Part shown: one piece after another, positions 1-64,000 of the stretch
How positions within the stretch are numbered: position 1 is the stretch's first letter
Layout: each line of letters starts with the position of its first letter
Source of the DNA: Alphaproteobacteria bacterium
GTDB taxonomy: Bacteria; Pseudomonadota; Alphaproteobacteria; JBFXJJ01
DNA length: 64,000 nucleotides
Reading direction: 5' to 3'
Assembly: GCA_050175015.1 (NCBI GenBank)
Contig: JBFXJJ010000003.1
Location: 145,998 to 209,997, forward strand
Notes under the pieces: generated by a model
What the model was told of the DNA's origin: nothing
The model's database searches: none
The model's input: the letters and a program-made list of their open reading frames with translations, nothing else
Translations under genes and position numbers: made by a program

Positions 1-49
1 TATCGAAATTACAGTTGAGCCATATTCTTTATTAAAAGGCGAAATAAGA

Positions 50-3000
50 ATGAAACGTATTTCGCTGATTAATCCTGAAATAATGTTGGAGGTTCTGGCT
101 GACGGTCAAGTTAATTGGAACTTCTTGTTTATGCAGAGAGAAAAAGAAAATAACTTTGATGATTCCTTTGGTAAAATTATTGTTAAAGACAGTATTATTT
201 TAGACAGTATTACAGTTCAAAACGGTACGATAATTTATAGTGATAAAAAAAGAAAAATTGAAGAAAGTTTGAATGGTATTACCGCAGATATTGTTGCTAA
301 CTCTTTAAAAGGGCCGTACCGTGCCGATGGTAATTTCAATGTTAGAGATCGTCAAGCAGGCTTTGCGTTGTCGATTGGTGAGATTGGAACAGATAGTCCG
401 ACAGACGTTAATTTTACGGTTTCAGAACTAACTGCGGAAGCTGTCTTAAATCTTTCGGGAGAAGTTTCTAATTCTCCTAATGACAATCTTTTCAGCGGTA
501 ATGTTTCTTTCAATGTTCAAAAAATTCCAGTGCTTTTACCTATTTTAGATTTGAAAAATATTTTCTTTCCTAAAAGCTTAGATATGCCTTTTGCGGTTAA
601 CTCTTCATTTTCTTATAATCCAGGCAAATTTACCGTTGAGGACTTGGTTTTAAAATATGGCGAAACCGCAGCCGCAGGTAAAGCAGTTGTTGCCTTAGAA
701 GATGGGCAGCTGCCTGTTACTGATGCTAACTTATATTTTACGCAGTTATCTTTGGATCCGATTGTCGATGCTTTGAAAGAAATGCGAGAGGTTAATCTGG
801 CAATTTCCCGCCATATGTTTTTATCTAAAAACATTAATGCTCAGGTATCTTTAGGTGCGAGTTCAATTTCTTATAAAGACGGCAGTTTTAGAAACTTTGA
901 AGCCAAAACTCTTATTAAAGATGGTATTTTAACCATAGGAGAAGGCAAAACTAACCTTGTTGGTAATTCTATGGTTGGCTTTGCGGGTATCATTACCCCT
1001 GAAGATGGGCTTTTAAAGTATAATTTTGACGTCGATTTTCAATCAGAAAACACCAAACAACTTTTGAAATGGCTTGGTTATGAAAAAAATATAACGTCAG
1101 ACAGTATCTTTAGAAACAGCCTTTTTAAAGGAAATATTTCTGGTTCTCCTACTGAGCTTAATATTAGCGAGTTTGAGGCTGCTTTAGATAGAACCAAAGC
1201 AAGAGGAACAATTGGGGCTGCTTTTGCTGATAAAAATGCTTTTGATATCCAAGTAACACTTGATGAAATTAATCTTGATTCTTATATGACGAGTAAGACT
1301 GAGCCTTCAAAAAATATAGAAGAAGCATTAAAAAACAATTTTAACAATTTAAGCATTTTATCAAGCTTTGATGCCAAGGGAAGCATAGTTGTTTCTTCCT
1401 TAATTTATAATGATGTTCCTGTTAAAGGTGTAAGCTTTGAAGGAGAGTTATCGAGTAATAATCTTACAATTGATAATTTAGATATTCAAAATCTGGCTGG
1501 TCTTAGAGCGCTTTTTAAAGGTGGAACGGGTGGTTTTGGAGAAGAGCCTAGGTTTAATAAATTTTATTATAATATTGAAGGTGAAGGACTGCCGCCATTA
1601 ATTGCTCGTCTTGGCTGGACGATGCCTTTTGTAAAAAGCGATGATTTAGGTTTGATTTCGCTTGATGGCACACTTAATGGCGATTTGAATAAATTAGAAT
1701 TTGACTCATCTTTTGGAGCTAGAGGCGGAGTTATAAAAAACAAAGGTTATGTCGAGAAAAAGGTCGATGAGCCCCGCTTTTTTGATATGGAACTTGAGGC
1801 ATCTCACCTTAGTTTCAATAAATTTTTAGATATTTTTGGTAAAGGTTATACCGCAGAAGACGGCAGTCTAGGTGTTTTCAAATTTTATAGCAAAATGGCG
1901 GGCAATCTTGATAAATTTAATTTATCAGATATGGAACTCGGTATAGGTCTAAATAAAATAAAAGGCAATCTTACCGTAACATTATCCGGAGATCGTCCTA
2001 AATTTGAGGGCAATGTCGATTCTGTTTTCTTACAGCTTAATAAATTGTTTCCGAAAGATTCCTTTACCGTCTTTAGTAAAAAAGCAAATGGGACTAATGT
2101 TGCTGGCCGCAAGATTTATAGTAATCCCAATTTTATTTTATCTTCAGCTGTTTTTGTTCCTGAGTTATCATCAAATCTTTTAGTAAAAGTTCAAAATGAA
2201 CCAAAGTTTTCAACTGGTATTAAAGCAAAACCACAAGTATCTGTGGTTAAGTTTAAAACCGCTCTGCTTTCAATGTTTGATACAGATTTAGTATGCAAGA
2301 TTGATAAGCTTGAGATGTTCGGATACTCTTTGGAAAAAGCAGAGGGCAAGCTCAAGATTGAAGATAGGGTTCTTGATTTATCAGATTTTAAAACCATATA
2401 CCGCAGTGGGACTATAGCTGGAGCATTAAAAGTTGATGTTAAAGAAATTCCTAAAGTCTCAGGAAATATAGATGTTGTTACAATGGAAGGCAAAAAGGAT
2501 TTCTTTGGAACAAATATTATGGACGTTAATGGTGGAATAGTGTCGTTTAAAAGCAGTTTTGATACTGTTGGTGAGAGTCAAAAGGAATTCTTTCAAAATT
2601 TTAACGCTAATGGCGAAATAAGTTTTAGTAATGCGTCAGTGTCAGGATTTGATTTAGGGGCTATAAACGCTCAAACTGCAGGTAAAAGAAACGATAAAAA
2701 TATTGAAGACCTTATCATGAGATATACTGAAGAGGGAGAAACTCCTTTTGATGAAATTACAGCCAAGTTCAGTGTTGATAAGGGCATTTTAGAAGCTAAA
2801 GATATTACAATGCGTGGCGGTCAGGGCAGCGTCAATATTAACTTTAATCTTAACCTTAATGAATGGGTTGTTGCCTCTAAAGCGTCTTTTCAAACGGTAA
2901 GTAATTCTGAGGTTCCGCCTTTCGAAATAAAACTTATAGGAAATGCAGAGCGCCCAGATTTTAAATTAGAAACAACTATTTTCAGAGAATATTTTAAAAA

Positions 3001-4267
3001 GCTTGAAGAATATGACATTGCTCAAGAAAAATCGAGATTAGCCGAAATTGAAAAGAATAGGCTAACAGAGCTTGAAGCAAAATTAAGAGCAGTCATTGTT
3101 GAATTTGATAAAGATCAGAAAGTAAAAAAAGATACGTTAAGAAGACATAATGCTATATTAAACGCCTCTTATGAAAAAGTGAAAGAAAGCCTTAAAAAAG
3201 CAGAGGCTGTAAAAAGTGAGATAGATGATGCTTTTGCTAAGGCTAAAGATGATTTAGCAAATCAAAAAGATTTAATTTCTGATGAAATATATAAAAGAGC
3301 AGAAAACCTTTTCAAAGAAAAATCTCATAAAGTTATGCTTTCTGAAGTAGATACAGAGAGATTAGATTCTGAAAGCAACAAGCTATCGCAAGTTATAACT
3401 TCTGCTGATAATATGCAGAATCAATTTAATGCTATTTATGAAAAACCTGAAATTCTTGAAGAGGACTTAACCAAAGCAGAAGCTCTAGCTATGAAATCTA
3501 AAGATTTAATCATAGTTTCAGATGAGGTTTTAAGAAATCTCAGTGAAGAGAAGATAAATCTTGTTAAAACCGTTGACGGCATAGAAAAAGATTTTATTAA
3601 ATATATTAAGGTTGCTTCGGTTCAAGATTTTGTTAAAAGTCTTTCGGAAATTAAAGATAGTTTTCCTAGTATTTTAGAAGAAGCTCAAAGTGCAATAACA
3701 AGCGCTAACGATGAATTTGCAACGTTGGAAGGAGAGTATGCTCTACCAGAAGATGCAGACAAGGCTTTAGCCAGTATCAATTCATCAAAGAAAAAGATAG
3801 ATGACTTTAACGATGGGGTTATTGAAATTTATCAAAAAGCTGAAGCATCAAATAACTTTGATATTTTAGACGGATATTTGCAAGAAGCTCATAAAATCGA
3901 ACAGAATGCGCTGCTTGAAAGAAATAATGCTAAAAAAGAGGCTCAAAGAATAATCATTATGGCTAACCAAACTCTAGAAGATGCTAGGGTTGAGGAAGAT
4001 AGAAAGAAACAGCTGTTAGATTTGCTTCCAGGGCATAACTTGGTCAAAGACAACACCACTGCTAATTCTGATAATAAATCGGCATTAAAGCCAGGAGAAA
4101 TCAGATTGGAACGGGTAATCGTTCCTGAGAGTTTACAGGAGCAGCCGCTTGGTGGCAGCAATTCAAAAAACACAGGAAGCAACACCCAAGCATCTTCTCA
4201 GGAAGCTGTAGAAGAGGAGAAAAAGCCAGAGGTTTCGGGAAACTTAGTTATTCACCGCCGCCATTAG
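50..4267 (+). CDS. Very large (1405 aa) protein: N/S/G-rich beta-type N-terminal ~950 aa (AsmA/TamB-like feel), then a ~400 aa E/K-rich coiled-coil C-terminus
   Basis: Long uninterrupted ORF. In-frame stop at nt 17-19 means the start at 50 is plausible. The N-terminal part has repetitive beta-strand-like N/S/G/T/V-rich composition. The C-terminal third has heptad-like charged composition (EEYDIAQEKSRLAEIEKNRLTELEAKLRAV...). No TM or signal peptide at the N-terminus. Confidence 0.4.
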   Translation: MKRISLINPEIMLEVLADGQVNWNFLFMQREKENNFDDSFGKIIVKDSIILDSITVQNGTIIYSDKKRKIEESLNGITADIVANSLKGPYRADGNFNVRDRQAGFALSIGEIGTDSPTDVNFTVSELTAEAVLNLSGEVSNSPNDNLFSGNVSFNVQKIPVLLPILDLKNIFFPKSLDMPFAVNSSFSYNPGKFTVEDLVLKYGETAAAGKAVVALEDGQLPVTDANLYFTQLSLDPIVDALKEMREVNLAISRHMFLSKNINAQVSLGASSISYKDGSFRNFEAKTLIKDGILTIGEGKTNLVGNSMVGFAGIITPEDGLLKYNFDVDFQSENTKQLLKWLGYEKNITSDSIFRNSLFKGNISGSPTELNISEFEAALDRTKARGTIGAAFADKNAFDIQVTLDEINLDSYMTSKTEPSKNIEEALKNNFNNLSILSSFDAKGSIVVSSLIYNDVPVKGVSFEGELSSNNLTIDNLDIQNLAGLRALFKGGTGGFGEEPRFNKFYYNIEGEGLPPLIARLGWTMPFVKSDDLGLISLDGTLNGDLNKLEFDSSFGARGGVIKNKGYVEKKVDEPRFFDMELEASHLSFNKFLDIFGKGYTAEDGSLGVFKFYSKMAGNLDKFNLSDMELGIGLNKIKGNLTVTLSGDRPKFEGNVDSVFLQLNKLFPKDSFTVFSKKANGTNVAGRKIYSNPNFILSSAVFVPELSSNLLVKVQNEPKFSTGIKAKPQVSVVKFKTALLSMFDTDLVCKIDKLEMFGYSLEKAEGKLKIEDRVLDLSDFKTIYRSGTIAGALKVDVKEIPKVSGNIDVVTMEGKKDFFGTNIMDVNGGIVSFKSSFDTVGESQKEFFQNFNANGEISFSNASVSGFDLGAINAQTAGKRNDKNIEDLIMRYTEEGETPFDEITAKFSVDKGILEAKDITMRGGQGSVNINFNLNLNEWVVASKASFQTVSNSEVPPFEIKLIGNAERPDFKLETTIFREYFKKLEEYDIAQEKSRLAEIEKNRLTELEAKLRAVIVEFDKDQKVKKDTLRRHNAILNASYEKVKESLKKAEAVKSEIDDAFAKAKDDLANQKDLISDEIYKRAENLFKEKSHKVMLSEVDTERLDSESNKLSQVITSADNMQNQFNAIYEKPEILEEDLTKAEALAMKSKDLIIVSDEVLRNLSEEKINLVKTVDGIEKDFIKYIKVASVQDFVKSLSEIKDSFPSILEEAQSAITSANDEFATLEGEYALPEDADKALASINSSKKKIDDFNDGVIEIYQKAEASNNFDILDGYLQEAHKIEQNALLERNNAKKEAQRIIIMANQTLEDARVEEDRKKQLLDLLPGHNLVKDNTTANSDNKSALKPGEIRLERVIVPESLQEQPLGGSNSKNTGSNTQASSQEAVEEEKKPEVSGNLVIHRRH

Positions 4268-4418
4268 AACATAGCTAAGGTGTTTTGTATTTAGACCGTC
4301 GTAAAATGTTTGACGTTTAGCTTTAAGTTTAGTTTTAAATAAGCATAGCTAAACAAAAAAGCCATCTGGTATCTTATCCGCATTTAAAGCAGTTTGCTAA
4401 GCTATCGTAGTAGGGGAT

Positions 4419-4826
4419 TTATTTACTATTTATAAGGTGGCATAAAGAACGAATTAGTCCGAGAGATAACTCAGGATTAGATTCAATTTCTAATATCAGA
4501 GTTTCTTTGTTTATCTTAATAATCTCACTTTCTTCTGTCGCAATAGCAAAAAAGTCAGTCTCTTTGCTTTCCATCATTTCTAAAAAGCCGATACAGTCAT
4601 TTTTACCTAAAGTACGGCTGTCGCCATTGCTGTTATGAATTTCAAGGCTACCTTTGAAAACAATAAAAACGGCTTCTGGGGAAGTTTTAGCTGCAATCAA
4701 GGTTTCTCCTGGATTCAATAAAACAATATTGCAGGCATCTAACAAATCAACTAAAGCTTCTTCAGGAACAAAACTGAAGATTGTCGAGTTTTTTGCTGTT
4801 TCAATTTTTTCAATATTAAGACGCAT
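4419..4826 (-). CDS. Stand-alone cyclic-nucleotide-binding (CAP effector-like) domain protein
   Basis: 135 aa. The beta-roll-like segment FIVFKGSLEIHNSNGDSRTLGKNDCIGFLEMM resembles cNMP-binding domains. No DNA-binding HTH follows. Confidence 0.5.
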   Translation of the reverse strand: MRLNIEKIETAKNSTIFSFVPEEALVDLLDACNIVLLNPGETLIAAKTSPEAVFIVFKGSLEIHNSNGDSRTLGKNDCIGFLEMMESKETDFFAIATEESEIIKINKETLILEIESNPELSLGLIRSLCHLINSK

Positions 4827-4840
4827 AGTTTATACTCCTG

Positions 4841-6403
4841 TTATAGGGTGCTGTTAGATGCAATTTCAACAATAATCCACTTAGCTGTTTTGCTAACAAG
4901 TTTTGATTTATCAGATACGGCTTTTTCAAAATATTCAAAGAATATATGATTTTTCATTTTAAAAGCGATAAACAAAGCATAAGCACGAGAAAGTTCTAAA
5001 TTTTTATTGTAGTCTGCTGAAAAAATTTGGATAAGACGGTCTTCAAAACGAACCGATGTCTGCGAGAAATATGGTTTTAAACGCAAGGCCTTTTCTTTTA
5101 AGGAAAGATGTTCAATTAGAGGCATACAAATAAGTTTTATTTCATCAGGGAGAGCTTTTTCTAGTTCTTTGGTAGAGTAGAAAGGCAAACCTAATTTAGC
5201 ATCACTTGCAAGCGTAATAAGATTTTTGGTATGAGGTAAAAGGATAGGCAGAAGTTTAAAAACCATTTCTTTGGTTAAATCAAATTCGTATTTAAGAACT
5301 CTTTTTAAATCGGCTATTTCTAAATTAGTTGAAATATCATTAATCGCTGATAGCAGCCAAGATGCGTGTTCTGCTGAGTTGTAAAGACAGATTTTTATGA
5401 TAGGAGAAGTCTTATCATCGGCTTTAAAATCCATATCATATAAGCAATCAACAATTTTTTTCTTAGTTAAAAACTTTGTCTGGTTAAGGGTTTTTACTAG
5501 GAACAAAATAACATTTTCTGACTTTGAAGCCGAAATGTTTTTTAAAAATGTTATTCTTTGCTTTTCAGGGATATTTTGCAAAACTTCATTTAAGTTTTCT
5601 AAAGACATTTTAGGGGCAAAATAACGCATAGCCTTGCAGGCGGCATAAAATAACTTGTTGTTTTTTATTGAAGTTAAAATATGAGGATAGAAGCTGTCAT
5701 CACCACATTTGCCCGCAGTTATTAAGGCGGTACGTTTTACGTGGATATCATCATCGTCGAAAAGGGTTACAAGCTGGTCTAAAAACTCGGTTCTTTTGGT
5801 TTTGCCGATAATGTTTATGCCTATTATCTTTAAAGAAGAATCATCGGTATTTAGAAGTTTTTTAAGATGAACAGAGGCCAGATCAATTTGATTGTCATTA
5901 CCATAAGTTAAAAATGCTTCAATAGCAGCAGCTTTTGTTTTTAAGTCTTCTTCATCTAAATAATTTAGAGCTATTTCTGACGTTTCTGGGCAGCTTGCCA
6001 TTGTTTTTGCTAAATATGGAAGGATATTAGGTTTCTTTGCTAACTCATTAATAATATTTTCATTTAAAGGACTTTTTAAGCGTTCAAATATTTCTAATGT
6101 TTTGATGATTTTGAATTCTGAAGATGTTTTTAACTGTAGCTTTAAAAAATTGGCAGCAATGATATTTTTGATTAGAGGAGTTGGAATATCTAAATTTTTT
6201 TCAAAAGAAGTTTCTAAGGCTTTTAAGTATTTTCTTTTAAGAAGGATAAATGCAGGGGTAATAAAAATAAAAAACAGAAGAATTCCTGCCAAAGTTGCTT
6301 GAGGTGCAAAATGAGGAATATTAATCACGACAAGCATAGAAAGGAAACAAAAACCGATAATTTTTATAATGTTATTTATATCGGGAATAATATGATTTTT
6401 CAT
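4841..6403 (-). CDS. Membrane-anchored HEAT/PBS-lyase-like repeat protein
   Basis: 520 aa. Two N-terminal hydrophobic helices, then repeated ~30-aa alpha-helical units (e.g. DDDDIHVKRTALITAGKCGDD...). Its start lies 12 nt after the ftsY stop on the same strand. Confidence 0.5.
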   Translation of the reverse strand: MKNHIIPDINNIIKIIGFCFLSMLVVINIPHFAPQATLAGILLFFIFITPAFILLKRKYLKALETSFEKNLDIPTPLIKNIIAANFLKLQLKTSSEFKIIKTLEIFERLKSPLNENIINELAKKPNILPYLAKTMASCPETSEIALNYLDEEDLKTKAAAIEAFLTYGNDNQIDLASVHLKKLLNTDDSSLKIIGINIIGKTKRTEFLDQLVTLFDDDDIHVKRTALITAGKCGDDSFYPHILTSIKNNKLFYAACKAMRYFAPKMSLENLNEVLQNIPEKQRITFLKNISASKSENVILFLVKTLNQTKFLTKKKIVDCLYDMDFKADDKTSPIIKICLYNSAEHASWLLSAINDISTNLEIADLKRVLKYEFDLTKEMVFKLLPILLPHTKNLITLASDAKLGLPFYSTKELEKALPDEIKLICMPLIEHLSLKEKALRLKPYFSQTSVRFEDRLIQIFSADYNKNLELSRAYALFIAFKMKNHIFFEYFEKAVSDKSKLVSKTAKWIIVEIASNSTL

Positions 6404-6414
6404 TAAATTTAGTC

Positions 6415-7353
6415 CTAAATATCTAACATAGCTTTAGCAAAATCAGATGCCGTAAATGGTTTTAGATCGTCTTCTTTCTCTCCAATGCCGATAAAGTATA
6501 CGGGCAGTTTAAAGGTCGAAGCAATAGAGACTAATATACCGCCTTTAGCTGTGCCGTCAAGTTTGGTGATTATAAGACCAGAAACAGGTGTTGTTTCTGA
6601 AAAAAGCTGAACTTGTGAAATCGCATTTTGACCTGTTGTTGAGTCTAAAACTAAAAGTGTTTCATGAGGGGCATCAGGTATCTTTTTGCGGATAACTCTA
6701 ACAATTTTTTCTAGTTCTGCCATTAGCTCCTTTTTGTTTTGGAGACGCCCTGCGGTATCAATCATAACAACATCAATTCTTTCTTTTATGGCTTGTTCCA
6801 AGGCATCATAAACCAAACCTGAGGCATCACATTTATCCTGACCTTTAAAGACTTTACAGCCCGCACGGTTTCCCCATATTGCAAGTTGCTCAACGGCAGC
6901 AGCTCTGAACGTATCGGCTGCAACCAAGGCAACAGATAGACCTTGCTTTTGAATAATTTTAGCCAATTTGCCAAGAGTTGTGGTTTTGCCGCTGCCATTG
7001 ACTCCAGCGGTAAGAATAATAAAAGGTCTTTTTTCTTTAGCGATAACAAAATCTTTTTCGATATGTTCTAATTTTTCAGCAATTTTTTCAGCAAGAAAAC
7101 TTCTGATTTCAAGATCTGAGACATCTTTTTGAAATTTTTGTATTTTTAATTTTTGGGCAAGTTCTTGAGCGGTTGTTGCTCCTGTATCTGCCATAATTAA
7201 AAGGTCTTCTATTTCTATCAAAGTATCATCATCAAGCTTTCTCTTAGAGATAATATCGGAAATACCTCCAGCTAGAGATGAAGAGGTTTTTGATAACCCT
7301 TTTTTTAGACGTGCAAACCAGTTTTCATCATTTTTTTTAAAAATCACAGGCAA
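6415..7353 (-). CDS. ftsY: Signal recognition particle receptor FtsY (short form, NG domain only)
   Basis: SRP GTPase motifs GVNGSGKTTTLGKLA, DTAGR and TKLDG. 312 aa with no acidic A-domain. Confidence 0.9.
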   Translation of the reverse strand: MPVIFKKNDENWFARLKKGLSKTSSSLAGGISDIISKRKLDDDTLIEIEDLLIMADTGATTAQELAQKLKIQKFQKDVSDLEIRSFLAEKIAEKLEHIEKDFVIAKEKRPFIILTAGVNGSGKTTTLGKLAKIIQKQGLSVALVAADTFRAAAVEQLAIWGNRAGCKVFKGQDKCDASGLVYDALEQAIKERIDVVMIDTAGRLQNKKELMAELEKIVRVIRKKIPDAPHETLLVLDSTTGQNAISQVQLFSETTPVSGLIITKLDGTAKGGILVSIASTFKLPVYFIGIGEKEDDLKPFTASDFAKAMLDI

Positions 7354-8612
7354 ACTCCATAAAGACCATCTGAGTCATATTGATTAATTTCGACAGAACA
7401 AATAGTTCCCTCTTTTTTAGTTTGATTAAGTTTTACAGGCAGGTAATGCTCACAAAAACCAGAATTATGTTTTTCAGTTAAAACCGAGCACTTATGTCCT
7501 AATTTGCTGGCATAAAGTTTTAACATCAGTTCTTCACCAACATCTCTTAAAATTTTTGCCCTTTGTTTCGAAACTTCTCTTTCTACTTGCGGCATCTTAG
7601 CAGCAGGGGTGCCTTCTCTTGGAGAAAAAGGGAAAACGTGAAGATGGGTTATGTTGCATTCTTTCACAAGAGATACGGTGTTATTAAACATAGCCTCCGT
7701 TTCTGTGGGAAATCCTGTAATAAAATCGGAACCAAGAACAATATCACTTCTAACTGCTCGTAACTTTTCTGCCAAAGTGATAATATCTTTAGATAGATGA
7801 CGTCTTCCCATTCTTTTCAAAATTAAGTCATCTCCAGACTGAATTGAAAGGTGAAAATGAGGCAGAAGCCTTGGATCATTTTTGGCAAGGTCAATTAGCA
7901 AATCATCAAAGCCTTTGGGGTCAATAGAGCTTATTCTAAGTCTTTTGAGCTGAGGTGTTTTTTCTAAAATATTTTTTATGAGAAGACTAAGTTCACTTTT
8001 GCCGCAGCGATCTATGCCATAAGAGGCAACATCAACTCCAGAAATAACAATTTCATTAAAACCAGAGGCAATTAATTCGTTGATTTGTGTAAGGACAATA
8101 TGTTCAGGAATACTGAAATTTTCACCGCGAGCATAAGGAACAATACAATAGGTACACCTATGATCGCAGCCTTGTTGTACTTGAACAAAAGCTCTCGTTC
8201 TGCCCTCAAAATCACTTATGATATAAGGTTCGTGGTCGTGTTTTTCAAAAATATCTTTAACCGCAACTTTTTCTTTGGTTTGTGAGCGCATAAAGTCATC
8301 AATATTAAGTTTCTCGACGTTGCCAAGAACATAATTAACTTCTTTCATTTTAGCAAAACTAAAAGGACTTACTTGAGCCGCACAGCCCGTTACAATTATA
8401 ATTGCATCTTCGTTTTCTTTGCGTATTTTCCGTATCATCTGGCGGCATTGTCTCTCTGCTTCGCCAGTTACCGCGCAACTGTTGATAACAATTAAGGGCT
8501 TAGGAATATCTAATCCCAAAAGCTTTTCCCGCATAATTTCAGATTCATAAGAGTTTATGCGGCAGCCTAAAGTAATAATTTTGACATCATATTTCATCGA
8601 TATTAAGCTCAC
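7344..8612 (-). CDS. mtaB: MiaB-like radical-SAM tRNA methylthiotransferase (MtaB type)
   Basis: N-terminal MTTase domain (KIITLGCRINSYESE). Radical SAM CxxxCxxC (CDHRCTYCIVPYARG). C-terminal TRAM-like region. Lies in the dapF-mtaB-ftsY synteny conserved in alphaproteobacteria. Confidence 0.75.
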   Translation of the reverse strand: MSLISMKYDVKIITLGCRINSYESEIMREKLLGLDIPKPLIVINSCAVTGEAERQCRQMIRKIRKENEDAIIIVTGCAAQVSPFSFAKMKEVNYVLGNVEKLNIDDFMRSQTKEKVAVKDIFEKHDHEPYIISDFEGRTRAFVQVQQGCDHRCTYCIVPYARGENFSIPEHIVLTQINELIASGFNEIVISGVDVASYGIDRCGKSELSLLIKNILEKTPQLKRLRISSIDPKGFDDLLIDLAKNDPRLLPHFHLSIQSGDDLILKRMGRRHLSKDIITLAEKLRAVRSDIVLGSDFITGFPTETEAMFNNTVSLVKECNITHLHVFPFSPREGTPAAKMPQVEREVSKQRAKILRDVGEELMLKLYASKLGHKCSVLTEKHNSGFCEHYLPVKLNQTKKEGTICSVEINQYDSDGLYGVCL

Positions 8613-9414
8613 CTGTAAAGACCTTCGTAGCTGTACCTGTCATTAAAATTGAACCATCTTCAAGTGATTCAATAAACAGGTCGCCGCCGTCTAAAATAAC
8701 TCTGGTTTGATTAATGCAAAAGCCTTTTTTATAGGCAGCAAAAAAAGAGGCACAAGCTCCTGTTCCGCAAGCCATTGTAATGCCAGCCCCACGTTCCCAA
8801 ACTTTCATTCTTATCGTTTGTTTATCAATAATTTTTATGAAGTCAACATTTGTACCGAAGGTAAATAGTTTGTTCTTTTCTAGTTGCGAACCTAATTTAG
8901 CAACATCTAAACTGCTAACATCATCTACAAAACAAACCAGATGAGGAACTCCCATCAATAGGGCGCAGGATTCAGATATTTCAGGAATAAGTCTGGGCAT
9001 ATTGAAGGTGTCGGCTTCCTCAGACAACGGAAGATCTTTCCAATTAAAACTAGGGATTCCCATATTGACCGCAATTAAATCTTTGTTTTTATGACCTGCA
9101 ATTAATCCTGCTCTGGTTTCAATGTAGACCGTTTCTTTTTTTGTTTCTTCAAGCATTAAGCGAGCAATGCAGCGTGAGGCATTGCCGCAGGCATTAGCCA
9201 AAGAACCGTCAGAATTAAAGATAGTAATAAGGCAAGAGGCGGTTTTATCTACTGGTTTGTCAATAATGATAACACCGTCAGCGCCAATGCCCTTTCTGCG
9301 GTCAGCAATTTTAGCTGCAATTTCAGGATAGAATACAAGACTATGACTTCTGTTATCGATAATAACAAAGTCATTTCCAAGTCCGTGCATTTTAGTAAAA
9401 GATAATGTTTTCAT
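8587..9414 (-). CDS. dapF: Diaminopimelate epimerase
   Basis: Begins MHGLGNDFVII. Two catalytic Cys contexts (GNASRC and ACGTGACA). 275 aa. Confidence 0.85.
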   Translation of the reverse strand: MKTLSFTKMHGLGNDFVIIDNRSHSLVFYPEIAAKIADRRKGIGADGVIIIDKPVDKTASCLITIFNSDGSLANACGNASRCIARLMLEETKKETVYIETRAGLIAGHKNKDLIAVNMGIPSFNWKDLPLSEEADTFNMPRLIPEISESCALLMGVPHLVCFVDDVSSLDVAKLGSQLEKNKLFTFGTNVDFIKIIDKQTIRMKVWERGAGITMACGTGACASFFAAYKKGFCINQTRVILDGGDLFIESLEDGSILMTGTATKVFTGELNIDEI

Positions 9415-9494
9415 ATTTTATTTTTATTATCAATTTATGGCTAAGGCTAGTAATAAATTGCTTTTAAGTTATTTTAGCTTGGGAGCTTAAAACT

Positions 9495-10103
9495 ATGACA
9501 TCAAAACCATTATACGATAATGATGCCAAAAACTATTGCAGACAGTACGAGTCTCTTAAGTTTGAGGATATTCATCAAGACATATTAGCTATAATACCGC
9601 CTAAGGGGACGAAGATTCTTGATGTTGGCGCAGGCTCAGGAAGAGATGCAGCTTGGTTTGCAGTCAATGGTTATGAAGTTACAGCGCTAGAGCCGTCTTT
9701 AGCAATGATTCGAGAAGGTAAAAGCTATCATAAAAATAGTGCTGTAAGATGGATTTGCGATAGCTTGCCTGAATTAAAACAAGTACAAAAGCTAGGGCAG
9801 CAATTTGATTTTATTTTGCTTTCGGCCGTTTGGATGCACGTTAAACCTGAAGAAAGACCAAGGGCATTTAAGAATCTAAATAGTCTTTTAGCGCCAAACG
9901 GGCAGCTTTCAATAGTGCTTCGTTTTGGCAGTCTTAGAGACGATATGTATCTTGTTTCATTTGATGAATTAAAGTCTTTGGCAGAGAAGTATAAGCTGGA
10001 AACAACAATGATTAAAGAAAGGGGCGAGAAAGATAAACTTAATCGCTTTGATGTTGAGTGGGGAAGAGTTTGCTTTAGAAAAAGCGGTCTAAATAAGCAG
10101 TAA
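9495..10103 (+). CDS. Class I SAM-dependent methyltransferase
   Basis: Motif I ILDVGAGSGRDAAWFA. 202 aa. Confidence 0.6.
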   Translation: MTSKPLYDNDAKNYCRQYESLKFEDIHQDILAIIPPKGTKILDVGAGSGRDAAWFAVNGYEVTALEPSLAMIREGKSYHKNSAVRWICDSLPELKQVQKLGQQFDFILLSAVWMHVKPEERPRAFKNLNSLLAPNGQLSIVLRFGSLRDDMYLVSFDELKSLAEKYKLETTMIKERGEKDKLNRFDVEWGRVCFRKSGLNKQ

Positions 10104-10318
10104 TTGTGGGTATCTTATAAAGATATTTTTAAAAAGTGTTAGATAATTAGATAAAAAGCAATGTTTGCTTGACAAATGGCTTAAAATCTAATAAACAAGA
10201 TTCAAATTTACTCCGAAAGTGTTAGTTTTTAGTCTTTTAGGAGATCCGTCAGTCAGCGAAGGTTCGCACACTGACGCAATATTGCTTTGTATAATTGTTT
10301 AGGCTTGGAAAAGAACGT

Positions 10319-11728
10319 ATGTTTAGTAATCTGGCAAATAAATTAGGAGACATTTTTTCTCGTCTTGGTGGACGTGCCGTAATATCTGAGAAAGATTTTG
10401 ACGAGGTGATGCGTGAAATCAGAGTCGCTCTGATTGAAGCTGATGTTGCCCTTCCTGTTTTGCGTGATTTTATCGAAAAAATTAAAGCTAAAGCTATTGG
10501 CTCTAATGTTATTCGTTCGGTTTCTCCTGCTCAGCAAATTATCAAAATTGTAAATGATGGTTTAGTTGAGATGCTGGGAGATGAAGATGCCAGCCTTAAA
10601 TATAAGGGTATTCCATCAATCATTTTGATGGTTGGTCTTCAAGGTTCTGGTAAAACTACGACTTCAGGCAAAATAGCTTTAAGACTTACAAGCAAAGAAA
10701 AGAAAAAAGTTTTATTGGCATCTCTTGACGTTTATCGTCCAGCTGCGCAGGAACAATTGTTACAGGTTGGCAAGAGTGCAGGTTTAGATGTTCTGCCGAT
10801 TGTCAAAGGTGAACAACCTCTTGATATTACCAAGAGAGCCTTAAAAGAAGCCAAGCTTGGCGGTTATGATGTTTTGATTCTTGATACCGCTGGTCGTACT
10901 CATATTGATGAAGATATGATGAGCGAAGCTTTGGCGGTTAAAAAACTTGCTGATCCTGCGGAAACTTTGCTGGTTGCTGATGCTATGACTGGTCAGGACG
11001 CAGTTAATCTTGCTCGTGAGTTTAACGAAAAAGTCGGGGTAACAGGTATTGTTCTGACAAGAATTGATGGTGATGCAAGAGGCGGCGCTGCTTTGTCTAT
11101 GAAAGCTGTTGCGGGCTGTCCGATTAAGTTCCTTGGTGTGTCAGAGAAAATTGATGGCTTGGAACTTTTTGATGCCAAGAGAATAGCTGGTCGTATTTTA
11201 GGTATGGGCGATGTTGTTTCTTTGGTGGAAACTGCGATTGAGAAAGTTGATCAAGAAGAAGCTGAAAAACTTGCTAAAAGAATGCTTGAGGGTCGATTTA
11301 ATCTTCAAGATATGTTGTCTCAAATGCAGCAAATGAAAAAAATGGGCAGCGTTAAAGATTTGGTTGGAATGCTTCCTGGAATGGGTAAGTTTTCAGACAA
11401 GTTAGAAAATGCAGGTCTCAATGATAAAGCGATAAGACGCCAAGAGGCGATTATATTATCTATGACATTTAAGGAAAGACGTAATCCGGATTTAATAAAA
11501 GCGTCACGTAAAAAAAGAATTGCTGACGGAGCCGGGGTTTCCGTCAATGATGTTAACCGCTTGCTTAAACAATATTTGCAGATGGCAAATATGATGAAAA
11601 AGATGAAACAAGGCAAAGGCCTGTTTGGAAGTTTAGGCAACGCTTTAAAGTTTCCCCAAGGACTGCCTGATATGAGCAGTTTATCTGATGGAAAGTTCCC
11701 AGTAGATTTGCTTGGGAAAAAATTTTGA
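10319..11728 (+). CDS. ffh: Signal recognition particle protein Ffh
   Basis: MFSNLANKLG start typical of Ffh (the ORF-track start at 10295 is probably too early). Motifs GLQGSGKTTT, DTAGR and TRIDGDARGG. Met-rich M domain at the C-terminus. Confidence 0.9.
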   Translation: MFSNLANKLGDIFSRLGGRAVISEKDFDEVMREIRVALIEADVALPVLRDFIEKIKAKAIGSNVIRSVSPAQQIIKIVNDGLVEMLGDEDASLKYKGIPSIILMVGLQGSGKTTTSGKIALRLTSKEKKKVLLASLDVYRPAAQEQLLQVGKSAGLDVLPIVKGEQPLDITKRALKEAKLGGYDVLILDTAGRTHIDEDMMSEALAVKKLADPAETLLVADAMTGQDAVNLAREFNEKVGVTGIVLTRIDGDARGGAALSMKAVAGCPIKFLGVSEKIDGLELFDAKRIAGRILGMGDVVSLVETAIEKVDQEEAEKLAKRMLEGRFNLQDMLSQMQQMKKMGSVKDLVGMLPGMGKFSDKLENAGLNDKAIRRQEAIILSMTFKERRNPDLIKASRKKRIADGAGVSVNDVNRLLKQYLQMANMMKKMKQGKGLFGSLGNALKFPQGLPDMSSLSDGKFPVDLLGKKF

Positions 11729-11759
11729 TTTAATTGTTTTTTAAGGAGATTAAAAAAAT

Positions 11760-12149
11760 ATGGCTGTAAGAATTAGATTATCAAGAGGCGGTTCTAAGAA
11801 ACGTCCTTTTTATAAAATTGTAGTTGCTGATCAAAGAGCTCCAAGAGACGGACGTTTTATTGAAAGAGTTGGAAGTTATAATCCTCTTCTTCCTAGAGAA
11901 CACGCCGATCGTCTTGTTTTAGTTGAAGACCGTATTAAACATTGGCTCAGCGTTGGCAGCCTTCCTACCGATAGAGTAGCAAGACTTCTTAACGAAAAAG
12001 GTTTATATGGAAAACCTGCTGTTAATGAACAAACTAAAAAAAGTCAGCCAAGACCTAAGACTGTTGAAAAAATGAAGCAGAAAGAAGAAGCTTTAAAAGC
12101 AAAAGCTGAAGCCGAAGCTGCTGCAAAAGCTGAAGAAGCTACAGCTTAA
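11760..12149 (+). CDS. rpsP: 30S ribosomal protein S16 with Ala/Lys/Glu-rich C-terminal extension
   Basis: Begins [35 protein letters not shown]. Lies in the ffh-rpsP-rimM-trmD-rplS synteny. Confidence 0.9.
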
Positions 12150-12158
12150 GGTAATTGT

Positions 12159-12689
12159 TTGAAAAGGTTTGCGTTGTTGATGGATAAAGAAAAAAGAGTG
12201 TGTGTGGGAGTTATTACAGGCGCTCACGGCGTTAAAGGGCAAGTTAAAATTAAAAGCTTTACCGCTAATCCTGAAGATATTGCAGCCTATGGTGTTTTAG
12301 AAGATGATTCTGGAATAAAAAAGTTTAATGTTCGAATTTTAGGCGAGGGCAAAGATTTTTTAAGAGCGGAAATAAAAGGGGTTTCAGACCGTAATGAAGC
12401 AGAGCTTTTAAGGGGCGTAAATCTTTTTGTTAGCCGTGAAAAACTTCCCGAAACCGTAGAAGAAGAATATTATCACACAGATCTAATTGGTTTAGATGTC
12501 TTTAATAATGAGGGTGTTTTGATTGGCAGTGTTGCCGCAATTTATGACTTTGGAGCAGGAGATGTTCTGGAAATAAAATCGTTGGACAACAAGTTAAATA
12601 TGCTTCCTTTTACTAAAGAGATTGTTCCAATAGTTGATATTAAAAACCATAAAGTGGTTGTTAATGAAATTATTGAGAGCCAAGAATAA
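12159..12689 (+). CDS. rimM: 16S rRNA processing protein RimM
   Basis: GxHGVKGQVKIKSFT motif, PRC barrel C-terminus, and conserved position between rpsP and trmD. Confidence 0.85.
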   Translation: MKRFALLMDKEKRVCVGVITGAHGVKGQVKIKSFTANPEDIAAYGVLEDDSGIKKFNVRILGEGKDFLRAEIKGVSDRNEAELLRGVNLFVSREKLPETVEEEYYHTDLIGLDVFNNEGVLIGSVAAIYDFGAGDVLEIKSLDNKLNMLPFTKEIVPIVDIKNHKVVVNEIIESQE

Positions 12690-12716
12690 CAGATTGTATG
12701 GAAACAAAGAATTAAT

Positions 12717-13454
12717 ATGGAGGATTTTGAAAGCAGCAATAGTCTTGAAGAAGAAACTCTCTGGAAAGCAAAAATACTTACAATTTTTCCAGAAATGTTT
12801 CCAGGTTTTTTAGGGCAGTCTCTCGCAGGTAAAGCCCTTGATAAAAAAATTTGGGAATTAGAGGTTTTTAACATCAGAGACTATACTTTTGATAAACACC
12901 GTTCTGTTGATGATGTGCCTTTTGGCGGCGGAGCGGGAATGCTTATGAAACCAGAGGTTTTGGATAGTGCGTTATCAAAAGTCTATCATAATGACGGTCC
13001 TTTGATTTATATGTCACCTCGTGGCAAAGTTTTAAGTCAGGAAAGAGTTGTTGAGCTTTCAAAAGAAAAAAATATTACAGTCCTTTGTGGAAGATTTGAA
13101 GGTGTTGATGAACGTATTCTGGAAAAGTATGATTTTGAAGAGGTAAGCGTTGGAGATTTTGTTTTATCAGGAGGTGAACCAGCCGCTTTAGTTATGATTG
13201 ATGCTGTTGTGAGGCTGCTTCCAGGCGTTATGGGCAAGGAAGAATCTTTTTTAGAAGAAAGCTTTGCGAAAGGATTGTTAGAATATCCGCAGTATACAAG
13301 ACCTGCAAACTGGGAAGGACGAGAAGTTCCAGAGGTTTTGATTTCAGGTCATCATAAGAAAATAAGCGAATGGCAGAAACAAAAGGCTATCGAAATTACC
13401 AAAGAAAGACGTCCCGATTTATGGGAAAAATATTTAACTAAAACACAGGAATAA
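12717..13454 (+). CDS. trmD: tRNA (guanine37-N1)-methyltransferase
   Basis: [13 protein letters not shown] and [19 protein letters not shown] (SPOUT knot) motifs. Confidence 0.9.
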
Positions 13455-13500
13455 GATTTAATTGTGAAAGCTTGTTTAAATTAAGAAAGGGTTTTAAAAA

Positions 13501-13902
13501 ATGAGCAATTTAATAAATGAAATTGAAAAAGAGCAAATGTCAAACTTGCTTAAAGAAAAAGAACTTCCAGAATTCAAAGCTGGCGATTCTCTTAAAGTTC
13601 ACACCAAAGTTGTTGAAGGTGACAGAACCAGAATTCAGATTTACGAAGGTGTTTGCATTGCTCGCAGAAATGACGGCTTAAATTCTTCTTTTACCGTTCG
13701 TAAAATTTCTTTTGGTGAAGGCGTAGAAAGAGTATTTCCTCTCTATTCTCCAAATGTTGCTAAAATTGAAGTTGCTAAAATTGGTAAAGTTCGTCGTTCA
13801 AAACTTTACTATTTGCGCAATTTAAGAGGTAAAGCTGCACGTATTGCAGAAGATGTTATAGCTGTTCAAAAAGCTAAAGATGCAGCATCTGCTGAAAAAT
13901 AG
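13501..13902 (+). CDS. rplS: 50S ribosomal protein L19
   Basis: [35 protein letters not shown] motif. 133 aa. Confidence 0.9.
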
Positions 13903-14004
13903 TCTTTAAAAAGCTTAACATTCGAATACAGAGTTATAGCACTTCAAGGTATCTAAGCTTTGCGGTGCTATAATGTTTTCTCTTTTATAAAAATAGGTTT
14001 TATA

Positions 14005-15030
14005 ATGAAATATAATGTCGCAGTAGTTGGCGCTACAGGTAATGTTGGTCGTGAAATGCTTTCCATTCTTGCTGAGCGTAATTTTCCAGTAGGCAAGGTT
14101 TATGCCTTAGCTTCAGATAGATCCATTGGCAAAGAGGTTTCTTTTGGCGAAGATGACACATTAAGCGTGGATAATTTAAAGGGGTTTGATTTTTCCAAAG
14201 TTGATATTGTTTTATCTTCTGCTGGGGCAAAAGTTTCAAAAGATTTTGCTCCTAAAGCGGCTGCAGCTGGTGCGGTGGTTATTGATAATACTTCTGAATT
14301 CAGAATGGATTCCGATGTTCCTTTAGTGGTGCCTGAAGTTAATCCTGAAGCAATAGCTGGCTATAAAAAGAGGAATATTATTGCTAATCCTAACTGTTCT
14401 ACAATCCAGATGGTTGTTGCTTTAAAACCATTACACAAAGCTTATGATATTAAAAGGGTTGTTGTTTCTACTTATCAATCAGTATCAGGTGCAGGCAAAG
14501 ATGCTATGGACGAGCTTTTTGAGCAAACGAGAGGCATTTATGTTAATGATCCTATAGATAACAACAAAAAAGTTTTCACTAAGCAGATAGCTTTTAACGC
14601 GATTCCTCACATTGACGTCTTTTTAGATGATGGTTCAACTAAAGAAGAATGGAAAATGGCAGTAGAAACTAAAAAAATCTTAGATTCTAAGATAGAAGTC
14701 CATGCTAACTGCGCTAGAATTCCTTGTTTTATTGGTCACGCTGAATACGTAAATATTGAAACTAAAAAGGAAATAAACATTAACGAAGCTAAGAAACTTA
14801 TGGAAAAGGCTGAAGGTGTCGTTGTTTTTGATAAGAATGTTGATGAGGGATATGTGACACCAGCTGAAGTTTCTGGTGAAGATGCCGTTTATGTTTCTCG
14901 TATCAGAAAAGATAATACTGTAAAGAACGGTTTGAGTTTCTGGTGTGTTGCTGATAATCTACGTAAAGGCGCAGCTCTCAACGCTGTTCAGATTGCAGAA
15001 GTCTTGATTAGAGATTACCTTAAAAAATAA
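14005..15030 (+). CDS. asd: Aspartate-semialdehyde dehydrogenase
   Basis: MKYNVAVVGATGNVGRE Rossmann start (the ORF-track start at 13960 is probably too early). Active-site Cys context IANPNCSTI. 341 aa. Confidence 0.9.
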   Translation: MKYNVAVVGATGNVGREMLSILAERNFPVGKVYALASDRSIGKEVSFGEDDTLSVDNLKGFDFSKVDIVLSSAGAKVSKDFAPKAAAAGAVVIDNTSEFRMDSDVPLVVPEVNPEAIAGYKKRNIIANPNCSTIQMVVALKPLHKAYDIKRVVVSTYQSVSGAGKDAMDELFEQTRGIYVNDPIDNNKKVFTKQIAFNAIPHIDVFLDDGSTKEEWKMAVETKKILDSKIEVHANCARIPCFIGHAEYVNIETKKEININEAKKLMEKAEGVVVFDKNVDEGYVTPAEVSGEDAVYVSRIRKDNTVKNGLSFWCVADNLRKGAALNAVQIAEVLIRDYLKK

Positions 15031-15044
15031 AATGGATTAACATT

Positions 15045-15093
15045 ATAAAAAAGCTCTAATTTAACATTGATTGTTTACTTAGAGCTTTTTTTA
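15045..15093. terminator. Rho-independent-type bidirectional terminator after asd
   Basis: 13-bp inverted repeat aaaaaagctctaa/ttagagctttttt with an A-run upstream and a T-run downstream. The loop is ~19 nt. Confidence 0.45.
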
Positions 15094-15292
15094 TGTGTTT
15101 TTTATAAAGATACAATATTTTGTTGTTTGTTATTATATCGTTTATTTGAAAGCTATAGCTAAAAGATATAAATTTGTCTCAATTACTAAATTTATGTTTT
15201 AAATAAACTTTTTATACTATGGTTTGTTATCTTAATAGTTGTAATTTGTAAAAAATTGTTTTATCAGTATAGAAAAGAAAGAAGCATAAAAG

Positions 15293-15838
15293 TCAAGATT
15301 TGTTTGCTTTTAGAAGTTCTGCAATCTGTTCAGGGGTCATAACGCCAGCTTTTTTGCGGCGTTCAATCCCTTTATATGAAGGGTCATCTCTTCTTCTCCG
15401 ATCTGGGCCAAAGTAGTCGGGGGTCTCAATAAAAGTTCTAGGTTTTTCCAAGACATGATGGATTTTTGTTAAAATGTTTTTGGTAGAAAAAGGTATTACA
15501 ACAAGTTCATTAATGCCCGCATCTACAGCTGTTTTAACTTGTTCTTTGCAAGAAAATTCATTTGCCATGATAATTGGCAGATACCGAGCAGGATTTTGGG
15601 GATTAGAGCGTATTGAACGGCAGAAATCAACCCCGCTTAATGGGCGGAAATTCCAAGAAATAATCATAATGTCAGGAAGATGAAGCGCAAGTTCATTTAA
15701 AGCTTTTTTGGAATCTTCAGCATCGGTAATGTTTTCAATTCCTTCTGCAGTTAGAGCCACTCTAACCATAGAAATAAAGTGCTTTGAATCACTTGCGACT
15801 AAAATTTTTAAATCTTCATTTTTATGTTTCTTATGCAT
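15293..15838 (-). CDS. Single-domain response regulator (receiver) with conserved Arg-rich C-terminal tail
   Basis: Receiver-domain layout. C-tail FGPDRRRRDDPSYKGIERRKKAGVMTPEQIAELLK, paralogous to the neighbouring gene. Confidence 0.65.
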   Translation of the reverse strand: MHKKHKNEDLKILVASDSKHFISMVRVALTAEGIENITDAEDSKKALNELALHLPDIMIISWNFRPLSGVDFCRSIRSNPQNPARYLPIIMANEFSCKEQVKTAVDAGINELVVIPFSTKNILTKIHHVLEKPRTFIETPDYFGPDRRRRDDPSYKGIERRKKAGVMTPEQIAELLKANKS

Positions 15839-15984
15839 ACCACAATTTTATAACAAAAACATTTAAAGACCAATTATTTGTTAAAGTTATTAAACGATTT
15901 TTGTAAAAAAAGTGTAATAATAAAACGGCAATTCTATCAAGAGTTGCCGTTAAAAATAAATTCTAAGAAAAATTATAAAGTTTG

Positions 15985-16518
15985 TTAGCTTTTGTTAAGA
16001 AGGCTAGCTATTTGTTCTGCTGTGATTGTTTTTTTTCCGCCCCGTCTTTCTGGACCAGGATAATCAGCAAATTGTCTCCGCCTTCTGTCTGGGCCAAAAA
16101 AGGTTTTGGTTTTTACAAAAGGTCTTGGATTTTCGATTATAGTTTGAATTCTAGAAAGAAGAGCTTTGGTAGAGAAAGGCCTAACCAAAAATTCATTAAT
16201 GCCAGCATCACGAGCTTTAAAAACTTGCTCTTTGCTGGTTGCTTCGGAAGACATAATAATCGGGAGGTATGGACTTGGACTTTTCTGACTTTTTCTAATA
16301 TAGTTTACGAGTTCGATTCCGCCTTTTGGGGCTAAATCCCAAGACAAAATGAGAATATCAGGCAATTTTAGCTGCATAGCTTGAATAACATCTTCGCAGG
16401 TTTTGCATTCATAAACATCAGAAACACTAATATCAGAAAGTGCTTGGCGTGTAATCCGCCTCATGTTGTAGTTATTGTCAGCGACAATAACATGTAAATT
16501 ATCAATATTTGCGCTCAT
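15985..16518 (-). CDS. Single-domain response regulator (receiver) paralog with the same Arg-rich C-tail
   Basis: IVADNNYNMRRITRQAL...SWDLAPKGG...FGPDRRRRQFADYPGPERRGGKKTITAEQIASLLNKS. Tandem paralog of 15293..15838. Confidence 0.65.
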   Translation of the reverse strand: MSANIDNLHVIVADNNYNMRRITRQALSDISVSDVYECKTCEDVIQAMQLKLPDILILSWDLAPKGGIELVNYIRKSQKSPSPYLPIIMSSEATSKEQVFKARDAGINEFLVRPFSTKALLSRIQTIIENPRPFVKTKTFFGPDRRRRQFADYPGPERRGGKKTITAEQIASLLNKS

Positions 16519-16665
16519 TATTAAACCTAAAAAAATAAAAACACTAAATTATGTATAAAGTTTTAAATTAAGAATATTTGTTTATTATTTTTTATTATTT
16601 GGCTATTTTAATAATATAAAAATCAATTTTCAAGATATTTTATCACAACTACTAGCGAAATATTG

Positions 16666-16697
16666 TGCAAGAAGCACTAAATATACGCTTCTTGCAA
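16666..16697 (-). terminator. Hairpin downstream of xdhB (possible operon terminator, no clean U-run)
   Basis: 10-bp perfect stem tgcaagaagc/gcttcttgca with a 12-nt loop, ~50 nt beyond the xdhB stop. Confidence 0.3.
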
Positions 16698-16744
16698 CTA
16701 AAGACAACTTAAGGTAGATTGGTATTAATGTTATATAAAAATTA

Positions 16745-19093
16745 TTACTTTCTTATAACATTTTCTTTCATTCTTGTAATTGCTGCCAGAATTTTTTCTG
16801 GGGTTGCTGGCGGTTCAATCTCTGCTCTGAATTTATAATCACCAATACTGGCGATAGCGTCAGCAATTGCAAGCCAAACAGATATAGCCTGCATTATTGG
16901 TGGTTCGCCCGTTGCTTTTGAATGAAATATTGTGTCTTCTTTATTAGGTGAATTTTCTAAAAGTCTGACATTAAATTCTTTTGGAATATCACGGCTTACA
17001 GGAATTTTATAAGTTGACGGTGCGTGGGTTCTCAGGCGTCCTTCTTTGTCCCACCACAGTTCTTCCATAGTCATCCAGCCTAAACCTTGGACATATCCGC
17101 CTTCGACCTGCCCGAAATCAATCGCTGGGTTAAGAGAGTCGCCGCAATCGTGTAGAATATCCGCTCTTAAAACTCTGGTCTCGCCAGTCAGGGTATCTAT
17201 CGCAACTTCGGTGGCGCAGGTGCCATATGTAAAGTAATAAAAGGGGTGTCCTTGCATTTTTACGGGGTCGAAATAAATTTTAGGAGTTTTATAAAAGCCG
17301 TTTGACGACATAGAAACACGGTTCATATAACAAAGATTAGTAAATTCATTAAATGACATTACCGTATCTGCCGCTAAAACCTGATTGTTTTTGAAAACAA
17401 TCTTTTCTGTTTTGAAATGCTCTTTTGCAAAATCAATCATTTTGGTTTTTATTTTATACGCAGCATCTTTTATCGCCATACCATTCATATCGGCATCGGA
17501 AGAAGCTGCCGTTGCTGAGGTGTTAGGAACTTTATCGGTTCTGGTGGCATTTATTCTGATGTTTTCAATATCTACCTGAAAAATCTCGGCAACAACCTGC
17601 ATCATTTTCACTAAAAGACCTTGCCCCATTTCGGCGCCAGCTTGGTTAATTAGAATGCTGCCATCACGGTAAACGTGGATTAAGGCGCCAGCTTGATTCA
17701 AGAAAACCGCATTAAAAGAGATGCCGAATTTTAATGGGAATAAGGCTAAGCCTTTTTTGATAATGTCATTTTTAGCATTAAACTCTTTAATTTCCTGACG
17801 TCTTTTAACGATTTCGGCGGTTTTTTCAATATCTTCGAAAACTTCGCTGATAATATTATCGGTAATCTTTTGCCCGTAAGGAGTTACGTTGCGTTCTTCT
17901 TTGCCATAAAAGTTAGCTTTGCGGATTAAGATTGGGTCTTTTTTCAAATAAGAAGCAATGTGTTCTAAGCAGGCTTCAATTCCAATCATTCCTTGCGGGC
18001 CGCCAAAACCACGAAAAGCCGTGTTTGAAACGGTGTTGGTTTTGCATAAGAAGCCTTGCACTCTTACATCTGGCAGATAATAACAGTTATCAGAGTGGCA
18101 CAAAGCACGCTGGACAACAGGGGGAGACATATCGGCAACAATGCCCGATTTGGCAGCATAAATTAAATCAATGCCTTCAATCCGTCCATTGTCATCAAAG
18201 CCGACATCATATTTGACGAGGAAGTCGTGGCGTTTACCTGTAATAACCATATCATCATCACGGTTAAGACGCATTTTAACAGGCTTTTTGGTTTTCCAAG
18301 CAAGCAGAGCCGCAAAGGCTGCAAAAATGGTCGGCTGGCTTTCTTTGCCGCCAAAACCGCCACCCATACGGCGCATTTCAACGGTTATATGATTTTGAGG
18401 CAGACCTAAAACGTGCGAGACTCCCATCTGAGCTTCGGTTGGGTGCTGCGTTGAAATATAGATAATAAAGGTTCCATCTTCCAAAGGCGCCGCTACAGAA
18501 ATTTGGGTTTCTAGATAAAAGTGGTCTTGTCCGCCGATTTGAATTTGACCTTGGATACGGTTTTTTGCTTTTTCTAATGCCTTTTCATAATCGCCTCTAG
18601 CCATTACTTGCGGCTTGGTCAAAAAACTTTCTTTCTTTAAAGCATCTTCAATAGTTAAGATAGGTTCTAGAACTTCATAATCAACTTTAATTAGTTTGCT
18701 GGCTTCTTTTGCAGCTTTAATGGTGTTGGCAGCAATAATTGCTACGGGGTGTCCAACATATTCGGCATAATCTTCTGCTAGGGCAGGTTCATTTTTAAGA
18801 ATAGGACCAATATCGTTAACCCCAGGAATATCTTTAGCCGTCATAACAGCTTTTACGCCGTTTACTTTTAAAGCTTCCGAATAATCAATATTTTTGATTT
18901 TTGCATAAGCATAAGGACTTTGAAGAATATAACCTTGCAGGGTGTTAGGAAGCTCAGGCATATCGTCAACATAAATCGCTTCTCCCGTAACGTGAAGGTG
19001 AGCGCTTTCGTGAGCAACAGACTTATGAACGCCTCCGCTAATTTCAGATTTTAATTTATAGTCTTTATTTGCGTCTGATTTCATAATTCCCAT
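16745..19093 (-). CDS. xdhB: Xanthine dehydrogenase molybdopterin-binding subunit
   Basis: 782 aa. Aldehyde oxidase/xanthine dehydrogenase a/b hammerhead plus MoCo-binding signatures (GGGFGGKE, ...AFRGFGGPQG...). Overlaps the xdhA stop. Confidence 0.85.
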   Translation of the reverse strand: MGIMKSDANKDYKLKSEISGGVHKSVAHESAHLHVTGEAIYVDDMPELPNTLQGYILQSPYAYAKIKNIDYSEALKVNGVKAVMTAKDIPGVNDIGPILKNEPALAEDYAEYVGHPVAIIAANTIKAAKEASKLIKVDYEVLEPILTIEDALKKESFLTKPQVMARGDYEKALEKAKNRIQGQIQIGGQDHFYLETQISVAAPLEDGTFIIYISTQHPTEAQMGVSHVLGLPQNHITVEMRRMGGGFGGKESQPTIFAAFAALLAWKTKKPVKMRLNRDDDMVITGKRHDFLVKYDVGFDDNGRIEGIDLIYAAKSGIVADMSPPVVQRALCHSDNCYYLPDVRVQGFLCKTNTVSNTAFRGFGGPQGMIGIEACLEHIASYLKKDPILIRKANFYGKEERNVTPYGQKITDNIISEVFEDIEKTAEIVKRRQEIKEFNAKNDIIKKGLALFPLKFGISFNAVFLNQAGALIHVYRDGSILINQAGAEMGQGLLVKMMQVVAEIFQVDIENIRINATRTDKVPNTSATAASSDADMNGMAIKDAAYKIKTKMIDFAKEHFKTEKIVFKNNQVLAADTVMSFNEFTNLCYMNRVSMSSNGFYKTPKIYFDPVKMQGHPFYYFTYGTCATEVAIDTLTGETRVLRADILHDCGDSLNPAIDFGQVEGGYVQGLGWMTMEELWWDKEGRLRTHAPSTYKIPVSRDIPKEFNVRLLENSPNKEDTIFHSKATGEPPIMQAISVWLAIADAIASIGDYKFRAEIEPPATPEKILAAITRMKENVIRK

Positions 19094-20532
19094 ACCTCCG
19101 TAACTAATTCGGGTTTTGTAATTTGGGTATAAAGCCTTTCCAGCATATTCGCTGCAACGGTTGCTCGGTAATCGCCTGATGCTCTAAAGTCGCTTATGGG
19201 TTTAAAATCATCAGCAACGGCTTTTTTGGCATCTAAGAAAATGTCTTGGGTTACGTCTTTGCCATTAAGTGTTTTTTCAAGATTATAAGCAGGTTTGGGA
19301 ATTTCAGCCATACCGCCAAAGCCCGTTGTAAAATAAACTATTTTATTATTTTCAATTTTAAAGAAGAAAGCTCCGCAAACAGAAGAAATGTCTTGGTCGT
19401 GGCGTTTGGTAACTTTATAAACTTTGAATTGGAAACCTTTTTTTGGAATGGGAATCTTTATACTTCTGATAAATTCGCCTTCTTGTAAGGCAGTTTTACG
19501 ATAGCCTAAGAAAAATTCTTTAAGGGGAAGTTCTCTTGTTGCATCTTGCTTTTGTAAGTTTACGCTGGCTCCAAGAGCAATTAAAGATGGGGCAGAATCA
19601 CCAATAGGCGAAGCATTGCCGATGTTGCCGCCGATTGTTCCCAAATTGCGGATTTGGGTTGAACCTATTTTCCGTATTAATTTGCCATATTCGGGAATAT
19701 ATTTTTCAATTAAAGGCAGAGCCTTGACATAAGGAACGCTCGCACCAATTTCAATAAAATCAGAATTTTCGGTTAAAATATTGAGTTCGGGAATATCACA
19801 GGTGTGAATTACAACATCAAGTTTTCTATCTGCCTTAGTTACTAAAAGACCTAAATCAGTACCGCCTGCAAAAAGATAGGCACTGCTGTAATGATGATAA
19901 AGGGAACATAATTCTTTAAGGCTTTTAGGCGAAAAATAGGAAGTTTCATTATTGATTTCTAGGGTGTCTTGACGATTTCTAATCTGCTCAAACTTAGATA
20001 GAAGCTCGGCTTCATTACGGCTATACCAATCATCTTTTTTTCCACCAGTCCTTCTTGCAGCATCAATAATCGGGCGGTATCCAGTACAGCGGCATAAATT
20101 GCCCGCCAGCATTTCGTGGATCGTATCATCATCTTCATTACCTGTAACATCAGCGTGATACCACGCAAATAAAGACATTATGAAACCTGGGGTACAAAAA
20201 CCACATTGGCTGCCGTGTAGTTCATACATAGCTTGCTGCACAGGGTGAAGTTTGCCTTCTTTTGAAGCCAATCCCTCAACCGTTATCAGCATTTTGCCAT
20301 CAAGCTTAGGAACAAAAATTATGCAGCTATTGACCGCCTTATATTCAATTTTTCCATTAACAGGTTCTGCTAGAACAACAGTGCAGGCACCGCAATCCCC
20401 TTCAGCACAACCTTCCTTGGTACCATTTAGATTTTGATTTTTGCGCAAATATTCTAAAACCGTCGTCGTTGGCGGAAGATTAGAAATTTCGGTAAGCTCA
20501 CCATTTAATAAAAATCTTATTTTATTTGTCAT
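19081..20532 (-). CDS. xdhA: Xanthine dehydrogenase small subunit (2Fe-2S + FAD-binding)
   Basis: FLLNGE...CAEGDCGACTV and CGFCTPG/CRCTGY 2Fe-2S motifs, then a FAD-binding CO-dehydrogenase-type domain. Likely start MTNKIRF at 20532 with AAGGAG 7 nt upstream. Confidence 0.85.
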   Translation of the reverse strand: MTNKIRFLLNGELTEISNLPPTTTVLEYLRKNQNLNGTKEGCAEGDCGACTVVLAEPVNGKIEYKAVNSCIIFVPKLDGKMLITVEGLASKEGKLHPVQQAMYELHGSQCGFCTPGFIMSLFAWYHADVTGNEDDDTIHEMLAGNLCRCTGYRPIIDAARRTGGKKDDWYSRNEAELLSKFEQIRNRQDTLEINNETSYFSPKSLKELCSLYHHYSSAYLFAGGTDLGLLVTKADRKLDVVIHTCDIPELNILTENSDFIEIGASVPYVKALPLIEKYIPEYGKLIRKIGSTQIRNLGTIGGNIGNASPIGDSAPSLIALGASVNLQKQDATRELPLKEFFLGYRKTALQEGEFIRSIKIPIPKKGFQFKVYKVTKRHDQDISSVCGAFFFKIENNKIVYFTTGFGGMAEIPKPAYNLEKTLNGKDVTQDIFLDAKKAVADDFKPISDFRASGDYRATVAANMLERLYTQITKPELVTEVWEL

Positions 20533-20542
20533 TTTTACTCCT

Positions 20543-21883
20543 TTAAGCTCGTGGTTTTTGGAAGTTTCCATATCCACGTGCTACACAAATTCCGTCTTTG
20601 TGATCGTAAACTTTGCTACCTCTTACAAACGTCTGATATATTTTACCTTTAAAAATCATATTTTCAAATGGGGTAACTTTGCCCTTAGATAAAAAATCAT
20701 CGCCTTTAATAAGCCATTCATCAGCAGCATTAATTAAAACTATATCGGCATCTTTGCCAACTTTAATGGAACCCTTGCGGTCATCTAGTTTAAATTTTTT
20801 AGCAGTATTAAGAGAAGTTATTTCTGATAATTTCTTTAATGAAATTTTGCCTTTTAAATATCCTTCAGAAAACATATAAGGAAACAGGGTTCCAACTCCA
20901 GGAATCCCGCCATAAGCCTGCCAGATAGAACATTGTTTGCGTTCTTTAGGGCAGGGTGCGTGATCTGAGGTGATAAAAGATATTTTACCATTTTGAACAA
21001 GCTGCCACAATTCTTCTTTGTTATGATTTGGTTTTATGGGAGGACATATTTTAAGCGGCGCTCCAATTTTTTCAAAATCATCTAAGGTGAAAGCAAGATA
21101 ATGAGGACAGGTTTCGCCTGACAAATAAGGTTCATCAAGAAAAGACGCAGCTTTTGCTGTTCCAATATGAACAATGTGTAAGTCTGTTTGATATTTTTTT
21201 GCCAGAGATACAACTTTTTTTACAGCGGTAATTTCAGCTTCCTCAGGACGTGATTGAGAAAATTCCTTAGGTGAGTTGGATTCCTTGTTAACCTTTGCTT
21301 GATTGCAAACATCTTCATCTTCAGCGTGAACCATAACAATGCGGTCAAGTTCCTTAGCTGTTTTCAAAACCTCGTCAAGTTCGTCATACGAAACTTTAGG
21401 AAAAGTTTCCATACCAGAAAGCGTATAGGTTTTATATGCTGCCACATAAGGTGCAATTTCTTTCATATTTAAAGGAAAACCTTCAGTCATAGAAAGATGA
21501 CTTACTCCGCCGTGAAAAGCAAAGTCGATTATGGCTTTAGGTGAAACAATGCTTAATTTGTTTTCTAAATTGTTAAGACTAGTTACAGGAGGCAGAGAAG
21601 TGCAGGGCATATCAATGATAGTTGTTACTCCTCCAGAAGCTGCGGCACTTGTTCCTTGGAAAAAATCCTCTTGGGTTTCAAAACCTGGATCATTAAAATG
21701 AACGTGAGAATCTATTGCTCCAGGAAGAGCAAGCAAGCCTTTAGCCTCAACCGTATTTTTAGCATCAGGTAAGTCAGAGCCAATAGCGGCAATTTTGCCA
21801 TCTTTAACCAAAATATCGGCTAAAATGGTTTCTTCATTGCCCTCTATTAAGACTTCGGCTCCGCTAATTTTTAAATCATACAT
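20543..21883 (-). CDS. Cyclic amidohydrolase (allantoinase/hydantoinase/dihydropyrimidinase family)
   Basis: DSHVHFNDPGFE...GTSAAASGGVTTIIDMP metal-binding signature of the DHOase/allantoinase superfamily. 446 aa. Confidence 0.7.
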   Translation of the reverse strand: MYDLKISGAEVLIEGNEETILADILVKDGKIAAIGSDLPDAKNTVEAKGLLALPGAIDSHVHFNDPGFETQEDFFQGTSAAASGGVTTIIDMPCTSLPPVTSLNNLENKLSIVSPKAIIDFAFHGGVSHLSMTEGFPLNMKEIAPYVAAYKTYTLSGMETFPKVSYDELDEVLKTAKELDRIVMVHAEDEDVCNQAKVNKESNSPKEFSQSRPEEAEITAVKKVVSLAKKYQTDLHIVHIGTAKAASFLDEPYLSGETCPHYLAFTLDDFEKIGAPLKICPPIKPNHNKEELWQLVQNGKISFITSDHAPCPKERKQCSIWQAYGGIPGVGTLFPYMFSEGYLKGKISLKKLSEITSLNTAKKFKLDDRKGSIKVGKDADIVLINAADEWLIKGDDFLSKGKVTPFENMIFKGKIYQTFVRGSKVYDHKDGICVARGYGNFQKPRA

Positions 21884-21892
21884 TTTTACCCT

Positions 21893-24460
21893 CTATTTTT
21901 TAATATAACCCATAGGAAGATTAAAACGCTGTTTGCCGTCAAAGACTCTGAAAGCGCCTGCAACCGCAGAAGCCGTTGGCACTAAGCCGATTTCGCCTAA
22001 ACCTTTAGCACCGTAGGGACCATATTGATCAATCTCTTCAATCGGAATTACTTTCACTTCGGGTGTTTCTTTTACTCTTAAGATACCAATTTTTCCAAAT
22101 TTAGTGTGTACGGGATAACCATCTTTCCATTCACAGTCTTCGGTCAAAGCATATCCTAAACCCATATGGACAGCACCTTCTACTTGCCCTTCATAAAGGG
22201 TTTTGTTGATGATTCTTCCAGAATCGTGAGCGGCGATAACTTTTTTGATTCTACCTTCATCATCTAAGATAACGCATTGTGTCGCATAGCTGTAAGAATA
22301 ATGGGCAAAAGGTTTTTCAGGAAGTGTTCCTTTAAATGAATTATTCGTAAAATCACAAATCCAGTGTCCTTGATATTCCTTGCCAACAAGATTTTTTAAA
22401 CCATATTTATTAAGGTCTTGATTGAACTTCTGACAGGCATCAAGCATAGCATTTCCTAAAAGGGAGGTTCCTCTTGATGAGGTTGTCATACCGGTTGAGG
22501 CTTCAGAGCAGGTTTCATTTTTAACCGTTACAATTTCAGGGCTAAGTCCTGTTTCTTCACAAAATACTTGTAGAGCGACGGTGTGTACGCCCTGTCCCAT
22601 TTCGGTCCAGCCGTGATAAAGTTCAATTTTATCTTCAGCTTTGACAATTATTTTTACCAAGCTTTCATCAATACCGCCGTTGCCGACGCCAGTATTTTTC
22701 ACTCCGCAGGCAATGCCTGCAAATTTTGCGTTTTTGAAGTCATCTTTAACCGCAAGAAGCGTTTTCTTAAGTCCAACGCCTTGTTCTAAAATTTGTCCTG
22801 ATGTGATCATTGAACCAACATCAAGCGCATTATCATAACGGAACTGCCATCTGTCGAAGCCTCCTTGATGACATAAGTCATCAACGCAGGATTCCATAGC
22901 AAAGTTGGATTGGTTAACGCCAAATCCACGCATAGCTCCGCAAGGGACATTGTTAGTATAGATAGCCTTGGCTTCAATATCGAGATTAGGAACTTCGTAA
23001 GCTCCAGAAGAATGTCCTGCCGCACGTTCCATAACTTTCATACCAACAGAGGCATAAGCTCCAGTGTCGCCCAAAATATTGGCTTTTAATGCGGTGAGTT
23101 TGCCATTCTTGTCGCAAGCTAAGGTATATTCCAGTTTCATAGGGTGGCGTTTGGGGTGCATAAGCATTGATTCTTCTCGTGACAGCCTAACCCTTACAGG
23201 GCATTGGCAGAGCATCGAGTATACTGCTGCGTGTCCTTGAACGGTTAAATCTTCTTTACCGCCAAAAGCACCGCCATTTTGAACTTGAATAACATTAATG
23301 TTATTTTCTTCAAGACCTGTTATTAAGGAAATCTGTTTGCGGTCGACATAGACCCCTTGTCCTTGAGAATAAACCGTCAGTTTGCCTTCATCTGTAGGCA
23401 GAGCAACCGCACATTCGGTTTCTAGAAAAGCGTGTTCAATACGTTGGGTTGTCCAAACACCTTTTGTAACATATGCCGCATTTTTTATGGCATTTTCAGG
23501 ATCGCCGATCTTAAGCGAGCTTACAGATAGGACATTGTTTTCATCCCCGTCGTGAACTATTGGAGCATTGGGTAAAATGGCATCTTCCATAGAGCAAACA
23601 GGTGTTAAAACTTCATAGTCAACTTTTATCAATGAAGCTGCAAAACGAGCGGTTTCTTCACTGTCGGCAACCACTCCTGCAATCACATCTCCAATATAAT
23701 TGGTAACATCGCCCTCTTTTATCATAAATGGCCAGTCTAGCCTTACTAATCCAACTTTATTTTTAGTTGGCAGATCTTTTGCGGTTATAATCCTTACAAC
23801 GCCCTTAACTTTAAGAGCTTCCGAGGCATCAATGTTTAAAACCCTAGCTTTGGGATATTCTGAAAATTTAAGCGCTCCGAATTTCATACTCTCAAAAGTC
23901 ATATCAAAAACATAAGGACGCTTTCCTATAACCGCCATTGCGGTTTCATATTTTGAGGTTCGGCTTCCTATTTTGCCATCTTCTTTAGGAATAGGAGGAG
24001 CTTCTCCTCTTAGAATTTCTGCTGTAAAAAGAACGGCATCAATAATTTTTTTATAGCCCGTACAGCGGCAGATATTGCGGTTAATCGCAGCTTTTATATC
24101 ATCAATACTGGGATTAATATTATCTTTTAGAAGGCAGTATGCACTCATAACAATTCCAGGGGTGCAAAAGCCACATTGAATTCCGCCTTTTTCAACAAAA
24201 GCCCTAATAAAAGCCTGTTTAAAATCTTCAGGAAGCCCTTCCGCTGTTATAACTTCTTTCCCTGCAATTTTGCTTAAAGGCGTAACACAGGAAAGAGTTG
24301 CTTTGCCATCGACACACACCGTGCAGGCTCCGCAACTTCCCTGAGAACAGCCATCTTTAGGGGTGGTATCACCCCTAAAAAGACGTAAGTAGTTTAACAA
24401 AGAAATTTTGCTATCGCCTGAAAATTTTATTTTTTCTCCATTTACAATAAATTCCAGCAT
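21893..24460 (-). CDS. Second molybdenum hydroxylase with N-terminal 2Fe-2S ferredoxin domain fused to MoCo subunit (E. coli XdhD-like)
   Basis: N-terminal CSQGSCGACTV and CGFCTPG/CRCTGY motifs. The remainder is homologous to Mo-binding large subunits (GGAFGGKE). No FAD domain. 855 aa. Confidence 0.75.
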   Translation of the reverse strand: MLEFIVNGEKIKFSGDSKISLLNYLRLFRGDTTPKDGCSQGSCGACTVCVDGKATLSCVTPLSKIAGKEVITAEGLPEDFKQAFIRAFVEKGGIQCGFCTPGIVMSAYCLLKDNINPSIDDIKAAINRNICRCTGYKKIIDAVLFTAEILRGEAPPIPKEDGKIGSRTSKYETAMAVIGKRPYVFDMTFESMKFGALKFSEYPKARVLNIDASEALKVKGVVRIITAKDLPTKNKVGLVRLDWPFMIKEGDVTNYIGDVIAGVVADSEETARFAASLIKVDYEVLTPVCSMEDAILPNAPIVHDGDENNVLSVSSLKIGDPENAIKNAAYVTKGVWTTQRIEHAFLETECAVALPTDEGKLTVYSQGQGVYVDRKQISLITGLEENNINVIQVQNGGAFGGKEDLTVQGHAAVYSMLCQCPVRVRLSREESMLMHPKRHPMKLEYTLACDKNGKLTALKANILGDTGAYASVGMKVMERAAGHSSGAYEVPNLDIEAKAIYTNNVPCGAMRGFGVNQSNFAMESCVDDLCHQGGFDRWQFRYDNALDVGSMITSGQILEQGVGLKKTLLAVKDDFKNAKFAGIACGVKNTGVGNGGIDESLVKIIVKAEDKIELYHGWTEMGQGVHTVALQVFCEETGLSPEIVTVKNETCSEASTGMTTSSRGTSLLGNAMLDACQKFNQDLNKYGLKNLVGKEYQGHWICDFTNNSFKGTLPEKPFAHYSYSYATQCVILDDEGRIKKVIAAHDSGRIINKTLYEGQVEGAVHMGLGYALTEDCEWKDGYPVHTKFGKIGILRVKETPEVKVIPIEEIDQYGPYGAKGLGEIGLVPTASAVAGAFRVFDGKQRFNLPMGYIKK

Positions 24461-27055
24461 TTACCTGTCCTTCATACTAAGAGCGCCAGTAAAGCACATC
24501 TTCGTACAATAGGTACAGCCAACGCATTTATTAGGATCAAATACAGGTTTGCGGTTAGCATCAAGTGTTACTGCTTGATAACCACAGTTAGTACAATTTC
24601 CGCAAGATAAGCAAAGATCTTGGTTGCAAGTTGGAATTTGCTTGGTTGCAGGAAGATCCATAAAGTCAGTAATAGGGTTAGGCAAAGCACAGCCGATAAG
24701 TTCATTAACAGATTTAATTCTTTTAGCTTCTAATAAGTGAGAAAGTCCAGAATTAAGTTCTTTTATAATATGAACGCCGTGTTTCATTGCAATGGAGCAG
24801 AATTGAACATTTCTAACGCCAAGGGCAAGGAAGTTTGCTGCGGCTCTGTAATCCATTGGACCGCCGTTGCCTGAAATGAAGACGCCGAGAGGTGCGGCAT
24901 TAGCTAATGTTAAATAGCTGATAGGGAGCACGCCCTCGCCAGCCATACCAGCAACAACACCTTCGTCCCATTTACTATTGCCATCTTTTCTTGGTCTAAA
25001 GCCAAGAGTAGGGAAAGAGTTAGCAAGAGTTATTCCTACTTTCGATTTAGGATAATTTGCCATTGCGCCTTTAACCGCATTAATAATAGGAACGATGGAG
25101 GTAACCGCTGCGGTTAATTTGAAAATTTTAGGAATGTCAGGATTGCCTGCTTCTAAGACATATTCAATAATTTGTTGAGTTAGAGCCGCATTCTGGGAAA
25201 CAATATCCCCTTCGGTGCCATCACCGCCTTGAGGGCAGGAAAGGCTGTATTCAACCCCGATAACGCCTGCATCTTCAAGTTTTTTAGTGTTCGACTGCCA
25301 GCCTTTGCGGTCTGATTCTTCGTGTCCCGTAACAGGACCGCCGGTTGATGCCATTGTTAATCTGTCAGGATATTTTTTCCTTAGCTCTTCAACTTCACGG
25401 CAAACTCTTTCTAAGGCGTGATCAGAAACGTTATCGCAGTTAGCAAAAGTTGATTTAGTATAAGCAAACATATATCCAGCAGGAACGTGAATTGGAATAC
25501 CATCAAATGATGTTTTAAGAACACCGCCTGTCCAGCCATTTTGATATGCAAGCTTCATCTGATCGATACCGTCGGTGTGAGGCGCTGCTGACAAAATGAA
25601 AGGAGATGACATTTTAAAGCCGAAGAAATCACAAGTTAAATCAACAGGATTGGTATTAATACCTTCAACAGAGGTACGGCTTTTAGCTCTTTGTTTAACT
25701 AAAACCGAGGTTTTTTTCAAACTTTCATCGGTTTTTGTGCCATTTAAAAGAGCGTCAATATCGAGAGCTGCATTCTTACCAGAAGCAACAGCTTCAACAG
25801 CGGTTGAACCACCGTGAACACAATCGCCAGCATAAAATATTTTAGGATTTTTATCACTTTGGGTTTTATGACTGCCGCCAAGATATGATGCCTTGCCGCC
25901 AATAGCTAAAATAACTAGGTCAAAATCAGGACGTTTTACAGATGTTCCTGCAATATCAACTAACTTGCCTTCGTTGTTGTTAGTCGTTTTACAGGTTGTA
26001 AGCGTCTTTTTGCCATTTTCTTCAGTTATTTTTTCAACTCTGGTTCTGGTTGTAATATCAATTTTAGCGTCAAGTAAAAGCTGTCTTTCGTGTGATGTTA
26101 AACGCATATCTGCAACCGTTCTTCTAACAAACATTTCAACTTGAGAAGAACCAAGTCTTTTAGCTTCAGTTGCACAGTCTACAGCCACGGCTCCGCCGCC
26201 AATAATAGCAACGTTACCTTTGGTTTTATATTTTGCGGTATCTTTCAAATATTCCGTGAAAGGAAGCGCATTTTCAAGTTCGCCGTCAACTCCTAAGACA
26301 GAAAAATCAGGTTCGCCAACCGCAATCAAAACAGCATCAAAACCTTCCTTTAATAAACTTTCAGCATCTTCAACTTTAGTGTTTGATTTTAAAGTAATAT
26401 GGCTGGCTTCAAGCGTGAACTCATAATCTGCTTTGATGGCATCATCAGGCAGACGGCAATCTGGAATAAGAGAAGCGGCACCGCCTAAAACGTTTCTTTC
26501 ATCAAAAAGGGTGATTTCATAGCCTTTTCTTCCTAGGAAAGCAGCAGCTCCAATGCCCGCAGGTCCAGCGCCGATAACTGCTACTTTTCTGCCGTTTTTC
26601 GCTGGTTTTGCAGGAGCTTTAAGAACGCCTAAGTCTCGAGCTTTTTTGATGACGGTTGCTTGAATAGCAGGAATATTAATAGCTTTATCAAAGTTTTTCT
26701 TAGAGCAAGCACCCATACAAAGATTATCAGGGCAGATAATGCCGCAAACGTGTCCCAAAGGGTTTGCTGCTAAAATTTCTTTAGCCGCTCTGGCTATATC
26801 TTGTGGGGCTCCTTGTTTTGCTGCCATAATAAAGTCAGCAGGAGAACAGTGAACAGGGCAGCCTTCAAGACAAGGCTTATCTGCGCAGTATAAACATCTA
26901 TCAATTTCAGCTTGCAGCTGAGCATCAGTTAAATAAAGATTATTAGTCAAAATTTGCTCCTTAAAAATTATTAAGATTTTTTTATTAGAAACGATTCCAA
27001 AGATTCTTTGCAGCTTCCATAGATTTTGCCGCAGCTTCTTTTTCATCAACATCAA
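24461..27055 (-). CDS. Dihydropyrimidine-dehydrogenase-like flavo-iron-sulfur oxidoreductase (YgfK/PreT-PreA fusion type)
   Basis: N-terminal Cys cluster (CLYCADKPCLEGCPVHC). Two dinucleotide folds (VAVIGAGPAGIGAA and VAIIGGGAVAVDCA). DHODH-like barrel. C-terminal 2x[4Fe-4S] ferredoxin (CLSCGNCTNC...CVGCTYCTKMC). 864 aa. Confidence 0.7.
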   Translation of the reverse strand: MMLMKKKLRQNLWKLQRIFGIVSNKKILIIFKEQILTNNLYLTDAQLQAEIDRCLYCADKPCLEGCPVHCSPADFIMAAKQGAPQDIARAAKEILAANPLGHVCGIICPDNLCMGACSKKNFDKAINIPAIQATVIKKARDLGVLKAPAKPAKNGRKVAVIGAGPAGIGAAAFLGRKGYEITLFDERNVLGGAASLIPDCRLPDDAIKADYEFTLEASHITLKSNTKVEDAESLLKEGFDAVLIAVGEPDFSVLGVDGELENALPFTEYLKDTAKYKTKGNVAIIGGGAVAVDCATEAKRLGSSQVEMFVRRTVADMRLTSHERQLLLDAKIDITTRTRVEKITEENGKKTLTTCKTTNNNEGKLVDIAGTSVKRPDFDLVILAIGGKASYLGGSHKTQSDKNPKIFYAGDCVHGGSTAVEAVASGKNAALDIDALLNGTKTDESLKKTSVLVKQRAKSRTSVEGINTNPVDLTCDFFGFKMSSPFILSAAPHTDGIDQMKLAYQNGWTGGVLKTSFDGIPIHVPAGYMFAYTKSTFANCDNVSDHALERVCREVEELRKKYPDRLTMASTGGPVTGHEESDRKGWQSNTKKLEDAGVIGVEYSLSCPQGGDGTEGDIVSQNAALTQQIIEYVLEAGNPDIPKIFKLTAAVTSIVPIINAVKGAMANYPKSKVGITLANSFPTLGFRPRKDGNSKWDEGVVAGMAGEGVLPISYLTLANAAPLGVFISGNGGPMDYRAAANFLALGVRNVQFCSIAMKHGVHIIKELNSGLSHLLEAKRIKSVNELIGCALPNPITDFMDLPATKQIPTCNQDLCLSCGNCTNCGYQAVTLDANRKPVFDPNKCVGCTYCTKMCFTGALSMKDR

Positions 27056-28316
27056 TCGTTAGATGTTTGTTTTCCATTAGGACTTTTCCAGCACAAATTG
27101 TGGTATCAACCTGAGCAGAATTAAAGCCAAAAACTAAATGTCCTAAGACATTGCTGGCATCAAGAGGGGTAGGTGGGTATTGATCCAGCATTACAATATC
27201 AGCGGCTCCGCCTTCTTTAAGTTCACCTAAACCGATGTTGTTCCAGATACGGTTAGCAATTTTAGGATTGTTAAACCATAAGGCAGATGCTCCTTCAACA
27301 AAGCCCGCGGAAGGATTTCTTTGGTTGTATTTTTGCGCCCAGATGGCACAGCGAACTTCTTCACGCATATCAACTGTCATTGCATCTGTTCCGAGACCAA
27401 CGAGAATGCCTTTTTCAAACATTTTAACCGTGTTGGCAATTCCAACAGCATTATTCAAATTAGACTGAGGATTGTGAACAACCATAGTATTCGTTTTTGC
27501 TAAAAGATCTAATTCATTGTCATTGGTATGAACGCAGTGAACACATATGGTGTCTTTGCCTAGAACGCCCATTTTGTTGAAGCGTTCAACAACTCTTAAA
27601 CCGTGTTCTTTGACGCAGGCATCTTCATCACTTTCAGCTTCTGCCGTGTGAACGTGAAAACCTGTTTTTAGATCTTTAGCGAAAGAAACGCATTTTTCTA
27701 AAGTTTTATCACTTACGGTAAAAGAGGCGTGAAGTCCGAATAACGCCGTTAGCTGCTCATCATTTTCTTTCTGGCAGCGTTTAATAAAGTTGACGTTTTC
27801 CTCAATACCTTCTTCGGCAATTTTTTCACCGTCTCTATCGGAAACTTCATAGCATAAACAAGAGCGCAAACCAGTTTCTTTAACAGCTTCGGCAATGGTA
27901 TCAAGAGAACCTGTAATTGCAAAAGGACTGGCGTGATGATCGATTAAAGTTGTGGTTCCGCTTTTTATAGCGGCGATAAGGGGGAATAAGGCACTATAGT
28001 AGGTGTCTTCTAGTGAAAGTTTGGTATCTAAACGCCACCAAAGGTTTTTAAGCACTCCTCCAAAATCATAAGCTGGTTCAGCTTTGCCAAGACCTCTTAC
28101 TAAGGTGCTGTAAAAATGCATATGAGCATTAATGATTCCTGGGATAACGATTCTGCCGTCGGCGTTTATTTCTTTATCAAAAGAGCCTTTGATTTCATCA
28201 TCTTTGGCGATTTTAACAATCTTATTATTTTCAACCAAGATAGAATGATTAGGCAAAACGCGACCGTTTTCACCACCTGTAATAACAAGTGCATTGCGAA
28301 CGATTAAATTGGACAT
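26985..28316 (-). CDS. SsnA-like amidohydrolase (guanine/cytosine deaminase-chlorohydrolase family)
   Basis: HxH metal motif (INAHMHF) and TIM-barrel amidohydrolase layout. Probable start MSNLIVRNALVI at 28316 with a GGAG RBS. Confidence 0.65.
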   Translation of the reverse strand: MSNLIVRNALVITGGENGRVLPNHSILVENNKIVKIAKDDEIKGSFDKEINADGRIVIPGIINAHMHFYSTLVRGLGKAEPAYDFGGVLKNLWWRLDTKLSLEDTYYSALFPLIAAIKSGTTTLIDHHASPFAITGSLDTIAEAVKETGLRSCLCYEVSDRDGEKIAEEGIEENVNFIKRCQKENDEQLTALFGLHASFTVSDKTLEKCVSFAKDLKTGFHVHTAEAESDEDACVKEHGLRVVERFNKMGVLGKDTICVHCVHTNDNELDLLAKTNTMVVHNPQSNLNNAVGIANTVKMFEKGILVGLGTDAMTVDMREEVRCAIWAQKYNQRNPSAGFVEGASALWFNNPKIANRIWNNIGLGELKEGGAADIVMLDQYPPTPLDASNVLGHLVFGFNSAQVDTTICAGKVLMENKHLTIDVDEKEAAAKSMEAAKNLWNRF

Positions 28317-28387
28317 ATTTTTCTCCAGATAAAAATATTTTGAACTAAATATTTTATTTGGTTTATCCAAAATTTACAACGATTTTC

Positions 28388-29749
28388 TCAATTTTGTTTA
28401 TTCTCGTCATCATCTTCCTGTGAAGGTGCTGCTACTTCCTTCAATCTTTCTTTTTCATCAGCAGGAAGAAACTTATCCGCTAAAGCCCAATACAAAGATT
28501 GTTCACAAAAAGTCTTTGAAACCGCATAAGAAATCATAGATACGGCGAGTAGAGAGATGGTTGTTTTTTGGTCGCTGGTCATTTCCATAACAATAACAGC
28601 TGCAGTTATTGGAGAGTGGACAACGCTAGAGAAATAGCCTGCCATACACATAATGATTATAACAGATTTTGTCATATCTGGAAAAAAGTCAGCGATATTA
28701 GCGCCAATGCCTGCTCCAATAGATAGTGATGGCGCAAAAATGCCGCCAGGAATACCACTTATATATGAAAGAATGGTTGCAAGAAATTTATAAAAACCAA
28801 ACCATAAGGTTTCAATATCTTGCCCTTGAATTAACTTACAAGCTTGTTCATATCCTGTGCCAAAAGTAAGATTACCAGAAAGTCTTCCTATGATTGCAAT
28901 TAAAAGACCGCAGATCGCTGCAAAAATTACAGGACGGGCTTTTGTGAAAGCACTTAGCTTTTTGCCAAGAACTTTATCGGTATGGATAATGGTATAATTA
29001 AAGATTGTGCCGATAAGACCGCAGACTATACCGCATAAAATTACTAGATAGACCCAGTTTTCGTGAGAATCTATTAAAAGATTACTGCGTCCGAAATAGG
29101 TATAGTTGCCAGTAATAGACATAGAAACAATACCAGCAATAACAACGGTTGTTAAAACGATACCGCTGGTTTTGGTTTCAAAGGAACGGCTTAATTCTTC
29201 AATGGCAAAAACAATTCCTGCTAATGGAGTATTAAATGCTGCTGCAACTCCTGCGGCACCTCCTGCCAGAATTAATGATTTTCTAGTCTTGTAACTAGAA
29301 ATATGAAGGAAGCGTCCTAAAAAAGACATAATTGACGCTCCAATCTGAACCGTAGGACCTTCTCTGCCAATTGAAGCTCCGCCACAAAGACCAAGCATTG
29401 TTATAAAAATTTTACCGCAGGCTATTTTCATAGATAAGAGTTTAAAGCATTCGGCTTTTTTGCGAATGTGCATTGCTGCGATAGTCTGTGGAATGCCGCT
29501 GCCTTCAGATCCTTGGAAAAAAGACTTAGTTAAATAAACACCAAAAGCCATAAAAGATGGTGTTATGATTAAGGCAAGCCAATTATTTTTTTCCAGCATT
29601 TTAAAGAAAAGAGTGTCGGCAAAAAAACTGCCTTTGGCAAAAAAAACGGCAACAATCCCGACTGCCATAGCGCCAAGCCAATACACAAGGCGATATAACC
29701 ATATATTGGGTGATACCCACCACCGGTGATTATGCCTGAAAATTATCAT
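28388..29749 (-). CDS. ClC family voltage-gated chloride channel/H+-Cl- antiporter
   Basis: GSGIPQ, GREGP and GxFxP selectivity-filter motifs. About 10-12 TM helices. Confidence 0.8.
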   Translation of the reverse strand: MIIFRHNHRWWVSPNIWLYRLVYWLGAMAVGIVAVFFAKGSFFADTLFFKMLEKNNWLALIITPSFMAFGVYLTKSFFQGSEGSGIPQTIAAMHIRKKAECFKLLSMKIACGKIFITMLGLCGGASIGREGPTVQIGASIMSFLGRFLHISSYKTRKSLILAGGAAGVAAAFNTPLAGIVFAIEELSRSFETKTSGIVLTTVVIAGIVSMSITGNYTYFGRSNLLIDSHENWVYLVILCGIVCGLIGTIFNYTIIHTDKVLGKKLSAFTKARPVIFAAICGLLIAIIGRLSGNLTFGTGYEQACKLIQGQDIETLWFGFYKFLATILSYISGIPGGIFAPSLSIGAGIGANIADFFPDMTKSVIIIMCMAGYFSSVVHSPITAAVIVMEMTSDQKTTISLLAVSMISYAVSKTFCEQSLYWALADKFLPADEKERLKEVAAPSQEDDDENKQN

Positions 29750-29991
29750 TTTGAAATGTTTGTTTTCTTTGTTATTTTTTAGTCTTACACAACTAAAGAC
29801 AAGGTATATTACTTAAAATAATCAATGTCAACCAAGCTTTGAGAGTTTTTTTAAATGTTTTCGTATTAAAATTTTTTAAGAGATACAGCAAAGTTTTAGG
29901 ATAAAATTGTTATAGATTTTAAGGCGCGGTATTTTTTAGATTGAATAGTAATTTTTTTGTTTTTGTTAGAAGCAAATAACTTGGCAAATTA

Positions 29992-31137
29992 CTAAATTCT
30001 AACTCCTAATAGGCGGATTAAAGCAGTTTCGCAAGGAACAGATTCATTTAAGGCAATCATATGACCTAGGCCTTGAGCTTCGAGTTTACCAATTTCGTCA
30101 ACGACTAATATATCGGCATTTTTGCGGGCATCTATAATTGTTTTTTTAGCATAACTCCAAGCATCATCATAAAAGTCAAACCAGAGTCCATTTTTTGCAG
30201 GAGTTTCTCGGCGGCGAGCTAGTGGTATATGTTCACCTGTTGCGACATTCTCAACGTCATATCCTGAAGAATCAAAATCACCATTAAGCGAAGGTTGTAA
30301 AATGCCGCCAACTTTAAAACCTTGTTGCGATAATTCCGAAACAACACGTTTTAAAAAGCTGGTTTTTCCGCTTCTTTTCTCGCCTTTTATTTCTAAAGTA
30401 AAAGGAGGAACGTCAGGAAGAAGAGGCTTAATTTCCTCCCAATTATCTTTAGTATTAAGGTTAAAACTTCCAAAATCATTAGAGTATGGTAAGGCAAAGC
30501 CAATTTTATCCATAATATTATCAAAACGAGCTGTTTGAGGGGTTTCTTTTAAAACGTCTAATGCCGTTGTTTGAGACAACCAGACAGGCTGAATCTTAGT
30601 ATTGTTTTTTTCATAGAATAACGCATTATGATTGCTGTTATAAGCGGCATTACAAAGAGTGTGCCAAGAAGATATTTGGCAGGATATACGATCAACGGCG
30701 TGAAATAAAATGCCTTTTTCCAAATCATTTTTAAAAAAGCGTATTCCGGCCTGAACCGAAGAGAATGGTCCTTGTTCATAATCGTTATTAACGACAATAG
30801 AGAGATTTAAACTGCCGAGTTTAACATCGCACGGGGGCGTCAAACCATTTAAAAAGCTAAGTTCTTCAAAATAAGAGGATATATGATGCCCGAGCACGAT
30901 AACCGCTTTTTTTCCTCCGGCTCTACGAAAAACATCAAGCAGCAACATAATTAATGGCCGGTCTTGATGTTTTAAGAGCCCCTTAGGATATCCCATACGG
31001 CTTGATTTACCTCCTGCCATAATAATTAATGGCGGTAAATCATTAGCACTAATCAAGGATTTTATTGATGTTCTCACTTCTTCCCAGTGTGATAACATTA
31101 TGTTCCTTTGTTTTTCTGCTAGTTTCACGAGAGCCAA
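29992..31137 (-). CDS. Fusion: MocA/YgfJ-like molybdenum-cofactor nucleotidyltransferase + P-loop NTPase (THEP1/MobB/YqeC-like)
   Basis: N-terminal LIIMAGGKSSRMGYPKGLL (MobA-like NTP-transferase). C-terminal Walker A GEKRSGKTSFLKR and Walker B LVVDEIGKLE. Confidence 0.6.
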   Translation of the reverse strand: MALVKLAEKQRNIMLSHWEEVRTSIKSLISANDLPPLIIMAGGKSSRMGYPKGLLKHQDRPLIMLLLDVFRRAGGKKAVIVLGHHISSYFEELSFLNGLTPPCDVKLGSLNLSIVVNNDYEQGPFSSVQAGIRFFKNDLEKGILFHAVDRISCQISSWHTLCNAAYNSNHNALFYEKNNTKIQPVWLSQTTALDVLKETPQTARFDNIMDKIGFALPYSNDFGSFNLNTKDNWEEIKPLLPDVPPFTLEIKGEKRSGKTSFLKRVVSELSQQGFKVGGILQPSLNGDFDSSGYDVENVATGEHIPLARRRETPAKNGLWFDFYDDAWSYAKKTIIDARKNADILVVDEIGKLEAQGLGHMIALNESVPCETALIRLLGVRI

Positions 31138-32590
31138 TACCTGTCAGCAAAAGACCAATGTTTTCATTAGAGTTTATTAATCCTTTAGTTGCCATTTCGA
31201 TAACAGCGGCAACGCTAGCGGTTCCTGTAGCCGAAACATTAATATTAGTTGCTTTTTTGGTAAGCTTGTTTGCTTTATCTAAAGTTTTTTCATCTGCGAT
31301 TAATGGTAAACCTCCAGATTCAAGCATACCGATTACGACTTCTAAGCCATCATACGTCGTATCGTCTAAGATGCCTTCCGCTATGCTTTCAGGAACATTG
31401 TCAGCCCAAGCTTTAAAGAAATTACTGCGCTGTGCAGCAACATCAAGTAAGACTTTTTGTAAGGCTTGGTTTGATGAAAAGTTAGAAGACAGCTCTTTTG
31501 CAAAACTGTTAAGCTCTTGAGGATATTTTTCTAAAATATCTTTAGGATCTATGTCAGTTTCAACGGCGCTTTTTAAATTTTCAGCTAAAGTCACAGCTCC
31601 TTTTAAAGAAGCTTCTTTCAATATCGCAAAGTAAGATTTGGCAAGCGGATAGCAACTTGCAGTCTGCACAGTATAAAATCTAGGCAGTTTTTTTATTATT
31701 CCAAGTTTTAAAAGATTTTGTATGCCATTGATCATAGATTTAGCTAGGCCGCCGCCTCCAATTTGAACAATAAAGGCATCAATGTCTGTTTGATATTTTT
31801 CCATATCAAAGAAAAACTCATAGGCTAAAGGTTCTGCTCCCTCAATGCTTGACCAAATATCATAACCATAGCAAGAAAAGGGAACAAAATTAAGCTTGTT
31901 CAAAGCTTCTCTAAAACGGATATTGCAGGGATCTCCTTCACCAACTTGTCCCTCGCGAGATACTTTTACGACTTTGGCATCTAAATTGGTTAAAAGATTT
32001 TCAATTTTGCTGTCTACATGTTCTGGAACAAAAGTATAAAGAGGATAATCAAAAGCTTTTGCCGCAGCAGAGGCACCTAAAGCTGCATTGCCGCAACTGA
32101 AAATAGCTAAAGGCTTTTTATGTCCGCCTTTTAACATTCTTAATGTTTCCAAGTAGATAATAGAACCGGCTAAATGACGGGATTTATGTGAACCCATAAG
32201 CTGCAGAGTTTCGTTTTTAGCAAAAATATTGCAATCAGCCTTTATTGATTTAGCAAGCTCGTCAGCTTTGAATAATGGCGTTCTAACAAATCCTTTGCTT
32301 GTATTTTTTTCACACATTTTGCTGGCAGTTTTTACCATTTTCTGCCATTCATCAGATTTATTATGAACATTAGCCAAGTGCCAGCTTCCAAGTAGTTCTT
32401 TAAAAGCATTAAAGGACAATTCGCCGCTGTTATAACGATTTCTAATTTCTTCAATTAAATTTTGAGGAAAATCACCATCTTCAAATTTCAAAACAAAAGG
32501 ATGAGACGCTGCCTCGGTACTTTCGGGGCAGCGCAATAATCCTTCTTCCAAATTATATGATTTTCTACAAATTGGACAGTAAAGTTTCAT
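31049..32590 (-). CDS. PLP-dependent fold-type-II enzyme (threonine-synthase-like) with N-terminal Cys-rich zinc-ribbon-like motif
   Basis: GSHKSRH lysine motif (compare tGSFKDRg). Begins CPICRKSYNLEEGLLRCPE. 513 aa. Its start is 1 nt from the upstream gene stop. Confidence 0.5.
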   Translation of the reverse strand: MKLYCPICRKSYNLEEGLLRCPESTEAASHPFVLKFEDGDFPQNLIEEIRNRYNSGELSFNAFKELLGSWHLANVHNKSDEWQKMVKTASKMCEKNTSKGFVRTPLFKADELAKSIKADCNIFAKNETLQLMGSHKSRHLAGSIIYLETLRMLKGGHKKPLAIFSCGNAALGASAAAKAFDYPLYTFVPEHVDSKIENLLTNLDAKVVKVSREGQVGEGDPCNIRFREALNKLNFVPFSCYGYDIWSSIEGAEPLAYEFFFDMEKYQTDIDAFIVQIGGGGLAKSMINGIQNLLKLGIIKKLPRFYTVQTASCYPLAKSYFAILKEASLKGAVTLAENLKSAVETDIDPKDILEKYPQELNSFAKELSSNFSSNQALQKVLLDVAAQRSNFFKAWADNVPESIAEGILDDTTYDGLEVVIGMLESGGLPLIADEKTLDKANKLTKKATNINVSATGTASVAAVIEMATKGLINSNENIGLLLTGIGSRETSRKTKEHNVITLGRSENINKILD

Positions 32591-32591
32591 C

Positions 32592-34058
32592 TTATAAAGC
32601 TTTCAATAGGCCAGTCATATCATTGAATTCACGAATTAAATCGTCCCATTCACTTACTTGAGCGAATATTGAATCCCATGTTTCTGGTTTCCAAAGTTCA
32701 TTCAAATCTTTGCTTTCTTTTCCTTGCTGTTCAACCCAAGTAAAGTATTTCAAGTTATGGATAGCTTTTCTATCATAATATGAAAGTTCTTTTAAGTTGG
32801 ATTTGTCAGCAGCATAGAGGCAAGATTCTAAATCACAATTTCCTCTGATTTCACCATATTCACCATGTTTCTCACGTTCTTCAATGACACGAGAAGTATA
32901 CATTTCGGCAGAATCTGTAAACATTGTGTAGATTACATCGTTTTCATCCATTTCATAATATTTTGCCATTTTGACAGCAGAAACAAGGTTAGAAATAGAT
33001 GAAATACCCATAAGGTTAAGATTTTTGATAACTTCGTCAGAAACACCTCTAGACTTAAGAACTTTGTGTCCAGATGGTTCGTTGAAGAGACGGAGAAGTC
33101 TCATGCAATCTTCATCGTCAATAGCAACAACCATATCAGTATTACGGGAGTTATGAACCCAAGGAACGTGTTTATCACCAATACCTTCAATGCGATGTCC
33201 ACCAAAACCGTTAAGTAACAAAGTTGGGCACTGTAAAGCTTCAGATGCTGCGATTTTGAGGCTTGGAGATACTTTCTTTAAATAATCGCCAGCACCAATA
33301 GTTCCAGCACTTCCTGTCGCACTTACAAAGCCTGAAAGTCTTTTTTGTTTATTAGACAGAGTTCCAAAATGCTCTTCAATAGCTTTAGCTGTAACGTGAT
33401 AGTGCCAAATTGGATTACCAAATTCATCAAATTGATTGAAAATTACGCAGTCTTTACGGTTTTTGCGTATATCCCAGCAAGCGTCATAGATTTCTTTAAC
33501 GTTGCTTTCACATCCCGGAGTCGCAATGATTTCGGCACCGATACTTTTTAACCAATCAAAGCGTTCTCTGCTCATTTCTTCAGGAAGAATAGCAACAGAA
33601 GTACAGCCAAGCAAAGTACCGTCAAAAGCACCGCCACGACAGTAGTTGCCAGTTGATGGCCATACTGCTTTTTGTGTGGTTGGGTCAAATGATCCGCTAA
33701 CTAATCTTGGGGCTAAACAGCCGAAAGCAGCACCAACTTTATGAGCACCAGTTGGAAAATACTTACCAACCATACCAATAATTCTAGCTTTTACGCCGGT
33801 GATTTCTGAAGGAATTTCGAAAGTGTTAACATCGCCATAGAGTTCCGTTTTAGGATCGTTTCTCCAAGTGATACGGAAAAGGTTAATTGGGTTTACATCC
33901 CAAAATCCAACGCCTTTTAATTTTTTCTTGATTTTCTCAGGAATTTTGTCAGGGTGGCGCATTTCCTCAAATGTTGGGACAATAATATTACGTTCACGAC
34001 AACGCTCAACTGTTTTTGCTAGGACCTTTTTATCAATGTTTTCAATTATTTTTTTCAT
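32592..34058 (-). CDS. PLP-dependent fold-type-II enzyme, TrpB/cysteine-synthase-like
   Basis: FPTGAHKVGAAF (compare the TrpB HTGAHKIN lysine motif). 488 aa. First gene of the long operon. Confidence 0.5.
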   Translation of the reverse strand: MKKIIENIDKKVLAKTVERCRERNIIVPTFEEMRHPDKIPEKIKKKLKGVGFWDVNPINLFRITWRNDPKTELYGDVNTFEIPSEITGVKARIIGMVGKYFPTGAHKVGAAFGCLAPRLVSGSFDPTTQKAVWPSTGNYCRGGAFDGTLLGCTSVAILPEEMSRERFDWLKSIGAEIIATPGCESNVKEIYDACWDIRKNRKDCVIFNQFDEFGNPIWHYHVTAKAIEEHFGTLSNKQKRLSGFVSATGSAGTIGAGDYLKKVSPSLKIAASEALQCPTLLLNGFGGHRIEGIGDKHVPWVHNSRNTDMVVAIDDEDCMRLLRLFNEPSGHKVLKSRGVSDEVIKNLNLMGISSISNLVSAVKMAKYYEMDENDVIYTMFTDSAEMYTSRVIEEREKHGEYGEIRGNCDLESCLYAADKSNLKELSYYDRKAIHNLKYFTWVEQQGKESKDLNELWKPETWDSIFAQVSEWDDLIREFNDMTGLLKAL

Positions 34059-34208
34059 AAATTATTAGCTCCAGAAATAAAAATTAAATACTGCGAATGC
34101 AGTGTATTAAGAAAATTAGAACTTAAATATAATAAGATGAGATAAAATAAAGACAAGCTTATTTTACACGTGTCAATAAAACTATTTTTTATAAAAAAAT
34201 TTATAATA

Positions 34209-34577
34209 TTAACGAGGATAACCGACTCTTACGTCTGTGCTATTAATACTTGGTTCAAGGTAGCAGTCTGGCTCGGCAAGAGTTCGATAACAGTATACTT
34301 GAGGTCTTTTACCTGCAGGTTGAGGTTTTTGGCGGCATACTTCGCCATTGTCTATTTGTGCCCGAGGCGTTGAGCAGTCAAGCCCAGTCATCTTTGAAGC
34401 GATATGATCGCCAATTGTTTTTTGAGTTCCCATAACAGAAGCAGCTTCAACTCCGACAAGGGTTGCTGCAGGAGAGAGTCCCAAAGGCATTACACTCGAT
34501 TCTGTAGTCAAAAAACAGCCTGATAATAACAAAAACATTGGAATCATAAGGCTTTTTATTAGGCTTTTTAGAAACAT
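34209..34577 (-). CDS. Small Cys-containing lipoprotein
   Basis: Signal peptide plus lipobox LLLSGC (start taken at MFLKSL). Same strand and upstream of the purine operon. Confidence 0.45.
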   Translation of the reverse strand: MFLKSLIKSLMIPMFLLLSGCFLTTESSVMPLGLSPAATLVGVEAASVMGTQKTIGDHIASKMTGLDCSTPRAQIDNGEVCRQKPQPAGKRPQVYCYRTLAEPDCYLEPSINSTDVRVGYPR

Positions 34578-34733
34578 AGTTTTTGTCCTTGAATTAATGT
34601 ATATGTTTAATTTTACCAACTTAAAATTAACAAAAACCTAATTTAAAAGTTAAAAATTAAAAAATCTTTATAATAAGTTCATCTTCTAGTTTGCGTTCTT
34701 TGACTAACAATACTATTCTTTGGTAAAAATAAT

Positions 34734-35513
34734 TTGTGTTTGTTTTTAGGAGATAGTTTTGTGATAAAGAAACGTAATGAAACAGAAAGCAAAAATCATA
34801 CCAATAATGCCAGCGCTGAAATAGATGCTGTTCAAAGAGCATTCTTTCGTGAAGTCGATGAAGATCTTCAGAGAGAGCAGCTTAAAAAATTCTGGGAAAA
34901 ATATGGAACTTTAGTTGTCGTTGTTGTTATTGCAGGGTTAACTTTTGCCGCTTGTTTTGAGGGTTGGAAAGCTTGGCGCCAAGAAATAAGACAAAGAGAT
35001 TCTCTTGCCTATGAGCGGGCTCAGGATTTTGTTGATGCAAAAGATACCGATAATGCGGTAAGAGCATTGGGAGATGTGGCTGCTAATGCCAGCACAGGTT
35101 ATGCTGTTATTGCTGCTCTGGATAAAGCTTCTTTATTAATTGGCAGCGGCAAAAGAGAAGAAGGTATCGCTGAACTTGAGGCTATTTATAACAATAGAAG
35201 CAATGACAAGGCTTTTAGAGACCTAGCAGCAGTCAAGATAGCAGGATATATTCTTGATGATGGTGATAAAGACAAAATATTGTCATTGATTGATCCGTTG
35301 GTTGAAAATAATTCATCTTGGCGTGCGGTTGCTTTAGAACTTAAAGCGTTGCTTCTTTTAAGAGAAGGCAATAAAGTTGATGCTGTAAACTATTTTAAAA
35401 GTTTAATGAATGACACTGGTGCAACTCAGCAGATAAGAGCTAGAGCAGTTGAAATGGTATCAGTTTTAGAAGATAAAAATATTCAAGAAAAAACTGGTTC
35501 TGATGCCAACTAA
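34734..35513 (+). CDS. YfgM-like membrane-anchored TPR-like protein (ancillary SecYEG/UPF0070 type)
   Basis: KKFWEKYGTLVVVVVIAGL single TM after a short cytoplasmic N-terminus. Conserved position upstream of bamB-der. Confidence 0.55.
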   Translation: MCLFLGDSFVIKKRNETESKNHTNNASAEIDAVQRAFFREVDEDLQREQLKKFWEKYGTLVVVVVIAGLTFAACFEGWKAWRQEIRQRDSLAYERAQDFVDAKDTDNAVRALGDVAANASTGYAVIAALDKASLLIGSGKREEGIAELEAIYNNRSNDKAFRDLAAVKIAGYILDDGDKDKILSLIDPLVENNSSWRAVALELKALLLLREGNKVDAVNYFKSLMNDTGATQQIRARAVEMVSVLEDKNIQEKTGSDAN

Positions 35514-35554
35514 GTGAATTTATATCAAAAAGAATTTTAAGGAAAACCTCCATA

Positions 35555-36883
35555 ATGAATCTCTCAAAAAAGATCCTAGGTTTAATGTTTGTATTACTGC
35601 TTGCTGGTTGTAGTGATACTTGGTTTGGAGAAAAAGACACCGAAAAACTGGAAGGTAAGCGTATTTCTGTTATGCTTTATGGTAAAAAACTTCAAGCTGA
35701 TGTCAAACCTGAAGATTTAGATATTGTTTTACCTGCACCTGAAGTTAATAGTGAATGGCCTCAGTCTGGAGGTTATTCTCATAATGCTATGCAGCATTTA
35801 GCGGTTGCTGATAACATCAAAAAGATGTGGAAAGAAGATGTAGGCAAAGGGGCAGATGCTAGAAACAGGCTTTTAAGTAGACCAATTGTTGGAGATAATA
35901 AAGTTTTTGCTATGGACGTTGATGCTAAGGTTTCGGCGTATGATATTAATAGCGGCAAAAGATTTTGGCAGAAAAAAGTTCTTGATCCTAAAAGATGCAA
36001 AGGCATAACTCTTTTAGGCGGAGGTATGGCTTATAATAAAAATCGTGTCTTTGTGACGACAGGTGTTGGTTTGGTTTCGGCACTAAATGCTAATACAGGA
36101 GAAATCTTATGGGAGAAAAGTGTAGGAGCTCCAGTTAGATCTGCTCCAACATATTATGGCGGCAGAATTTTTGTTGTTAACGTAGATAATAAGCTTGTGG
36201 TTTTAAAGGCAAGTGATGGCAGTGAGCTTTGGAATTATGAAGTTGTTTCTGAGGCGACAACCCTGCTTGGAAGTGCGGCTCCAGCAGTTGATGAAGGGGC
36301 TGTTATTGTTTCTTTTACCTCTGGTGAGGTTTTAGCGTTTAGAGTTGACAGTGGAAACCTTTTGTGGGGTGATAGTGTTAGTTCTGTAAGGAGAACCGAA
36401 GCAACATCTAATATTTCTGACATTGTAGCTAATCCTATCATAGACAGGGGAACGGTTTATGTTATAGGAAATAACAATATGTTAGCAGCTATTGACTTAC
36501 GTTCAGGTGTTAGAATCTGGGAAAAAGAAATAGGAAGTGTTAACCAGCCTTGGGTTGCAGGTGATTATTTGTTTTTGTTGTCGAATAACAATGAATTAAT
36601 GGCATTAGATAAAGAAAATGGCAAGATTCAGTGGATTACGGCTCTTGATGTCTGGGAAAAACCAGAATCGCAAAAGGGCAGAATTTTATGGAAAGGTCCG
36701 ATACTTGTAAGCGACAGGCTTTTGGTTGCTGGAAGTCAGGGCAAAGTACTGGCGGTCTCTCCTTATGATGGTAAAATTTTGGGATTTGAAAAGATTCCAT
36801 CTGGAGCAGCGATGGCTCCTGTTGTCGCCGATGGCAAAATATTCTTTTATACTAATGAAGCTGATTTGATAGAGTTTAAATAA
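35555..36883 (+). CDS. bamB: Outer membrane protein assembly factor BamB (PQQ beta-propeller lipoprotein)
   Basis: Lipobox LLAGCSD. Repeated PQQ-like beta-propeller blades (GxxLW...). Synteny with der. Confidence 0.8.
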   Translation: MNLSKKILGLMFVLLLAGCSDTWFGEKDTEKLEGKRISVMLYGKKLQADVKPEDLDIVLPAPEVNSEWPQSGGYSHNAMQHLAVADNIKKMWKEDVGKGADARNRLLSRPIVGDNKVFAMDVDAKVSAYDINSGKRFWQKKVLDPKRCKGITLLGGGMAYNKNRVFVTTGVGLVSALNANTGEILWEKSVGAPVRSAPTYYGGRIFVVNVDNKLVVLKASDGSELWNYEVVSEATTLLGSAAPAVDEGAVIVSFTSGEVLAFRVDSGNLLWGDSVSSVRRTEATSNISDIVANPIIDRGTVYVIGNNNMLAAIDLRSGVRIWEKEIGSVNQPWVAGDYLFLLSNNNELMALDKENGKIQWITALDVWEKPESQKGRILWKGPILVSDRLLVAGSQGKVLAVSPYDGKILGFEKIPSGAAMAPVVADGKIFFYTNEADLIEFK

Positions 36884-36884
36884 A

Positions 36885-38234
36885 ATGACTTTGAGAGCTG
36901 TAATTGTTGGCAGACCTAATGTCGGCAAATCAACCTTTTTTAATAGATTGTCTGGGAAACGAGAAGCTTTGGTGCACGATCTTCCTGGTGTCACTAGAGA
37001 TTTAAGAGAAACAAAGGTTTCTATCTTAGGAACAGATGTTTTGATTTGTGATACCGCAGGTTTTGAAGAAGCCGCCACAGGAACACTTGAAAATCAAATG
37101 TTTTTGCAGACAAAAAAAGCTGTAGCTGAAGCTGATATTGTTTTGTTTATGTTTGATGCCAGAATAGGAATAACCCCTCAAGATAAATTGTTTGCTGATA
37201 TTGTCAGAGTTGAGGGAAAGCCAATTATTGTTCTTGCTAACAAATCTGAAGCTAAAGATGCTAAAACAGGATATATGGAAGCGTTTAGTTTAGGTTTTGG
37301 CGATCCTATTTGTATTTCCGCAGAACACGGCTTAGGAATAACCGATTTTTTTAGTTCATTGGTGCCGTTTTTAGATAAAGAAGACGAAAAAAAGGAAGAT
37401 TCTGAGGAAAAGGCTGCGCCCGATGAAATATTGCAGCTTGCAATCGTTGGCAGACCTAATGTTGGCAAATCAACTTTGGTAAACGCTCTTCTTAATGATG
37501 AGCGTATGTTAACCAGTGATATTGCTGGAACAACAAGAGATGCAATTCCCGTCGACTGGCAATGGCGTGATCAAAAAATAAGATTGGTCGATACCGCTGG
37601 CATTAGAAAAAATGCTAAAGTCTATGATCCATTAGAAAAACTGTCGGTTTTTTCTGCGATGAAAGCGGTCGATTTTGCTCAAGTTGTTATTTTGGTGCTT
37701 GATGCGGATATGGTTTTAGATAAACAGGATTTGCAAATCGCTAGAAAAGTTGTGGAAGAAGGACGTGCGTTGGTTATAGCCGTTAATAAGTGGGATAACG
37801 TTAAAGATAAAAACGAAACGTTGCAAAAGCTTAATGATAAACTACAAACGTCGTTAGCTCAAATATCAGGTGTCCCTGTTGTTATGATTTCCGCTTTAAA
37901 AAAGAGTGGTTTAGGCAAGCTTATGGAAAATGTTTTTAACGTTTATAAGCTTTGGAACAAAAGAGTTTCAACCGCGAAGCTTAATCAATGGTTTAAAGAA
38001 ATGATAGAAAAGCATCCGCCTCCCAGAGGGAAGCACGCTAAACTGATTAAGCTTAAATATATAACTCAGGCGTCGGCTAGGCCTCCTACGTTTGTAATAT
38101 TTTCTAGCAATCCAGAAAATCTTCCAGAATCATATAATCGCTATTTAATAAATGGTTTAAGTGAGACCTTTAAACTTAAAGGAATACCTATTAGGATTTT
38201 TGTTAGAAAAAGTGACAATCCTTATAATGAATAG
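36885..38234 (+). CDS. der: GTPase Der (EngA), two tandem GTP-binding domains
   Basis: GRPNVGKST appears twice, with DTAG(F/I) motifs and a KH-like C-terminus. Confidence 0.9.
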   Translation: MTLRAVIVGRPNVGKSTFFNRLSGKREALVHDLPGVTRDLRETKVSILGTDVLICDTAGFEEAATGTLENQMFLQTKKAVAEADIVLFMFDARIGITPQDKLFADIVRVEGKPIIVLANKSEAKDAKTGYMEAFSLGFGDPICISAEHGLGITDFFSSLVPFLDKEDEKKEDSEEKAAPDEILQLAIVGRPNVGKSTLVNALLNDERMLTSDIAGTTRDAIPVDWQWRDQKIRLVDTAGIRKNAKVYDPLEKLSVFSAMKAVDFAQVVILVLDADMVLDKQDLQIARKVVEEGRALVIAVNKWDNVKDKNETLQKLNDKLQTSLAQISGVPVVMISALKKSGLGKLMENVFNVYKLWNKRVSTAKLNQWFKEMIEKHPPPRGKHAKLIKLKYITQASARPPTFVIFSSNPENLPESYNRYLINGLSETFKLKGIPIRIFVRKSDNPYNE

Positions 38235-38276
38235 GTGTTTTCTAAAAGCATCATTTTTAAGTAATTTTAAGCTATA

Positions 38277-39437
38277 TCATTTACGGTTTACAATGTTTTC
38301 AACAATGTAAGCGTTGAGCCAGCGCAAAGTTGCGACATTACAGCCTTTGCCCAAATGAACTGTTTTGTGTTTATAGGTCATTGCTACAAAATAGATGTCT
38401 TCAGCTTCACGGTAGATGACATCAACCGCATTTATAGTGTTTTTATCAAAAGTTACATTTTTAAAATAAAACCAAGGAAATTTGCAGATAAAACATATTT
38501 TATCTTGATATATGATTAAAGCCTGACGTCTTAAAATCATTAATAAAGGTAATGCAAAAACCATTATAGCTGTTGTTAAAATAAGCAATTCTCGAACAAG
38601 AACGCTATCATCTGAGATAAAACTAACTCTTGGAGCAAGCAAGATAATGAAACAGCAAAACAACTCTATAACTGAAGCAACAAGAAAAGCTCCAGATTCT
38701 CTAGGAATATTTTTAATAACGAGCAATGTTTTATCTTTTTTTTCTTTAACATAAATATCTTTAGGTTGTTTCTCGTTGGGGTTAAAGCGGTGTGTAATCT
38801 TGCCTTCATTAACAAGTTCAACTAAAGGTTTTTCAAGATCGTTATAGTTTAGGAGTTTGTATCCGTCAGAAATGCGGGTTATTGCTGGCATACTTAAATC
38901 TTGAGCTATTTTTTGCCAGCGATGACGGATATTCCTAGTGTTTTTACCAATATATAAGGGAATCGTTTTTCTTGTATCTTCGTGTAGAAGTTCTATGACG
39001 TGATGAGTTTTTACAAAGAAGCCATATTTAAAAATGCGAGAACGATAACGTATGCCTAAATAGTTGGCAATTGGTTCAACAAAAGGTGTTTGGTAACTTA
39101 AAAGCCCAAAATATTTTACGCTGACATTTTGATGATCGATAAAAATTTCTTTTTTCTGAAAGAATAACGAGAGATTTGCAATAATAAATATTAAACCAAC
39201 AAGGGGAAAAATATAAAAAAAAGAACTAGCTTGGTGTTCTAAGTAAATATCTTCAGTTATGATGCTGCTATTGCCGCTTCCATAATAACTCATAATTGGA
39301 ACAATCAGTAAGATAAGTCCGATAAAAAGCCCTTTAATGCTTTTGCTAAGAGGTACTCGGTCGAAAAATTTTATAGGCTTAAAAGATGTATCAATATCAA
39401 GATTAATACTTAAGTGATTGGGAGCGTTTTGTTTCAT
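38277..39437 (-). CDS. Membrane protein with duplicated (TM pair + ~100 aa cytoplasmic domain) architecture, bPH/YdbT-like
   Basis: Two hydrophobic hairpins, each followed by a basic soluble region. No recognisable catalytic motif. Confidence 0.35.
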   Translation of the reverse strand: MKQNAPNHLSINLDIDTSFKPIKFFDRVPLSKSIKGLFIGLILLIVPIMSYYGSGNSSIITEDIYLEHQASSFFYIFPLVGLIFIIANLSLFFQKKEIFIDHQNVSVKYFGLLSYQTPFVEPIANYLGIRYRSRIFKYGFFVKTHHVIELLHEDTRKTIPLYIGKNTRNIRHRWQKIAQDLSMPAITRISDGYKLLNYNDLEKPLVELVNEGKITHRFNPNEKQPKDIYVKEKKDKTLLVIKNIPRESGAFLVASVIELFCCFIILLAPRVSFISDDSVLVRELLILTTAIMVFALPLLMILRRQALIIYQDKICFICKFPWFYFKNVTFDKNTINAVDVIYREAEDIYFVAMTYKHKTVHLGKGCNVATLRWLNAYIVENIVNRK

Positions 39438-39604
39438 TTTTTTAAATAAGTTCTATGTTTTTAAGTTGGACTTTGTTGCATTATATTAATATTATAAATT
39501 GTTAAGAAATATAAAAATTGGATATTTTTTATTGTCTATTTAGTAAACTTAACTTAACTTACAATTAAAATATACTTTAGTTTAATAAAAGAAAAAATAT
39601 TAAA

Positions 39605-42600
39605 ATGCAAAATTTATATGACGTTTTTTCAGAATACCCAAACCTTTTAGCTAGTACTATAGGTATTATCGGCGTTATTTTTGCACTTAACTATTTAAAC
39701 AAACAAGAAAGCGCTCCTTTTGGTTTGATGTATATCAATCAGGGATTTGCTGCTTTAATTCTAACCATAGTGATGAAAATTCCAGAATATATGGATTTGG
39801 AATTTTCCTATCTATCGGTTTTTGAGCTGGTTTTTTTAGGGGCAACTCTTTGCTTGTTTATCTCTGGAGGACTGTCGTTAAAAGGCGTTAAAGTGAAGTT
39901 TTATGTTACTCTTGCTTTAATGGTGGTGATTTTACTTTGGATTTTTAATGTTGTTTTTTTAAGCGGAAGCTATGTCTTAATGTTTTTGACTAAATATCTG
40001 CTTCCAACATTGGCTTATGGTTTTCTTAGCTATAGCTTTTTGACGAGGAAAACGCAGTCAAGGAAATCAGGCTTTAAGGCGTTTGGCTTTTTTGCTATGG
40101 CCTCCTCAATATATTATTTTGCGCAGATTTTATCTTTTATAAGTTTTTTACATGATCTTTGGTTCTTTATGCCCCTAATGTATGCGGGCTTTGCCTTTAG
40201 TATTATGCTGATGGCTAACAACTTGATTCAGCATCAATGTGATGTATATAAAAACGAAGCCGAAGATATTAAAAGCAAGCTGAGGCTTATAATTCAGTCT
40301 TCACCTTTTCCAATTACAATATCCCGTCTTAAAGACGACCAGATGATATTAGTTAATAAAAGTGCGGCGGATCTTTTTGGCATTAATCCTAATAATCCGC
40401 AGTCATATCGTATGGTTGACTTCTTTGCCGATCAAAATAATAGGAAAGAGTTATTAAATAAACTGAATGCTCATAAAGTTGTTGAAGATTTTGAAGTACT
40501 GGTTAAGGGAAGAAACACAGGAAAGCCATTTTGGCTTTTGCTATCGGCCAGAGTTATTGACTTTGAGTATAGTGTGGCTCTTTATTGCGCGTTCCAAGAT
40601 ATTACTAACCGTAAAAATAAAGAAAAAGAGTTGTTTGATCAAGCAACGAGAGATCCTCTAACGGGAGCATTCAACCGCAGACAATTTGAAGAGATCGTTA
40701 AAAAAGAATTTGCCCGCTGCAAACGTTATGGTGGAACATTCTGTATTATTATGGTTGATGCTGATCACTTTAAAAATGTTAATGATACTTATGGTCACCA
40801 AACTGGTGACGAAGTTCTTAAAGCTCTATCAAAAAGCTTTTTTGATACTTTGAGAGAAACTGATGCTGTGTTTAGATTTGGTGGTGAGGAATTTGTTTTA
40901 CTGCTTCCAGAAATTACATTGGAAAATGCATATAGTGTAGCAGAAAGACTTAGAACTATTATTTCTGAGATTGAGGTTTTAGCAGAGGATAAAGAAAGCA
41001 TTGTTAGGTTCACTGTTAGTATGGGTATTGTAGAATCTACTCAGGCAGAAGAGCCCAACGATTTGGTTAAGCTTTCGGACGATGCGTTATATGAGGCAAA
41101 AGAAACAGGTAGAAATAAAGTTGTTATTTCAAAAGCTGTTCGTCAGGAGGTTAAACCTATAAGCAACAGCACAAATCCAAATCGAGATAATCATGCTAAG
41201 AAAGAATTAGATGAGATAGACAATATTAAGTCTGATTATGATTTTGATGAGGAATTGCCAATAGACGATGACTTCGTATCAGATGGTGGCGGAGTAGGAA
41301 AAATCAAGTTAGCTCCCAAAATTGATATGAATAAAATTCAAAGCGAGATTTCTGCTAAGTTAGAAAAAGATAAAGATGAAGGAGAAGATGCAGAAGAAGC
41401 AGATTCCGTTGATGTTGAACAAGTTTCAGAAGAAAACAATGGAATTCCAGCCCCAGCATTTAACAGTGATTCTTATGATGAACTCCCCGCAGAGCCGGCT
41501 TTTGAAGGTGAAAGCTATGATGCCGAGCTTCCCTCGCTTGATGAAGAAACCTTATTGCCAGAATATGAAGAACAGCCTCTTGATGATAGCTTGGCTATTC
41601 CAGAGTATGGAGAAACTTCTTCTGAAAGTTATGAAGATCTTCCCGCTGAGGAGCAGTTGGTATATGATGAATTACCAGCAGAAGAGGCGGTTTATGATGA
41701 AGTTCCATTAGAGGACGTTCAAGATTACGGTGAACTTCCTGCCGAAGGCGCGGTGTACGATGAAACTCATCTTGATGATGAAGCATCTTATGCGGAATTG
41801 CCGCCCGAACAGGGTTTTGAAGATGAAAGCTATGATGCCGAGCTTCCCTCGCTTGATGAAGAAACCTTATTGCCAGAATATGAAGAACAGCCTCTTGATG
41901 ATAGTTTGGCTATTCCAGAATATGGTGAAGCGGTTCCTGAAAGTTATGAAGATCTTCCCGCTGAGGAACCGTTGGCATATGATGAATTACCAGCGGAAGA
42001 ATTGCCAGTATATGACGAACTTCCAGCAGAAGAGGCGGTTTATGATGAAGTTCCATTAGAGGACGTTCAAGATTATGATGAACTTCCTGCCGAAGGCGCG
42101 GTGTACGATGAAACTTCTCTTGATGAAGCATCTTATGCTGAATTGCCGCCCGAACAGGGTTTTGAAGATGAAAGTTATGATGCCGAGCTTCCTCCGCTTG
42201 ATGAAGAAGCCTTATTGCCAGAATATGAAGAACAGTCTCTTGATGAAAGTTTAGCTATTCCAGAATATGGCGAAGCGGTTCCTGAAAGCTATGACGAGCT
42301 TCCCGCAGAGGAACAAGCTTATGATGAGTTACCAGCGGAAGATATGGTTTATGAGGAAGCACCTTTAGAAGATAATCAAGATTACGGTGAGCTCCCCGCA
42401 GAAGAGGCTATTCCAGAATTAGAAATTGAAAAAGAGGTTTTGCCTGATACAAAAGAACTTCCTATGAAAAAAATGACGGCATCACAACCAATGCCATCTC
42501 CTACGATTATAAGGAAGCCAGAGCTGTCAGTTGCTCCTAGTCATTCTGTTCCACCAGCTCCAACTGCAATAAAAACGCCGCAGGCTCAAGGAGCAGTTTC

Positions 42601-42688
42601 AAATCCGCCTTTGGTTAAAAAAGTTGTAATTAAAAAAGTGGTAAAAAAGGTAGTTAAGGTTATTAAAAAACCAGTTCCGAAACCATAA
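39605..42688 (+). CDS. Multi-TM sensor diguanylate cyclase (PAS-GGDEF, active-site GGEEF) with long acidic tandem-repeat tail and basic Lys/Val C-terminus
   Basis: About 6-7 TM N-terminal domain, a PAS-like segment, and RDPLTGAFNRRQFEE...DADHFKNVNDTYGH...RFGGEEF (I-site RxxD present). It continues with repeats and ends PPLVKKVVIKKVVKKVVKVIKKPVPKP. Confidence 0.8.
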   Translation: MQNLYDVFSEYPNLLASTIGIIGVIFALNYLNKQESAPFGLMYINQGFAALILTIVMKIPEYMDLEFSYLSVFELVFLGATLCLFISGGLSLKGVKVKFYVTLALMVVILLWIFNVVFLSGSYVLMFLTKYLLPTLAYGFLSYSFLTRKTQSRKSGFKAFGFFAMASSIYYFAQILSFISFLHDLWFFMPLMYAGFAFSIMLMANNLIQHQCDVYKNEAEDIKSKLRLIIQSSPFPITISRLKDDQMILVNKSAADLFGINPNNPQSYRMVDFFADQNNRKELLNKLNAHKVVEDFEVLVKGRNTGKPFWLLLSARVIDFEYSVALYCAFQDITNRKNKEKELFDQATRDPLTGAFNRRQFEEIVKKEFARCKRYGGTFCIIMVDADHFKNVNDTYGHQTGDEVLKALSKSFFDTLRETDAVFRFGGEEFVLLLPEITLENAYSVAERLRTIISEIEVLAEDKESIVRFTVSMGIVESTQAEEPNDLVKLSDDALYEAKETGRNKVVISKAVRQEVKPISNSTNPNRDNHAKKELDEIDNIKSDYDFDEELPIDDDFVSDGGGVGKIKLAPKIDMNKIQSEISAKLEKDKDEGEDAEEADSVDVEQVSEENNGIPAPAFNSDSYDELPAEPAFEGESYDAELPSLDEETLLPEYEEQPLDDSLAIPEYGETSSESYEDLPAEEQLVYDELPAEEAVYDEVPLEDVQDYGELPAEGAVYDETHLDDEASYAELPPEQGFEDESYDAELPSLDEETLLPEYEEQPLDDSLAIPEYGEAVPESYEDLPAEEPLAYDELPAEELPVYDELPAEEAVYDEVPLEDVQDYDELPAEGAVYDETSLDEASYAELPPEQGFEDESYDAELPPLDEEALLPEYEEQSLDESLAIPEYGEAVPESYDELPAEEQAYDELPAEDMVYEEAPLEDNQDYGELPAEEAIPELEIEKEVLPDTKELPMKKMTASQPMPSPTIIRKPELSVAPSHSVPPAPTAIKTPQAQGAVSNPPLVKKVVIKKVVKKVVKVIKKPVPKP
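41460..42430 (+). repeat. Intragenic tandem DNA repeat, ~3 copies of a 315-345 bp unit (near-identical), encoding acidic YDELPAE/EYGE-rich units
   Basis: Unit starts (gaaag[c/t]tatgatgccgagcttcc...) at 41510, 41825 and 42170. Copy 2 carries a 30-nt internal duplication (ELPVYDELPAE). Confidence 0.85.
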
Positions 42689-42715
42689 TACTTAACAAAA
42701 CGGATTTAAAATAAT

Positions 42716-42736
42716 AGCTTAAAAGCTAAGCTTTTG
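42716..42736 (+). terminator. Weak stem-loop + T-tract after the GGDEF gene
   Basis: agctta-aaagc-taagct followed by ttt. Confidence 0.3.
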
Positions 42737-42977
42737 ACCGATTTTACCTGAAAATTCATAATCAAAATATTATTGTTTGGCTATATTGCTTCATAAAATT
42801 AAGAATTTTTTTAAGCAAAGTTGGTTAAAGGCATTTGATGTAAAGTAAAAATAAAAACCATAGCTTTTACTTATAACTAAAAGGCAAACACGCCAGCTCT
42901 TAAGACAGTAGAGAAACAAAGGGCTATATAAAAGGCAGGTGTTTTAATTCAGAAACAATCTAACATTATAAATTTTT

Positions 42978-44573
42978 TTATGAATCAGGATTTATTCCAT
43001 ATTCCTGCCATAATTTTTTTAATTTAGGATAGTTTTCTTGATCAACAGTACTGGTCAAAAATTTTCCCGCGGTAATTGTTGAAGACCAGTAATAAGCATC
43101 TAGCCCAGCTTGGCGTTTTAGTTCATTTAAAAACAGTTTTTTATCTTTTATATATGACCATACCTCAGGTAAGAGCAAAGCCAATTTTTTATCTTTTTCC
43201 TGAAAGATAACTCCATCAATATTGGGCTCAATTTGATCAAGCAATTCTCTTTCGTTAGTGAAAGATAACGGATAAGGAGGGGTTAGAAGAGAGATTTTTA
43301 CTGAAATAAAGGGAAGTTCTTTTTTATTAATAGGTTTGAAATTATTATCGTAAAAAGCAGCAAAGAAAGCATTGGTCGCAATGTCTTGCAGAATATTTTC
43401 CTTGGGCGTTAAAGAACCCATAGCACCTCTAATAGATCCAGATTTATTGATGCTCACAAAAGAAATTCCAAAACTTCTTAGTTCTTTAGGATAATCTTTT
43501 GGGTTAACAATAAGGGGTTTTCCTGTTTTGATTCCATTTATAATCGAATCAAAAGCGATTTTAACTAAGGTTTTGCCATACTTCTCAGTAATATCATTAA
43601 GTATTTGCTGTTCTTTTACTAACGGATTAACAAGAGGAGCATAGATTGCAAAGCTGGCATAGCCTACGACGCTGTCCCTTCGAATGTCGACATCACCAGA
43701 ACTTTTGATATCTAAGATTTTTATAGCATAGCCATATTGGTTGGCATAATTCAAAAGAGCTTGAATTGCTAAATAACCAGAAGCCTTAGCCTTATCGAGA
43801 TTTCTAATGTTGTATCCCAAAATAGCTTTAGATGTTGCGATATCTGCTTTTTTGCCTTCCATATAACTTAAATTGGTAGACAAATTGGAGCATACAATAA
43901 GCAACGTATCATCATCTTTAAGAGCCTTATTAATGAATAAGTCCATTTCTCCGATGTTGGTTTCTCCAAAAATTGCAGGAACAATTGTAACGCTGCCAAG
44001 TGTTTCATAGATAAAAGGCAGTTGAATTTCGATGCTGTGTTCATTTTTATGAACGCTTGCCAGCATTCTAACAAAAGGTAAATCTAAAAGAGCTTTGTTT
44101 GTTGGCTGATCTACTGTAACAGATCCAAAAGGCATTTGCCATTTAGCCGCTGGAGAAAGAGCTATGCCTGAAAATTTGCTGTAAGTTGCAGGTGCAAGAA
44201 TTACAACTTTTTTTATTTTGTTTTTTAAGCTTTTTATTTGGGCATAAGCCGTTCCTGCGGTAATGCCAGAATAACCTAGTGATGAATGAGGAACGATTAA
44301 GGCTTTTATCGGATATTGTTCATTAACAATCTTGGCATCTTTCATAAGATTATTAATTTGTTTTCGTAGTTGGTCGCTGTTTGCGGGATAAAAAAGATTA
44401 GCAACCGCAGGTTTGCGGTCTTCAATCTTTGATGTTTCAATCTGATTTTGCGTTTTAAATAACAATTCAGGAAAAAAAATTACAAACCAAAAAGCTACCG
44501 TTATTATTAAAAGAAAAACAATGAAAAATAACTCTAAGCGAAAAGATTTGTCTGTTGTTTTTAGTGAAAGCAT
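42978..44573 (-). CDS. Membrane-anchored fusion of Memo1-like (AmmeMemoRadiSam protein B) and AMMECR1-like (protein A) domains
   Basis: N-terminal TM helix. ALIVPHSSLGYSGITAG resembles Memo HAGYxYSG. The C-terminal ~190 aa has an AMMECR1-like ...SGSIRGAMGS... motif (consensus LRGCIG, with Cys replaced by Ala). Confidence 0.55.
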   Translation of the reverse strand: MLSLKTTDKSFRLELFFIVFLLIITVAFWFVIFFPELLFKTQNQIETSKIEDRKPAVANLFYPANSDQLRKQINNLMKDAKIVNEQYPIKALIVPHSSLGYSGITAGTAYAQIKSLKNKIKKVVILAPATYSKFSGIALSPAAKWQMPFGSVTVDQPTNKALLDLPFVRMLASVHKNEHSIEIQLPFIYETLGSVTIVPAIFGETNIGEMDLFINKALKDDDTLLIVCSNLSTNLSYMEGKKADIATSKAILGYNIRNLDKAKASGYLAIQALLNYANQYGYAIKILDIKSSGDVDIRRDSVVGYASFAIYAPLVNPLVKEQQILNDITEKYGKTLVKIAFDSIINGIKTGKPLIVNPKDYPKELRSFGISFVSINKSGSIRGAMGSLTPKENILQDIATNAFFAAFYDNNFKPINKKELPFISVKISLLTPPYPLSFTNERELLDQIEPNIDGVIFQEKDKKLALLLPEVWSYIKDKKLFLNELKRQAGLDAYYWSSTITAGKFLTSTVDQENYPKLKKLWQEYGINPDS

Positions 44574-44687
44574 AAAAAACCAAAATCCAATTAAAATTTT
44601 AAAGAAGCCATATCTTTTTTGTTTTATTTATCATAATGTAGTTTTTTTTAAAATTAAACTTAAAAGAAAAAATTAAGGTCTATTTAT

Positions 44688-46061
44688 ATGATATATCCCA
44701 ATCGTGTAGATATTAAAAAATTCCGATTTGTTAGTTGCGATTTTGATGAAACGCTAAACCAAGCATCTTTAGTTTATGCTTTTGATGACAAAATAACGTT
44801 TGAAGAAACCTTTGTTTTTGAAAATGCCCCGCACGTTTCCCAAGAAAGAATGCCTGCTCTTAAAAGATGTTTAAAATATCTTCATTTAGCGGCAGGAGTA
44901 AGTTACTACAAAGCTTTTATTCCCAAAGAAATAGCCGTTGAAACAACGACTTTATCTAAAGATGAAGCCGATTTTTTTAACCAATTTTATTTATCTGGAC
45001 TAGGCGAGTTTAGTTTTAAGAATAATCTCAATCTTCAAGATATTATCAAATTTCCTTATGAGGCAGATTATCAAGCAGAAAAAATAGCCAATGATTTTAG
45101 ATTAAAAGAGCAGCCGATAGTTCCCGTTGGCGGCGGCAAAGATTCTATTGTAACTATTGCGGCGCTAAAAAATGCTGGGCTTAAGCCTGTTTTGTTTTCG
45201 GTTGGTTTTCCTGCGCCCATAGCTGGCACAGTAGAAATAGCTGGGCTTAAAAACATTGTCGTTACAAGAAAAATCGCTAAATCTTTATTGGAATTAAACC
45301 AAAAATTAAAAGAATGTGATGCCTTTAACGGTCATATCCCTGTTACTGGTGTTTTTGCTTTTTTGCTGGCAATGTCGGCGGTGATATATGATTTCGATGC
45401 GGTGTTAATGTCTAACGAGCGTTCGGCTAATTCTGAAAACATTGTTCGAGATGATGGTTTTCTTATTAATCATCAATGGAGCAAATCTTTTGAATTTGAA
45501 ATGATGTTTAAAAAATTTGCAGATAGGTATCTTCTTGATAATTTTAAGTATTTTTCTTTTTTGAGACCGCTTTCAGAGCTTTATATTGCTAAGCTCTTTT
45601 CCCGCAGCCAAGATTTCTTTGATGTTTTCACAAGCTGTAATCATGCTTTTGCCATTATGCAGGAGAATCGCAGCAAAGGTTGGTGTCTAAATTGTGATAA
45701 ATGCCGGTTTGTTTATTTAGCATTGGCACCATTTATTGAAAAAAGTCGAATGATAGCGATTTTTGGTAAAGATTTACTAGACGACGAAACTCAGGAAAAA
45801 GGCTTTTCCGAATTGCTAGGACTTTCAAAATATAAGCCTTTTGAATGTGTCGGTGAAATAAAAGAGTGTCAAGCCGCTCTATTTCTGCTTAATCAAAAAC
45901 CAGAATGGCAGTCTAGCTATATCGTTAACAAATTGGCTAAACAGTTAAATACTAGTGATACTAAAATGACAAAGATAGTTGAAGATGTTTTGAGTTTATC
46001 AAAAGAACATCAGATTCCAGAAAAATATATGGAGGCATTAAATGCTTATCTCAGAGCTTAA
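44688..46061 (+). CDS. ATP-pyrophosphatase-like protein (PP-loop-like VGGGKDS) with C-terminal Cys cluster; candidate MurL-type epimerase partner of MurD2
   Basis: IVPVGGGKDSIVTIAAL (compare the SGGxDS PP-loop) and CLNCDKCRF. Overlaps the start of the MurD-like gene by 20 nt. Confidence 0.4.
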   Translation: MIYPNRVDIKKFRFVSCDFDETLNQASLVYAFDDKITFEETFVFENAPHVSQERMPALKRCLKYLHLAAGVSYYKAFIPKEIAVETTTLSKDEADFFNQFYLSGLGEFSFKNNLNLQDIIKFPYEADYQAEKIANDFRLKEQPIVPVGGGKDSIVTIAALKNAGLKPVLFSVGFPAPIAGTVEIAGLKNIVVTRKIAKSLLELNQKLKECDAFNGHIPVTGVFAFLLAMSAVIYDFDAVLMSNERSANSENIVRDDGFLINHQWSKSFEFEMMFKKFADRYLLDNFKYFSFLRPLSELYIAKLFSRSQDFFDVFTSCNHAFAIMQENRSKGWCLNCDKCRFVYLALAPFIEKSRMIAIFGKDLLDDETQEKGFSELLGLSKYKPFECVGEIKECQAALFLLNQKPEWQSSYIVNKLAKQLNTSDTKMTKIVEDVLSLSKEHQIPEKYMEALNAYLRA

Positions 46062-47406
46062 AGGCAAAAAAATTGTTATATGGGGATTAGGACAAGAAGG
46101 CAAAGCAACCTTAAGATGTCTCAGAGCTAAAGGTATCGATTCTGAAATAGTTATTTTTAATGACAAACCTATGAGCGTTGATGATAAAGAAGCGTTGATT
46201 CATTTTTCTCCCCTTAAATTTGCTTCAATGGAAGATTTAGATGTTCTTATGAATTCTGATGTCGTTATCAAAGCACCTGGGGTTAGCCTTTATCGTGATG
46301 AAGTAATTAAAGCAAAACAAAAAGGCATTATTTTTACTTCAGCAACTAATATCTGGTTTGCAGAGAGTCGTAAGAACAATCCCGATATGAAAATCATCGG
46401 GGTAACTGGAACTAAGGGCAAAAGCACAACATCAAGCTTAATTGCGCATTACTTAAGAGTTGCAGGTTATGAAACAGCGATTGGCGGCAATATCGGTGTG
46501 CCTTTAGTTGATTTTTTAACTAGTGATAAAAAATTTGAAGTAACGGTTGCAGAGATATCTAGTTATCAAGCTAGTGATTTACAATATTCTCCTGATGTTG
46601 GTGTGCTGCTTAATCTTTATCCTGAACATATCGATTGGCATAAATCACACGATCGTTACTATGATGATAAGCTTAATTTGTTTGCTCATAGAGGCACAAA
46701 CCCTGTTGTTTTAAACTGCAATGATCCAAGGACAAAAGAAAAGTGTGCTAATTGGGATAATGTAGTTTATTTTAATGACAAATCGGGGATTTATGTCGGC
46801 GATGGCTTTATTATGGACGGCATAAAACGTTTAGAGGCGTTTTCTGAAATTAAAATCAGAGGTTATCATAATTATTGCAATATCTGCACAGCTCTAACTG
46901 TGGTTAAAGTGCTGGGCTGTGATGTCGCACTTTGTGCCAAAGCAACGGGCGATTTTGATGGTTTACTGCATCGTTTGCAGATTGTGGGAGAAAAAGAGAG
47001 CAAGATTTTTGTCAATGACAGCATTTCAACAACACCTGAGACCGCAGTGGCTGGAATTGAGGCTTTTGCAGACAAACCGATTGTTTTGATTGCTGGCGGT
47101 TATGATAGAGAACAGAATTACGAAGTTTTAGCTAAAGCGGTTCTTAAATATGACGTTAAAGCTGTTGTAACAATGCATACAACGGGCGCAAGAATTGCAG
47201 AAACCGTTGGAAAAGCTATTTCTGAGGCAGCAAAAGATGTTGCCGTTATTCAAACATCAGGACTTGAAGAAGCGTTTAAAACAGCTAATAATTATACGCC
47301 TAAAGGTGGGGTTGTTTTAATGTCGCCTGCCGCTCCAAGTTATGGCGCTTATAAAGATTTTAAAGAACGGGGAGAGCATTTTATCCGCCTGTTTAAAGAT
47401 TTATAA
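46042..47406 (+). CDS. MurD-family UDP-N-acetylmuramoyl-L-alanine:glutamate ligase paralog (candidate MurD2)
   Basis: Motifs align with MurD along the whole length: IVIWGLGQEG, GVTGTKGKSTTSSL, GGNIG, EISSYQ, LNLYPEHIDWH, GYHNYCN, GLLHRLQ...NDSISTTPE, LMSPAAPSYGAYKDFKERGEHF. Not located in a dcw cluster. Confidence 0.75.
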   Translation: MLISELKGKKIVIWGLGQEGKATLRCLRAKGIDSEIVIFNDKPMSVDDKEALIHFSPLKFASMEDLDVLMNSDVVIKAPGVSLYRDEVIKAKQKGIIFTSATNIWFAESRKNNPDMKIIGVTGTKGKSTTSSLIAHYLRVAGYETAIGGNIGVPLVDFLTSDKKFEVTVAEISSYQASDLQYSPDVGVLLNLYPEHIDWHKSHDRYYDDKLNLFAHRGTNPVVLNCNDPRTKEKCANWDNVVYFNDKSGIYVGDGFIMDGIKRLEAFSEIKIRGYHNYCNICTALTVVKVLGCDVALCAKATGDFDGLLHRLQIVGEKESKIFVNDSISTTPETAVAGIEAFADKPIVLIAGGYDREQNYEVLAKAVLKYDVKAVVTMHTTGARIAETVGKAISEAAKDVAVIQTSGLEEAFKTANNYTPKGGVVLMSPAAPSYGAYKDFKERGEHFIRLFKDL

Positions 47407-47491
47407 AATAAAGAAATTTAAGATAAAAATTTGCTTTTATAAGTGTTTTAACTTATTTTATGATACTTATAAGATATGTTAATTTTATTGT

Positions 47492-56604: not shown

Positions 56605-57747
56605 ATGGTCGATAAGGATTCGCTAAATAAAAAAGTATTAACACAAGAAGATGTTAATCTTCTTTTAAAAAATCCTTCTAAAGATGTTAGGGTTTCAACA
56701 ACAGAAAAACTTGCATATCAATTCGACAAAGGTCAGCTTTCAGGAGATGAACGGCATCTGGCAGAAGAAATTTTTAGAATTCTTATGCATGATGCAGAAG
56801 TTAGAGTTAGAGAAACTCTTGCCCAAAATTTAAAAGAAAATATTAATCTTCCTCGTGATGTTGCTAAAACTTTAGCAAAAGACGTTGATTCTGTTGCTTT
56901 GCCGATAATTAAGTTTTCAGAAGTTTTAACAACTGAAGATCTCATCAGTATTGTAGAATCTCAAAATGAGGAAAAACAAAAAGCCGTAGCTAGCAGGGCT
57001 TATGTTCAAAAAGAAGTATCCGCTGTTATTGCTTCTAAAGCTTGTGAAGATGCGGTTGCAGTTTTGGTTGCGAATGAAGGCGCTGTTATTTCTGAAGATT
57101 CTTTTGAAAATGTTATTCAAAGGTTTGGGGAAAGCGAAAAAATTCAAAAACCACTCGTCTTCCGCTCTAATATTCCATTAACCGTTGCTGAAAAATTAGT
57201 TCATAAAGTTTCTGAAGAATTAAGAGGACATTTAGTAAGTACTCACAATCTTCCTCCTGATGTTCTTAATGACTTAGTGACACAAAGCCGTGAAAAGGCA
57301 ACAATTCATATTTCTTCTCAGTCCAGTTCTGATGAAGATGTCAAAGAACTAGTTGAACAAATGAACGAGAATGGGCGTTTAACCACATCTATTATTCTAC
57401 GTTCAATTTGTATGGGTGATGTTAGATTTTTTGAACACGCTTTGGCTATAAAAAGCGGGATTCCTGTTTCTAATGCTAGATTATTGATTCATGATTCAGG
57501 AGATCTCGGACTAGAAAGTTTATACAAACAAGCCGAACAGCCACAAGAAATGTTTCCTGCTGTTAAGGCTGCTTTAGATGTTATGAGAGAGACTTTCTAT
57601 GATGGCGAGGCTAATGATAAAGAGCGCTTTACTAGACGTATGATTGAAAGAATTCTTACCAAATATGATGAAATGGGTATAGAGTTTGAAAATGATGACT
57701 TAGAGTATTTGTTATCAAAAATGAATGCTATGCCAGCTAGCGCATAA
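56605..57747 (+). CDS. Alpha-helical repeat protein (DUF2336-like, alphaproteobacterial)
   Basis: Repeated DVRVRETLAQNL / DV..L..L-type helical units. 380 aa. Confidence 0.4.
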   Translation: MVDKDSLNKKVLTQEDVNLLLKNPSKDVRVSTTEKLAYQFDKGQLSGDERHLAEEIFRILMHDAEVRVRETLAQNLKENINLPRDVAKTLAKDVDSVALPIIKFSEVLTTEDLISIVESQNEEKQKAVASRAYVQKEVSAVIASKACEDAVAVLVANEGAVISEDSFENVIQRFGESEKIQKPLVFRSNIPLTVAEKLVHKVSEELRGHLVSTHNLPPDVLNDLVTQSREKATIHISSQSSSDEDVKELVEQMNENGRLTTSIILRSICMGDVRFFEHALAIKSGIPVSNARLLIHDSGDLGLESLYKQAEQPQEMFPAVKAALDVMRETFYDGEANDKERFTRRMIERILTKYDEMGIEFENDDLEYLLSKMNAMPASA

Positions 57748-57772
57748 TTTACTAAAGGTAATAAGATTTAAG

Positions 57773-57802
57773 AGCTGATATTTTTTTATATCAGCTTTTT
57801 TT
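57773..57802 (+). terminator. Rho-independent terminator
   Basis: agctgatat-tttttt-atatcagct stem-loop followed by tttttt. Serves the + strand gene ending at 57747. Confidence 0.6.
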
Positions 57803-57912
57803 ATGCTATTTTAAAGTGTTTTTAAAATGGTTTGTTGGAACATCTTTTATTCACGGTTTTAAATGTGATCACGATTATGGATATCATTGCTATTGTTAAT
57901 AAAAAGGCGCTC

Positions 57913-59253
57913 TTATTTTCCAGCAATTGTCATCTTATTTATAAATAAACTTGGGCTGTTAAAACTATAGCGGAAATCTAAATCATTAAGAGGGGTGATA
58001 TTTTTAAAAATATCAATAAGATTTCCAGATATTGTAACTTCATTTACAGGATATGCTTTTTGACCGTTTTGAAGGATAAATCCTTTTGCGCCTCTGCTAT
58101 AGTCGCCATTGGTGAGATTGACGCCTTGCCCAGAAAGAGATGTTATAAGAAAAATCTCTTTATAGTCTTGAGCAATATCATTGAGGCTGATAGAGCCATT
58201 AGCTATGTAAAGATTAGAAGGTGAGGGGCAAGGAGACGCCCCAAGTCTTATTGCGGCTTGACCTAAAGGAGGTAAGTTAAGCTGTCTAGCTGAAGCTAAG
58301 TCTAAAAACCAATTTTTAAGGAGACCATTTTCAACCATATTAACCTTTTGGCATGGCAATCCTTCGGCATCAAAAATGCTTGATTTTCGACCCTTTTTAA
58401 TAAGAGGATTGTCAATGATATTCACCTCTGAATTAAAGATTTTCTGGTTCATAAAATCTTTTAAGAAAGAAGCTCCTCTTGCTATTCTAACTCCAGATAT
58501 TGCAGAAGCAAAGTGTGACAGTAAAGATGTTGCAACACGAGATTCAAAGATAACAGGCATTTCACAAGTTTTTATTTTCTGAGCGTCTAAAAGTTCTATA
58601 GCTCTTGTCACGGCATTATTGGCAATAGTTTCAGGAGAATCTAAATCGCTAAAGAACACGGAAGAATGGCTGTCATATTCCCGCTCTTTATCTTTATCAT
58701 TTCCTGCAATTACGGATAGGCTTATGAAAGAACCGCTGCGTTGATAAGAAGATGAAAACCCGTTGCTGGCTGCAATTTCAATAGAAGATTTACTATACCC
58801 GATACCTGCTCCTTCCGAATTAACAATTTTAGGGTTATTAAGAGCGATGTTTTCTGTTTCTAGCGCTGTTTGGCTTAGAAGTTTGCCGTCTGGTTCAAAG
58901 TCGTCATAAAGCTCAAGGTCAATTTCTGTTTGGTTAAATAGTTCTTCTTTAGAAGCCAGTCCGCAAAAAGGATCATCAGGTACCAGTTTTACCATATCAA
59001 GAGCTCTGTTTAGAAGTTTGTCAGCAATTTCGGCGCTGTTTCCAGAAGATGATAAACTTACTTGTTTTTTGTTAGAGAAAACTCTAATTCCAATAGCACT
59101 AGTTTCATAAGCTTCATTTTCCTCTATCTTCCCCATACGGCAAGATATAGAACTTCCTTTAGCATCATAGCATATAGCTTCAGCTTGATCCGCCCCTTTT
59201 TTTAAAGCGTTTTTTACGATTTCATTTAATATTTCAAGGTTTTTATTAGTCAT
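57913..59253 (-). CDS. TldD/PmbA-family metallopeptidase
   Basis: 446 aa with the overall PmbA/TldD layout. Identification is by general similarity only. Confidence 0.55.
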   Translation of the reverse strand: MTNKNLEILNEIVKNALKKGADQAEAICYDAKGSSISCRMGKIEENEAYETSAIGIRVFSNKKQVSLSSSGNSAEIADKLLNRALDMVKLVPDDPFCGLASKEELFNQTEIDLELYDDFEPDGKLLSQTALETENIALNNPKIVNSEGAGIGYSKSSIEIAASNGFSSSYQRSGSFISLSVIAGNDKDKEREYDSHSSVFFSDLDSPETIANNAVTRAIELLDAQKIKTCEMPVIFESRVATSLLSHFASAISGVRIARGASFLKDFMNQKIFNSEVNIIDNPLIKKGRKSSIFDAEGLPCQKVNMVENGLLKNWFLDLASARQLNLPPLGQAAIRLGASPCPSPSNLYIANGSISLNDIAQDYKEIFLITSLSGQGVNLTNGDYSRGAKGFILQNGQKAYPVNEVTISGNLIDIFKNITPLNDLDFRYSFNSPSLFINKMTIAGK

Positions 59254-59255
59254 AG

Positions 59256-60020
59256 TTAGTTTTTGTTGCGAGTAAATACTAAGCTTTGATATCTATCTGG
59301 TGTTATGATTCTTATCTTGCCATTAAAACGTCGGTTTTTATATCCAGAAAGAATAAAATTATTACTATAATTGGCAACAAGGACATAAGATTCATTATCT
59401 ATTGTAGTGATTAGTTTATCTTCAGTTTTGGCTGTATTTATTCCAAGGTAAAAAGATGTAATAAGCAAGACAATAATAAATCCCGATATTACTAAATTAT
59501 ATGCCATATAAGAGCGCTTTTTCATAAAGTAAAAAGAGACCATTAAGATATAAAGCAAAAAGAGATAAAGAGATTCTATTGGAAAAACACCGACTTTAGA
59601 AAGCAATGAAATTATAGTTATAAAGTAAAATGCAATTGATAATGTTGTTAAGGCGGCAAAAAAATCGGTAATTTTTTGAGTTCGATGTTTTATATGAGAA
59701 GTGTTTGGCGGAAGACTTAGTTTAACAACCGCATAAGCAGATAAGCTTGCGATACCGAGGATTGAGCTTATTATAGCTATGTTAACAAGGTTTGCTTCAA
59801 TCATATAAAAAGGGATAGTATATTCAGAATATTTTCCAGCTTTATAGAAAAAGGCTAGTAAAAGAGACAATCCAATAATGTAAAAAACACCAATAGTAAT
59901 AGTAGCAAAAGACATATCACTAAAAACAGGAGGTTTTTGTACCAAATCTGTTTGACTGTCAAAGTCTCTCTTTGTTAAATCATCATTCTCGTCTTTTGTT
60001 GGTGCAGGTGTTGTATTCAT
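59256..60020 (-). CDS. Polytopic membrane protein of unknown function
   Basis: 254 aa, ~6 TM helices. Start 3 nt after the upstream stop. Confidence 0.4.
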   Translation of the reverse strand: MNTTPAPTKDENDDLTKRDFDSQTDLVQKPPVFSDMSFATITIGVFYIIGLSLLLAFFYKAGKYSEYTIPFYMIEANLVNIAIISSILGIASLSAYAVVKLSLPPNTSHIKHRTQKITDFFAALTTLSIAFYFITIISLLSKVGVFPIESLYLFLLYILMVSFYFMKKRSYMAYNLVISGFIIVLLITSFYLGINTAKTEDKLITTIDNESYVLVANYSNNFILSGYKNRRFNGKIRIITPDRYQSLVFTRNKN

Positions 60021-60062
60021 ACATTTCCCCTAAATTGTATAATATCCATTTTAAAGTATCAG

Positions 60063-60725
60063 TTATTCCTTAAAATTACTAGACCAATTTGTGGCCACAG
60101 CATATTTATTATTTGGGGCATTTTCTGTTTTTGAACTAGAGCTTAGGATTGCCGAAAAAACCTTTTTTTGAGCTTGGCACAAAACAAATTTTTTGGGAAA
60201 AGAGTTGAATGTTCTGATATCTTTTATGGTGAATTTTAAATTTTTGAGAATATTGTTGATTGAAAATTTGAATAAAGCATTAGTTTGATAGTAATGGCTT
60301 TTTTTTACAAAGCGCCAAACGTTAAAAGCTGATGGCGTTATGGTGATAAGGTTGCCGCCATCAGCCAAAATGCGCCAAACTTCTTTTAGAAGTTTTTCGT
60401 GGGCTAAACTGTGCTCCAAAGAATGATTTAAAATAATAATATCAAAAAAGCAGTTAGAAAAAGGCAAAAGATAATCATTAGTGATGACAACATTAGAACA
60501 GCCGTCTTTTTTTGCTTTAATGGCGGCATCAGCAAACTTAGGAATAACGGCGGAAATGACTCTTTCTGCGCCTTTTTCTTTGAAAGATTGCTCAAATAGA
60601 GGAAAGCCAATCTCTAAAACACGTTTGCCAAAAGTTTCAAGTTTTAGATTGTTTATTTGATTTATAAGGACATTATTAATACGTTGTCCATTGTGTGATT
60701 TATAAAAATCATAAATATCGTACAT
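60063..60725 (-). CDS. Class I SAM-dependent methyltransferase (start uncertain; ORF-track start overlaps thiolase)
   Basis: VLEIGF...DIIILNHSLEH Rossmann-fold MTase motifs. The ORF-track start at 60770 would overlap the thiolase 3' end by 46 nt, so a later start (MYDIYDF) is chosen. Confidence 0.5.
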   Translation of the reverse strand: MYDIYDFYKSHNGQRINNVLINQINNLKLETFGKRVLEIGFPLFEQSFKEKGAERVISAVIPKFADAAIKAKKDGCSNVVITNDYLLPFSNCFFDIIILNHSLEHSLAHEKLLKEVWRILADGGNLITITPSAFNVWRFVKKSHYYQTNALFKFSINNILKNLKFTIKDIRTFNSFPKKFVLCQAQKKVFSAILSSSSKTENAPNNKYAVATNWSSNFKE

Positions 60726-61897
60726 TATCTTTCTACACACAAAGCTATACCCATACCCCCGCCGATGCATAAGGTTGCCAGTCCTTTTTTAGCATCTCTT
60801 TTCTGCATTTCATAAAGTAATGAAACTAGAATTCGTGTCCCTGAAGCCCCAATAGGATGTCCCAATGCGATAGCACCGCCATTAACATTTACAATATCTA
60901 AATCCCAATTCATTTCTTTGTTAACAGCAATAGATTGAGCGGCAAAAGCCTCATTGGCTTCGATTAAATCTAAATCAGAAGGTTTCCAGCCCGCAAGGTC
61001 TAGAGCTTTGCGAGAGGCAAAAACAGGGCCTATTCCCATAAAAGCAGGATCAACACCAGCATCAGCAAAAGATGCAATTTTTGCTAAAGGTTTTAAGCCT
61101 TTTTTCTTTGCTTCTTCTAAAGACATTAGAAGTATGGCTGCGGCACCATCATTAACACCAGATGCGTTTCCAGCTGTTACTGTTCCGCTAGCATCAAAAG
61201 CAGGTCTAAGTTTAGCTAAAACTTCTTTGGTTGTGTCTGGTCTTATAAATTCATCTTCGGCAAAAATTATTTCTTGTTTTTTATCTTTGATTGTAATAGG
61301 AACAATTTCATCTTTAAATATTCCGCTATCTCTAGATTTTGAAGCTTTTTGTTGTGATAAAGCGGCAAAGCTATCTTGTTCTTCTCGAGATATATTATAT
61401 TTTTTGGCAATATTTTCAGCCGTAACTCCCATATGATATCCAAGCATAGCATCCATTAAGCCATCTTTGAGCATAGTATCGGTTGTTTCGTAGTTTCCCA
61501 TTTTGATACCGCTGCGGAGATAAAAGGTATGTGGAGCTAAGGACATATTCTCTTGTCCGCCAGCAATAATTACATCATTGCAGCCAGTTTGAATGGACAT
61601 TGCTGCGTTTATGATAGAGCGCAGACCTGAACCGCAAACTTGATTAACGGTATAGGCAGGAGTTGTTTCAGGAATGTTTGAAGCTATCGCAGCTTGCCTT
61701 GCAGGATTCTGACCACAAGCAGCCGTTAAGACTTGTCCCATAATAACGCTTGAAATGTCAGAAGCATTAATTCCAGCTCTCTTTATTGTCTCACAAATGA
61801 CTGTTTTGCCAAGAATATGGGCAGGAGTTTTAGAGAGAGTGCCACAAAAACTTCCAACTGCTGTTCTTGCTGCAGATACAATGACAACCTCTCTCAT
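60725..61897 (-). CDS. Acetyl-CoA C-acetyltransferase (thiolase II)
   Basis: VNQVCGSGLRS (active Cys), NEAFAAQ and GHPIGASGTRIL with the C-terminal CIGGGMG thiolase signatures. 390 aa. Confidence 0.85.
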   Translation of the reverse strand: MREVVIVSAARTAVGSFCGTLSKTPAHILGKTVICETIKRAGINASDISSVIMGQVLTAACGQNPARQAAIASNIPETTPAYTVNQVCGSGLRSIINAAMSIQTGCNDVIIAGGQENMSLAPHTFYLRSGIKMGNYETTDTMLKDGLMDAMLGYHMGVTAENIAKKYNISREEQDSFAALSQQKASKSRDSGIFKDEIVPITIKDKKQEIIFAEDEFIRPDTTKEVLAKLRPAFDASGTVTAGNASGVNDGAAAILLMSLEEAKKKGLKPLAKIASFADAGVDPAFMGIGPVFASRKALDLAGWKPSDLDLIEANEAFAAQSIAVNKEMNWDLDIVNVNGGAIALGHPIGASGTRILVSLLYEMQKRDAKKGLATLCIGGGMGIALCVER

Positions 61898-61946
61898 TTT
61901 TTAACTCCTTAAACCTGATAAGGCGTATTAGCAAAATTTTATAAGT

Positions 61947-64000
61947 TTAGCCTTTTTTATTTTCTTGATTACCATATTCCATAGATTTGGTGAAAAGCTG
62001 TTTCAACCTGTTTTCGACTTTGCGATTAACGGTTCCCATAGGATATTCCCCATTGTCATCAAGCCCACCAGCAGGAATGCCAGTTAAAATTTCAATTCCT
62101 TCATCTACGGTAGAAACATCATATACATGGAATAAACCATCTCTTACAGCATCAACAATTTCTTGTTTGAGCATAAGATTTTTAACGTTGTTTTCTGGAA
62201 TTAAAACGCCATGGGTTCCATCTAGGCCTCGACCTTTGCAAACATCAAAGAAGCCTTCAATCTTTTCGTTAACGCCACCGATAGGCTGAATTCTTCCGAA
62301 TTGGTCAACAGAGCCTGTTACAGCGAAGTTTTGTTTGATAGGAATACCAGAGATTGCAGATATTAGGGCATAATATTCAGCTGAAGAAGCAGAATCGCCA
62401 TCAACCTCACCATAAGATTGTTCAAAAACCAAAGATGCTGTTAATGACAATGGTTTATCTTTAGAGAATCTAGATCCTAAAAGTGATTGTAAAATTAAGA
62501 CCCCTTTAGTATGAATAGGGCCGCCTAATTCAACTTCTCTTTCAATATCAATGACATCACCTTTACCCATACGAACTAAGCAAGTAATTCTAGTTGGGCG
62601 CCCAAAAGAGATGCGTCCAAATTCATAGACAACAAGACCATTAATCTGACCTGCAACTTCCCCACTAGTGCTAATTTTTATGACGTTGCGGGTTATTTGT
62701 TCCATCATACTTTCACGGACACGGTCTGAACGGTAAATCTGAGATTTAATCGCCTGTTCAACGTGATTGCAGCCGATAATATTTGAATTGCTAGCACGAG
62801 CAAAATAATCAGCTTCTCTTACTAAATCACCAATACTTGCAATATGAGCCGTAAGTTTATTGGCATCGCCAGCGAGGCGGGAAGCGTGCTCAACAATTCT
62901 TGCTACCGCATAATTATTAAGAGAACGAAGCTGTTTCTTTTTGGAAAGGGAGCCAATGAGCTTAGCATATTCGGCTTCATTTTCGCGAGTACGTTCCATT
63001 GTAGAGCAGAAATCGGCTTCAACTTTGAATAAGTCGCCAAAATCAGGATCTAAAGAAGCTAGAGTATAATAAAGATCCGCTTCTCCAATTAATATGATTT
63101 TAACATCAAGAGGTATTGGCTCGGGATCTAGCGTGATTGTGCTAAAGCCTATGTCATCACCGGTCTGCTCAATTTTGATATTTTTAGAGCGGATAGCTCT
63201 TTTTAAACTGTCCCAAGCGCTAGGCTGAGACAAAAGTTTTCTAGCATCAATTAAAAGGTAGCCGCCGTTTGCTTCGTGCAAAGATCCAGCTTTAATTAAA
63301 TTAAAGTCAGAAATTAAGGCGCCAAAAAGCTGCTGTCTTTCAACTCTTCCAAAAAGATTGGAATAAGTCGGGTGATCAGCAAAAACTATTGGAGCTCCTT
63401 CTTTTTCTTCATTGCGGACAATAGGATTAACCAAATATTGTCTTAAGCTTTGTTCTCCTGTAGCAGTTGAGCGTTTCATTGCTGCTAAAATTGGATTTTC
63501 CTCTTCTTCTTCTTCAAAGAATTGGTCTACATTTTCAATAATGTGGTTATGAACTTGTTTAAGATAAGAAGTAACGGCTTTAATATCTTTATATTTCTTT
63601 TTAATTTCGTCAAGATATCCAGATACTGCAGCATTGGTAATTTTTTTATTAAGATTCGAAACTTCTTCTCTTTGATCTTTTTCCCATTTAGGAACATCTC
63701 TAACGGCTATTTCAAGCTTTTCTTGAGTTTCATTAAGCTCTTTCATTAAAGCTTTTTGTTCATCTTCAGGTAGCTTTTCAAAGGCTTCTGGAGATAAAAC
63801 TTCACCATTATGCATTGGTGCAACAACCAAACCAACAGGCATTCTTAATAAAGAGACATTTTTACCTGATGCTTGTTTTTGAAGATTATCAAAATAGTTT
63901 GATTTTTGTTCTTTGTATTTTTCTTCAACAGATGCGAGTTTTTCTTTGTATTCATCGCTTTCGAATGCCGCAGGAATAGATATTTTTAGGTTATCAACTA
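61947..64000 (-). CDS. Lon-related ATP-dependent protease (COG1067/YcbZ-like), N-terminus beyond window edge
   Basis: C-terminal S16 Lon proteolytic domain (GDSASSAEYYALISAISGIPIKQNFAVTGSVDQFGRIQPIGGVNEKIEGFFDVC). The reading frame stays open upstream of the Met at 63842 to position 64000. Confidence 0.65.
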   Translation of the reverse strand, partial: VDNLKISIPAAFESDEYKEKLASVEEKYKEQKSNYFDNLQKQASGKNVSLLRMPVGLVVAPMHNGEVLSPEAFEKLPEDEQKALMKELNETQEKLEIAVRDVPKWEKDQREEVSNLNKKITNAAVSGYLDEIKKKYKDIKAVTSYLKQVHNHIIENVDQFFEEEEEENPILAAMKRSTATGEQSLRQYLVNPIVRNEEKEGAPIVFADHPTYSNLFGRVERQQLFGALISDFNLIKAGSLHEANGGYLLIDARKLLSQPSAWDSLKRAIRSKNIKIEQTGDDIGFSTITLDPEPIPLDVKIILIGEADLYYTLASLDPDFGDLFKVEADFCSTMERTRENEAEYAKLIGSLSKKKQLRSLNNYAVARIVEHASRLAGDANKLTAHIASIGDLVREADYFARASNSNIIGCNHVEQAIKSQIYRSDRVRESMMEQITRNVIKISTSGEVAGQINGLVVYEFGRISFGRPTRITCLVRMGKGDVIDIEREVELGGPIHTKGVLILQSLLGSRFSKDKPLSLTASLVFEQSYGEVDGDSASSAEYYALISAISGIPIKQNFAVTGSVDQFGRIQPIGGVNEKIEGFFDVCKGRGLDGTHGVLIPENNVKNLMLKQEIVDAVRDGLFHVYDVSTVDEGIEILTGIPAGGLDDNGEYPMGTVNRKVENRLKQLFTKSMEYGNQENKKG

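Follow-up and report, generated by a model that had tools for sequence, protein, structure and literature searches.

A diguanylate cyclase with a long acidic tandem-repeat tail, predicted to be disordered, from an alphaproteobacterium

Catalysis by the GGDEF domains of diguanylate cyclases is metal-dependent and requires dimerisation. The specificity of these enzymes is thought to come from local signalling, that is, from closeness to particular effectors, while their positioning is, to our knowledge, mostly unexplained. Among described systems, the PAS-GGDEF cyclases (PleD, DgcR, WspR and DosC) are like the protein reported here in that a PAS domain precedes a canonical GGDEF domain with a GGEEF and an RxxD site, and the structures superpose. 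Neither among the matched solved or curated relatives of this type nor in the literature searched is any described as carrying a long, disordered and acidic repeat tail behind the GGDEF domain, whereas half of the protein encoded here is tail.

The window (the whole stretch of DNA analysed, 64,000 nucleotides) contains the complete gene (Table 1), whose 1027-aa product is an exact match to NCBI MGD9638087.1, 'MAG: diguanylate cyclase [Alphaproteobacteria bacterium]'. A Pfam search with the N-terminal membrane domain returned no family; in the AlphaFold model, its seventh helix runs on as a stalk into the PAS domain. The GGDEF domain scores well above the curated cut-offs of both Pfam PF00990 (155.4 bits, cut-off 23.8) and TIGR00254 (174.4 bits, cut-off 37.4), and its fold was matched by Foldseek to 3ign (TM 0.94, rmsd 1.2 Å over 166 aa) and also to DosC, PleD, DgcR and others. 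In a 67-sequence alignment the metal- and GTP-binding set (D385, N393, D402 and the R/K positions) is invariant, as are R417 and D420 of the RxxD inhibitory site, which lies five residues upstream of the GGDEF motif. Judged from the GGEEF and RxxD sites, the profile and the fold, the cyclase appears catalytically intact, as the preliminary description of this DNA had held for its GGDEF domain. The same description gave the extension of the reading frame past this domain as about 400 aa, which is too short: the ORF list and the Pfam bounds give about 520 aa, of which the tail makes up 512.

Table 1. Features of the cyclase gene and its divergent neighbour, in window coordinates.
Feature	Positions	Strand	Basis
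Divergent gene for a 386-aa membrane protein	38277..39437	-	gene tables
Complete gene for a 1027-aa 7TM-PAS-GGDEF diguanylate cyclase with disordered tail (predicted)	39605..42688	+	ORF list
N-terminal membrane domain, seven predicted helices	39605..40300	+	AF2 helices H2-32 to H188-232, pLDDT >85; hydropathy
PAS domain, aa 225-334	40277..40606	+	Pfam PAS_9 34.6 bits (cut-off 27), PAS 30.7 bits (cut-off 22.6)
GGDEF catalytic domain, aa 347-505	40643..41119	+	Pfam GGDEF E=1.4e-45
RETD I-site, aa 417-420	40853-40864	+	coordinates and invariant alignment columns
GGEEF active site, aa 426-430	40880-40894	+	coordinates and invariant alignment columns
Proximal non-repetitive tail, aa 511-620, net charge -17, contains DYDFDEELPIDDDF	41135..41464	+	composition; pLDDT 31-52, predicted disordered
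Partial seed unit, 11 aa (DSYDELPAEPA), ahead of the array	41468-41500	+	
Repeat unit 1, 315 nt, 105 aa	41501..41815	+	
Repeat unit 2, 345 nt, 115 aa, 93.9% DNA identity to unit 1	41816..42160	+	
Repeat unit 3, 261 nt, 87 aa, truncated, 80.8-82.0% identical to units 1/2	42161..42421	+	
C-terminal segment, basic and rich in Pro/Lys/Val, aa 943-1027, net charge +13	42431..42685	+	composition; pLDDT <50

The divergent neighbour of the cyclase gene encodes a protein for which a Pfam search returned no family. It is homologous to the neighbours of the cyclases in loci L001 (E=5e-29) and L084 (E=4e-27), so that this gene is kept beside both short- and long-tailed orthologues. Its conservation supports the orthology of the cyclases, and from this gene order its product is a possible functional partner of the enzyme. 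At 6 kb downstream of the cyclase gene there is a tandem set of four VirB6-like paralogues.

That tandem repeats are present in about three copies, as first reported, was evident far beyond chance: TRF gave a period of 345 with 2.0 copies, 91% matches and a score of 1148, and a repeat search gave three copies spaced 315 and 345 nt apart. The unit starts proposed earlier (41510, 41825 and 42170) pick out the same array, but in a register 9 nt off the coding units, all of which are in-frame with lengths in multiples of 3 nt. The copies had also been called near-identical, which is right for units 1 and 2 but not for unit 3 (Table 1). The 30 nt by which copy 2 was said to be internally duplicated are real as a net gain, made up of a 33-nt duplication of the decamer AYDELPAEELP (41975-42007) minus a 3-nt deletion elsewhere. 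This likeness was overstated: dS is 0.15 between units 1 and 2 but about 0.8 between either and unit 3, which speaks against a very young array. For the unit pairs dN/dS is 0.27, 0.15 and 0.14, so the repeat peptide is under constraint.

The open reading frame is uninterrupted over 1027 codons. The GC content of the repeats is 44% against 37% for the window; horizontal acquisition was rejected as the cause, the difference being explained by the codons of E, D, P and A. Two alternative-frame ORFs (41376-41711 and 41730-42059) were likewise rejected as by-products of the repeat. The ORF list holds no minus-strand ORFs of at least 80 aa across the tail region (41100-42700), and an Rfam search of the region returned no RNA family.

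Could the assembler have expanded or collapsed the copy number? Via the flanking genes, run SRR27751817 yielded two Logan contigs (k=31) that are 100% identical to the window but are broken within the array, and the two most alike copies sit exactly in the unbridged stretch from 41538 to 42145. These break points nevertheless agree to the base with what the window sequence predicts for k=31, for the contigs stop and resume exactly 30 nt beyond and before the nearest copy-specific base. Diagnostic variants moreover set each copy apart, exact repeats inside the array reach at most 81 bp, which is below ordinary read length, and the same kind of array is found in orthologues from many independent assemblies. 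With the breaks where they were predicted and no exact repeat above 81 bp, an assembly artefact is highly improbable.

The tail was predicted to be disordered in the preliminary description, and the AlphaFold model agrees: pLDDT is above 90 for aa 1-512, whereas aa 516-1027 stay below 50 and are modelled without secondary structure, so the 512-residue tail is predicted to be intrinsically disordered. As it lies downstream of the GTP-using domain and lacks a transmembrane segment (maximum 19-residue Kyte-Doolittle hydropathy 0.92), the tail must lie in the cytoplasm. Along it an acidic block is followed by a Pro-rich part and then by a Lys/Val-rich basic end, which closes with LVKKVVIKKVVKKVVKVIKKPVPKP (42611-42685), itself holding a 15-bp DNA repeat in two copies. 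The extreme acidity and D/E/Y-richness noted at the outset are plain in aa 621-942, where 118 D/E stand against 0 K/R (net charge -118 over 322 residues). The block has 27 Tyr in xY[DE]ELPAEE contexts, one every 8-16 residues and mostly every 10-11, which bears out the decameric sub-repeat described before. Around the motif Tyr, D/E is conserved at +1, E at +2, L at +3, P at +4 and E at +6. The tail is thus hierarchical, with a 10-11-residue motif x-Y-(D/E)-E-L-P-A-E-E occurring about 27 times and nine such motifs forming one unit of about 105 aa that was duplicated twice. The pattern [DE][LIVM]Px[DE] is strongly enriched in the tail (z=15.7).

Searches with the tail alone returned next to nothing. 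Neither the tail nor the 105-aa unit gave anything credible in Pfam at E<=10, no known Ca-binding family appeared in the tail even at that threshold, and PDB sequences gave no match to the tail at E<=1, in keeping with the view that no known domain corresponds to the repeat unit. With NCBIfam run against the protein, the only match of the tail was a Pro-rich DipM stretch (0.15). A word search of 5.8 billion proteins with the tail gave no match, an exhaustive search with phmmer over 1.84 billion representatives returned the tail itself and one other match, P0121 (E=2.6e-4), and nothing was found in JGI metagenomes. P0121 was discarded as a tail homologue, being a spurious low-complexity ORF (SLSYDELS). 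An exact look-up of the protein in assemblies gave none, and public data hold one sequence of the window species. A contig scan of GTDB representatives gave no match to this species, the best being rumen MAG orthologues that are 37-40% identical and have short tails. Relatives with similar tails surfaced only with the full-length protein as query.

These relatives comprise about 65 orthologues of 730-1002 aa from uncultured Alphaproteobacteria, with long acidic Pro-rich tails, lineage-specific tandem repeats and a basic C-terminus. Over the 7TM-PAS-GGDEF core the window protein is 43-47% identical to the long-tailed orthologues. A tail is present on every family member and most tails are acidic, with lengths of 230-503 aa in P0002-P0064 and P0070-P0079. 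The family tails share a design in which acidic-hydrophobic-P-(L/P)-acidic motifs lie in a Pro-rich acidic array and a basic C-terminus rich in K, P and hydrophobic residues follows. In the long-tail clade this terminus has the conserved end KMPxGMVKIPKMPGVVRVKIPK (motif KKxPIKMPxGMVKxPKMPGVVRVKIPK), and the short-tail clade ends in the acidic motif LGVDEEDL. In the AF2 model of P0024, the tail including the conserved C-terminal motif likewise has pLDDT below 50 and no secondary structure, and a structured post-GGDEF extension of about 30 aa (GPNKDLPxPxGEDIxKxKAEPLYYF) is confidently modelled. This extension is absent in the window protein, where disorder begins at aa 516.

The tail of the window protein is acidic, Pro-rich, tandemly repeated and longer than 200 aa, as are those of the long-tail clade. 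Against the family C-terminal motif profile its C-terminus scores -8.6 bits, a score reached by 174 of 1000 shuffles, and it shares with that motif only a K/V/P-rich composition and a KKhhhKK element. Homology of the KKVV-rich end to the family motif is therefore not significant and is not claimed. The same profile run against the set of 5.8 billion proteins was uninformative, as it returned five fragments (83-98 aa) and missed known full-length members. A crude NJ tree of the core places the window protein beside P0065 (tail 147 aa) and not within the main long-tail clade, so its tail may have expanded independently and resemble the others in composition without common descent. The preliminary description had called the attachment of an acidic tail to a c-di-GMP synthase unusual. 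This is so in the literature searched, where no precedent was found for a long disordered, acidic or Pro-rich tail on GGDEF proteins, but not within the orthologous family, where long acidic repeat tails are the rule.

In the family the repeats can be seen to vary. Two orthologues have DNA tandem repeats of 81 bp (6.7 copies) and 54 bp (6.3 copies) at the same relative position. Alleles with cores 98.8-100% identical carry 1, 2, 3, 5 or 6 copies of an 18-aa unit, counts which come from short-read metagenome assemblies in which partial collapse is possible, and alleles of a 27-aa unit, also from short-read metagenome assemblies, have 3-6 matches to its core motif EPALEPEVE. Lineage-specific units together with copy numbers that differ between near-identical alleles suggest that the arrays evolve as coding minisatellites, through slippage or unequal recombination. 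The strain-to-strain length variation foreseen in the preliminary description may, by analogy with these alleles, also occur in the window species. The motif [DE][LIVMP]P[LPI]x?[DE][DE], which was defined after viewing the sequences, has 120 occurrences across 117 distinct tails, where shuffles lead one to expect 11, and 0 occurrences in the cores.

What might such a tail do? The likeliest reading, to which we give even odds, is that these are genuine in-frame repeats in the disordered tail of an intact cyclase and that the tail serves local c-di-GMP signalling as a polyanionic tether or as a region for multivalent docking. The tail would stand outside catalysis as a strongly expanded polyanionic tether and multivalent docking region, in which a short linear motif, present many times over, and the basic terminal segment are offered to a partner or the anionic membrane. 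It would thereby localise, space or cluster the cyclase for local c-di-GMP signalling, and the number of repeats would set its reach and valency. A more specific form, which we put forward tentatively and hold to be rather unlikely, is that about 27 xY[DE]ELPAEE docking motifs, tunable by copy number, together with the basic end recruit a specific partner or cluster the enzyme, so that minisatellite change tunes the valency and reach of a c-di-GMP hub. If true, the tunable array would be an undescribed, disorder-based regulation of diguanylate cyclases, with lineage-specific versions across a family of uncultured Alphaproteobacteria.

The charge of the tail invites other readings. In line with the cation binding raised in the preliminary description, its roughly 150 carboxylates could bind Mg2+, Ca2+ or polyamines at high capacity and low affinity, as a sink or sensor that couples the Mg2+-dependent GGDEF reaction, or the conformation of the tail, to cations. 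The lack of any basic residue in the acidic block and its covalent attachment next to a metal-dependent catalytic domain speak for this, but the constraint seen between units exceeds charge, with the Tyr, Leu and Pro positions of the motif conserved. The acidic-hydrophobic-P-(L/P)-acidic motif is moreover enriched family-wide, and Ca-binding families went undetected in Pfam even at E<=10. We consider a role in cation binding distinctly unlikely; it is compatible with the tether model, the two not being mutually exclusive. Alternatively, the basic C-terminus could bind the acidic block, giving compaction or autoinhibition in cis and coacervate-like clustering that controls GGDEF dimerisation in trans. 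The strong segregation of charge (-118, then +13 at the end), the same acidic-then-basic order in about 65 orthologues and the working of GGDEF domains as dimers fit such self-association. The two charges nevertheless differ greatly in size (118 against 13-17), which lets the basic end neutralise only a small part of the tail, the AF2 models of the window protein and P0024 show no docking of the terminal motif, and the end of the short-tail clade is acidic, not basic. This too seems to us clearly doubtful.

It could also be argued that the tail is functionless, a low-complexity product of slippage that is tolerated at a C-terminus. Units that differ between lineages, unstable copy numbers, the want of tail homologues in the sets of 5.8 billion proteins and 1.84 billion representatives, and the apparently independent expansion in the NJ tree are what neutral growth would give. 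We find it quite improbable all the same, as dN/dS between copies stays low even at dS of about 0.8, in an AT-rich genome the reading frame has stayed open over more than 1.5 kb, tails occur on all family members and are mostly acidic, and the motif is enriched about 11-fold over shuffles. Finally, the 27 acidic Tyr motifs (YDEL/YDEV) could be directed at a host as mimics of sorting signals or of sites for tyrosine phosphorylation and SH2 binding, in the manner of the EPIYA, Tarp and Tir effectors, with the basic C-terminus as a type IV secretion signal. Tir carries a Nck-binding pYDEV, which the Tyr motifs of the tail resemble; the tail has nine YDE[VLP] and three [DE]xxxL[LI] matches, and the VirB6-like paralogues lie nearby. 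Yet the protein is a seven-helix integral membrane enzyme with its tail on the cytoplasmic side, many orthologous tails have few Tyr, and cleavage or secretion is without support, all of which leaves a host-directed array very improbable.

The fast-changing acidic repeat tails of this cyclase family are previously undescribed in the literature searched. That disordered polyanionic repeat tails amounting to half a protein occur family-wide, with repeat numbers that vary between near-identical alleles, suggests positioning or scaffolding based on disorder that natural populations could tune. One catalytic core found naturally with 1 to 6 repeat units is a concrete test system, and even if the tail were functionless it would be a clean case of a bacterial coding minisatellite under purifying selection.

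Several known proteins combine some of these features. The spacer of TonB, extended and periplasmic, consists of (Glu-Pro)n and then (Lys-Pro)m over about 70 aa, followed by the folded TonB C-terminal domain. The order of an acidic and then a basic Pro-rich block is shared with the cyclase tails and looks closest in orthologue P0042 (EPALEPEVEPELPPE..., then KMKLPVKMMAVKVPQMP), but these tails are cytoplasmic, reach up to 500 aa and lack a terminal folded domain, and Pfam gave no TonB_C match in the window protein. FtsZ is a globular enzyme with a disordered linker of variable length and poor conservation and a short conserved C-terminal peptide. The main long-tail clade, ending in KMPGVVRVKIPK, and the short-tail clade, ending in LGVDEEDL, follow the same logic. 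They have no sequence relationship to FtsZ, and the cyclase linker, which arose by recent tandem repetition, is much more acidic. Within the Alphaproteobacteria, TRP32, TRP47 and TRP120 of Ehrlichia and Anaplasma are secreted soluble effectors whose tandem repeats are disordered, strongly acidic and variable in copy number from strain to strain. Acidic, disordered tandem repeats are what the cyclase tail has in common with them; the window protein is instead a polytopic inner-membrane enzyme, and similarity searches gave no match to them.

The HubP/FimV polar landmarks (PMC12918733) are membrane-anchored and have an extensive acidic cytoplasmic region, partly of tandem repeats, that acts as a docking hub. 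The window protein is also membrane-anchored with an acidic cytoplasmic repeat region, a likeness that is one of functional analogy only, as it lacks sequence similarity to HubP/FimV and, by Pfam, LysM and C-terminal FimV/TPR domains. The acidic region is a dedicated scaffold in the polar landmarks, whereas in the window protein it is fused to an enzyme.

The window protein has an unremarkable GGDEF-family catalytic part. Pfam, with NCBIfam in agreement, places a PAS domain at aa 225-334 and a GGDEF domain at aa 347-505 (E=1.4e-45). The preliminary description called the GGDEF domain intact, and it is: an alignment of 67 family sequences shows no variation at GGEEF (aa 426-430) or at the RxxD I-site, RETD (aa 417-420). 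The cyclase is apparently active. With this alignment as input, AlphaFold2 models nearly all of aa 1-512 at pLDDT >90, in the order of seven long membrane helices, PAS and GGDEF, and the model can be overlaid on GGDEF domains of solved structure (3ign: TM 0.94, rmsd 1.2 A). The seven-helix domain is kept across the family and modelled at high confidence, and matches no Pfam family, its best hint being a weak NCBIfam MASE3-type match (E=0.0038). A divergently oriented membrane protein of ~400 aa lies upstream in the window, in the loci of short-tailed orthologues from rumen MAGs (L001-L003) and in those of two long-tailed orthologues (L084, L085). In terms of gene order, this conserved neighbour supports orthology of the cyclases, and the kept gene pair suggests a functional link.

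Features of the window and of the cyclase tail
Feature	Position	Strand	Remarks
ORF, 1405 aa	50-4267	+	No Pfam family at E<=1 beyond chance-level matches
ffh sRNA	10234-10284	+	Rfam 40.3 bits (gathering score 35); sole Rfam match in the window; just upstream of ORF 10295-11728
Xanthine-dehydrogenase/aldehyde-oxidase-type molybdoenzyme subunits and dihydropyrimidine-dehydrogenase-like Fe-S flavoprotein	16745-27055	-	Clustered
Membrane protein, 386 aa	38277-39437	-	Divergent from cyclase; no Pfam family
Cyclase ORF, 1027 aa	39605-42688	+	Contains the whole array
Seven-helix membrane domain	39605-40300	+	
Acidic linker	aa 511-620	+	Non-repetitive; net charge -17
Repeat block	aa 621-942	+	
Basic Pro/Lys/Val-rich end	aa 943-1027	+	Net charge +13; finishes with LVKKVVIKKVVKKVVKVIKKPVPKP
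Partial seed unit, 11 aa	41468-41500	+	Directly ahead of u1
Repeat unit u1, 105 aa	41501-41815	+	Coding register
Repeat unit u2, 115 aa	41816-42160	+	Coding register
Repeat unit u3, 87 aa	42161-42421	+	Coding register; truncated
Memo-AMMECR1 fusion protein, 531 aa	42978-44573	-	Pfam families
MurL-type epimerase and Mur ligase pair	44688-47406	+	Pfam families; adjoins Memo-AMMECR1 fusion
Four successive large ORFs: 706, 414, 694, 676 aa	48807-56398	+	

Beyond the catalytic part, aa 516-1027 are modelled at pLDDT <50 with no secondary structure, so that the tail is predicted to be disordered, as had been supposed. No hydrophobic segment was found in it (maximum 19-residue hydropathy 0.92) and it follows a GTP-using domain; therefore it is cytoplasmic. 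The term extremely acidic was apt for the repeat block, which holds 118 D/E and no K/R (~37% charged residues, every one negative) together with 11% Pro and 8% Tyr. Its 27 tyrosines are spaced 8-16 residues apart, mostly 10-11, with D/E conserved at +1, E at +2, L at +3, P at +4, A/L/P at +5 and E at +6. From this spacing and context, the 105-aa unit reads as a higher-order repeat of nine decamers of the type xY(D/E)ELPAEE, bearing out the decameric sub-repeat first described. GC of the repeats is raised (44% versus 37%) because of their E/D/P/A codons, and none of the other ORFs of the 64-kb window shows the same composition or motif.

Tandem Repeats Finder reports the array as a period of 345 bp (2.0 copies, 91% matches, score 1148), and an ungapped repeat search finds three copies with start-to-start spacings of 315 and 345 nt. 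The preliminary description of near-identical copies holds for u1 and u2 (93.9% codon-aligned DNA identity) and fails for u3 (80.8% to u1, 82.0% to u2). Copy 2 does carry an internal duplication, of 33 nt rather than 30: the decamer AYDELPAEELP is duplicated (41975-42007) and one codon is lost elsewhere, giving a net gain of 30 nt. Nei-Gojobori estimates of dN/dS are 0.27 for u1/u2 (dS 0.15), 0.15 for u1/u3 (dS 0.83) and 0.14 for u2/u3 (dS 0.78). By these values the units are translated with purifying selection acting on the copies, and the array originated in at least two steps far apart in time. Two ORFs in another frame (41376-41711 and 41730-42059, +; ~110 aa each, M/K-rich) resemble each other because both sit on the DNA repeat; they look like repeat by-products and were rejected as genes.

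An identical protein is present in NCBI (MGD9638087.1, from a MAG contig of 213 kb). Two Logan k=31 contigs of run SRR27751817 match the window at 100% identity, one ending at 41538 and the other starting at 42145. The first copy-specific base is 41508 on the left and, on the right, follows a shared 35-bp block (42140-42174); therefore the k=31 graph must break at 41508+30 = 41538 and 42175-30 = 42145, exactly as observed. The array is thus consistent with the independent graph evidence, which flanks but does not bridge 41538-42145. Its longest exact repeat is 81 bp (41509-41589 = 41824-41904), ordinary reads can resolve it, and an assembly artefact is very improbable.

Searches with the tail alone detected no homologue among 5.8 billion proteins, 1.84 billion representatives, JGI metagenomes, PDB and Pfam; it matches no described family, and the earlier view that the repeat unit is not a known domain stands. 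With the full-length query, the best matches besides the protein itself are ~65 proteins of 730-1002 aa (core identity 43-47%) from uncultured Alphaproteobacteria, whose only source name is 'MAG: Alphaproteobacteria bacterium'; remoter family members have 570-600 aa. All long relatives bear acidic, Pro-rich tails of 230-503 aa with tandem repeats that differ by lineage, as in P0028 (18-aa unit ELPSEEEALPEEYPPVEA), P0042 (27-aa unit PEMYAEPALEPEVEPELPPEVPEAVEA) and P0052 (units of ~30 aa). In the DNA of orthologues these arrays are 54-bp (x6.3) and 81-bp (x6.7) tandem repeats, with the same relative placement. The acidic tail is accordingly a family-wide feature, which the first reading had not recognized. 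At their C-termini the long relatives share a well-conserved basic motif, KKxPIKMPxGMVKxPKMPGVVRVKIPK. Long-tailed P0024 also has a conserved post-GGDEF segment (aa 499-532, VVYxxxGPNKDLPxPxGEDIxKxKAEPLYYF), modelled as structured (pLDDT ~85-90) with confidence collapsing near aa 535. The short-tail clade (P0082-P0120 range; L001-L003) has two conserved tail motifs, HPxFDKE..EISLLDG and terminal LGVDEEDL. P0087 and P0093 have a P/Q-rich spacer of ~150 aa between EISLLDG and LGVDEEDL, another kind of variable spacer at the equivalent position; this too fits a scheme in which a spacer of changing length precedes a short terminal motif.

Strain-to-strain length variation, predicted from the window alone, is now demonstrated in relatives; the window species is represented by one sequence. 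Among 18 variants whose first-500-residue cores are mutually 98.8-100% identical, total lengths are 748, 765/766, 784, 819/820 or 837/838 aa. In the 15 parsable between fixed flanks the 18-aa unit occurs 1, 2, 3, 5 or 6 times, counts in which some array collapse is possible as the relatives are short-read assemblies, and patterns of unit variants inside the arrays differ. In a second group, whose cores are 94-99% identical, the proteins are 839, 911, 947 or 1002 aa long and match the core motif of their 27-aa unit 3-6 times.

A further advance is a recurrent architecture, an acidic array plus basic end, with a shared short motif. In 117 distinct family tails, [DE][LIVMP]P[LPI]x?[DE][DE] is seen 120 times, where composition-preserving shuffles predict 11; 57 of the tails have it, where 10 are predicted, and the family cores never do. 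These counts are descriptive since the motif was defined post hoc from inspected sequences. The most widely shared 4-mers of the tails are ELPP and LPPE. A claim of common descent for the tails is limited by the window's basic C-terminus, which scores no higher than shuffles against the family C-terminal motif profile, by the absence from the window protein of the structured ~30-aa post-GGDEF extension, and by a crude NJ tree placing it outside the main long-tail clade, beside P0065 (tail 147 aa). Therefore the 512-aa tail is probably an independent, parallel expansion from an ancestrally short acidic tail; if so, the design is recurrent, not merely inherited.

The most economical reading, which we infer, has the tail act as a tether or as a multivalent docking region, positioning or clustering the cyclase for local c-di-GMP signalling. 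By general polymer reasoning from its charge and Pro content, the repeat block would behave as a strongly expanded polyelectrolyte. The basic terminal segment would then sit tens of nanometres away from the enzyme in the membrane, or else loop back onto anionic lipids. The block would also display a short linear motif about 27 times over. AlphaFold models of the window protein and P0024 show no docking of the terminal motif on the folded core. Other readings start from the charge itself, the tail serving as a cation sink or its charge blocks self-associating; we regard both as unlikely, to an equal degree. Neutral expansion is somewhat less likely still, with variable length on near-identical cores on one side and selection among the units on the other.

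A host-directed, phosphotyrosine-like array would draw on the regular tyrosines. Elsewhere in the window, among the four successive large ORFs, the 706-aa ORF shares 29% identity with the 694-aa ORF (E=4e-59), which in turn shares 25% with the 676-aa ORF (E=2e-30), and three of the four have sub-threshold TrbL/VirB6 Pfam matches (E~1e-3). This tandem VirB6-like array recalls the rvh type IV secretion system of Rickettsiales and, by that analogy, may hint at a host-associated lifestyle. The tail itself is cytoplasmic, and a host-directed role is highly unlikely.

Full-text literature searches yielded nothing relevant on tails of a disordered, acidic, Pro-rich or tandem-repeat kind in GGDEF proteins or diguanylate cyclases. 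Among other bacterial proteins, both coding minisatellites and acidic repeat regions that are disordered are well known. As a tether or docking region, the tail would resemble the EP/KP spacer of TonB and the FtsZ design, a linker followed by a terminal peptide. It would likewise resemble the acidic region that HubP/FimV has in the cytoplasm (PMC12918733).

Follow-up and report, generated by a model that had tools for sequence, protein, structure and literature searches.

A murL-murD2 gene pair in an uncultured alphaproteobacterium as a probable alternative route to peptidoglycan D-glutamate

The closest described system to the locus presented here is the pair formed by MurL (XOO_1319) and MurD2 (XOO_1320) of Xanthomonas oryzae, which was reportedly described by Feng et al. 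in 2017. In the canonical pathway, the stereochemistry of glutamate is set by MurI before its ligation by MurD, whereas in the MurL route it is set by MurL after the ligation has taken place. Orthologues of the two proteins are present in Stenotrophomonas (SmltD), Micromonospora, and Salinispora, and ATP/Mg-dependent, unidirectional L-to-D epimerization accompanied by the release of AMP has been reported for the enzymes of X. oryzae, Micromonospora, and Salinispora (PMC8788868, PMC5808125). The system has been described as confined to "relatively few genera", the case made for MurD2/MurL as a narrow-spectrum drug target rests on this narrow distribution, and the mechanism of MurL has been called unclear (PMC8788868, PMC5808125). 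Regarding the ligase, the Glu and Arg residues that replace Asp182 and Lys348 of Escherichia coli MurD have been shown experimentally to switch stereospecificity, and Pro and Phe replace Ala414 and Leu416 (PMC8788868). Beyond these reviews from 2018 and 2021, our search of the open literature found no later work on the structure or distribution of MurL.

In the present study, we analyzed a 64-kb stretch of DNA, hereafter the window, from an uncultured alphaproteobacterium with a low GC content (37%). On its forward strand lie ORF1 (44688..46061, 457 aa), a homologue of murL, and ORF2 (46042..47406, 454 aa), a homologue of the gene for UDP-MurNAc-L-Ala:L-glutamate ligase (murD2). The 3' end of the former and the 5' end of the latter overlap by 20 nt (46042..46061, forward strand), and the coordinates of both reading frames and the overlap given in the original prediction proved exact to the base. 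Reading of the sequence placed a GGAGG Shine-Dalgarno motif for murD2 within the 3' end of murL (46031..46035, forward strand), 6 nt before the ATG start codon at 46042, and the TAA stop codon of ORF1 at 46059-46061. The overlap, which is typically 14-26 nt in 73 related loci, suggests translational coupling, and the two genes probably constitute a translationally coupled operon. A scan for promoters and terminators in the region 44400-48900 returned counts no higher than those of shuffled sequence.

The original prediction had proposed a MurL/MurD2 pair and left the membership of ORF1 in the MurL family to be checked against Xanthomonas MurL; profile and sequence comparisons both placed it there. 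ORF1 matched the NCBIfam MurL model NF041275 with an E-value of 1.7e-139, residues 6-453 aligning to model positions 4-445 of 447, and showed 39% identity to MurL of Stenotrophomonas maltophilia (E=1e-119) within a range of 38-40% across the Xanthomonas and Stenotrophomonas proteins. Its domains in the precomputed Pfam annotation are MurL_N and MurL_epimerase_C (PF26299 and PF26298). A local Pfam scan of ORF1 at E-value limits of 0.01 and 10 returned no family at all, neither the MurL domains nor QueC (PF06508); the apparent reason for the missing MurL domains is that PF26298 and PF26299 postdate the local copy. The score against NF041275 was 465.2 bits, below the equivalog cut-off of 700 bits of a lineage-specific model trained on Xanthomonadales, which is the sole NCBIfam model for MurL; it is no evidence against homology, and it explains why PGAP named ORF1 an "endonuclease domain-containing protein". 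Across 80 MurL sequences, comprising those of the window, Xanthomonas, Stenotrophomonas, Actinobacteria, and Sericytochromatia, 57 positions were invariant, including GGGKDS, C317/C333/C336/C339, and KPFECVGE, and every one of them was retained in ORF1. Judged by these sequence comparisons, ORF1 is a MurL homologue, and E-values of 1e-90 to 1e-139 rule out chance for the features observed.

ORF2 scored 302.7 bits over residues 10-452 against TIGR01087 (murD), a model with a cut-off of 211.95 bits that cannot tell MurD from MurD2, which bears out the earlier observation of a MurD match along the whole protein. The three-domain Mur-ligase architecture is common to ORF2 and canonical MurD (E. coli b0088), and catalytic K127, E171, H196, and K210 are kept as the equivalents of the P-loop Lys, Glu157, His183, and carbamylated Lys198 of the E. 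coli enzyme. The two proteins differ at the positions associated with specificity, all on the forward strand: Glu195 (46624..46626) corresponds to Glu197 of X. oryzae MurD2 and to Asp182 of E. coli MurD, Arg356 (47107..47109) to Arg358 and Lys348, and Pro432-Ser433-Tyr434 (47335..47343) to Pro433-Ser-Phe435 and Ala414-Ser415-Leu416, respectively, while I328 stands where E. coli MurD has Lys319. ORF2 thus shares Pro with X. oryzae MurD2 and carries Tyr instead of Phe at the aromatic position. Among 75 MurL-linked MurDs, the specificity Glu was found in 74 and the Arg in all 75, and the equivalent of Tyr434 was Phe in 47, Tyr in 27, and Leu in one. In BLASTP comparisons, ORF2 scored 239-273 bits (34-37% identity) against MurD2 of Xanthomonas, Stenotrophomonas, Lysobacter, and Rhodanobacter, versus 142 bits (27.5% identity) against E. 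coli MurD. Based on its residues and these scores, we assign ORF2 to the MurD2 type, predicted to add L-glutamate, rather than to canonical MurD, and the pair put forward in the original prediction is supported by the MurL profile match and the MurD2 residues alike.

The pair of the window resembles that of X. oryzae in the two families present, in the order of murL followed by an abutting or overlapping murD2, in its location away from the dcw cluster, and in the Glu, Arg, Pro, and aromatic residues of the ligase and the invariant residues of MurL. It differs in the modest identity to the Xanthomonas and Stenotrophomonas proteins noted above for each partner, in Tyr434, and in its host lineage, which is missing from the published distribution of MurL/MurD2 (PMC8788868, PMC5808125). 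Of 80 genomes, 77 have murL followed by murD2, and the two proteins also occur as natural fusions; in one family member, P0380, the fusion partner is an amino-acid kinase domain in place of a Mur ligase. Canonical murD lies between mraY and ftsW, whereas ORF2 is encoded elsewhere: neither murI nor a second murD was found in the window, nor, in agreement with the context originally predicted, mraY or ftsW-type dcw neighbors. All 80 relatives, like the window, have the pair at a site away from dcw clusters. Searches by tblastn with E. coli MurE, MurF, MraY, FtsW, and MurI, which covered the window and the 10-kb flanks of the 80 relatives, detected no murI or mraY, and a second murD was likewise absent from this span; SEDS-type matches appeared approximately 5 kb upstream in five loci only, and the murE and murF matches were cross-matches to murD2 itself. 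By analogy with the characterized organisms, it is more likely that ORF2 is the only MurD-type ligase of the genome than the extra paralog of the original prediction. The other genes of the neighborhood, including those for a Memo-AMMECR1 protein, a DUF676 hydrolase, and a GGDEF protein, were considered as parts of the system and rejected, as they are not conserved beside murL-murD2 in relatives. DapF of the window was similarly considered as a bifunctional DapF/glutamate racemase; it scored 108 bits on the model for that bifunctional protein, against a cut-off of 350 bits, which marks it as an ordinary DapF.

Taken together, the family assignments, specificity residues, pairing, fusions, and fold observed here lead us to consider, with a probability of approximately 85%, that murL-murD2 supplies peptidoglycan D-glutamate by an alternative route. 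The identities of approximately 35-40% to the characterized lineages, the NF041275 score below the cut-off, and Tyr434 count against this reading. In the proposed route, MurD2 would ligate L-glutamate, not D-glutamate, onto UDP-MurNAc-L-Ala using ATP, and the attached L-glutamate would then be flipped to D-glutamate, so that the product may rejoin the normal pathway at MurE. Since no free D-glutamate would be used, a glutamate racemase would not be needed, and MurI is presumed to be absent from this genome; the activities ascribed to ORF1 and ORF2 are those expected from their homologues. Within MurL, the PP-loop core (GGGKDS) may adenylate the alpha-carboxylate of the terminal L-Glu and thereby acidify the alpha-proton, the stereocenter may be inverted either by acid/base residues of the enzyme, for which invariant E386/C387, H262, and K266 are candidates, or through an oxazolone-type intermediate, and hydrolysis of the acyl-adenylate would free AMP and render the reaction irreversible. 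This placement of the adenylation site and catalytic residues draws on conservation and fold analogy.

In the AlphaFold model of ORF1 (pLDDT 93), a MurL-specific domain at the N-terminus precedes a PP-loop core resembling QueC, and the C-terminal domain is helical. This core can be superposed on PP-loop enzymes, its fold matches being QueC and Cap9, and the PP-loop that had been suspected from the sequence motif thus holds at the structural level. A core of this type does not refute membership in the MurL family because the family itself has that fold. The motif VGGGKDS (residues 147-153; 45126..45146, forward strand), the predicted ATP pyrophosphate-binding loop, follows the strand 143-146 and opens the helix 151-162 in the model, and G148-S153 are invariant among the 80 sequences. 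As judged from the model, the QueC-like core fits the published ATP-to-AMP adenylation chemistry. The original prediction also pointed to a C-terminal CxNCDKC cluster; it is present as CLNCDKC (residues 333-339; 45684-45704, forward strand in the sequence reading), but lies in the last third of ORF1, not at the C-terminus. With C317, its cysteines form the cluster C317...C333-x2-C336-x2-C339 (45636..45704, forward strand), a predicted structural metal (Zn) site in which all four cysteines are invariant across the family set. The counterpart of this cluster is presumably the Zn site of QueC, and by analogy zinc bound by the four cysteines probably has a structural role in MurL, as in that enzyme. 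The motif KPFECVGE (residues 383-390; 45834..45857, forward strand) is invariant from K383 to E390, and E386 and C387 within it may be the acid/base residues for inversion at the alpha-carbon, a suggestion that we infer from conservation. The likeness to the PP-loop ATP pyrophosphatases QueC, Cap9/QatC, and the nitrile synthetase ArtA is at the fold level only, with 14-15% identity. MurL adds an N-terminal beta-rich domain of approximately 130 residues and a helical C-terminal domain of approximately 100 residues with no match in the PDB, and unlike the QueC-like enzymes, which form amides or nitriles, it has a UDP-glycopeptide as a substrate and epimerization as an outcome. Searching the PDB by sequence gave no match to ORF1 and there is, therefore, no solved structure of MurL; a structure of MurD2 was also sought and none was found.

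The alternative that deserves the most weight, which we regard as improbable, is that the pair is functional but auxiliary or redundant, with the genome also carrying a canonical dcw-linked murD and either murI or a D-amino-acid aminotransferase, and with ORF2 as an extra paralog. The location of the pair outside dcw clusters in the window and in every relative leaves room for a separate dcw murD, but the pairs of Xanthomonas and Stenotrophomonas are likewise located outside the cluster, organisms with MurD2/MurL are described as having no D-Glu-forming genes, and the MurD annotation in X. oryzae falls on XOO_1320 (PMC8788868, PMC5808125). Moreover, neither the window nor the 10-kb surroundings of the pair in the 80 relatives yielded a murI. 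A divergence of the pair to another substrate, by which a different amino acid is added and epimerized or a glycopeptide other than a peptidoglycan precursor is modified, is far less probable again. An identity of only 35-40% to the characterized orthologues is in its favor, and the kinase fusion of P0380 points to possible side functions of the family; against it are the conservation of all known MurD2 specificity and catalytic residues, the retention of all 57 invariant MurL residues in a set that includes Xanthomonadales, and the absence of a second MurD-type ligase from the window.

The least probable explanation is that ORF2 is an ordinary D-glutamate-adding MurD and that ORF1, as an unrelated PP-loop protein (QueC/LarE-like) or an "endonuclease domain" protein, is merely located upstream. 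The NCBI product names say so, ORF2 clears the TIGR01087 cut-off, and the core of ORF1 has the QueC fold. However, the Asp and Lys of D-Glu ligases are replaced in ORF2 by Glu and Arg, residues that switch specificity experimentally (PMC8788868), and ORF1 has a full-length MurL match (E=1e-139), with only approximately 165-175 of its 457 residues superposable on QueC and no Pfam match to QueC at E-values up to 10. Chance adjacency is also difficult to reconcile with a pairing that is kept in nearly all of the genomes and with the existence of fusions, and the sequence tests have already contradicted this explanation.

Considering the alternative route through MurL and MurD2 as the preferred reading, the pair is a further instance of the known system, and the family is far more widespread than the literature states. 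Clustering of the family at 90% and 50% identity gives at least 7,530 and at least 1,159 clusters, respectively, the latter including gut and host-associated Alphaproteobacteria, Sericytochromatia, Parcubacteria, Desulfobacterales, Thiotrichales, and Thermoleophilia, and a family of this size weakens the premise of a narrow-spectrum target. NCBI/PGAP misnames both proteins, ORF2 being called a "D-glutamate ligase", and since the sole NCBIfam MurL model is tuned to Xanthomonadales, the misannotation probably spreads to thousands of genomes. For this metagenome-assembled genome and its relatives, the absence of murI in the presence of murL-murD2 should not be taken as a sign of a defective cell-wall pathway or D-Glu auxotrophy. 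We give even odds to a broader proposal, namely, that MurL/MurD2 is a major, widespread route to D-Glu hidden by annotation and that MurL is a QueC-derived, zinc-containing adenylating enzyme in which E386/C387 perform the inversion. If true, the QueC-derived reading would supply MurL, reported to lack known domains, with its first framework of structure and mechanism. Mutagenesis of MurL has concrete targets in the QueC-like PP-loop fold and in those Cys, Glu, and His residues that are invariant. The nearest MurL relatives of ORF1 are from gut or host-associated metagenome-assembled genomes, such as Acetobacter sp. CAG:977, and the best match among the GTDB representatives listed showed 51-52% identity.

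In the present study, ORF1 (44688..46061, forward strand; 457 aa, TAA stop at 46059-46061) and ORF2 (46042..47406, forward strand; 454 aa) were recognized as the known MurL/MurD2 system (Feng et al., 2017) and not as a new kind of system. Re-reading of both ORFs reproduced exactly the predicted coordinates and the 20-nt overlap between the end of ORF1 and the start of ORF2, the latter of which is preceded by a Shine-Dalgarno sequence, GGAGG, at 46031-46035, 6 nt 5' of its ATG and within the 3' end of ORF1. The pair (36.2% GC) does not differ in composition from the window (36.8%), a chromosomal region of 37% GC that carries the housekeeping genes ffh, ftsY, trmD, asd, dapF, der, bamB, and pmbA.

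Regarding ORF1, the MurL membership suspected in the original prediction is borne out by sequence comparisons. Precomputed Pfam annotations assign PF26299 (MurL_N) and PF26298 (MurL_epimerase_C) to this protein, while a separate Pfam scan gave no match because the scanned copy of Pfam was without these two models. The protein is 39% identical to MurL of Stenotrophomonas maltophilia (E=1e-119) and 40% identical to that of Xanthomonas, and it retains all 57 invariant positions of an alignment of 80 MurL proteins from Alphaproteobacteria, Xanthomonadales, Actinobacteria, and Sericytochromatia. These positions include G148-S153 (GGGKDS), C317, C333, C336, C339, and K383-E390 (KPFECVGE). Its score against the NCBIfam MurL model was 465 bits, which is under a lineage-specific (Xanthomonadales) cut-off of 700 bits. 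The PP-loop-like motif VGGGKDS was located at residues 147-153, and the predicted cysteine cluster exists as CLNCDKC; its supposed C-terminal placement needs correction, since residues 333-339 lie in the last third of the protein.

ORF2 is MurD-like over its full length, as had been claimed, passing TIGR01087 from end to end and containing three Mur-ligase domains. In X. oryzae MurD2, Asp182, Lys348, Ala414, and Leu416 of Escherichia coli MurD are replaced by Glu197, Arg358, Pro433, and Phe435, the E197D/R358K double mutant is a D-Glu ligase, and K319T makes E. coli MurD accept L-Glu (2021 review, PMC8788868). When ORF2 was aligned with MurD from E. coli itself (locus L002), allowing for a one-residue offset of the literature numbering, E195, R356, P432, and Y434 were found at the four specificity positions and I328 at that of Lys319, and the catalytic residues K127, E171, H196, and K210 were kept. 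Among 75 MurD-like proteins adjoining murL, Glu was present in 74 and Arg, Pro, and Ile in all 75, with an aromatic residue in 74 (47 Phe, 27 Tyr); the pattern in Xanthomonas and Stenotrophomonas is E-R-P-F. The first two positions are Glu and Arg in ORF2, whereas canonical MurDs in the PDB have Asp and Lys (Pseudomonas aeruginosa) or Thr and Arg (Streptococcus agalactiae). Under identical BLASTP settings, Xanthomonadales MurD2 proteins gave scores of 239-273 bits with ORF2 (34-37% identity) and E. coli MurD gave 142 bits (27.5%), and several close relatives are named "UDP-N-acetylmuramoyl-L-alanine---L-glutamate ligase" by JGI. Judging from these residues and scores, ORF2 is MurD2 and not canonical MurD.

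The pairing of murL and murD2 is a conserved unit. Among GTDB species representatives, at least 593 MurL-encoding loci were detected, and in 77 of the best 80 a MurD2-type gene lies directly 3' of murL on the same strand, usually with an overlap of 14-26 nt between its start and the murL stop, as in the window. Two of the three exceptions among these 80 are contigs that end early; the sole clear exception among full-length loci is a Thiotrichales MAG (L016), with murL at 6913-8268 and no MurD-like gene within its 18-kb locus. Natural MurL-MurD2 fusions also occur (P0132, P0241, P0250, and P0282), as does the reverse order (P0355). In another protein (P0380), an N-terminal amino-acid kinase domain (PF00696) is fused to MurL, a possible sign that the MurL fold has a side function. 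No other neighbor of the window pair was conserved in the loci of relatives, including the divergently oriented gene for a 531-aa Memo-AMMECR1 fusion (42978-44573, reverse strand; AmmeMemoRadiSam system proteins B and A). A SEDS-family (FtsW/RodA-like) gene was observed approximately 5-6 kb 5' of murL in the closest gut-alphaproteobacterial relatives and a Methylomonas MAG (loci L003, L004, L005, L007, and L010), and is absent from the window.

ORF2 was originally predicted to be an extra MurD paralog outside the mraY-murD-ftsW context, and its location was read correctly: no dcw genes, murI, or second murD were found within the 64-kb window. Neither mraY nor murI occurred within 10 kb of murL in any of the best 80 of at least 593 loci, Xanthomonas and Stenotrophomonas included, and a non-dcw location is thus normal for this system. 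The word "extra" is more questionable. Organisms with MurD2/MurL are reported to be without D-Glu-forming genes (PMC8788868), and the X. oryzae gene annotated as MurD is MurD2 itself; by analogy, therefore, the genome most likely has no MurD-type ligase besides ORF2. The alternative, in which ORF2 is a redundant paralog and the pair stands beside another route to D-Glu, appears improbable. A bifunctional DapF was considered as such a route; the window DapF (8587-9414, reverse strand) matches TIGR00652 at 268 bits as a normal diaminopimelate epimerase, and its score of only 108 bits on the bifunctional DapF/glutamate racemase model is below the cut-off (350 bits), which makes D-Glu supply by this enzyme unlikely.

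An AlphaFold2 model of ORF1 based on 37 homologues (pLDDT 93, pTM 0.93) places GGGKDS at a strand-to-helix junction (strand 143-146, helix 151-162), the site at which PP-loop proteins bind ATP pyrophosphate. Only approximately 165-175 residues align with QueC-like structures; thus, MurL is predicted to comprise a PP-loop core of the QueC type with a beta-rich domain (approximately 130 residues) on its N-terminal side and a helical domain on its C-terminal side, and no solved structural relative was found for either flanking domain. QueC converts a carboxylate to an acyl-adenylate, and the MurL core may similarly adenylate the alpha-carboxylate of the terminal Glu. C317 and the Cx2Cx2C cluster resemble the zinc site of QueC, and presumably form a putative site of this type. 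QueC-type adenylation would be consistent with the published finding that one AMP is formed per ATP, and with the alpha-carboxylate adenylation proposed by the authors (reviews including PMC8788868). Candidates for proton transfer are the invariant residues E386/C387, H262, and K266, and an oxazolone route would be a chemically plausible alternative. MurL was described in reviews as lacking known conserved domains (PMC8788868), and no later paper giving its fold was found in the open literature corpus; a QueC-like fold may provide a structural handle on the mechanism.

The new part is modest and concerns the host, a low-GC uncultured alphaproteobacterium. The published hosts are Xanthomonadales, Devosia, Pelagibacterium, Parvularcula, and Micromonosporaceae (PMC8788868), and the present lineage is outside this list; its nearest MurL relatives among the best 80 of at least 593 loci (only approximately 50% identity) come from MAGs of gut or host-associated origin, among them Acetobacter sp. 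CAG:977, UBA6411, HGM16787, and a MAG from horse faeces. The MurL family, with at least 7,530 clusters at 90% identity (E<=1e-10) and at least 1,159 at 50% identity (E<=1e-30), is far larger than the published "relatively few genera", and named members are from Sericytochromatia, Parcubacteria, Desulfobacterales, Thiotrichales, Methylomonas, and Thermoleophilia. Since Pfam, NCBIfam, and JGI annotations already hold this family, these results are an extension and not a discovery. Both proteins are deposited at NCBI (MAG "Alphaproteobacteria bacterium", 213-kb contig) as an "endonuclease domain-containing protein" (MurL, MGD9638089.1) and a "D-glutamate ligase" (MurD2, MGD9638090.1), and several other MAG MurL homologues share the "endonuclease" name. 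As the sole NCBIfam MurL model carries the Xanthomonadales cut-off, MurLs from outside this order are probably misnamed systematically. The practical value lies in annotation correction, and in murI-less genomes not being taken for wall-deficient.

Among other features of the window, four tandem genes (48807-56398, forward strand) encode large membrane proteins of 706, 414, 694, and 676 aa that are paralogous to one another (23-30% identity, E 1e-14 to 1e-49); the 414-aa member has a weak, sub-threshold TrbL/VirB6 Pfam match. Tandem arrays of VirB6-like proteins recall the rvh type IV secretion systems of Rickettsiales, and homologues lie just 3' of murD2 in one related locus (L013). A selenium-dependent purine catabolism cluster (16745-34058, reverse strand), which encodes XdhA/XdhB, allantoinase, a selenium-dependent xanthine dehydrogenase, YgfK-like, SsnA, and MocA/YgfJ-like proteins, a ClC transporter, and two PLP enzymes, points to a lifestyle that is anaerobic and possibly gut-associated. 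The diguanylate cyclase encoded at 39605-42688 (forward strand), a membrane PAS-GGDEF protein, has a C-terminal extension of approximately 500 residues in which highly acidic sequences such as YDELPAEE and LPEYEEQ are repeated in tandem, followed by a lysine-rich tail. The Rfam ffh sRNA/leader motif RF01793 (10234-10284, forward strand; 40.3 bits) is directly 5' of ffh, as expected.
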